A stretch of 64,000 nucleotides of DNA from Raillietiella orientalis. Taxonomy: Eukaryota. Positions 1 to 64,000 of this stretch are shown here, in pieces. Every line of letters begins with the position of its first letter. The stretch's first letter is position 1. The DNA lies in the NCBI GenBank assembly GCA_036172245.1, contig JAYWIR010000029.1:434001-498000 (forward strand), given 5' to 3'. The notes beneath the pieces were generated by a model, which made no database searches, was not told the DNA's origin, and saw only the letters and a program-made list of their open reading frames with translations. The position numbers and the translations under genes are program-made.

Positions 1-3000
1 CTTTTCTCCTATTTTCTGAAAATTACGTTCTTTTGGTCCTTTTCCAGCCTTCCACGAAGCGGGGAAAACATCACGCTCATTCCTGGTCACTGGCGTCGAG
101 CGCATCCTTCATCGTGGTTTGCCGGTGTTCTTTCCATTCCGAAACCACCTTTTATCGTACGACAACCTTTTCTGCAACCGCGCGTTGCTGTCCACCAATC
201 CGATGCTTGGTGTTAACGTGGACGAATCGGAGAGTCCCCGCTTTCCGATGCTCTTCCAATCGCGTCATTCATCTGGGAGGCATTTGGTTTCTTCGGATCG
301 CAAACGCCTCGGGTCGTGACCAAGCGGATTCGTCTCTTCATCGAAAAATGAAAAAAAAAAAACAAAAGAAACAAAAACACTGTCTCTTCGCGACAGTCGC
401 CGAATTCACTTTTTCGTCGGGAACCTTGTCCTTTGCAAACACGCGAATGCACCGAATCCTCCTCGGAAGGTAAGCTTCCAGAAGTCCCATCTCTCCTTCC
501 CTCAGAAGTCCACCTTTGTTCGTTCTTCTCCGGGGAGCTTCTCATACTCCTCGCCAGGGGCCCTTCGCGTGTCTCGTTGTTCCTGTGACTCTTGAACTCT
601 TCTTCATTAATTGTAAGCATGGACGACCGCTTTGGGTTTGTCCCTGTCACGCGCATGTTTCCCGAGATGGAAAGGAGATTCGGATGCTGCCCGATGATAC
701 GCTGCAACCACGTTCCTCGAATGAAGCAACTGTAGGCGTTCCTTCTCATCAGATCAGAGACCACTAACCCCTTGCATTCCTTGATCTGATGGACGGGGAT
801 GTTTTCCATCTCTTCCGAAGAAGCTTGTCGAGCAGGGATATCCCTGCTCCCCGAGGTTTGCGAAAGAGCCCTTGAGATTCTGTTTTTTCCGATTGCTCCT
901 ACGTGATTCGGCTGGCGTAGAGGTTCTCTTGACATTTTTCGTGGTTACGCCTATCCCTTTGGTCATCCTTCCATCCTCTTTCATTTTTTCTTCCCTCTGC
1001 CCCGATGGTGTTCTTTTACTCTGCTTCTCTCGCACAAGCAGCTTAGCGATTTACATCTGATGGAGCTCTCTTACAGTTTTATGGAAAGAGAATTCGTGGA
1101 AGCTTGTCAATCTAAAGGCGAGTGGTCTGAAGAGAACCTGCTGAAAACGGAATCAGCCTTTGGGATTTATCCAAAATTCCATCCAGCCTGCTGCAACACA
1201 CAGTCGTGTGCATCAAGAAAAAAAGGGTTTCTCTGATAATATGTTTGCTACCATTACTGAGATCAAAGATGAGATAAGTTAAGCTCATGGGCTCATGATT
1301 CGTGCCTTTGATCCGCCGTGTAGCATTCTCACCTTCCACGTTTCTTTTCCTGCCCCTAGCCTTTCTCAGTACAATAGAACCTCGTATAACGCGACGAAAA
1401 AATGGCCTTCTTTAACGCGGTGAATCAGCCCCGTACGACACTATCGATAGATTCTGATTTTGCGCCTTTAGGAAGAAAACGAACACATCATTTAAGTAGC
1501 TTGACTTTTGTTTTATTTAAATTTTTGTGAATAAAGTAGAGCAAGCAGATACGTTTTTCAACAACAGGAATGACAGAGCTCCGACTAGAGTTGTCTAAAA
1601 CTGATGAGACGTCAAGAAAACTCTAAAAGTTTTTTTTCTACTTTACCTTGCATAATAAATAAACACTGATAAGTAGCGTTTCTTTTTTCTTTGAAATGAA
1701 ATAACAAATATTCTACTGTTATGACGTTTAAGATACATTTTATATCTTCCATAAATAAGGTCATATAACCCATAGGCATCGTATAACGCGGCAGGGATCA
1801 CACTATCCACAAGTGACTGGCCAGTACTCTGAATCAGATTACAGATCAACCCAGTTTCCATATTCTCTATTATTGGCTCTCCATCCTCCCTCTTCTCTGT
1901 CCAATAAAGCCGTTAATAAAGCGTTTCTCATTCACGTCGTATCATCGTCATCACTTTTTCCTCTTTACCTGCATCTTATTTTGATCATCAGTACCACGAG
2001 ATGCTTGACTATCTCCATAAAGTCGGTGTTTCTCGGTGCTCCCGGAAGCACTCGACGATGCTACTTCCATCGCTTTGGAAATCAAAGTATGGAGCCCACA
2101 AGGCCATTTCCAAGGGCATCTGTCAGTTTCGATTTCCCCGTAGGAGTCTCCGAGAGGAAACTGAAACTTGTTTCACCGAAAAACATCTTTGTGTGTTGAT
2201 TGTTTGCGGGTCGGATCACCTCGAGTTCGAGGGGGTGTTCAGGAGGATTCGGAGGTGGTCTCCGCATCTCTCGCAACTAAGGAGACTCTCGAGCCACCCG
2301 TTTGACGCTTTCGGACTACGAGCGGGAATCTCGAATGTGGTTCCTAGGAGTGATGCTGTGTGTTAGAGATGAGCCACAAAACCGTTTCTTACGGTGAAGG
2401 CATCTGGAACGGAGGAATGAAGCTTTTCTTCTCGTCCAGCACTCGAATTCTCCGCCTCAGAGTTCACCCGCGAGCTATGGTTCTCCTACGGTCAAGGGTT
2501 TTTTTTCATTGTATTCATAGATATACAATAATGATATGAAGGGAAGAAGCAAAATAAGACACTGCCGTTTTCTGCCAGAGTCCAAAAATTTCAAGAAGGC
2601 CCACCGGCTCGCAGGTCGGCTAAGCGGGGCCTGCGGCTAAGTGAGGTCTGCAAATGCAACAATAAAATAAACAGTCAAATAAAAAGACAAGCTTGGGGGA
2701 GAGGGGGGGGGGGGCAGACTGGTCCGTTCCTTGCGTCCTCTGCACCAAGTTGAAAATGAGCGTACACCCTTCTTCATTCTTCTTACCGCATGTCCTCAGC
2801 ATGTAGGCGGTTAGTTGGATGGATGGCTTCCCTGGCTGTTCTGGCTCCGCTGCGTCGGTCCTTTGGAACGATTTCCGAGGTCACTGCGTCGGTCAGCAGG
2901 GTCGCTGAGACGAATCGCCAAGGAATCTGCGCGCTCCAGAAGGAAACACTGCTTTTGCCTGTTCCAAGAACTGGAAGACCAAGCTTAGTAAGATGTGCGC

Positions 3001-3090
3001 TAAGGACCGGTCTCCGTACGTTCTGCTGGATGGAAGGACCTTAAAGTCTTCATGCATTCAGATCGAAAACGGATCTTGTGGCAACTGGTC
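1..3090 (-). mobile_element. Cluster of decayed LINE pieces: gag-like (~1-1350), RT core (~1800-2490) and a 3' end with C-tract and A-tail (~2500-3090)
   Basis: GC-rich relative to the window. Degenerate motifs FTVRNG, EP..VSLVARD (SLYADD-like), GKS, LDREEGG and SLAHIL. The 3'UTR-like part ends in AATGAAAAAAAA on the minus strand. Heavily frameshifted. Confidence 0.45.
1370..1810. mobile_element. Possible Tc1/mariner (pogo/Tigger-like) MITE remnant
   Basis: TA-CAATAGAACCTCGTATAACGCG resembles pogo-type terminal repeats. A partial CGTATAACGCGG recurs at ~1780, but the right end is not a clean inverted repeat. Confidence 0.3.
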
Positions 3091-5614
3091 TGAAAACTGT
3101 ACCAATTGGTTCTTACATCGAACCTAACCAGTATTTCACACAAAAGAAGAGATATTACAAATGATATTAAGGTTCTTGAGCAGAATGAATAAAGAATGAA
3201 TCCCAGTTTTCATGAGAATGGTTCTTCTTCTCTTTTAAACAGTGCGGCGTTTCATAAGCAGTAATTCCTATTCGTCCAAAAGTGATTCTATCTGCAAGAA
3301 AAGAATATTTCTGCTGTCAGTAGTTGCATTTATTCCCCAGTCTTAAACGAAGGCAATAAGAGAAAGCTTGCATATACCGACAGGTTTTTCTTATTTCGGT
3401 ATTCCTTTGTTTTGAACTGCTATCAAGAGTTGCAAAAAAATTTTCAAAAATTGAAGAAAAAAGAAAAACACTCGAAGAGAAGATTGAAGAGAGTTTTTTT
3501 TTTTTGTAATTTTTAAGGTCGGCATTATTCGAGATTCTGACGGGATTTGATTTTTCGGAGGGCTGCCTCACGTGGCTCACTGAGGTCATTATTTCCTTGT
3601 TTTTGCATCCACTTTGGATTCAGCTCGTTAGCTAGTTTTTCAAGCCATTTCCACAGAGCGACTGCAATGTATTTAAACATAACTCTTCCGATGGAAATAT
3701 GCTGGAAGGAGCTCGCGTCCAGAACCTGCCTGTGAATCTCTACAAATTCCAGTTCATCGAAAGATGGAACGCTGTATATTGTACCTCACAAGAACGTGTA
3801 CCTGGGAAGCGAGTAAAATAAAGTGAGGTGCATGTGGGCATAAAACTCGAGATTTTGCTCATGGCTGTAGCCACCAGCTTAACGAAGTCAGCACGGATTC
3901 GTGGTCAGCCTCACATACACGCAATGTGTTCGTTCCTCGAGTGCACACCAAAATTCAGCACCCGACGAGGTGTGCAATGTTGGCGTCCAGAAGGTTTATT
4001 ACACTGGAGTGCATTGTGATTGATCTCACCATCATAAAATTGAATTTGTTTGTGGAGGGGGAACATTTCAAAGTGATTTGTTTATCAAAAAGTGACGGAA
4101 CTATTTTCTAATTCTTCAAAATTAACTGCTTTTTGAACAAGGCCCTCCCAGCTATATTTGAAGCGAGTTAGCCAAAGTTTTCAAATAGTTGAAAACCATG
4201 AACCAATATGATTTTAAAAATCAATACATTTAAAATTAAACAATTATCCAATTTCAAATCAAACCATAAATGAATTTTCAAGGCAAGCTTGCTGCAATTG
4301 TATAAACAACTGGATCTACTTCTATATTAAATATGGTGTCCTTGGATGCTACATATAAATTTCATCTTCATTATTCACCATCCTGCTAAGACTTGAAGAC
4401 TCAACAATAATGATGAATAATGAATGATAAACGATGAAATTTACTCTGAAAGAGACGTGAGTGCATTTAGAAATCCCCAAAGCAAGCTTTTCGTGTGTGT
4501 TTTGAAGAATTCCAGGGGGGGGAACGGATAACCTAGGATATGAATGTCTCACTCTCATTGAATATGGGATTATTTTTTCAAATTAGAGGCCAAAATAGAA
4601 GCTTTGGATCACTTCTTGAATCGCTGAGATTTGATCTTAACAAATTCATTCAAGATGGATGTGAAACAAATGTACAGGGGGATAATAAGAAAAAATGATC
4701 TACATTTAAAATCAATCTCTAATCTTATTCTGGTGATTCTCAGATTACATTTTTCTCCAATTACAGCATTCTGTAGATTTTTTGCCATCAGGACCAATGT
4801 AGTTAGATGAACAAATGAATGAATAAAATTTAATGTGCAGCTGTATGCATTCCCTAAATCTCTTGCATTCTCACGATTAGATCGCAAAGCATATACTGAA
4901 AATAACGAAAATCATTTCAACTGCAGTCACCCTAGGAGCATTTCCTTCAAAATTCAATTGGGGGAAAATCAATGGTTGTTTGAGAGTTAGAGATGATATT
5001 GCAGTATTGCCAAAAGTGAAAATTTAATACTTTTGTGAAAATAATGTTTTATTGTTTTTCGAATTGCGTCTGAAACCGTGTCGCAGAATTCTAAAACATT
5101 TTGTTGCCGACAGAGCAGTCGGTGTTTCGGATGCTGCATGCATGCAGTCGGCTGTGACGAAAAAAATCGTATATTTCCTATATGGATGCATAGATCATCT
5201 TGAAATACTTCTTTCGTAGGAAAAACAAAAGCAGACGAAGTGTTTTGTTCCATGCGGCGCTTGCATATAGTTAAAAACAGCAATTATTTCAAATGGCAAA
5301 GATCATTGCAACATTTGAAGTTTAGAAATGGAATGTATTTGCTGCTGGGCATATTTCAGAACTGGTTGTTCGTTCGTTTTTGGTTCTCTCCAACCACGTA
5401 TACACACAGGAAAAATTGTTTCAATACATTTCACAAAGTGCATATGAATGTAATTGGAAGGTTTCTGTGTGGTAAGCTTCGCGACGTTTTAAAGATGAAT
5501 ACGCATCGTGTAAAATTGGCTTTTCTTGTTCATGACAAACCCAATGTGAAACGTGTTTTTTTTTTTTTTTGCATTAACAAATTTCAAATTGAATCTAAGT
5601 GATCTCTCTTATAG

Positions 5615-8600
5615 ATTGCATCCTCATTATTTATATCCATCACCTTATTGGAATCCAGCTCTGCTTCCTTTTACACATCCAGCCTTGGCGCAAGCAGCAG
5701 TGACAGCTCCATTATACGATTATTCAGCAGCTGTTGCTACTGCAACAGCTGCAGCAGCAGCTTCTTATTCAGGACAATATCCTATAACTCCTCTGGATGT
5801 TTATCAGCTGAGCAACAGTTCACAAACAGGTGATAAGAAGAGTTCATGAGATGTAAATGGTTATAATGACTTTAAAATGATCAACCTTACTTGTAGAAAG
5901 GAAAATTTAGTTCTACTCGTAAGCTTGATTCAATACGAGCGCTATGAGAAACTTCTAAAAAGCAGATAAAAATAATTCTTGGAAACTGGAATATGGAGCA
6001 ATTCATTATTTAAATTATTAACTTATATATCTCTTGCTGTATGGCTAATGGAAACTTAGAAATAGCTTCACACATGAATGATGTGAACTGTGAAGCATCT
6101 GTACCTATATCACTTCAATAAGTGATTGTGAACAAAACAATAAGCATTTAACGAATAAATTTTATCTGCCGATTTTTTTTTTTAAAAAAAAAAAAAAATA
6201 TTTATTCTCTTGAATCCAAGCAGTGTAGTTTTACAATCAGGGTGTTGGATGAAAGAATGGATTCAATTAAGTTATTTGAACTTTCCACGCTTGATGCAAG
6301 GAGCGGAATTCGCAAGTAGTTGGAATGAATATTATTATTATTACTATTCAAGGGTGAAGAATTGCCCCGACTGGTCTTTATTTCAAAAATCACACTGTTG
6401 TCTTGAGCACCATCCTTTTCGTTTATTTAAAATCAGGGTTGCAAGGTGATTGCGGCACCGAAAGTCCTGTTGTTTTATCCGAGGGTTCTTTTTTTTTTTT
6501 TTTTTTCTCTCTTTCTTACTGCCTTCCCTTAGGTTTATTGAACTCATTTTTTCACTTGCAGTTTTTTCTTTTTTACACATGCATAGTAACGAATGGAAGT
6601 AGGTCTTTCAAAAGATCGTAATGAACTACGAATTGATTACGATTCACACTTTTCTTGGAAAATTAGTGACGAGTGATAGTCTTTTCAAAAAAAGTCTTAA
6701 ATTGGGGGGTAGCTCTCTAGAGTGGGGGGAAAAAAATAAAATAGAGAGAGAGAGAAAGGTACTTTCTCGAAATCGAAATTGGTTTCTTGGATATCACTGA
6801 TGTATTATTTTAAACTAAGGTTTTCCTTCGTCGAAATAATGCATTCAAACGATTACCTATATTATTTTCCAAGTCTTTCAGACATAAACCATGAGTCTGA
6901 AATAAATAAATAGGATGTATATCACTACTATATAATTTGTCTTTGTGATTTTATGGTTTCTGCCTTTGTTCCCTGATGTCGAAAAGCTCCATTTCCCCTC
7001 TTTATTCCAAAGTCAGTAGAATCTAGATATGACTTTTTGGAGCCCAATTTTTGGAACGAGCTGGACGATCACTTTGTAATGCTACATGAAACAGTCTAAG
7101 AAATTACGGCCAAAATTGGAAATATCTTCACTGCTATGCTGTTGTATTGCTCCTGTGGAGCCTGTTTCCATGTGGGATGAACACATATATATTTAGTTTC
7201 AGTAAGCATTGATATTCAATCATCCCTACCGTCTGCACGAACAGTTATGTGCTTTCAAAGAAAAACGTGCCGAGTAGGACGGTCTCGACGACAGTTTTCC
7301 ATCGACGGACTGCTTTACTATCCTTGATAGAAAAATCCTCTAGGATTTAGGTGGATTTTTAATGAATGCAGATGCTACTCTTTAGCCAACGGAAATCCTT
7401 TACTTGTTTTGATTTCCATTCGGTTTGACCTTGAGGGCATGCCCATCTGCAACGATGAAAATCGAGACTCAATTCATCTTGATGGCATAAGAATTTTTTT
7501 TTCAAACTCCATCCTTTGAAGGAAAGGTTTTCGCACGATTCATTGGTTTAATCATGAATTGGATTTCCCACAATTAAATCGGAGCTGAAAATTCACGGCA
7601 AAAGTTGGTATGCGTACACGGACCTAACACGTGTGATGTGCAAACCAGGTACACTTTGTTTCGTTGACCAGATGTAGTTGGCTGTGTTAGTTTGCTAGCT
7701 GGAAAATAGGTCCGAATCAATTAAGGCGGAGTCTCAAATATTCCTGGTCTTGCGAATGTTCCGAACCACACAATGTTTGCTCGATTTTCTTTTCTCGGGT
7801 ATTTTACAGTATTTGTTGTCCACGAATGATTGGAAATGCCCATAGCACGTTGTAGCAGTAACCTCGACCTTTTCTCCAAACAGTGAGCTACCTCTTGACT
7901 TTCGGGTCACGCAAGAGACAAGCAGTTGCGGATTTACTTATCCTTCCATGGATTTCATGCATATACACACACTCATCCATTCTTATTTCATATGTTGACA
8001 GTGTTTCACACTGCTTCCACACTGATTTTTCATGATGGAATCACAATCGGTTTCCCACAGGATTAAATTAGGCATTACACTTGTCGATAATGATTGTGAA
8101 CATACATCTGAAACGGTACGTCGAGAACGGCACTCAACATCTCATTTTCGGAATCATCCTTTTTTTGGTAGCTGAAACGCGAAGAGTGAACGACCGGTTG
8201 CAGAGATGACTGTTTCTTTTTGGAGCCTGTAAAGCTTAAAGATCCTAATGGCTGAGTGAACGTTACTACTAATTACTACGGGAGTATACACGAACGTAGT
8301 CTGTACACAAAGATGCTGGCAGACTCATCCAACGCGCGCACAAGAAGTCTGTATATGTCTGTGTCGCAAAAAATCGTAACCCTGGATTCAACGTAACGCT
8401 TTCCAAGATGACCCCGTAATCTTTCATGCTGCTCCCTCTTCGCGGAAGTCTTCTTCAGCCCCGGGAGGCGGCTTCGCGGCTGGCAGTACCCGAGGAGGTC
8501 CGTGGTTTCCATGGCTCCCTCGCCACTGCGACTGATGAGATGGAGCACACCAGGTGCTGCCGCCTCCTTGGTACATCTCGCGTACGATGGTTCCGACCCT

Positions 8601-10471
8601 GTAAGCGCGCCATTTTCTCGTCGCGAGTAATGCCAAACCGCAAACGCCATGAGCTGTGTACGATCAAACATGGGCGGAACAACATTTCGTGTCGAGGGAA
8701 CAGGTGTGCACGAATCCTCGCTGAGAGCAACTCCTGTTATTTTGCTTTCCTAGCCTAATGTGAATATGCGTTATTATTGATCAATAAAAGTTCAAAGTTG
8801 ATACGTTTTTTTTGCCAGAATCATGAATCAAGAGAGAAAATCTTTAGATTCGTAAACACGATGATTTCTAGTCGTTAAAATTAGTTTGCTTCAAAAGGTT
8901 GAAATGCGGCAGATTTTTAATAAGATGCAGCCATAGCAGAGTGAGTGACACTTATCTGTAGGTAAGCTGATCACAGGTAAGCTTATGCAACTTTAACTTT
9001 TAGCGACTTGTTGTGATGTTTGCTTTTCTTAATTTCTGCATAATCATATCCACTGAATAGTCTTGTTTGGCAATCACAAAAACAAAACAAAAACATTACA
9101 CTAAAAGTCAGTTTAACTCATCTAGTTTGTCTCAAGACCTCATTTTACTCATTATAGAAATAATTAGAGTCAATTAGAAATGCCCAGAATTCAAAACACA
9201 GATTACAAAAAAACACTTTCATCCATGATGTTGTGGCTTAGCATTAGTGAGTGTTGAAGAGTTGTTGTTTTCAAACTGTTTATTCTGAAGTGTTGTGGCT
9301 TTTGTTGATTTTATTTTTTGTATATGGTTTGCAGTGTATAACAGTTTTTGGATTAATGCATTGAATTTAACAATGAATTCTGAATTTTCTTCTTTTTTTT
9401 TTTTTGGCAATCATGTCGTTGTGCGTCCGTGCTTCCTGCATTAATGATACAGTCTTTGAAACCATAATTCTTTAATGCATGGGATGAAACAGCAAAGCAG
9501 TAATAGTAATGTGAATTCATTCATGGAAGTCTATGAGAATGCACACAAAAAAAGTGGTGTTGGCGATGCTTCACTTTCCATTCATCACTAAACATGGAAC
9601 TGATGTCTGTCCGAAAAAAAAAAAAAAAAATCCCTTTGCACACTTATTTAATTGGAGACTGAAAACTTTCAGATAACCAGAATTAGCTGTTAGAATTTCT
9701 TTTGAAAAAAATAAAAATAAAAATACACCTAAATAGAAAAAAAAAAAAAAAAAACCTGAAAAACGAAAGAGCCTACAAGAACGTACCAATTTTCGGCCAC
9801 CGTGGTGTGGCAGTTTCCAAACGGAAACCACCCTTCTCTCGATCGTGGCTGAAAGTTAGCCGGTAAGAGAAAGAATACGGCTGGGCTCTCTCATTTGATA
9901 AGTGCTTGCGTTGAATTCCGTGAAACCGACTCAAAGTCGGAGAGCATCCTGCTCGGTGATGTATAAAATCAAACTTTTTCAAACCGCTTTTCAAACTCAG
10001 AGAACAACAACAAAAAAAAAAAAGGCTCCATAAACAACGAATGTGTCGCCAAATACTGCTTTACATTTCTCAAGAGCATTAATTTGGACACTTTCCTAAG
10101 TAAAAGAAATCGATGTGCACTGAAGTGTGCCCGTGAATCCCGTGATCCACTAATGCTTCAAAACGAAATGAGGAATGGAAAGATGAAGAAAAAAATGTTT
10201 CATCTCATGTATTTCGAATAAATCCGAAAGCATTAATACTTATTATGAGTAAGACTGTATCAAACGGTGCATCGGGAAGAGCATGCTCTCGTAAGAAAGG
10301 ACATTTCTCAATGACTATCTTTTTATTTTGCTAGGAACGCAGACGCCGTATGCAGCTCAGAATTATAGTTTTCCACCGCTGTCTCAAAGTTTGACTTCTG
10401 GAATACCGGTGTCAATAGCAACACCATTCACAGCATCATCATCCCAAGCGCAAGATACATGTGTACCATAA
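5615..10471 (+). CDS. RBM24/RBM38-family RNA-binding protein, last two coding exons (5615-5829, 10335-10471); RRM exons presumably upstream of the window
   Basis: Exon 1 reads LHPHYLYPSPYWNP...TAPLYDYSAAVATATAAAAASY, resembling the post-RRM region of RBM24 (HYVYP...TPYIDY...poly-Ala). It has an AG acceptor and a phase-1 GT donor at 5830 that joins in frame to an acceptor at 10334, giving GTQTPYAAQNYSF...QAQDTCVP*. The RRM is not visible, so the family call is moderate. Confidence 0.65.
7000..8100 (-). mobile_element. Highly decayed retroviral-type integrase (LTR element or Ginger-like) in an intron
   Basis: Frameshifted traces FVDNKYCK..RK, FGP, NYI/LV, GNP and PQGQTE appear in integrase order. 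Confidence 0.3.
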
Positions 10472-11718
10472 CATACCTAGGATCGTAATAGCTATACTGA
10501 ATGATAAATATATATTGGATGAAGGGTCTATCGATCAATCTTTCTCGAAAATCACAATCAATTTCTATTTTGTGGAGTAATACATATATACTGAATTTTG
10601 AAGAAAGAACGTTTTCCATAGTTTCTTCGCATTTCTGCATAAAATGAAAGAAAAAAATTGATTACTCCATTCCCCAGAATACCTGGAATACTCCTAGAAA
10701 AACACACTTGAAATTATAATTCATATGCAAATATATATATATAAAATTATAATTCGTACACAACGATTCGATCCGATGTCTTATATATATATAAAGTTAG
10801 TATCATAAGCAAATTAAAATGGATTCAGATTTATTGTTCGCCAGACAAATCAAATTAATTTCGTCGTCTCCTGGATGATGAAAAGTTGATTCTGATGAAA
10901 ACAATTCATTGCATTTAAAAACTGGAGCTCCTACAATCATGTCGTCGTGATTTCAAATCGAGTTTCATGGCATAAACTTCGATCATATAGAAGTGTGTGT
11001 GTTTTTTGTCACTCAACACGAGGAGGAATGAATCCCGGTTATCAGAACAAAGAGTAATCGAGGGTTCACATGAGAATAAAAAATTGCGAACATGAGATGC
11101 AAAGCCACACCGAGAACTCAACAGGTTAAGTTCATCGAAAATAACACGGAAAAGCATATCTGCTTACACAGCTCAAATAGTTTGGTCGGAAAACTCAAAC
11201 AAACCTCCGAAAAGACCACAAAATTCTTTTCGCATCTTACAGAAATGGAATTTACAATAGAAACAGACTTTTGACAAGATGATGATGATACTGGCCAGTT
11301 TTGACTTGGGTTTCAAATCTTCGAGAAGATTCAGTCAAAGAATGCAAACACTTATACGGATTGTTTTCACACTAGTCTTTTAAATAAAACATATGAAAAA
11401 CTTAATCTCATCACGGCGACTCTGATCTTCATTTCGATAAATTTACTTTTGGAGCTTTCTCTTTGTTCTTCCATGAAGCAAAATTCAGAGGATTTTGGCT
11501 GCTGAGGTGATTTACAGCCTTCCTAATGTGTAAAAATTTCCAAAATTCAATCTGTAACATCCATTTCGGTACGATGTAAATCAGACTAATACTAAGGCCA
11601 ACCTCATCACTCAGTTTGCAATATAGGAAAAGATTCTTTATTTACTACAGGGGTTTCGGGCAAGGAACTTTTGGATCTTGAAAATAATGGCTGATTAACA
11701 GAAGTGAGTAACACACTG

Positions 11719-14700
11719 TTACAGATTTCTCATAAGCAGCATTGTGTTTATTTCCCAAACAATACTTCTCATATGATCAATTAATTCCTTGAGATGCCTG
11801 TTTCGACTTATGATTTGCTGGAAAAGAAGGAAACCAAACTTCAGAAATCAGAACGCTTACAAGAGCGTAGAATTGATACATTCGCTCAAATTATGCCAAT
11901 CAAAATAGTGGTAACATGCAAAAAGTAATAACATGAACTGATAAAAACCTTTGTGATGGTAACGGTGATTTCTCATGGTTTCAAACAGAAATTAATCGAC
12001 TCAATTCATTGTCGTTTCAGAAAAATACAACAGAATGGCACTCCATCGCTCAGGCAAACAGTAGTGTCACACAATATGTTCATTCACGTATTTTATATTT
12101 TGAAAATATTAAAGAATTACTACTCCTGTTTTCAAGTAGCTATCTATATATCACATATACATATTTCACATACTGATATACATACACGGCATAAAGAGAT
12201 TCAAGATTCCAAAATTATTTTCGTTCTACTGAACGAAGAGGATTTAAGTAATTCAAAAGATATGTGCAAACAGACCTGAACAGAGTTACTCATGTTACTT
12301 TCTATCCATTTGGACGCGCAACTTTACCACATCTTAAGGATATAAAGATAGTCGAGGATATAAAGACATCCGTAACATAAATTTGACATAATATAGAATA
12401 CGCAGCATTTGTAACGTAAAATCAAATGAACATTCAGCTATTCAAAATTAATGAACATTCACACGCCAAAGCCACCGAATTTCCGTTGTTATTTTTAAAA
12501 AAACATCCAAGATACGAAATATGAAAAAAAAAACAAAAGGAAATAATAATGCGATCACGCAAATTCTTTGGGAGCAGTCGGTAGCACTGCGCATCAAGAA
12601 GTTAACGGCTGAGGATGATTCACAAATGGTTGTTCAAACTGATAAGTATAATTGAAAGAATGAATTTTTTCGGAAAAACTTCATGGCTTATTTCGTAAAA
12701 TATTTGTAGTAATTTACCATGACGCAATCAAATAAATACATTCCTTTACCTGTTATTCAGTTGTATTAATTAGTTATCTATGTTGTTTCAGAACAATTAC
12801 ATTGACATCTGTTTTTATATATTTACACATTCTTTGCTAATTTTAAATGATTTTCAAATGGAAGCTTAAATGCCCTCACGTGCCTATAATTTCCACTTAT
12901 ACACTAGTATTCTTTATGTCACAATGGAAAAACAGTACTGTGTCTATTCATAATCATACACAAACCTCCATTATTTCCTTGTACTCTTCAGTGACCTGGA
13001 GGTATACGTCTGTCAGCTTATAATTCTCCACTGCCTTCTGATCACTAATGGAAGTACCTTTTATCGGAAGCAACAACTTTGATGAAATTATGCAGTGATT
13101 AGATGGCAAATCCCACAACAAAAAAGTGAATTACTTGCAATGGTGACTGTTCTATTCCAGAAGTTCCTTCAAGACAACGATTATAAATAAACCTTAGCCT
13201 TTTGAAATGTAGCTTTACACTTTTTAAGCCTTCTTGAATTTTTGCTTTCTTCTCATTGCTTAGGCTGGTATTTAGCTGCATAGCATTTGGAAGCTATAGG
13301 AATAGATTATTCTTACTATAATCCAATACATGTACTTAAAACGATACTTCGGTATTTTAAAGAACCTTTTGAAATATGACAATTCTCTCAGCACCAATAA
13401 AATATCAATTTTCAATCTTAAAATAAATGACATATTTGATAAAAATTCGTAACTAATCATTGCATCTAAAACTTTATAAATTACAAGTATGGATACTACA
13501 CTGATCATTTGAATCCTGAAGAAAAAAAGACGGAAAACAAATGCAGTTAAATGGATTTTAGGCAAAAAAAAACTAATGGAATATTTCAATATCAATAAAC
13601 AATCTTTATGAGAGGGTTTTCTCTCTTTCTAAGACTTTCCCCCTTTATAAGAGGGAAAACCCTCTTATAAAGACTGTTTATCGATATTGAAATATTCCAT
13701 TAGTGCTTGTGTACAAGTTTGACATCTGCATGCAAATGTCAAACTTGCATTACGGAACAATCAATTTCAGTCTCAAGTAAAACAATATGTATTTATTAGG
13801 AACACCATATTCATACAGTTCCCACCCTAAACTGCATCAAGTACTTTTATGAAAACAGCTGCCAAAGATCAAATTACCGTTTCTGTTATTTCATAAAGTT
13901 ACTTTATAATTCAAGGATCACACATGGACAATATAAAAATGGGACTGAAACGAACAGACAGTTATTACATAATCAGGAGCTAGATTTTTATTCTTGAAAA
14001 TTCACTCAAAAGAATATAACTAACACACTCTTTTAAAAATATACTATGGATGCAATGAGAAAATCTCCCATTCCCCTTGAAAACCCCAAATCAGATCCAT
14101 GTTTCCAAAGATATTATTTTAAAAAACTCGTTTCTTTATAGAGATTTTCGAATTTGCAACCTATTTTACCTTTAGAATGTTTGCATTATTTTTTTAGCTC
14201 TGCACTACAGAGCACCCCACCAATTATAGCGAAACTGTCAATAAATTCATTACATCTTATCTCTCCATTATCAAAACTAGCATAAGCACTATTTCTACTT
14301 ATCTTATTAACATAACTCGACTAACTATTTCAACAAATTATGTGGACATGAAATGCATATGATTTAATTCTATACAGTGGCATACACAATATCCTATGCC
14401 TAGTGCCAGAAATGCAATCAACACAAATTATTGCAATACTATCAATCAACACATGCAATGTAAACATTGAACTTGTTTCACAGAAATAATTGCTACAGCT
14501 GTGCTGTGCCAACCTATCACTTATTTAATTCATGCTTAAAAACATGCCCCAAAATGTAACCTTGATGCTAAGAGCACTTCAAAAACAAGATTCATTAGTC
14601 TCTGAAAAGATCTACCAATGTGATAAACTTTTCAATAAAATATGCTGGTTAATGTACACTTCTACAAACATATATCAATATCGCTAAGCTGCAACATTGG

Positions 14701-15038
14701 AATATAAGGAAGACAACTGAGCAAAACTCAATGGCTGAATCTTGATTTCGATATGATGGTACCTATCTGTGCCAAAGTTATTCTACGTTTCCTACACACA
14801 TGTTCACTGGAAAAACCGTCTTACAACCACCTATGCGTCCTTTCATTTAATCTAATCAATAAATTCAGGTACATTCTTTTATTTTTTGTCCCCTTGTGAC
14901 CATGTGGAATTCCGGAAAACCTACCTGCAAATTTTTCAACTGTCCAAAGACGTCCTGTGTTCTAGAAACAATTTCTTGCACTGTTTCCTGACCCATTTTG
15001 CAAAGGGATGCAGTCACAAACTCTTTATGCTGTGCCAT
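11719..15038 (-). CDS. MED30: Mediator subunit 30; exons 15038-14925, 13293-13135, 13076-12966, 11817-11719 (160 aa)
   Basis: Spliced protein MAQHKEFVTASLCKMGQETVQEIVSRT..LQ|LPN..FKRLRFIYNRC..|..|QIISRNRHLKELIDHMRSIVWEINTMLLMRNL* matches recalled MED30 motifs. All three introns are GT-AG, phase 0. Confidence 0.95.
13572..13747. repeat. 55-bp inverted repeat (13572-13626 / 13650-13704) plus adjacent 34-bp near-palindrome (13714-13747) in MED30 intron 1; MITE-like
   Basis: The arms match at 51/55 positions. CAAGTTTGACAT...ATGTCAAACTTG follows 9 bp later. Confidence 0.9.
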
Positions 15039-15559
15039 TATCACAAATATCACAAACGCAACAATAAGGCTATTTCACAAGTGCTCTTCATGAATTTGAC
15101 TCGATTTACACAATGTGCAGGTTTTGAACCGCTAATAAATTTGTTTAAGACAATATTTTCCTTTACATTCACATAATGCAAATAACTTTACACCTTCAGA
15201 GATACTGCACAGATAGCGGCGCACGTGTTACCGTGTTTACTATTTGCTTGTGGCTATAGCTCTGGTGTAGAAGATACAGACGTATGTAATCAACATTGAA
15301 TTGGTACACACATCATCATAAGGTTTCCATCATAAAGTTATTTAAAGCACTCTAAAAGTATGTTGCGAAGTGACAAAAATGATGACGTGACTTTTGCTCG
15401 GCTATTTGAATTAAAGCTTAAATGTAACAGTGTGATCTGGCATTACGAAAAGACCTTGCAGATATTCACACAAGAATGTAATGAATCAGGAAATTAATGA
15501 AGGATAACTAGATAACCTTCATTGACGTATTTCTCAAAGATTATTCTTTATTTATTTTG

Positions 15560-18500
15560 ACTTGAATAACGTCTGTGTTCGGAGCATAGTTGAAATCGGA
15601 GCGTCGCGAAAAATTAAACACTTCTATTTCCGAACCTAATAGACAAAAGTATGCAGACGTATCCAAAGAAGTGTCCAATCTAATCTAGTTGCTTTCTGGG
15701 TGGTATTGTGACTGAGAGGAGCATAGCAGTTCTTTCATAGCCCCCAGACGGTAAAGTCGATATGCCGCGACTGGTTAGTTCAACCAAACGTGTATCACGG
15801 CATGGAGGGAAACGCAAGCAGCAAGATCAAAAAGTTCCAGAGGCGGCAGCGGAACATATGCCAGGGCAAGTCGAAAACCCAAACATGAACAAGATCAAGA
15901 ACAGGAAGATGAGGATGAACAGCCCTCGGCATCCAAAGGACCACAAAGAATACAAATGAGTCAATCAGAAGCACGAGGGACAGATGTGCAACTGTTTTTG
16001 TTCATCCAATGACAGAACAAGAGCGAGAGAGAGATTATGCATCAGCAAAAGGACTCTCTTTGAAACGAAGTAACCAAAGAATGCGTTTGGACAGGTGCGC
16101 AGTGTTCCAGACAGACTGTGGCTTAAGAATGATGTCAGAACAGCAAAGTCTAGTCATTTAGCTATTTTGTGAGAAGTTCCAGAAGACTCAGAGAATGTAT
16201 CACTGTTCCTACTCTGGTTCTCTTGTTTCGGAAGTTTAGATGTGGGAAACGTACCATCGTTGTTTAAAACGAATGAATTCACATATCCTCCATATCCTCC
16301 TAATTACCTCGTCAAGACTTTGTAAGTGAGCGTTTAGTACCTCCAAGATTGCCGCTCATGCAGTTCAGACGTCCAAGACAGGCAGCTATGGTTTCGTGGG
16401 ACAAGTGATCGGCGTTTCCAGGAGGAGTTGATAACATGGCTGCTGAATTGCCACGAGCGTTGGACGATGATCATGCTTTCAGTGTTCTTATTAAGGTACA
16501 CATCATCCATAAATCGAGTTACTTGCAAGGATATGCTAAGAAGGAAACTGTAAAAGCTTGGTTGAGATACTTGATCAACACACCTCTACACAAACGTTGC
16601 AAGGCTGCAGTTGATTGCAAACTCCTGTATCCTCGAATGCCACTCAATCAGCAAATGAAGTTGAGAGCATTGAATTGTGAGAGAATGATATCGGTTTGCT
16701 TATCGCACAGCAGCATCCCTCGTCATGGAATGACGATGGATATTTTGCATTTGCTCCAGAACAATGTAACTAAGCATGTCGATCGTTTACGACAAACGCG
16801 CCGAAGAGTTGTCATTTCCATTTATTTACTGAGAACATCCTTGAAAGTTCAAGTTCCCGTTTTGTGGCGTATATGATGACAACGAGTGAAATAAGACGAG
16901 GTCGTCGCAGAGTTACACGATATCATAGATTGTAAATGTCGGGGATGATGATCTTGAGACCGATCACAACTGAAGATTCCAACTCGATGTCTGAGTGCGT
17001 TGGAGAGACTTCAAACGTTAGGAGACGAAATGAGTTTGTCGAATAGTGCATTTCTCAAATCAATTCCATAGATAGGAAAGAAAAAAAGATGCCTTTGCTA
17101 TGATGAGACAGCTTGGAAAAGCAACTATTTTCTGACGTTCAGTACCGCCGAATTGGAATGACCTCACCTCCTGAAAACTTTACAATGCTTAAGTGCAAAT
17201 CAAGATGTGAAGATCCAATGACTGAGATGACTGTTCTTCAGAGAGCAAAGTTAGTTAAGGAAGATTCAGTTACTTATGTAGTTTATTTGAATGAACTCGT
17301 GAAAATTTTAATGCAAACCTTACAATCAAAGAGATACAATTACCTTGGTTGAAATCGAGTGGTTGACTACTCGAAGTGAATGGAGTTTCAACATCGAGGC
17401 AGTCCACATGCTCATATACTCTTATGGTTCGAACACAACCCGAAAGAAGTTGTTTCTGATGAGATCCTAAACACTGTGGTTTTAGTGGACGAACTTTGTA
17501 GCGTTAATTCTGTGCATCTCGCAACTCCTGTTTAAACCAAATACATAAACATACATTCACTGCTGCAAGAAAAATGATAATGGATACAGGTTTAATAAAC
17601 TATAATGCCCATGAAAGAAGCGAAGATATTAACAGAGGTGAATTCACAGAACAATCGAAGAACAAATTTTAAGCAAAAATGTGGACAGCTCAAGAAAGAT
17701 GTAGATGTGTTACGAGTCACTCGATCAATTTCTTGGAGAATCTGCTATTTCCCTAAAAAAGCATTTGGACATCATTCGTTCAGTATTCTCTACAGTCCTG
17801 TCGAAAAGAATCATGAGCAACTATCGAATAATGCATGTAATCCATGGATAGCTTCAGTATCGAATTCTAATATGCACTTGCAGGTCACTTCGGAAGAACA
17901 TTCATGTGCATCATACGTAGCTGAATACGTTAACAAACCAATCTAAGCATAAGTCATCTTCATAGAGTTGGTCAAATTGCAAGAAGAGTTTCCTGATCAA
18001 GACTATACAGATCCTTGGAATGAGTTAGTACTAAAAGTGCTAACCAGCGTGGAGATGAATGCCCAAGACGCTGCATGATATCTGCTTCGACACCAACGTC
18101 TGAAGCGAGCAGAGAAGTGGCTTACATCCAGGCAACTTGGTCACACGAAAGACAAAGGATGAGAAAAGTAAGAAAGGAATGAACGAAAAGAATATAGGTG
18201 TTTCAATTGATATATGAATTGAAAACAACATATACGAGAATCACCCAAAATAAGGCCAACTTAAAAGATATTGATTGGATTTTTTTTAGAAATGTAACAT
18301 CATCAAGAAGCAATACAAGGATCGAAAACAGATGATCATTCGATACCGTCATTATAAAATGTCTGAACCAGCTAAATACAAAACAGAAATGGATTTACTT
18401 TACTGGCATTTGAAAATGAGATGGTCGATACTTCCGATTCGACTAAGTTTCTGCGATGTGAATGAAGACTGTAGCATGATTTGTAGGAAGCGATACGAGT

Positions 18501-19780
18501 CAAGCAAAGATACTGTGAAGACCTCGGAGATTGTAGAAAATTGTGCGTTGAGATGGTCGAACAAGATGCTCGAGCAAAGAACGAAGTGTGCATTCGGAGC
18601 AGGTCAGTTGAAGAAGCCTCGAACAACTTTTAGCAGAATAACGATGACATCGAACCAACATTCGTAGGCTCTCTTTCGTCTGATATTTGAGAGAGAATGT
18701 CACATCAAGTGAAGAATACTGAAAGCTATTCGATTGACGAATAAAGAACAGAGAGAACTCGTTTGGAAGTTATAAATTCGGATGATAGATCAGCAAAATA
18801 CAAAAACCTTTAAATGTTCTTTACCAGTCCAGTCGGTTGTGGTAACACATTCACCTGGAAGATAATTATGGAAACGTACGATCGTTTAAGTCAGTCTCAC
18901 AGCTCGATTCATAACTTATTCGTTGCTTGCGACAGGAAAGGACTCTGTTACGATACATTGTGCATTTAGTAGTGGAATGTCCGGAATACACGGAGGCCTG
19001 CGAGAAATACTTGTTGAAACGGCTTCTTGAACTTTCAGGCCATCGTCCTGGATGAAGTAAGCATGGCTGGCTCTGGCATCTTCCATGTTATGAATTCATG
19101 ATCGCAAGAAATCAGCGCTGATTTGGCGGAGTTGGGTTTGAGTGAGTTCGACATAATATTCTGCGGCGTCGATTTTCGTCAGTCACCCCCCATTCAAGCG
19201 AGGCAGACATTCAAACCACATAAGGACCCGGATGGGAGAACTCGAATCTTGTAAAAGTCTCTAAGCTTCTTCCCGCTCGTCCAGGTAATGAGACAGTGAT
19301 GTTGGATCTCTGGAAGGAAATGAGAAACAATTGATTGAAAGTCGGTTTAGAACTAAAGACTTTGTCCAAATGCTATCCGTTGTTTCATCGATCAGCGGCG
19401 TTCTACAATAAAATGCTCAGGCGTTTCCAGAAGACACTACGATCGACTATACAGACGATGATTATTTCTCTGGATACCAATCCAATGAGCAATTGGTGAG
19501 CATGAGAATGTAGAGCCACTTCAAATGAGCTTTATGGAGACCGTGAGCTTCATTTATCTACATTTATCAACTGATAAACCATACATGAGGACAGTGAATG
19601 CCAACCAAAAGAAGATGGCTCATTTAAGGGAGCAGCTTGAATTTTGCAACCTATTGGATATCAGAAGTTTGTGATTGAATTTCGATAGTAAGAATTTATT
19701 TTTTTTTTATTTCCATCCTGAAACCAAATGCGGATCACAATCAAATCCTTCGGTTCGTACAAAAACGAGTAAGTAATGGA
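15560..19780 (+). mobile_element. Decayed Helitron (Helentron/Helitron2-like) Rep-helicase; termini not resolved
   Basis: Motifs occur in the expected order across frameshifts: DRLWLKND (~16110); LPRALDDD..IHKSSYL..VKAWLRYL (16448-16575); MMRQLGK (~17100); HUH motif EFQHRGSPHAHILLW (17383-17430); Y2 motif SYVAEYVNK (17911-17937); PIF1 Walker A-like FFTSPVGCGNTFT (18817-18855); Walker B IVLDEVSM (19042-19065); FCGVDFRQSPP (~19160-19191); LVQVMRQ (~19276-19296). Many stop codons. Confidence 0.9.
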
Positions 19781-19829
19781 CACCTTTTATTCTCTTTAGT
19801 AGTTTGAATCTCAAGAAAAATTGAGCACT

Positions 19830-20650
19830 ATACTGGAATAAATGAGGCTCACAGACTGATAAAGAATGTTTTCAAAACATGGGAAATGTGCCGTCAAAAG
19901 TGGAGGAAACCCATATATGAAGCCTTAGAGCATTAGGAAAGTTCATCGAAATTAGAAGTAATGAAAACAGGATGCAAATTTTAATGTGAAACCAAGTAGA
20001 AGCTTTCAAAGAAAACACAAAGGAAGAGGATAGCTGAAGAAAATTGCTATGCATAAAAAGAGATTTTCTGACCATGCTCTGTATTAATTAGAAAGAAAAG
20101 CTCTAGTGATTCAGCTAGTGTAGGAAAATTGTTTTGTGGGAATCATATAAAGCAGTTTTATGAATGGCGACTCGTCGTTATCAGAAACGCAGTTCTTAAT
20201 AGAGAATGGAACAGTTCAGTCAACTAATCGTGAAAGATTCATGAGTACCGTTATTCACAAACCAAGGAGTTTTTCGTGCTAATGGAAATCGGAATTTTTG
20301 ACCTTATAAATGCTGAAAAATGAGATCGACTTCTTGATAAAAAGAAATACAAGCTGGTTTCTAAGAAGTACAGTACAAATAACTTGGAATCCCACAAAAA
20401 TAAAAAGTCAAGTCTTGTAGACAGTCATATAATATTTTAAAACTCAACTGATTCTTTTGGAACAGAGAAACAAGGAATTGTAAACGAAGTCAACTACATA
20501 CGAGATCTATCATAGCTGAATCTCCTTTTTTAGTGCTAGACTGAACTCAGAAGATTTGCTTTTCGAGCTCGTTTTCCAGTCTATCTTGTTTCTGATTCGG
20601 CTACAGAAAAGAACTTGTTAAAATAAAAATGAAGCTCTCGCTTTATCTAA
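19830..20650 (+). mobile_element. Possible PIF/Harbinger remnant (Myb/SANT-like trace)
   Basis: The only recognisable motif is TWEMCRQKWRK, which resembles the C..KW helix of MADF/Myb-SANT domains. Confidence 0.2.
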
Positions 20651-21760
20651 GATTAGCTAAGGGCATTGAATATTCCACGGCTTTAAAATATTTGATTTAC
20701 AAACAATAATTATTCCTCGCCCGTGATTCTGCTGAATCTTAATCAAAAAAAGAATAGCTTTAAAAGGTTATTTTCTTAAGTACAGGTTTTTTTTTACTCT
20801 TCTCTTTGCAAAGCATTTTATCAAAATTTGCTTCAGGTTCTCATGACATTACCTTGTTTCAATGATCCTAAATAAGTTCATTTTAAGCCAATCTCTAACC
20901 ATAAATACCATTTCATATGAATAAAAATGTGTAGTGAATAACATGCTTTGGGGGATATTTCTGGTACGTATCTGTGTTTTCCAAAAAAAAAAAAAGCACA
21001 TGAATAAAATAAAAGTGAACTCGAAATAAAATTGCCTTTGGATAAGAATAATACCTTTTCAATCTCCTACCAAGAAGTTGAGAAATCTGAAACATAGCTA
21101 TTGCTTTCCGTAAGATTACACTTTGAAAAGATATAAGCCTTTCTTAATTAAGTCTTTACATGTTTCCTTCCTTAAATTTTTGTTTATGAATGTTGAACGA
21201 AAGAAAACATACCAAGGTGATGATGAAATGATCAATAGAAAAAGCAATCAAACATAAGCAGTTTGCTTTCATTTTATTTAGTGTACTTTCAAAAACAGAG
21301 ATCCCGAGAAATAAAAAAATACATTAGAAGTGATTGAATAGAATGAAAATGAAAATGCAGCGAAGATAATTCATAATGTGATAAATGATATGATAAGGAG
21401 AAAAAACTGGAATTTCACTTTGTAATTGGTAGCCCCACTAAAGTGAAATATTATCTGCCAAATCTTCAAATTTTGATTTTCAAATCCTTTGGACCGTTAG
21501 GTAAGTATATACAGCTACATGGAAAAATTAGAAAAGGTCATAATTATTGAAAGATACTTTTTGAACAACCAAAGATGAATTCTCAACAAGACATTTTTGT
21601 CGATCAATCTTTCATGAATTAAAGCATTGCACACACTGACGAATACCATCACGTTTTTCCACCACACAATATTTTTGATTCGTGCATTATTGTGTGGCAT
21701 CCCTTCTTTGTATGTGTGAGGCTCAATGGAAAGGCCATTTCAACGACTGTTTACGTAATT

Positions 21761-23675
21761 ATGGCCATTTCAAAAACTACGAACACTTACAATCGTTTGA
21801 ACTGGGAAGAATCGGTATGTGTATAAACATGTTTTAATTAGTTTAATTTTTATAGGGAAAATGTTTCAAAAGTGCTGTTTTTGTATTGTAGCGTTAATTC
21901 ACTTATGTTTTAGGAGTTCCCAATTTTATGTCAGACATGTCTTGGAGATAATCCTTACATCAGAATGGTGAGGCTCCTTTTTTTTCTTATCGACTAGTAG
22001 CAATAATCTTAACTTAACAGTATCCTTGATATCCAGTGCCCAACTGTTTCACAAAAGAATTAGCTGTTAAGACTTTTTTGTATTGCTTAAACTTTTATGT
22101 ATTTACTGAAAATAGTCCATGTAAGCTACGCTTATGTGTTGTTACCAAATATGCAGTATTTCGTGTAATGAATTTGAGGAGGATATCTTACATGAGTTCA
22201 AGATTGAAGCCTCAAATGATGAATCATTTTATGCACCCTTACAGAAAAAAATTTTAATAATTGAACAGTAGAGCATTTTTTTGTTGTTTGAGCTGTAGTC
22301 AGCTCAAACTAACTAATTTTCATAGACTTGCAAAAATTTGTTTCGCTGTTTAAAGAAGTTGTAAATTTAGACAAAGGAAACTTATGGAAAAGAGTGCAAG
22401 GTCTGTACTCGTCCCTTCACCGTATTTCGTTGGTGTCCCGGTTCACGTATGCGATTTAAGAAGACTGAGATTTGTCAGACATGCAGCAGGAGTAAAAATG
22501 TGTGTCAGACATGTCTGTTGGATCTAGAATATGGATTACCCATACAAGTACGAGATTATGCCTTGAATGTAAAAGATGATCTTCCAAAATCAGATGTCAA
22601 CAGAGAGTATTTCATGCAAAACACAGAGCAGGAGGTACACTGATGAATCCTTAATTTTTAATTAAAGATCTCTATTAGTTGGCCAAAAATGATAGCACAG
22701 CACCAGGTGGTGCTGTAGGAAAAGCACAAGCGCCAAGTGATTTGCTTCTCAAATTAGCTAGAACTACTCCATATTATAAGCGTAATCGTCCACATATTTG
22801 TTCATTTTGGGTAAAAGGGGAATGTAAACGAGGAGAAGAATGCCCATATCGACATGAGAAGCCAACAGATCCGGATGATCCTCTCTCAGATCAGAATATT
22901 AAAGACAGGTATCAGTTTGCTAATACTGCTTTAACTAAATCTGTATGTGCAGATATTATGGGTTGAATGATCCTGTAGCAGATAAGCTGCTTCGTAGAGC
23001 AGCAGCCATGCCAAAATTAGAGCCTCCAGAAGATCCTTCCATTTCCACTTTGTATGTAGGCAATTTAGGAGAAAAGATTACGGAAAAAGAACTGAGGTAA
23101 ACTGTAAAGTTCGTTGCATTCAAAATTAAATAATACTTTTCAGAGATCACTTTTATCAATATGGAGAAATTCGTTCTGTCACGATGGTTCCCAAACAAGG
23201 CTGTGCCTTTGTACAGTATACAAGTCGAACTGCAGCTGAAGTAGCAGCAGAACGTACTTTTAATAAGTTAATCATGCAAGGCCGAAGATTAACTATCAAA
23301 TGGGGCAAATCCCAAGCAAAACAAGGAATTGCAGGCAAAGAAGATGAAGAACAATTGTATGATCCTGTGCCAGGATTACCAGGGGCATTGCCTCCCCCAC
23401 CCAAAGAACTTACAAATAATTTCTTTAATTTGGCACAGCCAATTGGAACGCTTCCAACTGTGCTGCCAACTACAGGAGTAATGTCTCCTGCATATATTTT
23501 AACACCACAACTTCAGGTTTTGCAGCCTGGTATTTTACCAGTTCAGTCCAATTATGTTGCTTCCCAACCCCCTGTGCCTGGAATAAATAGTAATGTTTCT
23601 CAACCAGTTAACAGGCCAGGAATCCACTATCCCTCTCAGGATCCCCAAAGAATGGGAGCAACTCAATCAAGATAA
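21761..23675 (+). CDS. RBM22: Pre-mRNA splicing factor RBM22; exons 21761-21814, 21914-21967, 22371-22634, 22679-22908, 22953-23096, 23144-23675
   Basis: [37 protein letters not shown]-terminus, [14 protein letters not shown] finger [25 protein letters not shown] (LYVGNL..CAFVQY) and C-terminal [11 protein letters not shown]. All junctions are GT-AG and phase-consistent. Confidence 0.98.
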
Positions 23676-23735
23676 TTATGAAAATAAGTAATATATAACA
23701 CTTTGAATACTTGTGTTTGATTTGATACAGCAATT

Positions 23736-26700
23736 CTATGAATGGGAGGATGCTAACAAGAGATGACCTGGAAGTTGCTCCTTACAAACAAATTTGTCAA
23801 TAAGCTCCTGCAAAGGAGCTAACTCCTTTTTTTCAATTAAATTAAACTCCTGCATGAAATGGGCAAACTTCAGCAATTTTGAACTAAAAATACAAACCTG
23901 AACAAAAAATACAAAATGTTTGAAAGATGTATTTAGATGAGCCTCTTCTCCTAATTGGACCACTTTATTAAAATGTTGGTGATAAATGTGAGCATACACA
24001 CGAAATAGGCGCTTTAAAATAGTTTTAGCTATGTTGAGGAAGTTTTTTGGGAAGCGAACTCCTGGGAATTGTTTATTACTCATCCTATTAAATAAGGCAT
24101 GACATACCGATTTTTGAAGGGAAAAGAGTCTGGTCATCTAACTGGTCTTGTGCCCATGTCATTAAGTAGTCTATATATTCTGGTGCAGAGCACTTTATTG
24201 GTTTCTTAACAGTTTGGCCATCAGCCCAATGATATTCATACTTTGGACCTGCTGACATGACTGAACACGTTTCTTTGGTACAAAATTCGGTAATCGTTCC
24301 ATATAGCATGTTAATTTGATTGTAGAAATCAACAGCTGCAAATAAAATATTGACGTATGCATAATCTGACTGGTAGGTTTCTACAGTATTAACAAACAAT
24401 GCAATATAATTTATTTCTTGTTACTGATTTCTAAGAGTTCATGCATAATAAAGCAAAAAACTGCTTGTGATTTTGAAACAAACACAGTTAGAAAACATAA
24501 CTTCTAAAAATAGTTACATACACAATGCCATTTAGTATTAATAATCAAAGCTCAACATACTGGATTTGCAAAATGAAAATCCAAACAATTTCAAAGATGG
24601 ACTTAGTGGAGGCAAAAAAAAAAAATGGTGCTTAAAGTTTTTTGGAATTTTACAGGCTATGTGGCACTTCACGCAGACTCACAAATTTCCGGGATAGTCA
24701 AAGATATTCTTCTCTAATGAAACAGCAGCAATATGAAGTTTGTAACCATGATAATGTCCGCACTTTAGAGGTCTTTTATATTATATATGATGATAACTTT
24801 TTTGTGTGTGGAACGCACATGTATTTCCTTCCCTAGTTTCCTAACACACTTTTGCCACAAAGAATTCGATCTCTTCAAAAACAATTTTCAATTTCAAGAC
24901 CTGAAGTGTACAACTGAAGCTGTTTTTGTTTTTCCAGAGTACACAAACACATGATTAATAAATGACCGAAATTGTATGCACACCTTACAAAATGAAAGCC
25001 TCAGATGATTCTAAGTTTGATGTTCTGACTTAACAGGGAAACATCCACCCCGCATTTTTTTTTTCCAAACATCTTTAATTTCCTTGATATTTTACATTTT
25101 TAAACTTAATTTCCAATTGTATCATCCCCTAAAACTATCCTGTAACGACAGATACCTGGGTATTCAACATTCAAATTGGAGAAATTATCAATCACCATTG
25201 TGATAGGCATTATTCATTTTTCATTGTAGGATACTAATTTTTATACAAAGGGGTTCAATCTACTGTATGTTTGTTTAGCAGTCTGTCACTTGTAATGTTA
25301 AATAATTGGCCATTCTCATTCATGCCTACCTAATATGAAATGATAAGTAAAATTAAATTTGTTAAAGGTAGGAAACGTTTACCTGCTTTCATTGTCATTT
25401 TGTTATCACAAATAATTCATAGTTATTGAATAAGATTTTAAAGATTTAGAAACTAAAATCATTTATACAGTTAGTGGGCTTCTGTTCCCATTGCTAAACT
25501 TGATATACAACTTCACAAACCTCTAAAGGTATCTGAATCACAAAAGTCAGTGCTTTTACACAATCATATCCACAACGTTCAGAATATTTATCATCAATCA
25601 TTGAGGAAAAGTTTTTGAGGAAATGCTTTTTATTTTCCTTAGTACAAACCGTGATTATGTAATTTTCGATTTCTGGTAGTCAACATATTTCTAAACAACT
25701 CCATATTTAGAATTAATCTGCCTATAACTCAGTTTATACCTTAATACACTCTGAGAAGTTCATGAAAACTTACCGACATATTCAAAACATTAATTCAGAA
25801 TCTTCTTTGAAATTAATTAATATAAAAACTGAGAAAGAACAGATAAAACAAATTTTTATAAATCCTTCAGTTTTCTTGCTTTATATCATTCTTGCTTTTC
25901 ATTGTCATGTTACATCACATGTTTCAAGCTGTTTCTTTAGAATAGGATGAAAACTGCAGAAAATAATAATGAGACACATGAAACCATGAGTGTCTGATAA
26001 AATTTCTAAGCCATTCAATAACAAGATGTGCGTTTATAAATGAATTCTTTATTACCAATAACCAATGCAATTAACACACCATGACAAAATAAATCTTGGA
26101 GTATAAATATGTTTGTGGTCCAGTACCTCGAAATTTTTTGTTACATACAAATGATAATTATGTCACTTTAAATCTTCATATAGGAACAAATACCATTAAT
26201 AATGGAATGTATGTGTACTTGTATAAAGTGATGCATGTTGAGGTATAATGCAAGTATTCTGAAGAAATACTATCAATAAGATATTTACTGAATAACACTA
26301 TATCTTGCATCAGATCATCACAACTGAGAATGAATCAAAATTTCAACTCTACAATAAATACTAACTGTTCACAGCCACCCATTCATTTAGGTCTTCTCCA
26401 TCGGGAAGCATAACAGCTAAGCGCAAGTTTCCTGATCCCAAAGTGGATGAAGCATGTTTCATTAAATCATACTGATGAGTTCCCTCAGGAATATTCTTCT
26501 TTGGCTTGAAAGTCTTGGAGATTCTATTGCCACTACAAGATTGATGTGCTTACGAATCAAATTTTAAAAGACATTACAAACCAAAATTTCCTATGCATTA
26601 TAAGATTTAAAATTCAACTCAACATGCCTTATCCATATTCCAATAAATAACTCGAAACAAAAGCATTAAAATAATAAATACAATAACAGATTAAAATCAA

Positions 26701-29700
26701 AAGATACTAGAAAACAAAATTGTTTACAATATAACTGTAATCCTCCTTTCAATCCCATTGGCCCACCTGCATTTACAAAGATCACATTATAAAGAGCATC
26801 AGAAATTTATTAACAGATACTCTTCAAAATTTCCAAATGAAGAATCCCCCCCCCCCTCTTTTTTTACACCACTTTCACTACATTTATAAATAATGAAAAG
26901 GAAAAAAAATAAAACATCGATGGGTTTAACTTTTGTTTCATAGCAAATGATTAAATATGGCTATATTTTGATTACTCATAAAAACTGAATGACTGCTATT
27001 CAAATATGACTTACAAATCTAATAACTTCATTAAGCCATAAACAATGTCTTCAAAAAAAAAAAAAAAACTCTCAAAAAATGCTCTAAAACTTAGTTTATG
27101 GAGTTCAAATAAAAATAATGAGAAAAAATACGAGGGAGGAAAAAAATAACTTAATAAAAAAGTCCTTGTATATACAGGTAAAATCATAGTTTTTCAAAGT
27201 TGAAGTTGGAGCCAAGAAATCTATCATAAGCAAACAAAACCTGAGAGGAAAATATAGGAGTTTCTCTTGAAAAAATATATAAGGCAGAAAAAAAAAAAAA
27301 TTCTAACACATCTCCCACACTTAAAATGTAGGATACTAAATTTACATAAATGAATATAAAAATGACATTATATTATGAGCAGACAAATTAAGACCTTTAA
27401 TTCTTTATATTAACTGATTAATAGAAAAGAAAGAGCACAATTGAAACAGATATCATAAACAATTATCCTTCATAATGAAGCATCACAGATTAAAGCAACA
27501 TGACCCACCACAGAATTTCACTTGAGAAAAAACAGATATGCAACTGTATTCAAAAATAAAAAGCACTGGAGTATCAATTCAAAAGGATGAATTAAAACAA
27601 CTGATCCATAATCAATAACCAAATCATTAAATCACAGCAACAAATCTCTTGCACATAAACCAAAATCATCTTTTGAGATTGTTTGTGCACAAATTGGTAG
27701 AGTTGTATCTACAAAAGCATAATAAAAGAATGAAAATCAAGTATTTGTTAACTCAAGCATGGCTCAGTAGATTGAAAATAATGGAAGCAGCAATAATCAA
27801 AGTGTCTAAAACTAAAGCATTCTTAAAAAATGGCAAAATAACACTTGAATTTTTGCTTACACTTGACTGATACCTTATACCAACTGGACAGATAGCCATA
27901 AAATAGGAACCAACAAGATGACACAATTATGTATTAGCATGTACGATGCCAAAATATGACTGAATAACAATAATGAGAATACATATCATAATGAAACAAA
28001 CATCTTGTAATACAACATACATAAGAACTTTTAGACTGAACTTTTATTCCATCAAAATCTTTATATACATATTTAAGAATTGCAACATTATAGTTATAAT
28101 AATGATCAAACAATTGCAGATTCGACTACAACTATTAAGTAGTTGGATAAGAATAATTATTTTAATACAACTGCTTGAAGAGTTATGTCAAGATCAAATT
28201 GCAAAGTACTTTTACAACATCCACATCTGAAAATTCAAAATGCTGATAAGTGACATTAAAATTTTAACAAATACATAAACAAGTCCAAGTACGTAATTTA
28301 TATGCGATAATCAATCCAGCTTCTCTCAGGAAAGAAAAACTTCAAACACTCAAAAGTTGGGGCAAACAAGAATAGTAGCTATTGTCTAAGCATCAGCATT
28401 GGATACATAGCAAAGGACAAATGCACAATGCGGTAAATTGGAAATTAAAATGGAAAAGAACAATAATAGTGTATTAAATATGATACACTTGAAGAAGTTC
28501 TTTCAAAAAGAAAGTGAAAAGAAACAGTTGAAGTTGGAGCAAATTTCTGTTGCTTTTGTACTGAATGACTAATCATTATTAACTTGAAAAATTCAGAATT
28601 AATAAATAAATTGTTGGAATATGAAAACAGTTAGTATCTAGAAATAAGACTTTTCCTCACTGAGGAAAAATTATTCACATATAATAGGGATTAGCCTTAA
28701 TTTAAAAACTTAGGTATTTATCTATCTTGCTCTAAATAAACAACAGATTGTACGGAATACCGTAATACCTCAATTAAAACAAATATATTTGCAATGATAA
28801 AAATACTGGTAAAACACATTTATGAATGTTATGTATATGTAATCTACACAATACTAAATGCACATCCAGATAGACACGTGCATTTGAGGAGTCCCTTAAG
28901 TGTTAAAATAAGTAAATTACTACAATTTACAATTCACATCACATTACATAGCATTTTTCATACTCCTAGAAATTAATATTTCAAAAGATGTGTTATCATT
29001 GAAGCATGCACATGAAGAATCTTGACATCAATTTCAATATAAGGATGGAATGCCGTTTATAATTTAAAAAAGTTTGCGAAAATGAAGTTTGGAAGTCAAA
29101 CTAAAAATGGTTTATACTAAAAGATCAGACTGATTGAAAATTTAAAAAAATGAAATATGCATTGTTGTTCATACTGAGATTCTAACAAAATACGAAATTA
29201 TAATAATACAAGAATTGGCCTGGTATGGTATAAAAATGGTAGGAGTTCAAATTAAGCAAATAAATGTACATCGGATAATGTACTAAAATAATATATTTCA
29301 AAAAGGAATATAAGTTTAGTTTTGAATTTTTGAAAACAAATGCTATCGACTTAAATGGTATGCACTGTATTTCGCAGCGATGTAATCTTTCCATGTGGGG
29401 TCACACACAATAGAGCTATCATAATATAGCATAGAACGGTACAATTACAACTTGTTAATGTACAAAAATCACATAAGCCGAATGGAAACCAATTAAAGCA
29501 ACCAAACATTAATGAAACTGGACGGGAAACTCATTACTGAACTACGTATTCTTCACAAGATTTGCCATCAATGTCATAAAAAAAAAAAAAAGTTTTTTTA
29601 TAAGCAACTAGAAGGTTTTCTTGAATTTTTCTCTATTCTTTAATGTGCGACATCACATGGATGTTGTCTTATTGAATGCGAATTAATTGACTTGTATAAT

Positions 29701-29984
29701 GCACTTCTCCATTTCAACATTACCATAGTAGCATTTTATCTCATTTCTCATTGCACTATTAAAGCGTATTACTACGACACATAAACAAATAGAACATGAA
29801 TCGCTAATCATGCGTTTAACATTCAGTAACACAAAAGGAAAACATTTGCATGAAAGGGAAATAAGATGGTAAACATTGAAAGGTTGACAGCGAAACACAA
29901 ACTTGATAAATTGTTGGATGTTTAAATAATGATTAAGTGACATGAAGATAAATGGAAACAGTTCACTCACAAGATAAAACTCAT
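23736..29984 (-). CDS. MOB1: MOB kinase activator 1 (mats); exons 29984-29971, 26532-26366, 24335-24108, 24061-23898, 23849-23736
   Basis: MSFIF|GNRISKTFKPKKNIPEG..LPDGEDLNEWVAVN|TVDFYNQINMLYGT..MSAGPKYEYHWAD..ILKRLFRVYAHIYHQHF..EAHLNTSFKHF. The 14-nt first coding exon ATGAGTTTTATCTT is followed by gtgagt. Confidence 0.97.
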
Positions 29985-32949
29985 TATGATATGGCCTGTT
30001 CATATTCTCATGTCAAATACTCAATGGGTACAAGCTGAACCAAACGGAAGCGAGGAGCCGTGCATGGCTCGCTACGTTACGCAGCTGCGCTGAAATACGG
30101 AAAGCAACACACACACACCGCTTAAGGGCACGCGTGTCGTACACGATATTGCTGTGAAGCCCACCTCACAACCGGATCGTTTGGAATTAGAAGCCACAAG
30201 TTTTTGCCTGAGACCCCCTCTGTAAGAACTGCTCTTGTGTTACGAAAGAAATCGAAGGGACTTTACAACAGACTAAAAACATCAGTGGAATTTTCCTGTG
30301 GTCACTGCAACCATCCAGAAAAACTCCCAAGACTTTCGAATCAGCGACGTCGAAGCCACGAATGAAAGTTTAAGTATCCATTGCAATTCCGTTTTAAACG
30401 CTGGTGTAAACCATTCGTGTGGCCTCAATAAGAACATTCATTAATGGTGTCACTATACCCTTGATACCTCAATTTTCCTTTTCAACTCGACGATTTCTTT
30501 CAATTCATCTTCATATCAAGATATGTTTTCGTAGAATTATGGACAGGACAAATGCTATTCCTCTTGTGGCATTTGTTTTCCTTCAAACAGTATAACAGGA
30601 AGCATGTTTCGAATGACTCCATCGAAAATCTGAAGTACTGAGTGCAGAAATATACACATACATCTATATATTCATTCCAACATGTCTACATTCACGTATC
30701 TTATCTATCTATATATCTGCATTTGTATTAACCAAACAGTACTAGCAAAGTTAACACCAGAGTTACTTTGTGCAAATATTATTTTAAAAATTTATGCATC
30801 CTATTCAGCTTTGGAAGAATCTAAAATTCACAATGTGTTTAGAGAAAAGATGCAATCAGGCAAACCGATATGACATAACAAAATGCCTAGCCAAATAAAA
30901 GTCGAGGCAAAACCAGATTTTTCCTAACGAAAACAAAGGTTGAAAGTAGAAAAAATGAATCCAGATTGAAAGGAACCTGTTGCACTTTAGAGGATAAAGT
31001 AGAAAGAAATTGATCTACTGAGGAACAACATATTGAAACGTAAACAGAGATAGTCCAGAAAAGTTTAGAAAATTTTAACTTTTTAGAAAAGATCAAAAAA
31101 TCGCAGCTACTTCCAATGAAGCAAATATTGATTACTGAAGCATAAACTGAATGTGAAATAAGATTGAGACTCATTAAAAGTAAAGCTATGGAAAACAAGG
31201 AAGAAAAAAGAAAAAATCAGGAAACTTTCATGAGTATCAAGGATCATTCGAGACATCGATGAACGAATAACGTGAGCTAGTTTAGTGAAAGGTTCTCTCA
31301 ATAATTGAAGTTGAGTAAGAAGGAAAATTAAAGAAGTAATACGTAACTTTTTTTTTAAATAAAGCTTCAACCATTGTCAGCTGCATTGCATGCTTATTTC
31401 AAACAGTGTCTTTAAATAAGATGCCACAAGGAGACAGAGATACAAATGAAATAGTATCAAAAAGGAGAACTGGAGAGAAAAGAGCAGAACGGATTTTAAG
31501 AACAACGCAAGGTTGATTTTTGCGCACCAGGAGCACAAAATCATTTTTTTCATGCTGAAACTTTAAATACTGCCAAATGAATTAGCTGTAATCTTGGAGA
31601 TATACTTGACAGTGAATAGAACCTATTCATCTGTCTGTAACACACTGTTGCGCTTATCTCGTGCTCTCCCGAAAACATATTGATATGCATGGGTGGGCCA
31701 GTTGAACTAATGCCGCATTACGGATTTAAAATAAGAAATGATAATATTTGAGAATAAATGCAGCTGTAAAAGGAAATCACTGCAAGTCTGAACACCAGAT
31801 GGAAATGAAATCGAAATTCGAAAATGAAATCTCGACACCTTTTGGTGCTCTGATCATAACTTTCATTGTTGTCTACAGTGAGGAAGTGAGGAAGCTTAAG
31901 AAAAGGATCGACATCATTTCAAATTTATATCTCGTCTCCAGGAGACTGATAATCCTGCGATCTAATGTACAGCGTTCCTCTTTAGAATGAAATTATAATA
32001 TTCATTTATGAGTAAAATGAAAACACACTACCAAACTGAAGTCACCTTCAATGTATAAATTTTTTTGAGAAAATTTTTTGTATGAAACAGCCAACATTGA
32101 CGATAATAAGATATAAGAAACAAAATGAACCGTAAGGGAGTTTATGCAATGGCCTGCCATGATATTCCGATTACATCCCTTAAAAGAATGGATCACAGGT
32201 AAGGGCTTTATAATAGCAAATCAAAAAAAGCACAAAATCGAAGATGAAATGCACAAAATAAATTTAACAGGAATTTATCCAATGAAACCAAAGCACTGTG
32301 CAAAAAAGTCGATCTCATAGCTAGTATTCAGTATTTTTGTGTTAACTAACAAAAATGTATGGCAAAAAATCTAAATTTCACAAATAATTTAAATACTCAG
32401 AAGCAAATGTAGTTAGCATTGCTGCTGAAATTAAGCAAAGCAAACAAAATATTTTCTAGAAGATTATTCCTCCGAAACTACTAGGTTCGAAGCTGTACAT
32501 CTTTAACAAGGGTAAGATGCTATTCAATTCAGTTTTAGCACTGCGAAAAACGGATACGACTCGGATATTGGAATACATACTTGCCAATTAACTAAATTTT
32601 TAAAAATGGAAATGCAGGATTTCTACATATAAAGCTTTGAGAAAAGCATAGAACTTCAATGGCTTAGCTGTAGTATATTTCGCGTTTTCAGATTTCAGCA
32701 ATTCTACTGAAACCATAAAATTTAAAAAAAACCGGGAATTCAACTTTCTCTCTTACCAATCTTGTTGTTAGCTGTTGCAAATTTGCTCAATGTTATGGTG
32801 TTTTCGTCTCTCATAGGTTTCAGATCCATGATATGAACCACTCATTTCTTTTTTATTTCGTGGAACCCAGAAAAGATTTATTTGCTATTTTTGACCTCTT
32901 TTTAGATGTAATTTTGCTCATTCATGAAAATCGATTCACTATGCGTTCT

Positions 32950-34200
32950 TTAAAATGTAAAGAGCACATCCACAGTGAGATCTCTAAATATTTCGTTTAA
33001 TGACTTGATGCAGGTAGACTTGTGATTCAAGGAGCCTTCTTTTGTTATGTGTGTCTGATTAAATGTAACAGCATCGTTTGTTTCTAAAGTTGTGATGTCC
33101 ACCTGCTTTGTGCCAATTAAATCATCAGGACTACTTTTAAGAGGTATTGGAAAGCAAAGCGTTTGGTCAAGTTTCGTATGTGAGAAGCCACCAGACTCTT
33201 CCAAGTTCTGATTCAATAACGGGAAGCTTCATATGAGAATTTAGTATCGGTATGTTAGCTCCAGAAGTTTAGTGAGAGAACAGAATGTCTGCTTTACCTT
33301 CACTGGATTCCTCTTAATTTTAACTAGCAGTCATGCCAAAACATATAAAACAGTAATGCTAATAAAATGAGACCACGTCTTGATATTATCTGAATATGTG
33401 TTGATATAAGGAATTCCTATACGTGTTCTGGTTTTCGAGAGTTCGAACAGTGATTAAGACCGTAATGTCTCATGAAACTATTGCGGAAGAAACGGTATTA
33501 AAATCATTTTCTTAGAAAAGAGTCTTTCTGCACACCATCTATGATATATCATTCTATAAAGCTACATGAGAAGTACCACATCAAATTGTTATCGTAAGAA
33601 CACTTTTGATTCCATCTATGTTTCATTCTCAAGTTATCGCCTGTCATGTTTCTCAACTCAAGCTACTAACAGCTCAATGCACCATGAGCAGTGAATTATT
33701 CGCAAGGTTCTTCCCTGTTGTTTCAAAAATGAAGAACTCTCCTTCATTCTTGATGGCTCTTGAACTCTTCTTCCATTCACACATAAGCTTCATCGCTAAG
33801 CAAAGAAATAAAGCATCAGTGGTTTCAAATAACTCACTGCTCTCATCCAATGACTGAAAAAATGCTTTAAGCTCTGAACGCTATCTTTTCCTTATTTATC
33901 TCCTCATCCACATAAACAATGAGTGGCCAGGCATGTAATTTAGCAGGTTGCAAGCATCCTTTAGTTTTCTAAAGGAGCACTTAATCTATACACTTCCAGT
34001 AGACAATGAAAGTTTTGCTTTCTGCAACAAGCTTGTAATTAATTTAAGTAATAATCATTTTGTGTCATAGTAGTCATTGTTCCCTGAAGTGGAAACGCAC
34101 AAAACTTTCTTTGAAAATCTGTTCCAGAAGCAGAAGAGATTTGAGGATAGATTTTCAAAGGTGTAGTAGTTTATTCTTTTAAGCATACAGAACACTCGTT
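32950..34200 (-). mobile_element. Possible decayed hAT transposase
   Basis: RSELKAFF and a downstream FCSLTKLL..LPV..GRV segment resemble the hAT core and dimerisation region. Many stops. Confidence 0.25.
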
Positions 34201-34719
34201 ATGATTTTATTCGAAATGCCTTTCAACAGCATATCCATCTGAGGAAAAAGGGAAACCTTGCTTAAAGGTGAGAACATCTGAGAATCAAACAAGGAATATT
34301 GCTTCTTAAAAACCAAAGACTTTATAATTGTAGCAGTCATTACACAAATAGTTTTCTACAGTTTTCCTGTTCCTTTCCAACAGTTCCCATTTTCAACAGT
34401 TTTCGACCACAACATGCTAAGAATCTGCTAGGAAAACAATGAAACATATATTCAGCAGAATATTTCTCTGTAAAAAGTATCAAATAATACGTATGTAATT
34501 TTCACGCACCTTAAAGGAATTTTCCCTTGGTAAGTAAAGCAAAATTTGGTAAGATCACTAGGAGTTATCATTGAGCTAGCAAACAGTAATCGATTCTAGA
34601 AACTTCTTTACGCGATAAGAAACCAACAGAAAATTTTCTGAGAAAGCTGGTTGTTTATCAACAATGATGAATACCAAACAGTGCAGTAGGAAGTACCAAA
34701 CTGTGTTCTCAACTATTCA

Positions 34720-34970
34720 GCTGGGCCAAGCTGAAAGAAGTGACCGGCCTGCAGACGGTGAAGATGGAGATCCTGGCGGGGACGTTTGAAAGGAACTGCA
34801 ACACAATGGTCCGCACTACCATCGCCCTCTTCATCACGAGCATCGTAATAAGGACAAAAATGCGGACCAGGATGAACAATGCACCAGCAGTGGACATTCT
34901 GAAAGGATGGCTTCGAGGTGAACGATGATCACGAACCGGGACAATACTTTTGAGAAGCAGCACGTGTAGT
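34720..34970 (+). mobile_element. 3' end of ORF2 of a Tx1/L1-like LINE lying directly upstream of the next ORF1
   Basis: WAKLKEVTGLQ..EIL..F..NTMVRTTIALFITSIVIR..RM..AVDILKG aligns by eye with the post-zinc-finger tail at 61412-61790 (WKTLKRVIGLQ..EVL..F..NPMVRMAVALCITAILIR..RM..LMEILKG). Confidence 0.8.
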
Positions 34971-34989
34971 GCTTTACCGTCACCATCTA

Positions 34990-37900
34990 CATATTCTACG
35001 TCCGTTTTCCCTTTTTTGTTTCATCGAAGGCGTCGACGTTGCGAGTGGACTACCCGGACGAACGACCATCCACGTCCAGGCCCATGGATTTGGACAAATC
35101 AGGTCCCTCCAAGGAGGGAGTCATGGTGGGGTCAAGGGATGGTCAGGCGCAACCGCTGTCCAACGCGTCCGCGTCGTCGTCGTCACGTGCGACGTACGCG
35201 CAGGTCGCACCTGCCTCGAGCGGTTTTCCGGGCGTGCCCCCGGCACGAAAACGGACCCCGGTTAAACCCTCGGTATGAGTTTTAGACGACGAAGACCAAC
35301 CCATCCTCAGCATGGGGCTGGAGGCTAAACCGGTAGTTTTCAAAACATATCCCCTCAAACTGGCCAACGTGAAGGACATTTACATCGTCCTTCACCAGAA
35401 AAACGTCGATTTCGACGTCATCAAGGCGATTGTACCGTGCACGACCGGCTTCACGACTTACATGTCGCGCAAGCTGCTCATAGAAGCGCTGGGTGAGCAG
35501 GGAATCTCAATTAGTGGCCGCCTGCTACGCGGGATCGGCGAAACATCGACGACAACAGTCTTCCTGAAGGGGATCAACTTCAATACCACCACGACGATCC
35601 GCAAATTCCTATCCCAATATGGAGAAGTAACCCACCTGGAACTCCGAAATCAGATAGGCGAGATCTCCGGAGAGAAGTTCGCAAGGATACGGCTTTTTGA
35701 GGATGCCAAGTTACCGGGAGTGGCTTGCATTGATGCCTTCTCTCGAGCAGTCCTTTTCAGATACAGACAAACTTCCTTTCTGCGTGGGATGCGAGGTGTT
35801 CGGGCACCGTGTCGGGGCTTGCCCCAGGGCGCAGTGCCACCGGTGCGGCCAACAAGGCCACCTTTATTGGACGTGCACCCCGTCGATCATGTGCTACTTC
35901 TGCCGTCTGTCTGGCCACTCCAGGAAGAAATGCCGGCGATATGCGGTATGGAGAGATGTCTAGGGGTTGCCGCTAATTCCGACGGCGCCCGAGAAGGAAG
36001 GCGCGAAGAAGACGAAGGATCCTTTGACTGAGGAGACTGCCACGACGGTGGCAGAATTCACAGAGGTCAGGAGGAGGAAGGCAAAGAGAGAGATGAAGCA
36101 AGTAGCGCAACCAACCTCGGAAGAGCCGGCGGAAGTTGCCGCGCCAAACGAGGTGGCAAAAGTTGCTCTAACAACTGCAGAGTTGGCGGAAGTTGCCAGC
36201 ATGAAAGCAGAGCGTGCGCAGATCGAAGAAGTAATGAAGGATGCAACCACCAAGGAAGCACAGTCAGAAGCACCGGAACGCCATGTAACCATCTGCCGGG
36301 TGGAGATCTCCATCAACGAGCGCGTTCCGAACGATGAGCAGCGGACGCGCTGGAGGGCAGGATGCTGGAACTCAAGAAGAATTACACCAGCATGGCGCCC
36401 GCGGAGTTGCCTTGTGCAAGCCTGCCAAGTGCCTCCAAGTACAACGTACACCCAGTCGCTGACAGCACCGACTACATTGAGTCGGAGAGCGATATGGGTG
36501 ATTCACGAGTCGAAAAGAGGACTACGACAACGTCCCCCGAGAGACGCAAAACCAAGAAGAAAAGCAGGTACTCCTACTAGACCCGATGTCCACCTTCCTG
36601 TCTGCGGCCAGAAGCATCAAGATCGCATCCTGGAACGTGAACGGGTTGTGGAACCAAGCCAAACGATTCCTGGTCACGCGGACAATCGAATGACCATATC
36701 GTCCGCCTTCAGAAAACCCATGATCTAGAGCACCTAGAACTAGAACGACGCTGGACGTCCAGCTATTCCTCAGCGCGGGCCAGAATAGGACAAAAGGTGT
36801 GGCCATTCTCGTGAAAAACGAGATCGCGCACACCATTCTGGAAACCTTTTCTCCGTGGCCCGGCCGAATCGTTGGAATACGCATGTCCTGGTGCGAACCC
36901 GTGCAGCTGCTTCTGGTAAACGTGTACGGGCCACACCGAGGCAAGCATCGCTGTGCGGAAGCCATACAGGCTCTGCTGCGAACCAAGGCCTCGGCAAAAG
37001 ACAGAGTGATCGTCGTGGGAGACCTCAACATATTGGACATTATCACTCAGTCCAAGGACTCCTGAGGAAGAACGGCTTATCGTCAGCTGTCCGATGAGTT
37101 CGGCCTGCGATGGCTGACGGCGAGCAGCAAACCGATAAACCATGTCCTATACAGCCAAGGCATTGCGAACCGGGTGCAAGGATTCCGAGACGCACCATCT
37201 GCTCTTTCGGATCATCCCATGCTACGATTCACTTTACTCACGGAAAATCCTCAGAGTAAAGACAGGCACGCGGGCTGCGCTAATATGCATGCCCGCCTGG
37301 TTCGAAACGCATCCCTGTCATCAGGAGCTCATCGAAACGATACTGCGAAACACCACCATTCGCAGAGTAGCATACTGGGACAGGTTGAAGCGAACAATAC
37401 ATCTATTTAACAACTTACAGTTTTGTGACAGGAAGATGAAGACGGAGGCGCACCCTGATCTTAACAAACAAGATCTCTCGCTCTCGAAGTACCGGCCACA
37501 GTACGAGAACCGGTACGTGTTCAAGACCATCAAAGGGGAAGTCGGCGTGCTGGAAAAGAGAAACATCGCAACTGATGTCTTTTCCATCCGACACGAAGGC
37601 TTAGGCACAAGTCGGAGGAAATTGCGGAGACCTTCCGCCATCACTACGCCTCGCACTACCGACGACAAGATCTGCGTCCTAGGGAACAGGCTACCATCCT
37701 ACAATACCTACATCCGAGAGTCAAGAGGGAATACCAGGCCAAACTCGAAGAGACAATCACTGAAGAAGTAAATAGAGAGTTTGCAGGACTGCGTAAGGAT
37801 GTGGCGGCAGGCCCCGATACTGATCCCATCACGCACTGTCAGCTTTACCTGCACACCTACCTTCGCCTGTTCCACGAACTCACACTCGCAATCCAGGAAG

Positions 37901-38130
37901 AAGGAAGGCTCCCATCATCATTCCATGAAGGACGGATGAAACTGCTGCCGAAGGGAGGCGACCTGTTGGAAGCCACCCAATGGCGGCTATCACCATCCTC
38001 GACACGGATGCAAAGATCTGGGCCAACCGTTTAAGCATCACGATGTCATCCGTTGTCGCTCCTACGCAGACATGGGCGGTGTCCGGACGATGCATGTCTG
38101 CGAATGTGAAGCGTGCCCTGGCCACCATCG
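34990..38130 (+). mobile_element. Tx1/L1-clade non-LTR retrotransposon, 3'-truncated and decayed: ORF1 gag ~35086-36580, ORF2 APE-RT from 36586
   Basis: ORF1 has ATYAQVA, an RRM-like segment (VFLKGI..IRKFLSQYGEV) and three CCHC knuckles (CVGCEVFGH..C, CHRCGQQGH..C, CYFCRLSGH..C). ORF2 ATG starts 5 nt after the ORF1 stop and shows APE motifs SWNVNG, LQKTH, GVAILVK, NVYGP, VGDLN, SDH, then early RT motifs AAGPD and LLPKGGD..QWR. In-frame stops and frameshifts are present. The element is GC-rich compared with its flanks. Confidence 0.93.
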
Positions 38131-39965
38131 GTTTTTGCGATATGTAGGCGAGGTCCTGGTGATATTGATATTATGTGGAAATGTAGATTATCATGACGCA
38201 GGCTTCTGAGACATTTTTTATTTATAAGAATACTTTCGAAAATGAGGGAGTGGGCACCGAATTGAACTCCACATACATTGAATGAATTTAGCACTTATAT
38301 TTTATGAGACATTTAAATGAATCGAAGCTGGAGCTTAGAGTAAAATCAAACAGTAACAGTAATGCATACTTGTCTATAGCTTTAAGTTAAATCCTTTTAT
38401 GAGAGAATTCACTGCAAATTAAGTTAAAGTTCTCCATTTCCATTTCAAACTTGGAAAATTTTCAGAAATTTTTAGTTCACTTTTTAGGGTTTGACCTTTG
38501 AGGATATCCAGCAAAACTCAAACTATTAAAAGTGAGATTTGTTAAGACAAATTATAGCTCGTAACACACAATGTGCATTGTTTTGAAAAATGACAAAACA
38601 CTTTACGCTTTATACTGGTAACCCTGTGTGGAAGGAAAACTGACAAAAGGTCTCATGGTTATATTATGCATATGAAAGAAATTATATCTGTATTGTCTAA
38701 TGTGCAGTCCACGTGAAGCATGCCAAAATTTCATATGCATATTATGTTAATCAGGGATGACACATATGCTATGGAGAACATGTTGAAGTACATCTCTTGA
38801 TTAATCACTATGTCTTATACAGAAGCAGCTTACATGTTCATTAGTGTTAGGTTATGCATCAAGTTGTATGGATTTTAAACAATTTTAAACTTTTCTTGTG
38901 CCCTTTTGGACTTGTTCAGGAGGGGTCGTGAAGTACAACATTATGGAATAATCAAGTAGTTCTTTGATTTACATGTTCCAAATGGAATTCATTAATAATC
39001 AATGATATACTGTGTCTCAGAAATTTTAACAGAAAATGTACTTATTCACACATGCAAATGAATTCAGATATCCCTAGGATGTGGAGTCGATAACTGAACA
39101 AAAAATTTGAATATTGAAACCACATCATGGTTCATGTTCACTCACAGCAACTTATTTGACAAAACCTAGCTGATAACAATCTATTATACATTTCTCAAAT
39201 CCCATGTCTCGAAATATGTGAAGATAAAAAATTATGGTAATATTTTAACTGTAACTAATATTACTTATGGAGCTATTACAAATTACATTACATATCAACA
39301 CTTTATTACAATTACATAGAACAGATCCAGTATTTCATATGCTGAACTCATTTTCTTGGCAGTACTTTACAAAACTTTACAAACCTGAAAAAACTTTAAA
39401 AATCTAATTGAAACTATCACATACAAAACTACATATGACAACACAATGCAAACAATAATAAGCATACTTCATAACTTAAGTATTTCTTTTATCCATTTCA
39501 CTAAGTTGAGACTATGCTATCTTTTAAACAAAAAGCAAAATCACAAGTCTAAATTAGGGCATCCATTCTTATCCTTTCTTCGACTACAATACATTATGAA
39601 ATACATCTATTTGTTTGTATTTTTGTCTCCACTACACTTCTAAGAGAAATTCGGTTACCTTCAATATTCAAATATTTATAATCACTTTACGTTTTACGCC
39701 CATGGAAAATGGAGTACTTATTTTGCATCATGGAAATGTGTAAAGAATGATTAATTGAAATTCAATGTAATCCTTAAAAGCAACTGCTACCTACATATCT
39801 GAAATTCATTACACCTATTGAATCATAAAATTATGCCATTTAGATGAAAAAGAGATCAGAGAAACCAGACAAGTTTTATTAAAATTACCTACAGCCATGT
39901 ACCACCCTATTTAAAATTCTGGTTATCAAGGTCAAATATGGAAAAAATCTGTATCACAAATTACA

Positions 39966-40715
39966 TTAAAATGTACTTTTTATTTCCATTAAAAAATTAT
40001 CATTGAGCTGTTTAACAAAATAATTCCGTGTTGCGATTTGAATTATATTTAAGAAATACTTATAATCTATACCCTTGAATTCAAAATTATTTTGAATAAG
40101 CAAATCACGTACATCTGAATTGCTTTCCGTTATAGCAGAAAAAATTCCATCATAATTCTTTTGTTTGCAGAATGCTACTGCTGAATTTAATAATTCGACG
40201 GCAATGTGATGCTTTTTGTATCTGTCTTGAATAGCAATCCATTTTAAACATGCTTTTCTATCATCATTTTTATATTTAACTATAACTACAAAGCCGACAA
40301 CTATTGTTTTTAACAGACATTCCTTAATTTTATATTCTTCATTCAGTTGCCTGTACACTGATGATGGTATTTCTGCAACAAGAATACATTCATTTGGGGA
40401 ATGTTCAACTTTGCAGCTCAAAAACTTTATCACTTCACAAGCTTCTGCATAACTCCATAAGTGACACAAGCACACAATGATGAAAACAACCACGAATATT
40501 ACTGGAATAATCATCACACACTTCAGTAGCGGCAATCCAAAAAATATGAATCCAATACCAACAAACAGAATGATCACTTCGTAAATTGTCTCTCGAATTA
40601 ACAAATAACAAAAAGAGTTAATTACTGTACTCATATAAAAATAGCGTAGAATTTCTAAACACTGCAGTATATCTTCTTTTCGAAAACTTCTTATACGATA
40701 TTCCCTGCAATCCAT
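39966..40715 (-). CDS. Intronless membrane-anchored GNAT N-acetyltransferase, Camello/NAT8-like (249 aa)
   Basis: Starts YRIRSFRKED, followed by a long hydrophobic segment, then a GNAT core VGFVVI..ACLKWIAIQDRYKKHHIAVELL..FCKQKNY..N..LL.NNF. This architecture is typical of the NAT8/Camello family. Confidence 0.8.
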   Translation of the reverse strand: MDCREYRIRSFRKEDILQCLEILRYFYMSTVINSFCYLLIRETIYEVIILFVGIGFIFFGLPLLKCVMIIPVIFVVVFIIVCLCHLWSYAEACEVIKFLSCKVEHSPNECILVAEIPSSVYRQLNEEYKIKECLLKTIVVGFVVIVKYKNDDRKACLKWIAIQDRYKKHHIAVELLNSAVAFCKQKNYDGIFSAITESNSDVRDLLIQNNFEFKGIDYKYFLNIIQIATRNYFVKQLNDNFLMEIKSTF

Positions 40716-42137
40716 TTCAACTCCAAACACGGAACACCGTTTACGTCCAATTTAAAAAAGGAATGTACATATACTCTTTCGTACCATACCAGTATCCAAA
40801 GCACGCGCAATCGAACTAATTGCTTGTGGAATCTAACATGCAAAAACGTGCCTATTGATGTAGCATCTTCTGCATAATGTTTACATTGCCATTTTTTTTC
40901 TGCCATAAATGTAAATCGTATTCAGATGTTTGGGATCACTTAGATTTCAGAATTCATAGGGTACCAAGCATAAAATTAAGTAAACAATACTTGAAGTTTA
41001 AAAGGATATTTTTTTTAAAAAAACTACAGGACAAGGAAGTTTATGAACATCGAATGATGGTTCAAACAAATTTTTTGACCATGTATCCTTCGAATAAACA
41101 ATTAAAAACTCGAACTTGTATACGCAAAAAAACTTTCCAGTGCTTTGGTTCTATGAACGCACACAAATGCTTGCACAACTTTCGTGGTGGAACTTGCTAC
41201 AATTTTCCCATTCAGTGCTGAATTCATAGCATTTGGATCTTTCAAGGCGTGTATCACACAATCTTTCCGAGGACATAAAAGGCGAATATAAGAAAAAAAA
41301 CAAATAATAAAAAACATAATGAAAATTCCATGATGGAAAATAAGGGATGTGATTTCTGCTGAGTTATCCTTTCTTTTCTTTTGTTCTTTCCATCAATATA
41401 CTAGAGAATTTTTATAGAGAATACACCAAGATGTGTACAACATATCAAGAAAAGCACTACAAAAATACAACAAAAAAAAAAAAACTTTCTGAAACAGCCT
41501 ATTACATTACAAGAAACTAAGTCCTTTACTTTCTATTTACTAGATTTCGGCAATCTAAGTTGTTTTTTTCTTCGATGTTCATTTTTTTTGAATTGTGTTT
41601 ATAGTGTTCTTTCTTAACTAAAAATGTCGAAAAGAAGGCACAATACATTCGAAATGCATAGTGTCTGACTTCACGGGTGACAGATTCTCACAAAACACAT
41701 TCCCTTGCTATGTCTGTTTACAAATATTTGCTAAAATGTGTGCAATATTTACTAAAAGATTATTTTAAACACAATAAAGTAGCCTTTTTTTGCTGGATGG
41801 AGTACTTCAAAGTCATATCTGACTTTTAGAATCTGAGATTACTCTTGAAACCACTAAGACTTAATTTGCAAAAGACGAACGGATAAGCTAGCTTAAAATT
41901 TGTATAACAAAGCATTATAATAGGAAAAATTTCAAGAAATGTATTTGTGGAATAAAACGGTCAAGCTAGAAGTAATACAAGCGTTTAGAAAACTAGATGG
42001 GGCTTATTTTAATTTAAACACCTTTATTTAGTATCAAGTCAAGCTTGGTTCCTTCATTTATGGACTCTTTTACATACAGAGTTTTCAAGATGCAAGTATT
42101 TTCTACTGGAGGTCTGACGTTACAACTTTCGGAAACC

Positions 42138-42207
42138 AGGTCATTGTCATCAATGATGGATAACTTCATTTAAGGTCATTGTCATCAATGATGGATAACT
42201 TCATTTA
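42138..42207. repeat. Perfect 35-bp tandem duplication
   Basis: AGGTCATTGTCATCAATGATGGATAACTTCATTTA occurs twice in a row. Confidence 0.95.
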
Positions 42208-42974
42208 ATCTCTGGAACCAAGCAGGATTCGACTGGCAAAGACGTAACCACCACTGAGAAACGAAGTCGAAAAAGAACTGAATCCACTCGAAATGGACTC
42301 GAATGGGCGCAGTCTGTACTAAATCTTTTGTTTTTACACACAAATACACACATGATCACAAGAAATCAAATATTTTAAGAGACAACTGCCAGCTAGCAAA
42401 AGTGTATGTAAACTTAGGAAATGCGATAAACTACAATAATGTTGGAAGACGCTGATGCAACTAGCGAACGGAAGACATTTTCTAGAGAACTGATTTTCCC
42501 ATTTCATGAATTGAAGTTCAAACGAAGCTTACAACTTGGAAGTAAATACACTCCATTGAAAATTAAGTACTGCATCCTATTCACATGAAAATCTTTTACG
42601 TAACATTGTATGTAGCTAGTGGAGTAAACTGTATAAAGAGTTTTTGGTAACTAAATATTCACGAATAAAGCTTCAACCATCATATGAAAATTCTGGATAA
42701 TCTAAAGGAAACGGCAGTGTAAAAAATAAAACTGGAGATTCTCTGATTCCTTGAAATACGTATTTTCCGCTGATTCCCAAAATCAGTTGAAAATTAAATG
42801 TGTGGCTGATTAAAAATGCACCTGAAAGCAGAATGCTGAATGCTTAATGTACCTTACTAAGATTTTTAAGAAATATTCACCTTTCCCTCATTTAAAATGG
42901 AGAAAAAATTGAAATGCAACACATAAGTAACTGGTTCTCGACTTTCATCAGTTTAATCATACATCAGTGATTGT

Positions 42975-44486
42975 TTATGCCTTTACCATGACCACAAAAT
43001 AAGCATCAAGCTGACCAAGAGCAACTGCATAATTGCAATTCAGTTTCCACTTGGCATCTCTGCTAATTATTTTCAAAGTCTCATCAAGAAGGGACTGACT
43101 TAGCAACAACACAGTTATGCCTGCAGGTCTTAGAACACTAAAACTGTCGATCAAAAATGTACTGAACTTTGGCTACATCCTACCGGTGTACTCCAGTCAG
43201 AAGTTGATCAAGCAAATGCACACTATCAGTTGGGTTGCCATACTTTTTGCCAAATGGTAGATCACACAAGCAGCGATCAATGCTGCATTCTGGGAAAGGA
43301 AAAGCTAACACAAAACTCATTTGCTTAGTTGATCTCAGTTTCATTTTTAGTATTTACTTTGTATGTCACCTTGCAATATATCTAAGCCACTCAAATGAGC
43401 ATATGATTTGTTTTCCATTGCAAGCTTCACTTGTTGGTTGTCAATATCCATCCCTATAGCATAAACTTGCTGAAGGGCATGTCAGAGAACAATCTGAGGT
43501 ACCAGTACCCAATTATGCACTGCTTCCAACAAAATGGTTACAGCACCACACATGGGATCCAAGACAATATGACCACACTGCAGATCTGCCAACATGCACA
43601 TAGCATAACAAATAGTTGATCTGTTAAAAATCAGTCACATGAAAAACAAAAACACATGAATACCTAACAGTTTTATGAAGCACATATGTCCGATATGAAA
43701 TGGGCTTTCTTACCAAACAATAACCAAACAAAATGAAATCCCTACTAACTTGTACTGTGACTTCTAAATCAGGATTAAGCAAATCTACAGAAAGATTTAG
43801 CTGCTTTCTCAGCATTTTTCCTATAACCCTAATTAACAATTAAAGAATACATAAATTACCAACCTACTGATACGTTACTTGATGATATAATCTGTTAAAT
43901 CAAAATTAGTAATGCATACTTGCTAAATAACTGAGGAGGAAGTTTTCTAATCATGGAATTACAAACTCTGCAGGAAATTCTGAAGGTTGGATACTTTGTT
44001 TTGAAATTTTAATCTACTGTTACTAATCTCAGAAATTTTTAAGCATTTCACCTCTGAAACATTGCCAGTGGAAGTGGTCTGAGAAAAAAATCTCAACAGC
44101 TGCTTCCAGACACACAACTGGATGTTCCATCTGTCTCCTATTGACTTACATTCTCGATTCAGGGCATTGATAGCTGTAAAGATGGGCATAAAATGAATAC
44201 TTTGCAAATTATGCTTACAATCTGAAGTACTACCAAGAGGATTCATGCCATACATATGTACAAAAACAAACAATCTTTCAATCAACTTAAGATCAAGAAG
44301 TTTTTCAGATGCCACACAGGAAAAAAAGATCTTTCCTTGTAATATATTGTTTGGAAAATTGCAATGTCTCTGTTGGATGGGAACTGGTAAACCATGAGCA
44401 TGTTCTAGTTTGACCTGGATTTCTTTCCATGTTATTAATTCGAGTCCTTTACCGGTTGTACAGTATAACTCATAATTTTCTTGCAT
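42975..44486 (-). CDS. THUMPD2: THUMP-domain methyltransferase THUMPD2; introns 44174-44218, 43994-44051, 43829-43919, 43621-43663, 43470-43508, 43305-43357, 43138-43183, and possibly 44336-44392
   Basis: YCTTGKGLE..GKIFF..LKLIERLF N-terminus; THUMP segment TFRISCRV..VIG..DLLNPDLEV; methyltransferase motifs RSTICYAM, VLDPMCG..TILLEA, AIGMDID, CDLPFGKK, RVLRPAG and ALGQLDAY. The N-terminus fits THUMPD2 better than THUMPD3. The first intron is uncertain. Confidence 0.88.
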
Positions 44487-45399
44487 ACTTTAATCGTTCT
44501 CGCACAAATCCTGTAAAGAACAATAATTTCCAAATTACTTTTTTTGAAGGCAGAAAGCCCTGAACATGGCCGTGAAATCTTTCTCAAAGTTTCAAGCTCA
44601 ATTAAATTGCAAATTTTCTGAACTAAGCATCTCCCCGTGGACACATTGTTTTCGCCTACTCTAAACAGAAAGAAACTGCTTGTTTTTTCTGGCAGAATCA
44701 AGCAGTTTCCGCTGTAGCCCCCATTGTTTTGTGTTTATCTTTAGCACGAAGCCTAGAAAGAAAGCCTTTGCACTTCTCATAAAGCACACAACACCTTGCA
44801 GATCCCTAATTGCAGGCGCAAATCACGGGCTACGTAGTTCGCCATTCCTAACTCCTATTAATTTTCTGCAGGCATTCATAGATAGCAATTCACTGCTGCT
44901 TTTCTAGTACACTTAATGCATTCAAAGCATAAGTACATGATTATTTAATATTGAAGTGTTCATAATATGTGATTTAAAGGATTTAAATCTTGAGTGACAA
45001 TTAATATGAAGTTTCTTTTTGGACGGTTTCTGGCCTGCAACGAGTAGCTTTTCTATCAAGAATTCGTAACATGTTAACTTTCCCTGGAAAAATGCTGAAG
45101 TTTTTAAAAACCCACTTGCAATAGTTAGATGGTAACACAGAAGAGCCATGCTTTTCCATATTGAAATATCAAATTAATAGAAGAATTGGGTTTGGACACC
45201 AAGCACTGGCATGATCATTTTTTTTGTTTTTTTTTTTAGCTCTTTACTCTTTAGAAAAACATCTATCTGTGAAAACATAAATTTCCCATTGAATACCGTT
45301 AAAAACAAGCCGAATTACTTTTTTGATTCATAGCTATTCCAAAGAAATCATTAGAGATTTTCTTATCTAAAGAAACACGTAAAACTTGTTGCAGTTTCA

Positions 45400-45830
45400 A
45401 CAAAATATTGGAACAAAAAAAGCATTTACTGCCTAGAGAGTCACGGAATAAATACTTTAAGATGGATACAAACTGGATTCAAGAAAAACGTATGCTGAAC
45501 AGATGAAGCGCCACGGCAAATCTGGTCATATGATACACCAAATTCATTATCTGCAACAGTTTTGAGCCAGATTGGTAGCAGAACACTAAAAATGTAACCA
45601 ATAGAAGTGTCGTATGCGAAATAGATAATTATTCTTGTTCTTAGAAGTCATAAATTAATCTACCTCTCTGGCGGCATACAATAGTGTGCTTTGATGCATT
45701 TGCGGAAGTTTATTAGATTGTTGACTGAGGCCAAGTGAAGATTCCACTATGACCTTTAAAGAGATTCAAGCATGAAATCTCGCCCTTTCTGACTTGCTTC
45801 AACCGTTGACATAGCAAGCTTGATAGTCAT
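45400..45830 (-). mobile_element. LINE RT remnant
   Basis: VRKGEISCLNLF (GVRQG..LSP.LF-like) is followed by TLLYAA (LLYADD-like). Confidence 0.35.
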
Positions 45831-48800
45831 TTTAAGTTTGATTTTAAATCAAAAGCAGTACTTGGCAAAATTTCTGTTTAAGTAGATTTTCTGCTATCAG
45901 TAATGAAAAATTTCCGATGGATTTATTTAAATGAAATAATTTTGAAGCAGTTGGGAATATTAATGTATTTACAATTGCAGTCATGATTGGGCCAATGGCA
46001 TTGATTTTTTAGAAATCACATGTACTTCAGATCTACACATTCATCTAGCGTATAACAATTAATCATAGTTTTGTACTTGTGAAAAGTCACCTTATCACCT
46101 TACGGGGATATCAAACAGATGTTTTTAAGAAACAGATTTTTTCCCAGGCTTCATAAAATGATGTGTGTTTATTTTTATAAATAAATAAAATCATTGTATG
46201 TAGGACAGCAATAAGGTTTCTCAAACCATTACTATAATTTCATAAGTGATTATTCTAAATTGCATTCCAATTCTAGCTACCTCTAATTCTAATTCTAATT
46301 TTACCTCAAGTACTTGAAGAGCTTTGAGAACTTAAGAATCGCAAAAGTTCACATCAGTTAATTGGAAAAAAGAGAACAAAATATTAATGTATTAAATCAG
46401 TAAGAACCACTTACGAAAACAGATTGATAGAAATATTCAGATGCATATATTCTATGATTCTTAAAACCAAAGACATAGGTTCAGTTGTTAGATCTAAGTA
46501 TACGAAAAATACATTTCGATAAAACACTATTTGCATGTGCACATATACAAACTATTTGTATCTGCAAAAAGCCTTTAATTTACATTTATAGTAATTTGCA
46601 CAACCACATCAAAGGGACACAAAGCATTCAAGCAAAGGTATTATTTAGAACCTATTGATAACATCTTCTGTATAAATCAAGTTATTAAACAATTTTCAGA
46701 AATTTAGCACCCACAGAATCGAAAATATATTGCATTTTTTTCGTAAGATGCTCTATCTTAAGAAGGGGTAGCTAAATAAAATCAAAGACATATGGATGGA
46801 ATTCTTGTATGGTTTTCTTTTTCCTTGTTCATACACTAGAAGAAGTCCTTTTACAATTCTGTTGTAAACATCTAATGATTCAAGAAAGAAATTGCTTAGC
46901 AATCAAAAGGAAAAAACTTTTACGTTTCCAATTCATAATGCGGAAAAATATTTTTTTAAATACTGCGATATTTCATTGTCTGAAGTGTCTGAAGAGATCC
47001 ACGAAAGTCCCTCACGGCTGTATTCGGAGGTTAGTTGATAACTAAGTGCATTAAAGTATATGATGAGATTACAAATTATAGGTAAAATCGATTAGACTGC
47101 AGAAAATGTTATTCATGAAGCACTAGGAACACATTCACTTTGTAACCATCGTGTCAATGAAACATCAATCTTCCTCCCTAGGAAACATCAATATATAACA
47201 GCGAACAAGGAACTGTATTCGCTATTCTCTTTTGATTTACAGACGTATGTATAAGTGTCCATCGTTATATCAATTTCTATATTTTAAGTGCAAAATTGTT
47301 CATCATTATCATGGTAGAAAATTTGTTAGAAAATATGAAAGTTTTAAAGCAATATAATCATAGTAGAATCTTTAAGAAACATAATCTAATGTTTTTTAAT
47401 GTTTAAGAAACAAGAACGAAATAATATTTGCAGTACAGGCAGTTTCAGCATAAATCATATACGAGTTTTGCAACAGCTAAGAGATGACCAAAAAAGATGC
47501 ATTAGATAAGGCAGTTTATAATATCATTGGTTGATTATAGGCTTTGCAATGATGTGACAAAAATAATACTCTCCCTAAACCCTAGATCATCTTTAAACTT
47601 TGCAGTATATATGCAAAGAGGCTTTTTGGCAAGATATTGGTAATTTGAAAACATTTCCATCATCCAAATCAGTTCCTTATAAAACTTATGATCCCCCCCC
47701 CCAAAAAAAAAATTCCATTATAAAAAAAAAAAAAAAGAAGAAACTAATGAAAATGTTGAGCAGCTCGAGATTTTCTCTTTTGAACCCAGCAGACGGTAAA
47801 TCTGCCTTTCGATCTCGAATGGTTCAATTTCTGTCAATCGAAAAATCAAATGAAAAATCAGCTACAAATAAGAACTTTAACGCAATAAACATTTACAAAT
47901 GAAAACGCCGAAAGCAGATACAACTTGTAAATGGAGTTTTAGGCCACGTGGAATGTTCGATTTCGAACATCAGTTATAATATTCACGACATTTACTATTA
48001 GTGAATGCTTGTCCATTTCTAAACGTTCTAAATCTTGTGTGACTCCGACCAAAACTATTAATTGCTACTGTGGTCGGATGCGGAAACATTGTACAATTCC
48101 TCTATACCACCTGAAACTTTTTTTTCTACCAATGAAAGGCATTGCAATTGAGTGAATCCCACTTGGAAAAAGGGCGCGTGTTCAATATAGTGCAGCTAAA
48201 TTATATGGCTCGGCGCGAGCAGGAGGGGAATAAAAATATTCCCGAAATTTTTTATTCAACAATAATGATTATACGAATTAATGTATTAATTTCCATCACG
48301 CATTCCTTATTATGATAGATCAATAATAAGAACAAAAACCAAAGGGACACTGATTGAAATTTGCATAGTTTCGTAGAGACCTTAGATTTTTTTGTGGTAA
48401 ATTTATGCTCTTAATCTTAAGAGTTGAGTATTTAATTGTAGTTCAAAGCAGAATCTTTTGCAATTAGAAACACTCAAAAAACATAATTATCATCTTATAA
48501 TTATGCGATTTTTGTTTATTTATTTATTTATTCCTTTATCCTTGTGTATGAAATGCATAACTTATATACAAATTTACTTAGCAAAAATCAATCATAATTA
48601 ATCATAAACATTCTTTTGTCTGCATTCTGACAAGAAGAATTAATATTCTATTAATCGTGCTTGTATTTCTATAAGCTTTCAAGTAAAAATTCCTGTTATT
48701 GTTTTTACAAACATAATTTTAGCAATAATTTTTTTTTAACTATTTGATATTTGTTGCGACGGCCAGTAACGTGTAAGCTGTTGAAACACGTGGGAACGTA

Positions 48801-48942
48801 AACACTTCAGCTGGTGACTTTCGGTGTTCGTAAGGGGATGGTGTGAATCTGTAAGTGATATTAGGTTATGCTGCACATGTGTACATAATTTTTTTTTGAA
48901 GATTGCTTGGAAATCGCTGTATTACATTTGTAAAATGCTGAG

Positions 48943-49474
48943 ATGAGTAATGGTGTAGAATGGGAGAGACTTTTACGAAGGCGTTTTAACGATGGCTTTG
49001 CTGAAGGAATTGTGAGTGGAAGGGAAGCTACCCAACATGCCGCCTTTAAGCAGGGTTTTAAGAAAGGAATTCATGCAGTGTGTCCGCTGTTTTTTTTGTC
49101 TGGATTACTGCAGTATGCTATGATATTTTACGTTCATTTGAATATCAGTGATTTACAGTGGTGCATATTTATGGGTTCAAGATCGAGATAATCTGAAATC
49201 CTTAATTCCAAAGATCCACATTCTAAGAAGAAAGCTTGATGAAATTAAGAAGAATATTGACTGCCAAGAATTTTCAGCATTTGACAAGTTATCATTGTCA
49301 GATGCAGATATAGGGGATGCAGCCCACAATAGCTTTACTATAGAAAGTTTTAATGAAGAGGTCTCATCGTTATTAAGAGACATTGATGTGAAACTGTGTG
49401 CTTTACCTCATATGGTTCTTCAGATGTCACATCTTTATGCATCAGATCCACCTAAAGAGTACTCATTTAATTGA
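48943..49474 (+). CDS. YAE1: YAE1 homolog (Fe-S maturation adaptor for ABCE1); exons 48943-49112, 49159-49474
   Basis: EWERLLRRRFNDGFAEGIVSGRE..AAFKQGFKKG is the Gly-repeat Yae1 N-terminal motif. A 46-nt GT-AG intron joins the two ORFs in frame. A probable 5'UTR intron lies at 48851-48901. Confidence 0.82.
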
Positions 49475-50599
49475 GTACTTGCAAACTTTCATATAATATT
49501 AATTCATAGTCTCACTGACTATTTAGTATAATTCCCTAATTTATTTTTATAATTAATTAAACATCATTTGACTTAAAAATATCATATGATACCTAGCTGC
49601 TTGTTGAATTTAGATCTAGCAGTTCAGTACCAGGGTTATGATTCAAACCAGCTGATCAATTACAGAAGAAAATTTATTATAGTAGGAACACAGGAAAAGT
49701 TATTATTTCCTACTTGTCAGTACAGGGTATCTCAAAGTAAGTGTTCCTGGAATCGAGAAAAATTCTTTCAAATAGATGTTTTGTTAGCATATTTGTTATT
49801 CATTATGTGACATACATAATTTCGGGTATTATGATGTGTAATGTAATCATTTGTCATAGGTTTTCTAATCTAAAGGATTAAACACTTGTAAACTTTTACA
49901 TTCTATTATGGTTTTTATGATTTGTAGGAGAAAATGAAGTTTTACTTATATACCAACTGCCTTCAATATTTTTTGAGGGAATGTAGAAAATATGACGATA
50001 TTTTTGTGCGTTAGATTCAGTAATGTATGATGCGATAACTGCTGCATTTGTTGTCATAGGTTTTAACAATCTATGTTGTTAAAACACATGTGGAATGCAT
50101 GCTCCTGCGATCAAGTCACTATCTGAACCCTATTCAAAATAGTGCTTACAAGAATGAATACTTTTGTGTGCTTATACCAAGGTTTTTCTAAATAAAATGA
50201 GAATTCGTTAAAAAAATCATTCATTAAAAGTTGGTATTAACCTTATTTATGCTTACAGTTTGTCTCATTTGGCCTTCAAATTTGCATTAGGAAATTACGA
50301 AGATGTGCAAATCATGAATTCATAATTCATGAATTTATCATTGATTTTCACATTGTACTCAGGACCCTCCATTTTCTGAAACATCGAATATTGGAACTAC
50401 CTTATCATGGGATTATTTAATCCAACATTGTTTTGGTAGATACAAATTAACTCATTTTGGAAACTTTGCTACAAAATTTTTGTTTTGATGTGTACATATA
50501 CAAATTTTGTGGACATCTTTGTTCTGATAAATATTAGGTTGTTAAAATTTCAAATCAGATGCATACTAACAAAGGAAGAGGGCGAGAAGTCAATTTTGA

Positions 50600-51470
50600 C
50601 CTGGCAGTATTAAAAATCTTACAATAAACTTAGTGGTTTTCGAAGGTAGTGCAAATGCCTGGGGGTGAAACAGAAGACATATATGCAGCAATGTGTATTT
50701 GAAGTTACATGCTAGAATTTCCATGTTCTGTCTTGTGGTTGCAAAGTTTGTCCTCACAGTTGAGCATTTTGTTTCCTCAGCATGTGAGGAAAAAGAAAAC
50801 GTTAGCAAGAAGTGATATACCAACCCTTCAGTTTTCCACACAAGACATACTGCATGAAAGGGTTTTATGTTTCTCCTGGTGGCAAATATTTTCACTGGTT
50901 TGTGTATATCATTGCTGCATTGATAACAGAGATCCTTAATTGCATTAAATGCACTCAAGTTGCATTTTGGAATTCATCAGAGCCTGTTAGATTGTAGCAG
51001 CAGTTTAGCAGGTTGACAAGTGCAGAGCTGGAAAAGAAGCCTTTTTTAACATTATCTTTGCAAGACAACATGGAAGCAACATACAGACTGTCCAAATTGC
51101 TACAAGAATTCTAAAAACTTATTACACTTGCAATTTTAGCATTGTGAAGATCTGTATTGCAAGCTGAAATCTCTGAAAACATGGGGACTTTTCAAAAACC
51201 CATACTCCTGGAGAAGCCATACTTCATTAGGATCTTTGATATTGTATGATTATCATGATACTTTTGAAGAATAAGCAAGGTATTCTGGCTTATTCTTCAA
51301 AAGTATAGGCAAAGTATTCTTATGTGGCTGTAGCAGGCAACTGGAAGAGCTGCTTCATGGTTCTACATTACATTGCATTTAGAAACTCATCTGTATTCTT
51401 TTTTAGCATTGCATTTACATAAAAGGTGCCTCCTTTGGCAAGCACGCTCACGAATTTAGTGAATAAAAAC
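50600..51470 (+). mobile_element. Possible decayed LINE 3' region
   Basis: CPNCYKNSKNLLHLQF*HC (~51085-51145) resembles the post-RT CCHC finger. AATAAA at ~51462. Confidence 0.3.
51258..51306. repeat. Perfect 19-bp hairpin with 11-nt loop
   Basis: ATACTTTTGAAGAATAAGC pairs with GCTTATTCTTCAAAAGTAT. Confidence 0.9.
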
Positions 51471-51494
51471 ATACTATGTTATTATATTCACAAG

Positions 51495-52276
51495 ACAAGA
51501 TAATGTCTTCGCAGCTCTTTAACACTGTTCCACGCCACCCTAGGGTGCGTGTGCTTCTTCAAGATAGGGGATACCCCGGGAAGGGGCCCACCCATGAATC
51601 CGGGAAGGACTCGGAGTCCGTTCCTCTCATGCCTGGGGAGGGGATCCCCGGAACGGAGATCACCTCTGTCATGGTTGTCTCCGGAGGGAACCCTCCATAT
51701 TCTCTCCGGAGGACCCCTCAGGGGTCCTCCGGAGACAAAAGAAGAAACCCACGTGAGAAAATTTCTCACCTCCGTGAGAAAAACCCACGACGCATTGTGC
51801 CGATCCATTTTTCTTCTCCGAAGGGAACCTGGAAAGGATTCCCTATCAGGAATTTCTTCCCGGAGGAAACCGCTCCTGTTTACTCCTCTGAAGAGAGCCC
51901 CGAAGGGCGCTTCCGAAATTCAGAAGGGTGCTGCTTCCCCGGAGGGAGGGGCACACTACTATGCACTCTGTAGAGGTGAAGATACACCTATTCCATCAGT
52001 ACGACGCGTAGGGTCTGTTCCTCCACAACCGGAGGGCAAAACTTACCACTACTTGAACCCTGGAAGGACCCGAAGGTCGACTACCATTGCTCCGGTCCTG
52101 ATGGGGGCATCCGGTGTGAACCGCTACCAGGGTCGCACTCGAAGGAATGGAGGCCAGCCAGCGTCATCTTGTGAGAAAGACCCACGACGCATTGTGCCGA
52201 TTCATTCATTTCGAAGCATTCGAATCCTCGACGCATGGTGCTATGCGCGGAGACCGTAACCACTCCGCCTCCGACG
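51495..52276 (-). mobile_element. tRNA-headed, dimeric, highly structured element (SINE-like or Pol III ncRNA)
   Basis: Minus strand begins GTCGGAGGCGGAGTGGTTA (A-box-like), has a CGCAT-AGCACC-ATGCG arm and GAGGA-TTCGAAT-GCTTC (T-arm/B-box-like). A 36-nt internal direct repeat matches 34/36. There are many hairpins, and similar AGATAAT(TT)GTCTT words at both flanks. Confidence 0.6.
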
Positions 52277-55200
52277 TTAGCCAGATAGATAATATTTGTC
52301 TGGTTCAGATAATTTGTCTTGGCTTTTAGAATTGGCAGAATAAGAACAAGACATATGTTTTGATCATTGTTCATAAGAAAATATGCATACTTCATTATAA
52401 ATTGCTGATTAGGAGGGTCTGGATTCGAAACTGATGATTGGATAAAAGTGATCTGTTATAGGCGAAGTCCGATGTTACACGATTCGTCTCGGTGAACGAC
52501 TTTAAGTATTAGAAACTCAATTGCCTCAATTTCGTAACCTATGACTCTGCCGAGTACTTTGCTGGTGTTTTTTTTTATTGATATTTCATAATTTACTAAT
52601 GTAACCTGAGTCATTCAAAATTAATTAAAAAGTCTAAAAAGATAAATTTCGATAATTACCATGCGTTTCAGCGTTATATGTTTTACTTAAATTTCCTAAA
52701 TTATGTCGTTCTATGTTGTCAAAAGAAAAACAAGTAGACCAACTTTTCCGCTGAATCTTCATTGCTTACTACTAACTACTGTTCCCACGGCACTATTCCA
52801 CACAACTGCAAGGTGGAGTTCATTTTCGAAATCATTCCTGTATTTGGAAGATTAACTTGTGCCTTGTTGAAGTTCATTTGCGGTTCTTATTCTCTTATGT
52901 TCTCTTATAATTACATCTACAAATTGGTTATCCACCTTCCAAATGTTAAAACTTAGCTTTTATTTACAGATCTTTGTTGCAAAGTGTCTATTCGGTATTA
53001 CTAATTCTTTTAAACTCGTCATTCTACCGACTATCCGAGCAAGAAAATTTTATAACTATATGCAGTTGGTAAAATGTTTTCATATTACCTTTTTTATGGC
53101 ATCTCATTTAAAGGAAATCATGCATCTAAGTTTCCAACAAAAAGGAAAGGAATTCAATTTTTAGAGTTAATCTCTTTTGCAGTGATAAAAATTATGAGAT
53201 TATGAGTTATAGGAATCCTATACCAATGATACAGTGTTGATAACAGTGGAAGTTTGGGGCTAGCTAGAACTGTAATGACCAAGAAAGGCTTTGGTGTGCA
53301 TGAAGATGTAAGCATCACATCAAGGGATATGATATTCCAGTAGTGATTATAAAAAAGATTCAATAAAAAAAGCAGTTAAACCCTTCAAATTCCTGCGTTT
53401 TCTACCCAAGCATAAAATTATTCACCAATGCAAAGTTTTACAGTATGAAGAAATCAGCACATTAGGTGGAAGCACCTTTTTTGCCATTGCAGGCTTCTTT
53501 TGACACAAAGAAATGGTAAGCTTTCTTGAAAAGAGTTTCTAAATGGTTATTCCACGTTGATATGAACATGTCACTTCTGGTATTCCTTTTCTCTTTTAAT
53601 GGCACTTACTGTGTTCTTCGAGTTTTATAAAATTCCTTTTCTAGAAACACTCTCTTTAATAATAGCAGTAATAGCATACTACATTTTGTTTTTCCCTGGA
53701 CAAAACTATGGACTACTTGTTGATCGAGGCATTGCAAAGTAAATATGGAAACAGTGGAAAGCTGAAAATGACTTGATCTTACCTCAGTTTATAGGTTTTC
53801 ATATATGTGTGTCTTGTTACTTAAGTCGTTATTGGAAAAAAATCTATGCTGATGAAATAGTTCTAGTCCAATACAGTTTGACTGAATATAATGAAAATTA
53901 AACAGCATTTCACTTGAAATCTATTTTCCGATGACCGAGTTCCTGATGCAGTTTGTAAGGCACCGAAGAACACGACACGTTTAGGAAACTGAAAATGAAG
54001 GAGAGATTTGGATAAAATTTTTAAATTTACCGTATTAAGTATTAATTAAGATTACTGTATTACAAGATGACTTTCAAACTCTCCACAAAGAATGCTAAGG
54101 GTCAAACAAGAAAGCGGAATAATTTTCACAATTTTTTTTTAAAAAAGCAATCACTTGCAAAAAATCATATTTCCAGGTAACTCTTCGGGTTTTCGTAGTG
54201 CTGCGTTGTTTATTACGATACCAATTCCTAAACTGAATAATAATCAGTGATTGAAACTGGGAAAGAGATTTCAAAATGAAAACCGAGAAGATTGAGGCAA
54301 ATCTTTTAAAGAATAGCGAGTGGAAAAACAGTTATTTATAGATGAAAACGAAGCTTTGCAGATTGAATGTAATTCTTTAGGATTCTTTCTGCGATAGCTG
54401 TCGATGGGTAATTTGTGAGGAAATGGAAACGTTTTTCGATTACAGGGTATTGTGACTTTTAGTAACTGGTCATGTGTTGTGTGCTTCTGGAGTCACGAGG
54501 ATGAAAGTGACGATATCCAGAGACACGGCCTGAATTATCTTGGGAAAAAAAAAAAAAAAAAAAGGGGAATTCAAACCGATCGAGTAAAATGCCCTAATTT
54601 TTCCTATTAAGCATGATTGATATCACTCATGCTGAATCCTTTAAGTGTATTGCTTCTGTAAAGAACGTGCTGCTTACGATTTGATCGTGAGGGTGGACCA
54701 CGGTACGTATTCTGCAGTGACAAACCTGGAGGAGCATATGCTGGAGATCCGTTTGCTCAACGTGCCTGGTTTGTTGGAAATGGGTGAATTCTGTTTGTTG
54801 CATACAAGCAAGGCGGGTAAATTTCACCATTCCAATTTCAATATCTGGTGCGATTTGGAACTTGCCGATGTTTCAGAGGTGTTTTCATAATCATGTTACG
54901 AATTTACAATCAAATCTAGAACCCAAATAATAATTTGTTTCTCATCAAGGTACTGACAACTTTAACAGAAAGAAAATCATGTGTCGCCGAATATCTATGA
55001 AATTGTTTTACTGGAAAAATTTTTTTAGCACATGCTTTGTGGAGTAATAGTGGAGCATAGTAACCACACATCCAATCGTGCATCCGTGTCCCAAATAACG
55101 TTGAGGCTGTGACTGGTTTATTGAATGCATTTTTAATTATTTGTCAATACCGACAACGGACTTTACCATTTGTTTATAATGATAAAAAGAAAACAGTCTT

Positions 55201-55291
55201 GAAATCATTTCAAATCCTTGGTAAGACTATATGTTATAAAAAGTTTGTATAAGTGCAAAGGGATCAAGTGCATTTCGAACCCAGGAAAAAA

Positions 55292-56967
55292 ATGGAAAGT
55301 CATTGTTCTCTATCACTATGGGAAGGTAAGAATAAAATTCTGTTCGGTTGCATTTCTCTCTAGATGTTTAGAAAAATGTAGTTGCTTCAGTTGTATCAGT
55401 AGTTAGGTTTCTTATAAAACCCTCACATGGGTGAAGAAAATGTTGGATTTTGACAGTTACTTTATATGAAAATTGTTATTCATAATATTCAGTAATAAAT
55501 GATTCCATTTTTGACGCAAACCTTGTTGTGGTAAAAACTTTCTCAAGGTTTTTGTTAATTCCTTTCAGATTTGAGAAAACAGGCACGCCATCTCGAGAAT
55601 GAGATAGATATTAAATTAAGCGCTTTTAGTAAACTAGGTGCTGGAATCACATCATCCTTTAATTCTTCTGGGTGAGTGAAATCTGGTTTGTGTAATGTAA
55701 ACATTGTTTTCGAATAGTCTATAAATATCAAATATGGAACCTATCCTGATAATTTGAAGAATTTGTAAAGTAAATGTAATTATCAGAATTTTTTCCCTTT
55801 ACTATGAATGAATCTTTCAAAACGCAAGCACAAAATTTATTGTATGCAGCTCTAATGTGCGGTTTACGTATCTATATAATTTGCAATTATTGTTGCTGTC
55901 TTGTAGTCCAGAATTGGTTCCACTTTTGAACACAGATCAAATGCTGGACTCAATGACTGCAGATTTGGAGCAGCTTTTTTCAAAAGTAAAATGATAAAAA
56001 GCATTATTAACATATTTCTAATTTTTATTTTTCCTTGGAAGTTGTCTAATGTTAATGAGAAGTTAGCTGAATTTGGTGCCAGTGCATCGCCTACAGCTAC
56101 CATTGTGCACACTATTCAGAGGCATCGAGACATATTACAGGAATATCAGCATGAATTTAGAACTACAAAAACAAATATTCAGCAGAAGCATGATAGAGAA
56201 GCTTTACTTAATGCTGCTAGCAAAAACATGGAGTAAGTGCTTTGCAATAAACTTTGGAGTGTATGATTATTAAATAATTTGCAATGCAGTTCAACAAAAG
56301 CATTGGATCTTTCTTGATGTATAATACAAAGTGATCAATAAGAGCATGCTCTTAATCCTTTTTGATAGAGAACTAGGACCTATTTATCTATTTCAGTTCA
56401 TACAAATCTGTTGGACTAAACAAACGGGCTGATTTGCTGATGAAGGAAAATGATCATCTTAAAAAGTAAGACTCATTTGTTGATCATGAAGTATGTTAGT
56501 GTGCGTTTGAGATTTCCTGGTGCTTTCTTTGTGTAGAGTGCTTCATAATCCAGACATGTATTTCTTTCAACTATTCCATTACGTATAATTCTTTATCTCT
56601 CTTCATTTCAGAATACTGCATTGAGAAAAACAGGTATTTGTATTACTAAATGATGAAGTTTTTATGAGAGATTTTCATGATGTATATCTGCTTAAACTTA
56701 TCAAATTCATGACATGAAATATTTTGTAGTTCCAGTCGTATGATTGATGAGCAGATCAATATTGCAATGGAAACTAAGGATCATTTATACAATCAGCGGG
56801 AAACGTTCAAGTTTATTCAGATCAGAATGAACAATTTAACAAGTCGTTTTCCTGTTATCAACAGCCTTCTGCACAGGATTGGAATTAAGAAGCGCAAAGA
56901 CTCTTTAATCATGGGATGTGTGATTGGCATGTGCTGTGTTCTTTTGTTAGGATATGTGCTATTGTGA
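55292..56967 (+). CDS. GOSR1: Golgi SNARE GOS28; exons 55292-55325, 55569-55671, 55907-55985, 56042-56232, 56397-56465, 56730-56967
   Basis: WE|DLRKQARHLENEIDIKL..HTIQRHRDILQEYQHEF..KENDHL..RFPVINSLLHRIGIKKRKDSLIMG plus a C-terminal transmembrane segment. Junctions are phase-consistent GT-AG. Confidence 0.96.
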
Positions 56968-57109
56968 AGGGATGTGGGCAGGATGATTCTGGTCAACATA
57001 AATATAATATTTTCCCTATTAGATGTTTGGCATTTCTGTTTTACTACATGCATCTTCTCAAAGAAGGTTTTTGAATAAGTGATACGATGATATAGGTTTA
57101 TTTGAAAAC

Positions 57110-58903
57110 ATGGAAGATGAATCTCAATCCTTTTTGGAGAAACAAGCCAAAAAAGGTATGAGAAGAGTGGATCCATCTAATAATACATGTATATATTGTA
57201 GAAGACATTCAGAACATTGTTGCCATCTTGTGCTATATTGTTGTGGTTGTCGTAGTAGGCATTCCTATGTGGTGGTATACCACTTATGTGTACAGAGCTA
57301 ATCTTCCTTATCTGGAAATTAACCAGCTGTCAAAAAGCAACATTATTTTTCCTATCACTATACAGGTGATAGGTGAAAGTTTGCCTGATCTCAGCAAAAT
57401 GAGGAAGGTTACTGCAAAGTTACCATCGAATGGTTAGTTCTTTTACAAAAAAATCATATTAATCAAGAGCACTAGTTCAGTTGGCTCTCAACAGTCGCAT
57501 TTACACACCTGAAGAATATAGCTTATTGCAACAATCCCATTCACTTTTTGAATTGGATGAGCATCTTCATTTACTTCCTGGCAACTCTAATGTTAGCACT
57601 CTTGCACTGTGGATTGTGCCAACAAAATTGTATTGGGGTCTCTTGGGACCACATGGAAGCCCTCCGTTTGTAGCAGGAAAATACAGAGGGATCTTTGTTG
57701 ATGGTCACCAGAGTAAGGAAAAGCAGCAAATTGCCTAGTACTTTCCACAGATTTAGCTGAAAGTGCTCTGCTTCTCAATATCTTGGATCTACTAGGTTGG
57801 GCAGATCTTTTCGATCTGAAACGAAATATTCAGCGTATAGATGCTCAGCCTCGTATAGATATCTTGTTTTCTTTATTGGTTCCAGAACCTAGGAATGAAA
57901 TGCTACAGTGGAATATAGCAGATGCAATCGATAGTGAGTGGAAGTTTGCTTATAAGAAGTTTTATGCACAAGTTTCTTTCCCTAGAATACTGGAAACAAG
58001 CATTACTGAAATTGCGTCCTTTAGTGGAAATAGATTTGAAATCACAGATACTTTTTTTTGCTAAGCTTCCTCTTGAACCATTATTCGATGTTTCAAGTCA
58101 TACTTACCAACTACCTTTAGATCAGTTGCCGCATTTATTAAAACCCATAGAAAGGCGTTTATCATCCCATATATCTGATCATCCTCAGTTGCATTTTTTA
58201 CTTTACTTGGTTCCAGCAGAACAACCTTTGAAAGTGATTGATTCTCCTTTCAATGCTTTTGTGTATTCACGTTGGGGCGGAATGCTGTTGTATAATAAGC
58301 AAATCAATCAGAGTATGGATATGGGACATATTATGTCGGTTTTTGGAAGCCAACTTAGGATCCTTCTGGGTTTAGAAAGTTCAGAGTATCAGCAAATAAA
58401 TGTTGGTTTGGGTGGAGTAGCTGATTGGGAATGGGATCTTCTTTGTAGACTCAGAATATTAGACAATCTTCTTAGGACACAACATACCTTGCAGGTATCT
58501 AAAGTTAAATCTTGTGATTAAACTAATCTTATAGTTGTAGTCTTTGGCTTCTTTATTAGCAAAAATAAGCAATATTGTCATAAGTGATAAAGTTGCTCAA
58601 AATGTGCATGCAGCCTTACAGGCACATGAAAAAAGTTTAAAACACCTTGAGGAAAACCAAATGATCGCTGCTCTTTCTAAAGCACAGCAAGCATTTCAGG
58701 CTTCTGAGGCTGCATTCTTTGATCCTAGCATGTTGTCACTGCTCTATTTTCCAGATGATCAAAAGTGAGTATGGAATGAAAGGTATAAACACACAAAAGC
58801 CAATTTCAGGTATGCCATTTATGTGCCATTGTTTGTACCTGTTAGCATTCCCATATTACTGTCTGCAAAAAAGCTGTATCAGAAGCATCTTGTTACAGGT
58901 TAA
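57110..58903 (+). CDS. PIGS: GPI transamidase subunit PIG-S; exons 57110-57155, 57202-57432, 57476-57712, 57751-57933, 57986-58494, 58541-58764, 58810-58903
   Basis: N-terminal TM followed by GIPMWWYTTYVYRANLP; AFVYSRWGG; QLRILLG; C-terminal [31 protein letters not shown]. All six introns are GT-AG, 38-52 nt. Confidence 0.96.
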
Positions 58904-60182
58904 AAAAAAAAACTTGGTTGTTCTTCTGAATCTTCTGAATCAGCTTCATTGGTCATACACATTTATACAAATGAGTGTCAAACAAGAGAATATTTGATTC
59001 TGAATATTAAATCGGAGATTTTCATTCTTATTATTAGTGCTTTCTGTATGCATTATGGAATTTTTCCATGTAGTTTGCATGAAGCTTGTAAGCCTTTTAA
59101 TAATAAAGCAGCACATGTTTCCTATCAGTGCTGAACATTCTGTACCTAAATATCCAGTTTGATTGTTGAACGTGATAACTGCTTCAAATTCAGATGTGTT
59201 TCAGTTCAATGTCATGATTTAGGTTAGTTTCTGTGCTCAACTTGATTAGTTAGATAGATAAATCTAGTGTATTCTTGCTGAGTATTCCATAATTGAGGAC
59301 ATTGTTTACAAACTGTTTGGTCAGGTTTTTAATTTAGTCTATTTATGCATATCTTTTTTGTGGCGGCATGGCTTATCCCATTTTTTTTTACATATATGTA
59401 AATGTAATAGTAAGTAGCTCATGAACTGGAAGGTTGAAATTTATAAAAATATTCTACCAGCTACATTGAAATGTTTGCATTTTAATCTTGCCTGCAGATA
59501 TAGTTGGAACTGCTTACTGTGGTACAGATGAAGACAGCATACAAATCAACATTAGTAGCTGATACAAAATGATCATTCTTCGCCGCGTCAAGAGTATTAA
59601 CAGTGAATGCATTCTTCGTGAATGCACATATCATCGTCGATATTTATGTGGCTAAAATGCAAGAGCACTGGCCATTCATTTTCTGGGAAACGTACGATCC
59701 TTTAAATCCGAAGATCCTAATTTAGAAAAGCAAATTAGTCACATTCATAGAGCTATCTTCCATTCCTAGAAGCTTTGCTTGAGTAATTACAAATCAAATG
59801 CAAATAGGTGAGCGACATAGATGACAATAATGCAGCTACGATTCCAAGATTGTGATCCACGAAAAAATGCTTTCCCGATGTATTCAGTAGTATTGGTACT
59901 GTTTCTGTACACCTGTATTCTGTGGTTTGTAATGTGATGCTGCCACATTTTGTTCCATTGTTGCTTTCTGCATTGTTTTCTTGTTTACGTCCATTGTTGG
60001 TTTATCCACTTTTCCCTGTACGTCGTTTCTGGCCATGAGCTGCGAGTCCGTGTGCGTACTGTGTTGTGTGTTTTCTAGGAGGACTGGAAATGTTTTTGTA
60101 CATCCACGTATGCATGGATTTAGAATGCACACAATGTGATAACGTGTTGAAAATGAGTTGTTTGAGAAACTGTTATTTTTAG

Positions 60183-60486
60183 GAGTGCCTTCTGATTTTG
60201 ATGCTGGTGCTAGCATCAGTAGAATTGTCATCAGCATGGTGCATTTTACCATATGAGCTAAGTCAGTTTGATTTAGAATATGACAGAACATTTGCTAACG
60301 AAAGAAGGGGATATAAAACATTTGGCATAGTGATCGATACAACGAATTCTATGATAAGAGCTATAGACTATGTTTACGAAACTGCAGCTGACACTCTTAG
60401 ATCTTTAAATACAGTACACAAAGGAAAGTTCTACCCTTTCCTTCTAGATGCATATGGTGACTGGGATGAGGGTACCAAAGATAGAA
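60183..60486 (+). CDS. Exon of a probable secreted von Willebrand factor A domain protein; remaining exons not found in the window
   Basis: Acceptor tttttag and donor gtgagt. A hydrophobic leader LLILMLVLASVELSSAW precedes FGIVIDTTNSMIRAIDYV (beta strand plus DxTxS MIDAS-like motif) and FLLDAYGD. Confidence 0.6.
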
Positions 60487-60829
60487 GTGAGTATGTTATA
60501 GTTTGTATGTGAATTTCACTTCATCATTCAGTACGTTGTTCTTGAAGATTAATTTTTGCAGGTTAGTTTTTGCAAGAGCTCATTTATAGATGTAATATTA
60601 GAACATCGGAAATACGTGAGTCACTACATTGGCAATACGATACAGGAAATATATGTTGTGAATTCTACTTATGCCTGCTTTAGCAAACAGAAGCATTTTC
60701 GTTAGTGTGTAAGAAATTGAGAAAATGAGTTTATGATAGAAATTCATTTGAATTGGTACAAGAAGAATCGAAATATTCTATGCTGAAATGTCTAAATTGC
60801 ATTTTGGCAGAATGGTGATTACAGAAGTT

Positions 60830-61180
60830 TTGCTAAACTTGCTCCCACATCTTTTTGATCAAAAACCGAGCAGAAGGGTTGCCTGCCAACTCTTCAGTGT
60901 ACAAACGAAAGAATCCCCATGCGGCAGTGAAACTACGTTTGACGAGTTTCTTATTGGAATATTCTAAATCTTTTCCATAGCTTCTTTCATTCCCGTGCGT
61001 TTCTCTGATCATGAAATTCCCCATGAGATTCTGAAGGCATCTGCTGAAACACCTCACTGAGAGGGAAATCTTTTCGGACAGCTGTTCTGTGTGAGAATGA
61101 AATAGGTCTGCGGAATAAACTATGGACTCAAACGTACAGTGGATTATGGAAAGGGTAGTGAATATCAGCGGGAAGATGAT
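60830..61180 (-). mobile_element. Decayed LINE RT fragment
   Basis: FPLIF....IVYSADLF resembles the PLLF...YADD region. The match is weak. Confidence 0.3.
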
Positions 61181-61219
61181 GCATTTGAGGATTCAATACG
61201 CGATTCTTTTCATAATTTT

Positions 61220-62245
61220 CTCACGCATCGTACATCTTCGATGACGCGCCCGGAAGACACCGACGTACTACCGGAAGCTGTATTCCTTCACACGGTTTGA
61301 TTTCGATTTTCCCCCAAGTCCCACAAGGGGTGGCATAAATTTATTTTTTCTTTTAACATTCACACTACATACTCATTCATTCACTTTTATTCCAAAATCA
61401 CTTGTGCCTTCTTAAAATTTCACTAACCTGGAGTTACAACACTTGGGTTCTGCATTAGGGTGGCTGGGAGTTGATTGGGCCTGAGCGTCATCTTCAATCC
61501 TTGTCAGGATGTGCCGATAGGTCCAGGCCTGCACTCTACCACAGTTCCTTATGTCGATCTCTTTCTGGATAATCCCTTTCAAAATTTCCATGAGAGATGC
61601 GGCCATTCTGTGTTCTTCACTTTCCACCATCTTATGAGGATGGCGGTGATGCATAGGGCAACGGCCATCCTAACCATGGGGTTGTAACAGGGGACGTTTC
61701 CGATTCCCTGGAACATCTTGTCTAGGACTTCCGTTGGCGAGTAGTTTTGCAGTCCTATGACCCTTTTCAGGGTCTTCCAGTCTTGATGCATTGTGGGGCA
61801 GGTCAAGACGTGAGGTCTTGTGTCCACATCCTTGCAAGCTCTGCAGTCCTCATCCTGTCTTGCTCCTGTAAAATACTTTAATCTGGACCCGCTCAGGATT
61901 CCTCCGTGATAAAACATCAGGAGGTTATCCTGGGTGTCCGGCGGTAGGTCACTCCAGATTGTGGTTCCGACCGCCAGGGGATTGACAAAGTCAGCCACGT
62001 GGCGATGGACAGCTTCCTGGAGGGCAGTGGTGTCTTCATCTTCTCTTATGATGCAGCATAGATTTTTCTTGGTTACCCTAGACCACGCGTGGTTGTTGTG
62101 GTTTTTCCACACTTCGCGGATCTTGCAGGTGAACTTTCCCGTCATCATGTCTATGTATCGACGTATGCGGGAATGGTGATATCCACTCCGCTCCCACTGT
62201 TGAATTCTGTGTAGGGTGACTCTGGGCCGTTGGTAGATCCAGCTC
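61220..62245 (-). mobile_element. 3' part of a Tx1/L1-like LINE ORF2 (zinc finger and tail) plus downstream sequence
   Basis: CRACKDVDTRPHVLTC is a CCHC of the type found after LINE RT domains. The tail continues across a frameshift to a stop at 61412. AATAAA words follow, then a GC-rich segment similar to 34997-35045. Confidence 0.8.
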
Positions 62246-63181
62246 TACAATGTGATTTCGATTCAGCCAGGGAATTGATTGCAGTTTGCTTTAGAAATCA
62301 GCCGCTGAGTATCAGCAGCCACATTTTATAAAAGTAAAAAAAGTGGCACATTTTTCTTGTATCAGTGTCGCGAATGTTACATTTCTGGAATCCTTAGACG
62401 TAAAGAGTATTTTTCGTCTGGTCTCTTTGACTTTGCATGAATATGAATTTTTTAACACATAATCATCAGTGAAATGCAGCAGATCTATCAATAAATAACC
62501 ATTTCCTCTATTTCCTTCGAAACAGTGACCAATGCTAAAGCAAATACAATTTGAGACCGCAGCATCTACAAATGGTTAGGCCGGTCGTAATTCATCTGAT
62601 TTTCTGGATGAATCATTGGCGAACCGGCGTTTGCGAATTTATAGAGATTGCACATTCTGAATTAGAATCAAACTTGAATTTCGGATTCGAGCACGTTTTA
62701 CATCGTAAAGTTAGCTCCAATCATAAAAGACGTATTCAAGCATGCCCCACTTGTTCACCCTAATGCCTACGTAATTCCATATTGAAACGGAGAAGGAAGC
62801 ATGAATAACAAGCAAATTTTGAATTCTTAAGAAATGGGTGGCAAACAGAATCAAAGGAAGAAATAATATTCAACTGAAGTTGTACAATGGCATTCCACTC
62901 TCAGATTATGCAAGATATATGCTTCATACGATAACTTATGAAAGCAACTTTTGGATTGCTGTTTCAATTTTATCGGTAAACCTCTTGAAACGATCCACTG
63001 CTGATTCAATAAAAAAGAAAAAAAAAAACAGCATTAAGCTGTTGCAAACATTTGAATATCATGAGGGCAGGTACAACAAATAGATGGAAAGAATGGCAAT
63101 ATGCACTCTGGATTTGTTTCTATGTGATAAATTCATTTTCTTCCTCCTATACGAAAGATTGACAGCGCCGGAGTCTTCGCA

Positions 63182-63237
63182 AAACTTGAGATAGTAAAGT
63201 TGAGATAGTAAACTTCGTAAACTTGAGATAGTAACTT
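63182..63237. repeat. Short tandem repeat, about 3 copies of AAACTTGAGATAGT
   Basis: Read directly from the sequence. It lies at the 3' side of the minus-strand LINE remnant. Confidence 0.8.
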
Positions 63238-64000
63238 GGGAAAATTCTACTTTGAATCCAAGATCTAACCGAACCTCGACACAGTACATTCCTCAAGTGC
63301 AGTTTTCACTGTGATCAGGACCTGAAGTTAAATTGCATTGGAAGTTCTCCGAGAAGATTTCCTCAAACTTCATGAGCCAAACCATACGTTAACCGAGACC
63401 CGTCTTCAGGAAATGGACAAGTCCTTTTCTGCTATTTCGGTGACACATACTAGAGCGACATAGCATTTTGCAGACCCAGAAAAACGGAAGCTTCCACAAA
63501 TACAAAACCCTGTTACAATCAAAAAGAAGGTTCTTTCAGATTAATTTCAAAACTCTGTAGCAGACTTAACAGCGACTTCTGGTAAAAGGCAAATGATTCG
63601 TGATACGCTAACTTGAGAACTACTTTCCACTTGCCAGGAATTCTCAAATAATCCAGATTTGATAGTTCTGAAATCCTGTCCTCTGAAGGTGCTCTTCCTC
63701 CCATTCTTGACTAGGTTTTTTCATTTGTGGAAACTCTAGTTTTACCAAAGAACTTGAATACAAGAAATGGGAAGACCGTCTTGTAGATTCAGCCGACACT
63801 CGTTCAAGTATGCACCACCAACAAACAAATTTTCTCGTTTTGTGTTTAGTTGGAGTAGCTGATACAAAGGAAGATCTGCTGAAAATACTCCATATCATAA
63901 AGAAAACTACACATGGAGGAGATGAATTTCCAGAAACATTGTTTCACACGCTCGATGAAGTTGTACTTTCAATGGTACAACGAAGGTATGTATAATGTTC
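63230..64000 (-). mobile_element. Decayed L1/Tx1-like RT C-terminal region
   Basis: YTYLRC (YLG-like), KP..MGG (GG motif region) and a degenerate C..C..HFL finger occur in the expected order with frameshifts. Confidence 0.45.

Follow-up and report, generated by a model that had tools for sequence, protein, structure and literature searches.

The locus raises a simple question: does a GC-rich island, whose minus strand carries a cluster of UNCG-type hairpins behind a tRNA-like head, encode an RNA with a fold maintained by selection, as the first-pass annotation had proposed, or are the hairpins to be explained otherwise? The island was analyzed within its window, the whole 64-kb stretch of DNA; the coordinates of all features are collected in Table 1.

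As originally described, the island is GC-rich within AT-rich DNA: 56.0% GC at 51504-52276, against 36.6% for the window. The flanks score 35.9% (50500-51500) and 32.8% (52300-53300), which gives a sharp GC step at the island edges. The CpG observed/expected ratio is 0.81, versus 0.16 in the left flank; it is 0.26-0.39 in the host exons of the window and 0.59-1.14 in its other GC-rich islands, one of which, located at 35-38 kb and encoding a LINE-type endonuclease/exonuclease/phosphatase domain, reaches 1.01. Non-depleted CpG continues beyond the island, up to about 52550. Hairpins are much denser in the island (18.1 per kb) than in five other GC-rich islands (2.7-5.7). The island is located between plus-strand genes, or in an intron of one: the last exon of a plus-strand SNARE gene is found downstream, at 56713-56964, and a PIG-S gene starts near 57.2 kb, on the same strand. 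Elsewhere in the window, a Helitron remnant guessed at 16-19 kb was discarded, having no Pfam support.

Table 1. Features of the island and of its boundaries. Positions are those of the window; a dot indicates a feature given without strand.
Feature	Position	Strand	Remarks
Candidate insertion, whole GC-rich, CpG-retaining island, ~780 nt	51504-52283	-	TG 52283-52282 to CA 51505-51504
Candidate target-site duplication, 5' copy	52284-52288	-	CTATC
Candidate target-site duplication, 3' copy	51499-51503	-	TTATC, 4/5 match
A-box-like motif	52260-52270	-	AGGCGGAGTGG, 10/11 of consensus
T-arm-like hairpin	52213-52229	-	GAGGA-TTCGAAT-GCTTC, 4/5 pairs, one G-U; holds B-box-like GATTCGAATGC (52226-52216); pairing read from sequence, standard tRNA numbering
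36-nt direct repeat, copy 1	52171-52206	-	repeat comparison
36-nt direct repeat, copy 2	51774-51809	-	34/36 (94%) identical, 397 nt from copy 1
c(UUCG)g hairpin	52067-52078	-	GACC-TTCG-GGTC
First T4 run	52038-52041	-	~240 nt from head
c(UCCG)g hairpin	51936-51947	-	TCCC-TCCG-GGGA
c(UUCG)g hairpin	51897-51908	-	GCCC-TTCG-GGGC
c(UCCG)g hairpin	51857-51868	-	TTCC-TCCG-GGAA
Palindrome-rich module	51504-51800	.	sole segment with fold-energy excess, equal on both strands
8-bp hairpin	51762-51781	.	TTTCTCAC-GGAG-GTGAGAAA
Near-perfect palindrome	51700-51738	.	19-nt arms 51700-51718 / 51720-51738, 95% complementary; CTCCGGAG in each arm
Third copy of TTGTCTCCGGAGG	51675-51687	.	direct to 51700-51712, inverted to 51726-51738
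251-codon open frame across island	51504-52259	+	judged non-coding

UNCG loops closed by a C-G pair are exceptionally stable in RNA, and the four perfect c(UUCG)g and c(UCCG)g loops reported earlier are all present on the minus strand. Their number is far above expectation: dinucleotide shuffles contain on average 0.03 perfect 4-bp c(UYCG)g hairpins, and none of 2000 reaches four, while no such hairpin is found on the plus strand of the island. When stems of at least 3 bp are considered, the window contains nine c(UYCG)g hairpins on both strands, five of them within the island (4 minus, 1 plus). The CTYCGG motif is also enriched on the minus strand, with 9 sites versus 0.93 expected (0 of 2000 shuffles reach 9). 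The further claim, that the loops read as UNCG only on the strand of the tRNA-like head, is weaker than it was made: the perfect loops split 4:0, CTYCGG is found 9 times on the minus and 4 times on the plus strand, and, since three sites common to both strands correspond to the palindrome CTCCGGAG, the non-palindromic ones split 6:1. For each of the two splits, 4:0 and 6:1, the two-sided binomial p is about 0.125. Stacking of the CTYCGG sites, read by eye, reveals an extended GGTTYCC...GGRRA context common to four of them. Several of the hairpins repeat a single unit in direct orientation, and would thus owe their common orientation to descent: that their loops have the UYCG sequence on the same strand may not require an RNA fold to be selected.

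Against 71 paired shuffles, the whole island has a fold z-score of -3.9 (minus strand) or -5.0 (plus strand), and the energy advantage of the minus strand, -12 kcal/mol, is smaller than the -19.7 +/- 6.4 predicted from composition. Only at 51504-51800 is an excess found, with z-scores of -5.02 and -4.89 for the two strands. The head segment (52038-52283; -0.50 and -0.83) and the middle region (51801-52037; -1.47 and -1.44), where all but one of the four UYCG hairpins are located, fold like shuffles (200 for each strand of each segment). Segment 51504-51800 features 5 palindromic octamers versus 1.05 expected, a number reached by 1 of 1000 shuffles; it also includes the long stem noted near 51703-51735, which was found as a 19-nt inverted repeat. 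Being confined to this segment and equal on both strands, the excess is due to palindromes at the DNA level, and the hairpins would be a trait of the DNA itself. The idea that the RNA fold is under selection is not supported here, and the very comparison that had been suggested as a check, fold energy of both strands against shuffles, shows an excess equal or larger on the plus strand. In known RNAs, such as rRNA, cUNCGg loops cap helices of larger conserved folds. The island resembles them in its four perfect C-G-closed UUCG/UCCG loops on 4-bp stems, but the surroundings of these loops fold no better than shuffles and do not match any family: Rfam models, run on the 64-kb window, produce no match at gathering score and no ribozyme, in line with the earlier failure to fit a known one. 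The 15 sub-threshold matches obtained at E <= 10 are mostly of microRNA and snoRNA models to the palindrome, the best one scoring 22.8 bits against a cut-off of 74.

Of the tRNA-like head, the two box-like motifs were confirmed. Relative to the A-box consensus TRGCNNAGTGG, a good match is found precisely where the island begins on its minus strand (5' edge), followed, 44 nt apart, by a B-box-like motif matching at 9 of 11 positions (from 52226) and included in a T-arm-like hairpin. No other such pair exists on either strand of the window, and the spacing is canonical for the Pol III type; given the position of the pair at the very edge, a SINE-like origin stays plausible. Models of whole tRNAs, on the other hand, do not see the head: the Rfam tRNA model finds no match in a 131-nt search at E <= 10, and ARAGORN reports nothing there with default or relaxed settings, the latter giving 0.79 (ps80) and 3.99 (ps70) hits for each shuffled sequence. 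Neither an acceptor stem nor a canonical anticodon arm can be read in the head. Besides the T4 run closest to the head, minus-strand T runs start at 51783 (T5), 51761 (T4) and 51740 (T4), for a total of four runs of at least 4, two of which are followed by C. A second head-like string at about 52551 was dropped, as the 600 nt upstream resemble the island no more than shuffles do, on either strand.

The 36-nt block described as repeated within the island is present at both places, with the identity originally reported. The window contains exactly two occurrences of its 21-nt core, a number of matches found in none of 100 shuffles. Local alignment of the island halves defines a block of about 40 nt (36-42 nt), with a score of 63, while shuffles average 19.6 and do not exceed 27 (n = 200). 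As the halves have only this block in common, the element is not dimeric, contrary to the first-pass annotation. The second shared motif, said to change its stem while keeping the pairing, is 20/26 identical without gaps, and scores 22 when aligned by these rules, a value not beyond what shuffles reach; the two hairpins, moreover, pair different columns (1-12 and 1-13), and the stem differences are therefore not compensatory changes.

At the island boundaries, the minus strand starts with TG and ends with CA, next to a candidate 5-bp target-site duplication. This combination is found in 79 of 5000 shuffled boundary zones, and an A/B pair anywhere in 63 of 3000 shuffled islands, but both signals (p about 0.02 each) emerged after several end models had been tried, so that their real weight is lower. 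The best longer flank duplication aligns with a score of 20, about 55 nt outside the head, and is equalled or bettered in 27 of 1000 shuffles. No A-rich, simple-repeat or tandem tail is found at either end of the island, no AATAAA is seen within it, and no terminal inverted repeats or wider repeat structure are found around it within 46-58 kb. In the 64-kb window there is no second copy of the island, no partner LTR or internal region, and no similarity of the island to LINE pieces or to any other sequence.

The island was compared with the closest known systems. Tenets of tRNA-derived SINEs (SINE2) are recognizable in the A/B-box-like motifs at tRNA spacing and in the T-arm-like hairpin at the 5' end, as well as in the non-coding body with its recurring ~40-nt block; two of the four T runs are followed by C, and mollusc SINEs, according to PMC4758252, tolerate internal T4-5 followed by C. 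The same paper reports a 39-bp block common to otherwise different SINEs, and lists Vhc, MESC and Snail as invertebrate SINE superfamilies featuring a short conserved central block (PMC4758252). In the island, however, the block is found twice, versus once in each of two families, and the likeness to Vhc, MESC and Snail is one of description (PMC4758252). Differences from SINE2 elements also include the absence of a tail or A-rich end and of a clear target duplication, and a head missed by tRNA models. A SINE, moreover, is expected to be short and free of internal terminators: a length of 100-700 bp is quoted in PMC10886601, while the island is ~780 nt long and carries four T runs of at least 4 on the would-be sense strand. 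A solo LTR would be consistent with the TG...CA termini, the 4/5 match of the 5-bp duplication, the length of ~780 nt, the non-coding sequence and the sharp edges, and does not need a tail; the points of difference are that the vicinity lacks a partner LTR and an internal region, as well as a primer-binding site and a polypurine tract, and that no polyadenylation signal is seen.

Features of both classes coexist in TRIMp3 elements (Helenus, Ajax, Cassandra), described in PMC10886601 as LTR retrotransposons of miniature size whose LTRs each contain a Pol III promoter of tRNA or 5S origin; they have been reported in several phyla of animals. Helenus elements range from 311 to 1263 bp, and most of their LTRs feature a box A TRGCY...YGG and a box B GGTTC (PMC10886601). 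The island has tRNA-like A and B boxes inside TG...CA ends, and its size falls in the Helenus range. Yet two tRNA-bearing LTRs are required (PMC10886601), while the only direct repeat of the island is the 36-42-nt block and there is one A/B pair; its boxes, AGGCG...TGG and GATTC, also depart from those of Helenus. The TRIMp3 layout, a primer-binding site and a polypurine tract enclosed by two such LTRs, is not found in the island.

Four other explanations were weighed. A protein-coding exon, or a young orphan gene, on the plus strand would account for the 251-codon frame, which spans the whole island and whose length, in any of the six frames, is equalled in only 5 of 2000 dinucleotide shuffles. 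The frame, however, shows no codon-position periodicity (chi2 3.85, p 0.70), while all five of the real coding segments examined in the window do (p from 0.004 to 5e-7). The two copies of the 36-nt repeat lie out of frame with each other (397 = 3 x 132 + 1). None of the seven island reading frames tested has a Pfam hit (one sub-threshold match, E 0.025), and the ESM recognition of the frame is 856, where 2300 is reached by 91 in 100 real proteins. No homologues were found among proteins of near or shorter length, nor among 1.84 billion representatives, and none of the pattern matches of the plus frame, 125 in metagenome contigs and 8 in viral contigs, was upheld by tblastn. The island is non-coding, and the coding explanation, already largely refuted, is scarcely tenable. 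A non-coding foreign fragment, such as the hairpin-rich terminus or UTR of an integrated virus, or a bacterial transfer, would fit a composition alien to the host and the dense GC-rich hairpins and palindromes. Against it, blastn of the island versus phage and plasmid records gives no match; the exact 21-nt repeat core is absent from metagenome, viral and prokaryote genome contigs, as is the exact 23-nt head string from viral contigs; the tblastn-checked scans of the plus frame are empty, and no adjacent viral coding remnant is present among the frames scanned. A foreign origin is thus very improbable. Full-text literature searches, similarly, returned no match to sequence strings from the block and the head.

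Host regulatory DNA is a less remote alternative, although still an unlikely one: the island would be an unmethylated promoter, enhancer or insulator made of palindromic protein-binding sites (CTCCGGAG, CACGTG, GGATCC-type). The retention of CpG amid strongly depleted surroundings, extending past the island itself, the octamer enrichment and the SNARE gene downstream all point in this direction. The sharp GC boundaries do not, nor does the presence of at least one clear retroelement among the other GC-rich, CpG-retaining islands of the window, and a scan of 40 plus-strand frames of at least 44 aa, out of 123 listed of at least 28 aa, did not reveal a first exon of the downstream gene beside the island. 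The original proposal, a structured ncRNA or a new Pol III SINE family with cUYCGg hairpins lined up along its body and selected on the minus-strand RNA, is favored by the hairpin excess on one strand, by the known stability of the loops and by the A/B pair at the 5' edge of that same strand. It has to face a folding excess which does not favor the minus strand, a head and a hairpin-rich middle that fold like shuffles, an orientation bias compatible with chance and with descent from one repeated motif, the lack of Rfam matches and of relatives in the collections searched, and four internal T runs, even though T4-5 followed by C is tolerated in mollusc SINEs (PMC4758252). In light of these data it appears quite improbable.

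Probably, instead, a GC-rich, non-coding mobile element inserted once into host DNA that is AT-rich and CpG-depleted, and the island is what is left of it. This reading is suggested by the sharp GC step, the CpG ratio, the hairpin density and the repeated CTYCGG motif in a non-coding sequence, together with the A/B pair at the edge, the TG...CA ends with their near-duplication and the strand-symmetric excess of structure. Against it stand the unusual length of the open frame and the single copy in 64 kb, without a relative in the collections searched, repetitiveness being the defining property of a mobile element. As to its class, a SINE-like retroposon and a solo LTR are about equally plausible. 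In the SINE-like form, the minus strand would be the sense strand, starting with a decayed tRNA-related head provided with Pol III A and B boxes; the missing tail, the lack of a significant long duplication, the length, the T runs and the blindness of tRNA models to the head argue against it. In the solo-LTR form, the TG...CA ends and the 5-bp target duplication would mark the insertion; here the adverse points are the 4/5 match, the absence from the window of a partner LTR or internal region, and the lack of a visible AATAAA. Within the element, short motifs centred on CCGG (GGTTYCCTYCGGRRA, TTGTCTCCGGAGG, CTCCGGAG) may have been multiplied, presumably by duplication, in both direct and inverted orientation. 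Should the A and B boxes still be active, transcription by Pol III would most likely end with the T4 run at 52041-52038, and the resulting RNA of about 240 nt is predicted to fold no better than chance.

A bolder version, in which the island is either a domesticated ncRNA gene or a Pol III retroposon of unusual length, tRNA-headed and lineage-specific, with cUYCGg mini-hairpins kept because they stabilize the RNA or let a partner reverse transcriptase recognize it, is distinctly improbable. Compensatory changes in the UYCG stems of genome-wide copies, if true, would indicate a SINE body under structural selection. More generally, UNCG-type loops may cluster on one strand through the internal duplication of a short motif, and such a cluster is no sign of selection on an RNA fold unless a strand-specific folding excess or covariation is shown. 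If the mobile-element reading is true, the island would be one more unclassified interspersed repeat from a poorly sampled animal lineage, unsurprising in itself, but useful for repeat annotation.

The window comes from the nuclear DNA of an animal and has a GC content of 36.6%; its coding segments, called by Pfam, are listed in the table. All statements on the island, the GC-rich, hairpin-dense stretch whose sense strand would be the minus one if it is SINE-like, derive from one locus. The island (51504-52276) has a GC content of 56.0%, its flanks being at 35.9% and 32.8%. Its observed/expected CpG ratio is 0.81, against 0.16-0.39 in host exons and flanks, where CpG is strongly depleted: the exons range from 0.26 to 0.39, while 50500-51500 is at 0.16, and CpG is absent throughout 50801-51444, about 640 nt adjoining the island. 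Other GC-rich islands of the window also retain CpG (0.59-1.14), one of them being a LINE-type retroelement. The pattern fits germline methylation of gene bodies combined with young or unmethylated repeats.

The LINE-type fragment (35000-38000; GC 54.5%, CpG ratio 1.01) contains, besides its endonuclease domain, several long open frames in which Pfam finds no match. Four more islands (200-950, 2000-3000, 8200-8800, 61500-62300), with 50-51% GC and frames of 146-243 codons lacking Pfam matches, show no similarity to the studied one and are probably other repeat fragments. A 49-nt near-perfect hairpin (51258-51306; 22-nt arms, 95% complementary, 5-nt loop) is located some 200 nt away from the island, in AT-rich flanking DNA. 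Upstream, at 52420-52551, a small CpG cluster in AT-rich surroundings (9 CpG, 52426-52551) carries on the minus strand a B-box-like GTTTCGAATCC, located by eye near 52431-52421; its similarity to the island is not significant. The V-SNARE_C last exon and the PIG-S start belong to plus-strand host genes only about 200 nt apart (region 56713-58521).

Coding segments called in the window, and segments of the island with their folding z scores (200 shuffles each)
Feature	Position	Strand	Basis	z minus	z plus
RRM exon	23130-23675	+	Pfam		
Mob1/phocein exons	23736-24420	-	Pfam		
Endonuclease/exonuclease/phosphatase domain, LINE-type element	36724-37065	+	Pfam		
GNAT acetyltransferase	39966-40751	-	Pfam		
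V-SNARE_C last exon	56713-56964	+	Pfam		
PIG-S, start (from 57162)	~57162-57434	+	Pfam		
Island, palindrome-rich end	51504-51800		Shuffles	-5.02	-4.89
Island, middle (three UYCG hairpins out of four)	51801-52037		Shuffles	-1.47	-1.44
Island, head up to first T run	52038-52283		Shuffles	-0.50	-0.83

Much of the anatomy described by the first-pass annotation is borne out. A 36-nt direct repeat is present at 51774-51809 and 52171-52206 (34 of 36 positions identical), and the window contains the 21-nt core of this repeat at exactly two places, two matches being found in none of 100 shuffles. The minus strand features four perfect hairpins with 4-bp stems and C-G-closed UUCG or UCCG loops, starting at 52078, 51947, 51908 and 51868; dinucleotide shuffles of the island average 0.03, and none of 2000 reaches four. 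When stems of at least 3 bp are admitted, five of the nine UYCG-type hairpins found on both strands of the whole window fall in the island. Tetraloop hairpins with any loop and a stem of at least 4 bp number 14, versus 3.7 expected (0 of 2000 shuffles), with a density of 18.1 per kb; in five other GC-rich islands of the window the density is 2.7-5.7 per kb. The long stem is likewise found, as a palindrome at 51700-51738 with two 19-nt arms, 95% complementary.

The description of the element as dimeric fails: local alignment of the two halves returns just a block of about 40 nt (score 63; shuffle mean 19.6, maximum 27, n=200). A second common motif, 52079-52054 versus 51620-51595, is 20/26 identical when read ungapped, but scores 22 under the same scheme, within the shuffle range. 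Its hairpins, once taken to keep pairing while changing sequence, use different alignment columns (1-12 versus 1-13), and are thus two distinct hairpins at a similar place rather than a compensatory change. Strand specificity of the loops is weaker than first described: the perfect loops split 4:0 in favor of the minus strand, and the core motif CTYCGG is found nine times there and four on the plus strand, but the palindrome CTCCGGAG, common to both strands, contributes three sites to each, leaving 6:1, and both splits have a two-sided binomial p of about 0.125. When the sites are stacked, an extended context, GGTTYCC-TYCGG-RRA, is common to four of the nine minus-strand ones; these four resemble direct duplicates of a single short unit, whose orientation would then be held in common by descent.

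A plus-strand open frame of 251 codons (51504-52259) covers the island, and a frame of such length appears, in any of six frames, in just 5 of 2000 shuffles. A protein-coding reading was rejected. Codon-position periodicity in base composition is absent (chi2 3.85, p 0.70), while all five of the window's real coding segments compared with it show one (p 0.004 to 5e-7). The copies of the 36-nt repeat, being spaced by 397, sit in different reading frames. Pfam finds nothing in the frame (seven frames scanned gave a single sub-threshold match, on another one), a word-seeded search gives no match among near-length or shorter proteins, and HMMER gives none at E<=0.001 against 1.84 billion representatives. 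ESM recognition is 856, a value of 2300 being reached by 91 of 100 real proteins. The frame is taken as non-coding.

At the minus-strand 5' edge, the A-box-like AGGCGGAGTGG (52270-52260) shares 10 of its 11 positions with the A-box consensus TRGCNNAGTGG, and the B-box-like GATTCGAATGC (52226-52216) matches GGTTCGANNCC at 9 of 11, with a spacing of 44 nt, as between tRNA positions 8 and 52. With at most 1 and 2 mismatches and a spacing of 25-65 nt, neither strand of the 64 kb has another such pair; 63 of 3000 shuffles of the island contain a pair anywhere. The B box lies inside a T-arm-like hairpin, GAGGA-TTCGAAT-GCTTC, read with four of five pairs and the canonical seven-base loop, and tRNA position 1 would map to 52277, which is six bases inward of the GC step. 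Further observations speak against a tRNA fold: on inspection, the head has neither acceptor stem nor canonical anticodon arm, ARAGORN predicts no tRNA in the window (relaxed matches, elsewhere in the island, are at noise level, shuffles giving 0.79 at ps80 and 3.99 at ps70), and an Rfam search restricted to 131 nt has no match at E<=10. The head may plausibly be a relic of a Pol III-type promoter.

Selection on a strand-specific RNA fold, also proposed earlier, does not survive the comparison of strands named in advance. Each strand of the whole island is more stably folded than its shuffles, with z -3.7 on the minus strand and -4.45 on the plus (20 shuffles per strand), or -3.9 and -5.0 with 71 paired shuffles; the minus-strand advantage of -12.0 kcal/mol compares with a larger one, -19.7 +/- 6.4, predicted from composition alone. 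The excess is confined to the palindrome-rich end and equal on both strands, indicating a symmetric property of the DNA rather than of a strand-specific RNA; this end contains five palindromic octamers versus 1.05 expected (1 of 1000 shuffles). Rfam reports no family at gathering score over the window, and at E<=10 only sub-threshold matches, for the most part to microRNA and snoRNA models and located on the palindrome. Minus-strand T runs of at least four begin at 52041, 51783, 51761 and 51740; since mollusc SINEs, as reported in PMC4758252, tolerate an internal T4-5 followed by C, and C follows two of the four runs, the T-run argument is only moderate. It is very improbable that the island really is a structured Pol III RNA or SINE.

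The island is sharply bordered in composition, retains CpG, lacks a coding signal and contains short internal repeats. All of this fits a mobile-element insertion, and the island is rather likely to be an unclassified non-coding relic of one, SINE-like or a solo LTR. A SINE-like origin is suggested by the A/B boxes at the extreme 5' edge; a solo LTR by TG at 52283 and CA at 51505-51504, flush with CTATC and TTATC, a combination of TG...CA and flanking duplication seen in 79 of 5000 shuffled boundary zones. Each signal has p ~0.02, both having been picked after several end models were tried. Neither a long LINE-type duplication nor terminal inverted repeats were found around the island. TRIMp3/Helenus elements, as described in PMC10886601, carry tRNA-like sequence in both LTRs; the island, in contrast, has a direct repeat of just 36-42 nt and one A/B pair only, which excludes a full element of this kind as there described. 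The recurring block of about 40 nt recalls, by description rather than sequence, the short central domains common to otherwise different invertebrate SINEs in PMC4758252. No relative was found by exact patterns in metagenome, viral and prokaryote contigs, by back-translated patterns in metagenome and viral contigs, in phage and plasmid records, or in full-text literature; these collections include neither a eukaryotic genome nor a repeat database, and the blank results therefore say little on novelty.

The sequence anatomy of the island is real and statistically unusual. Its interest, otherwise low, would increase if genome-wide copies show covariation.
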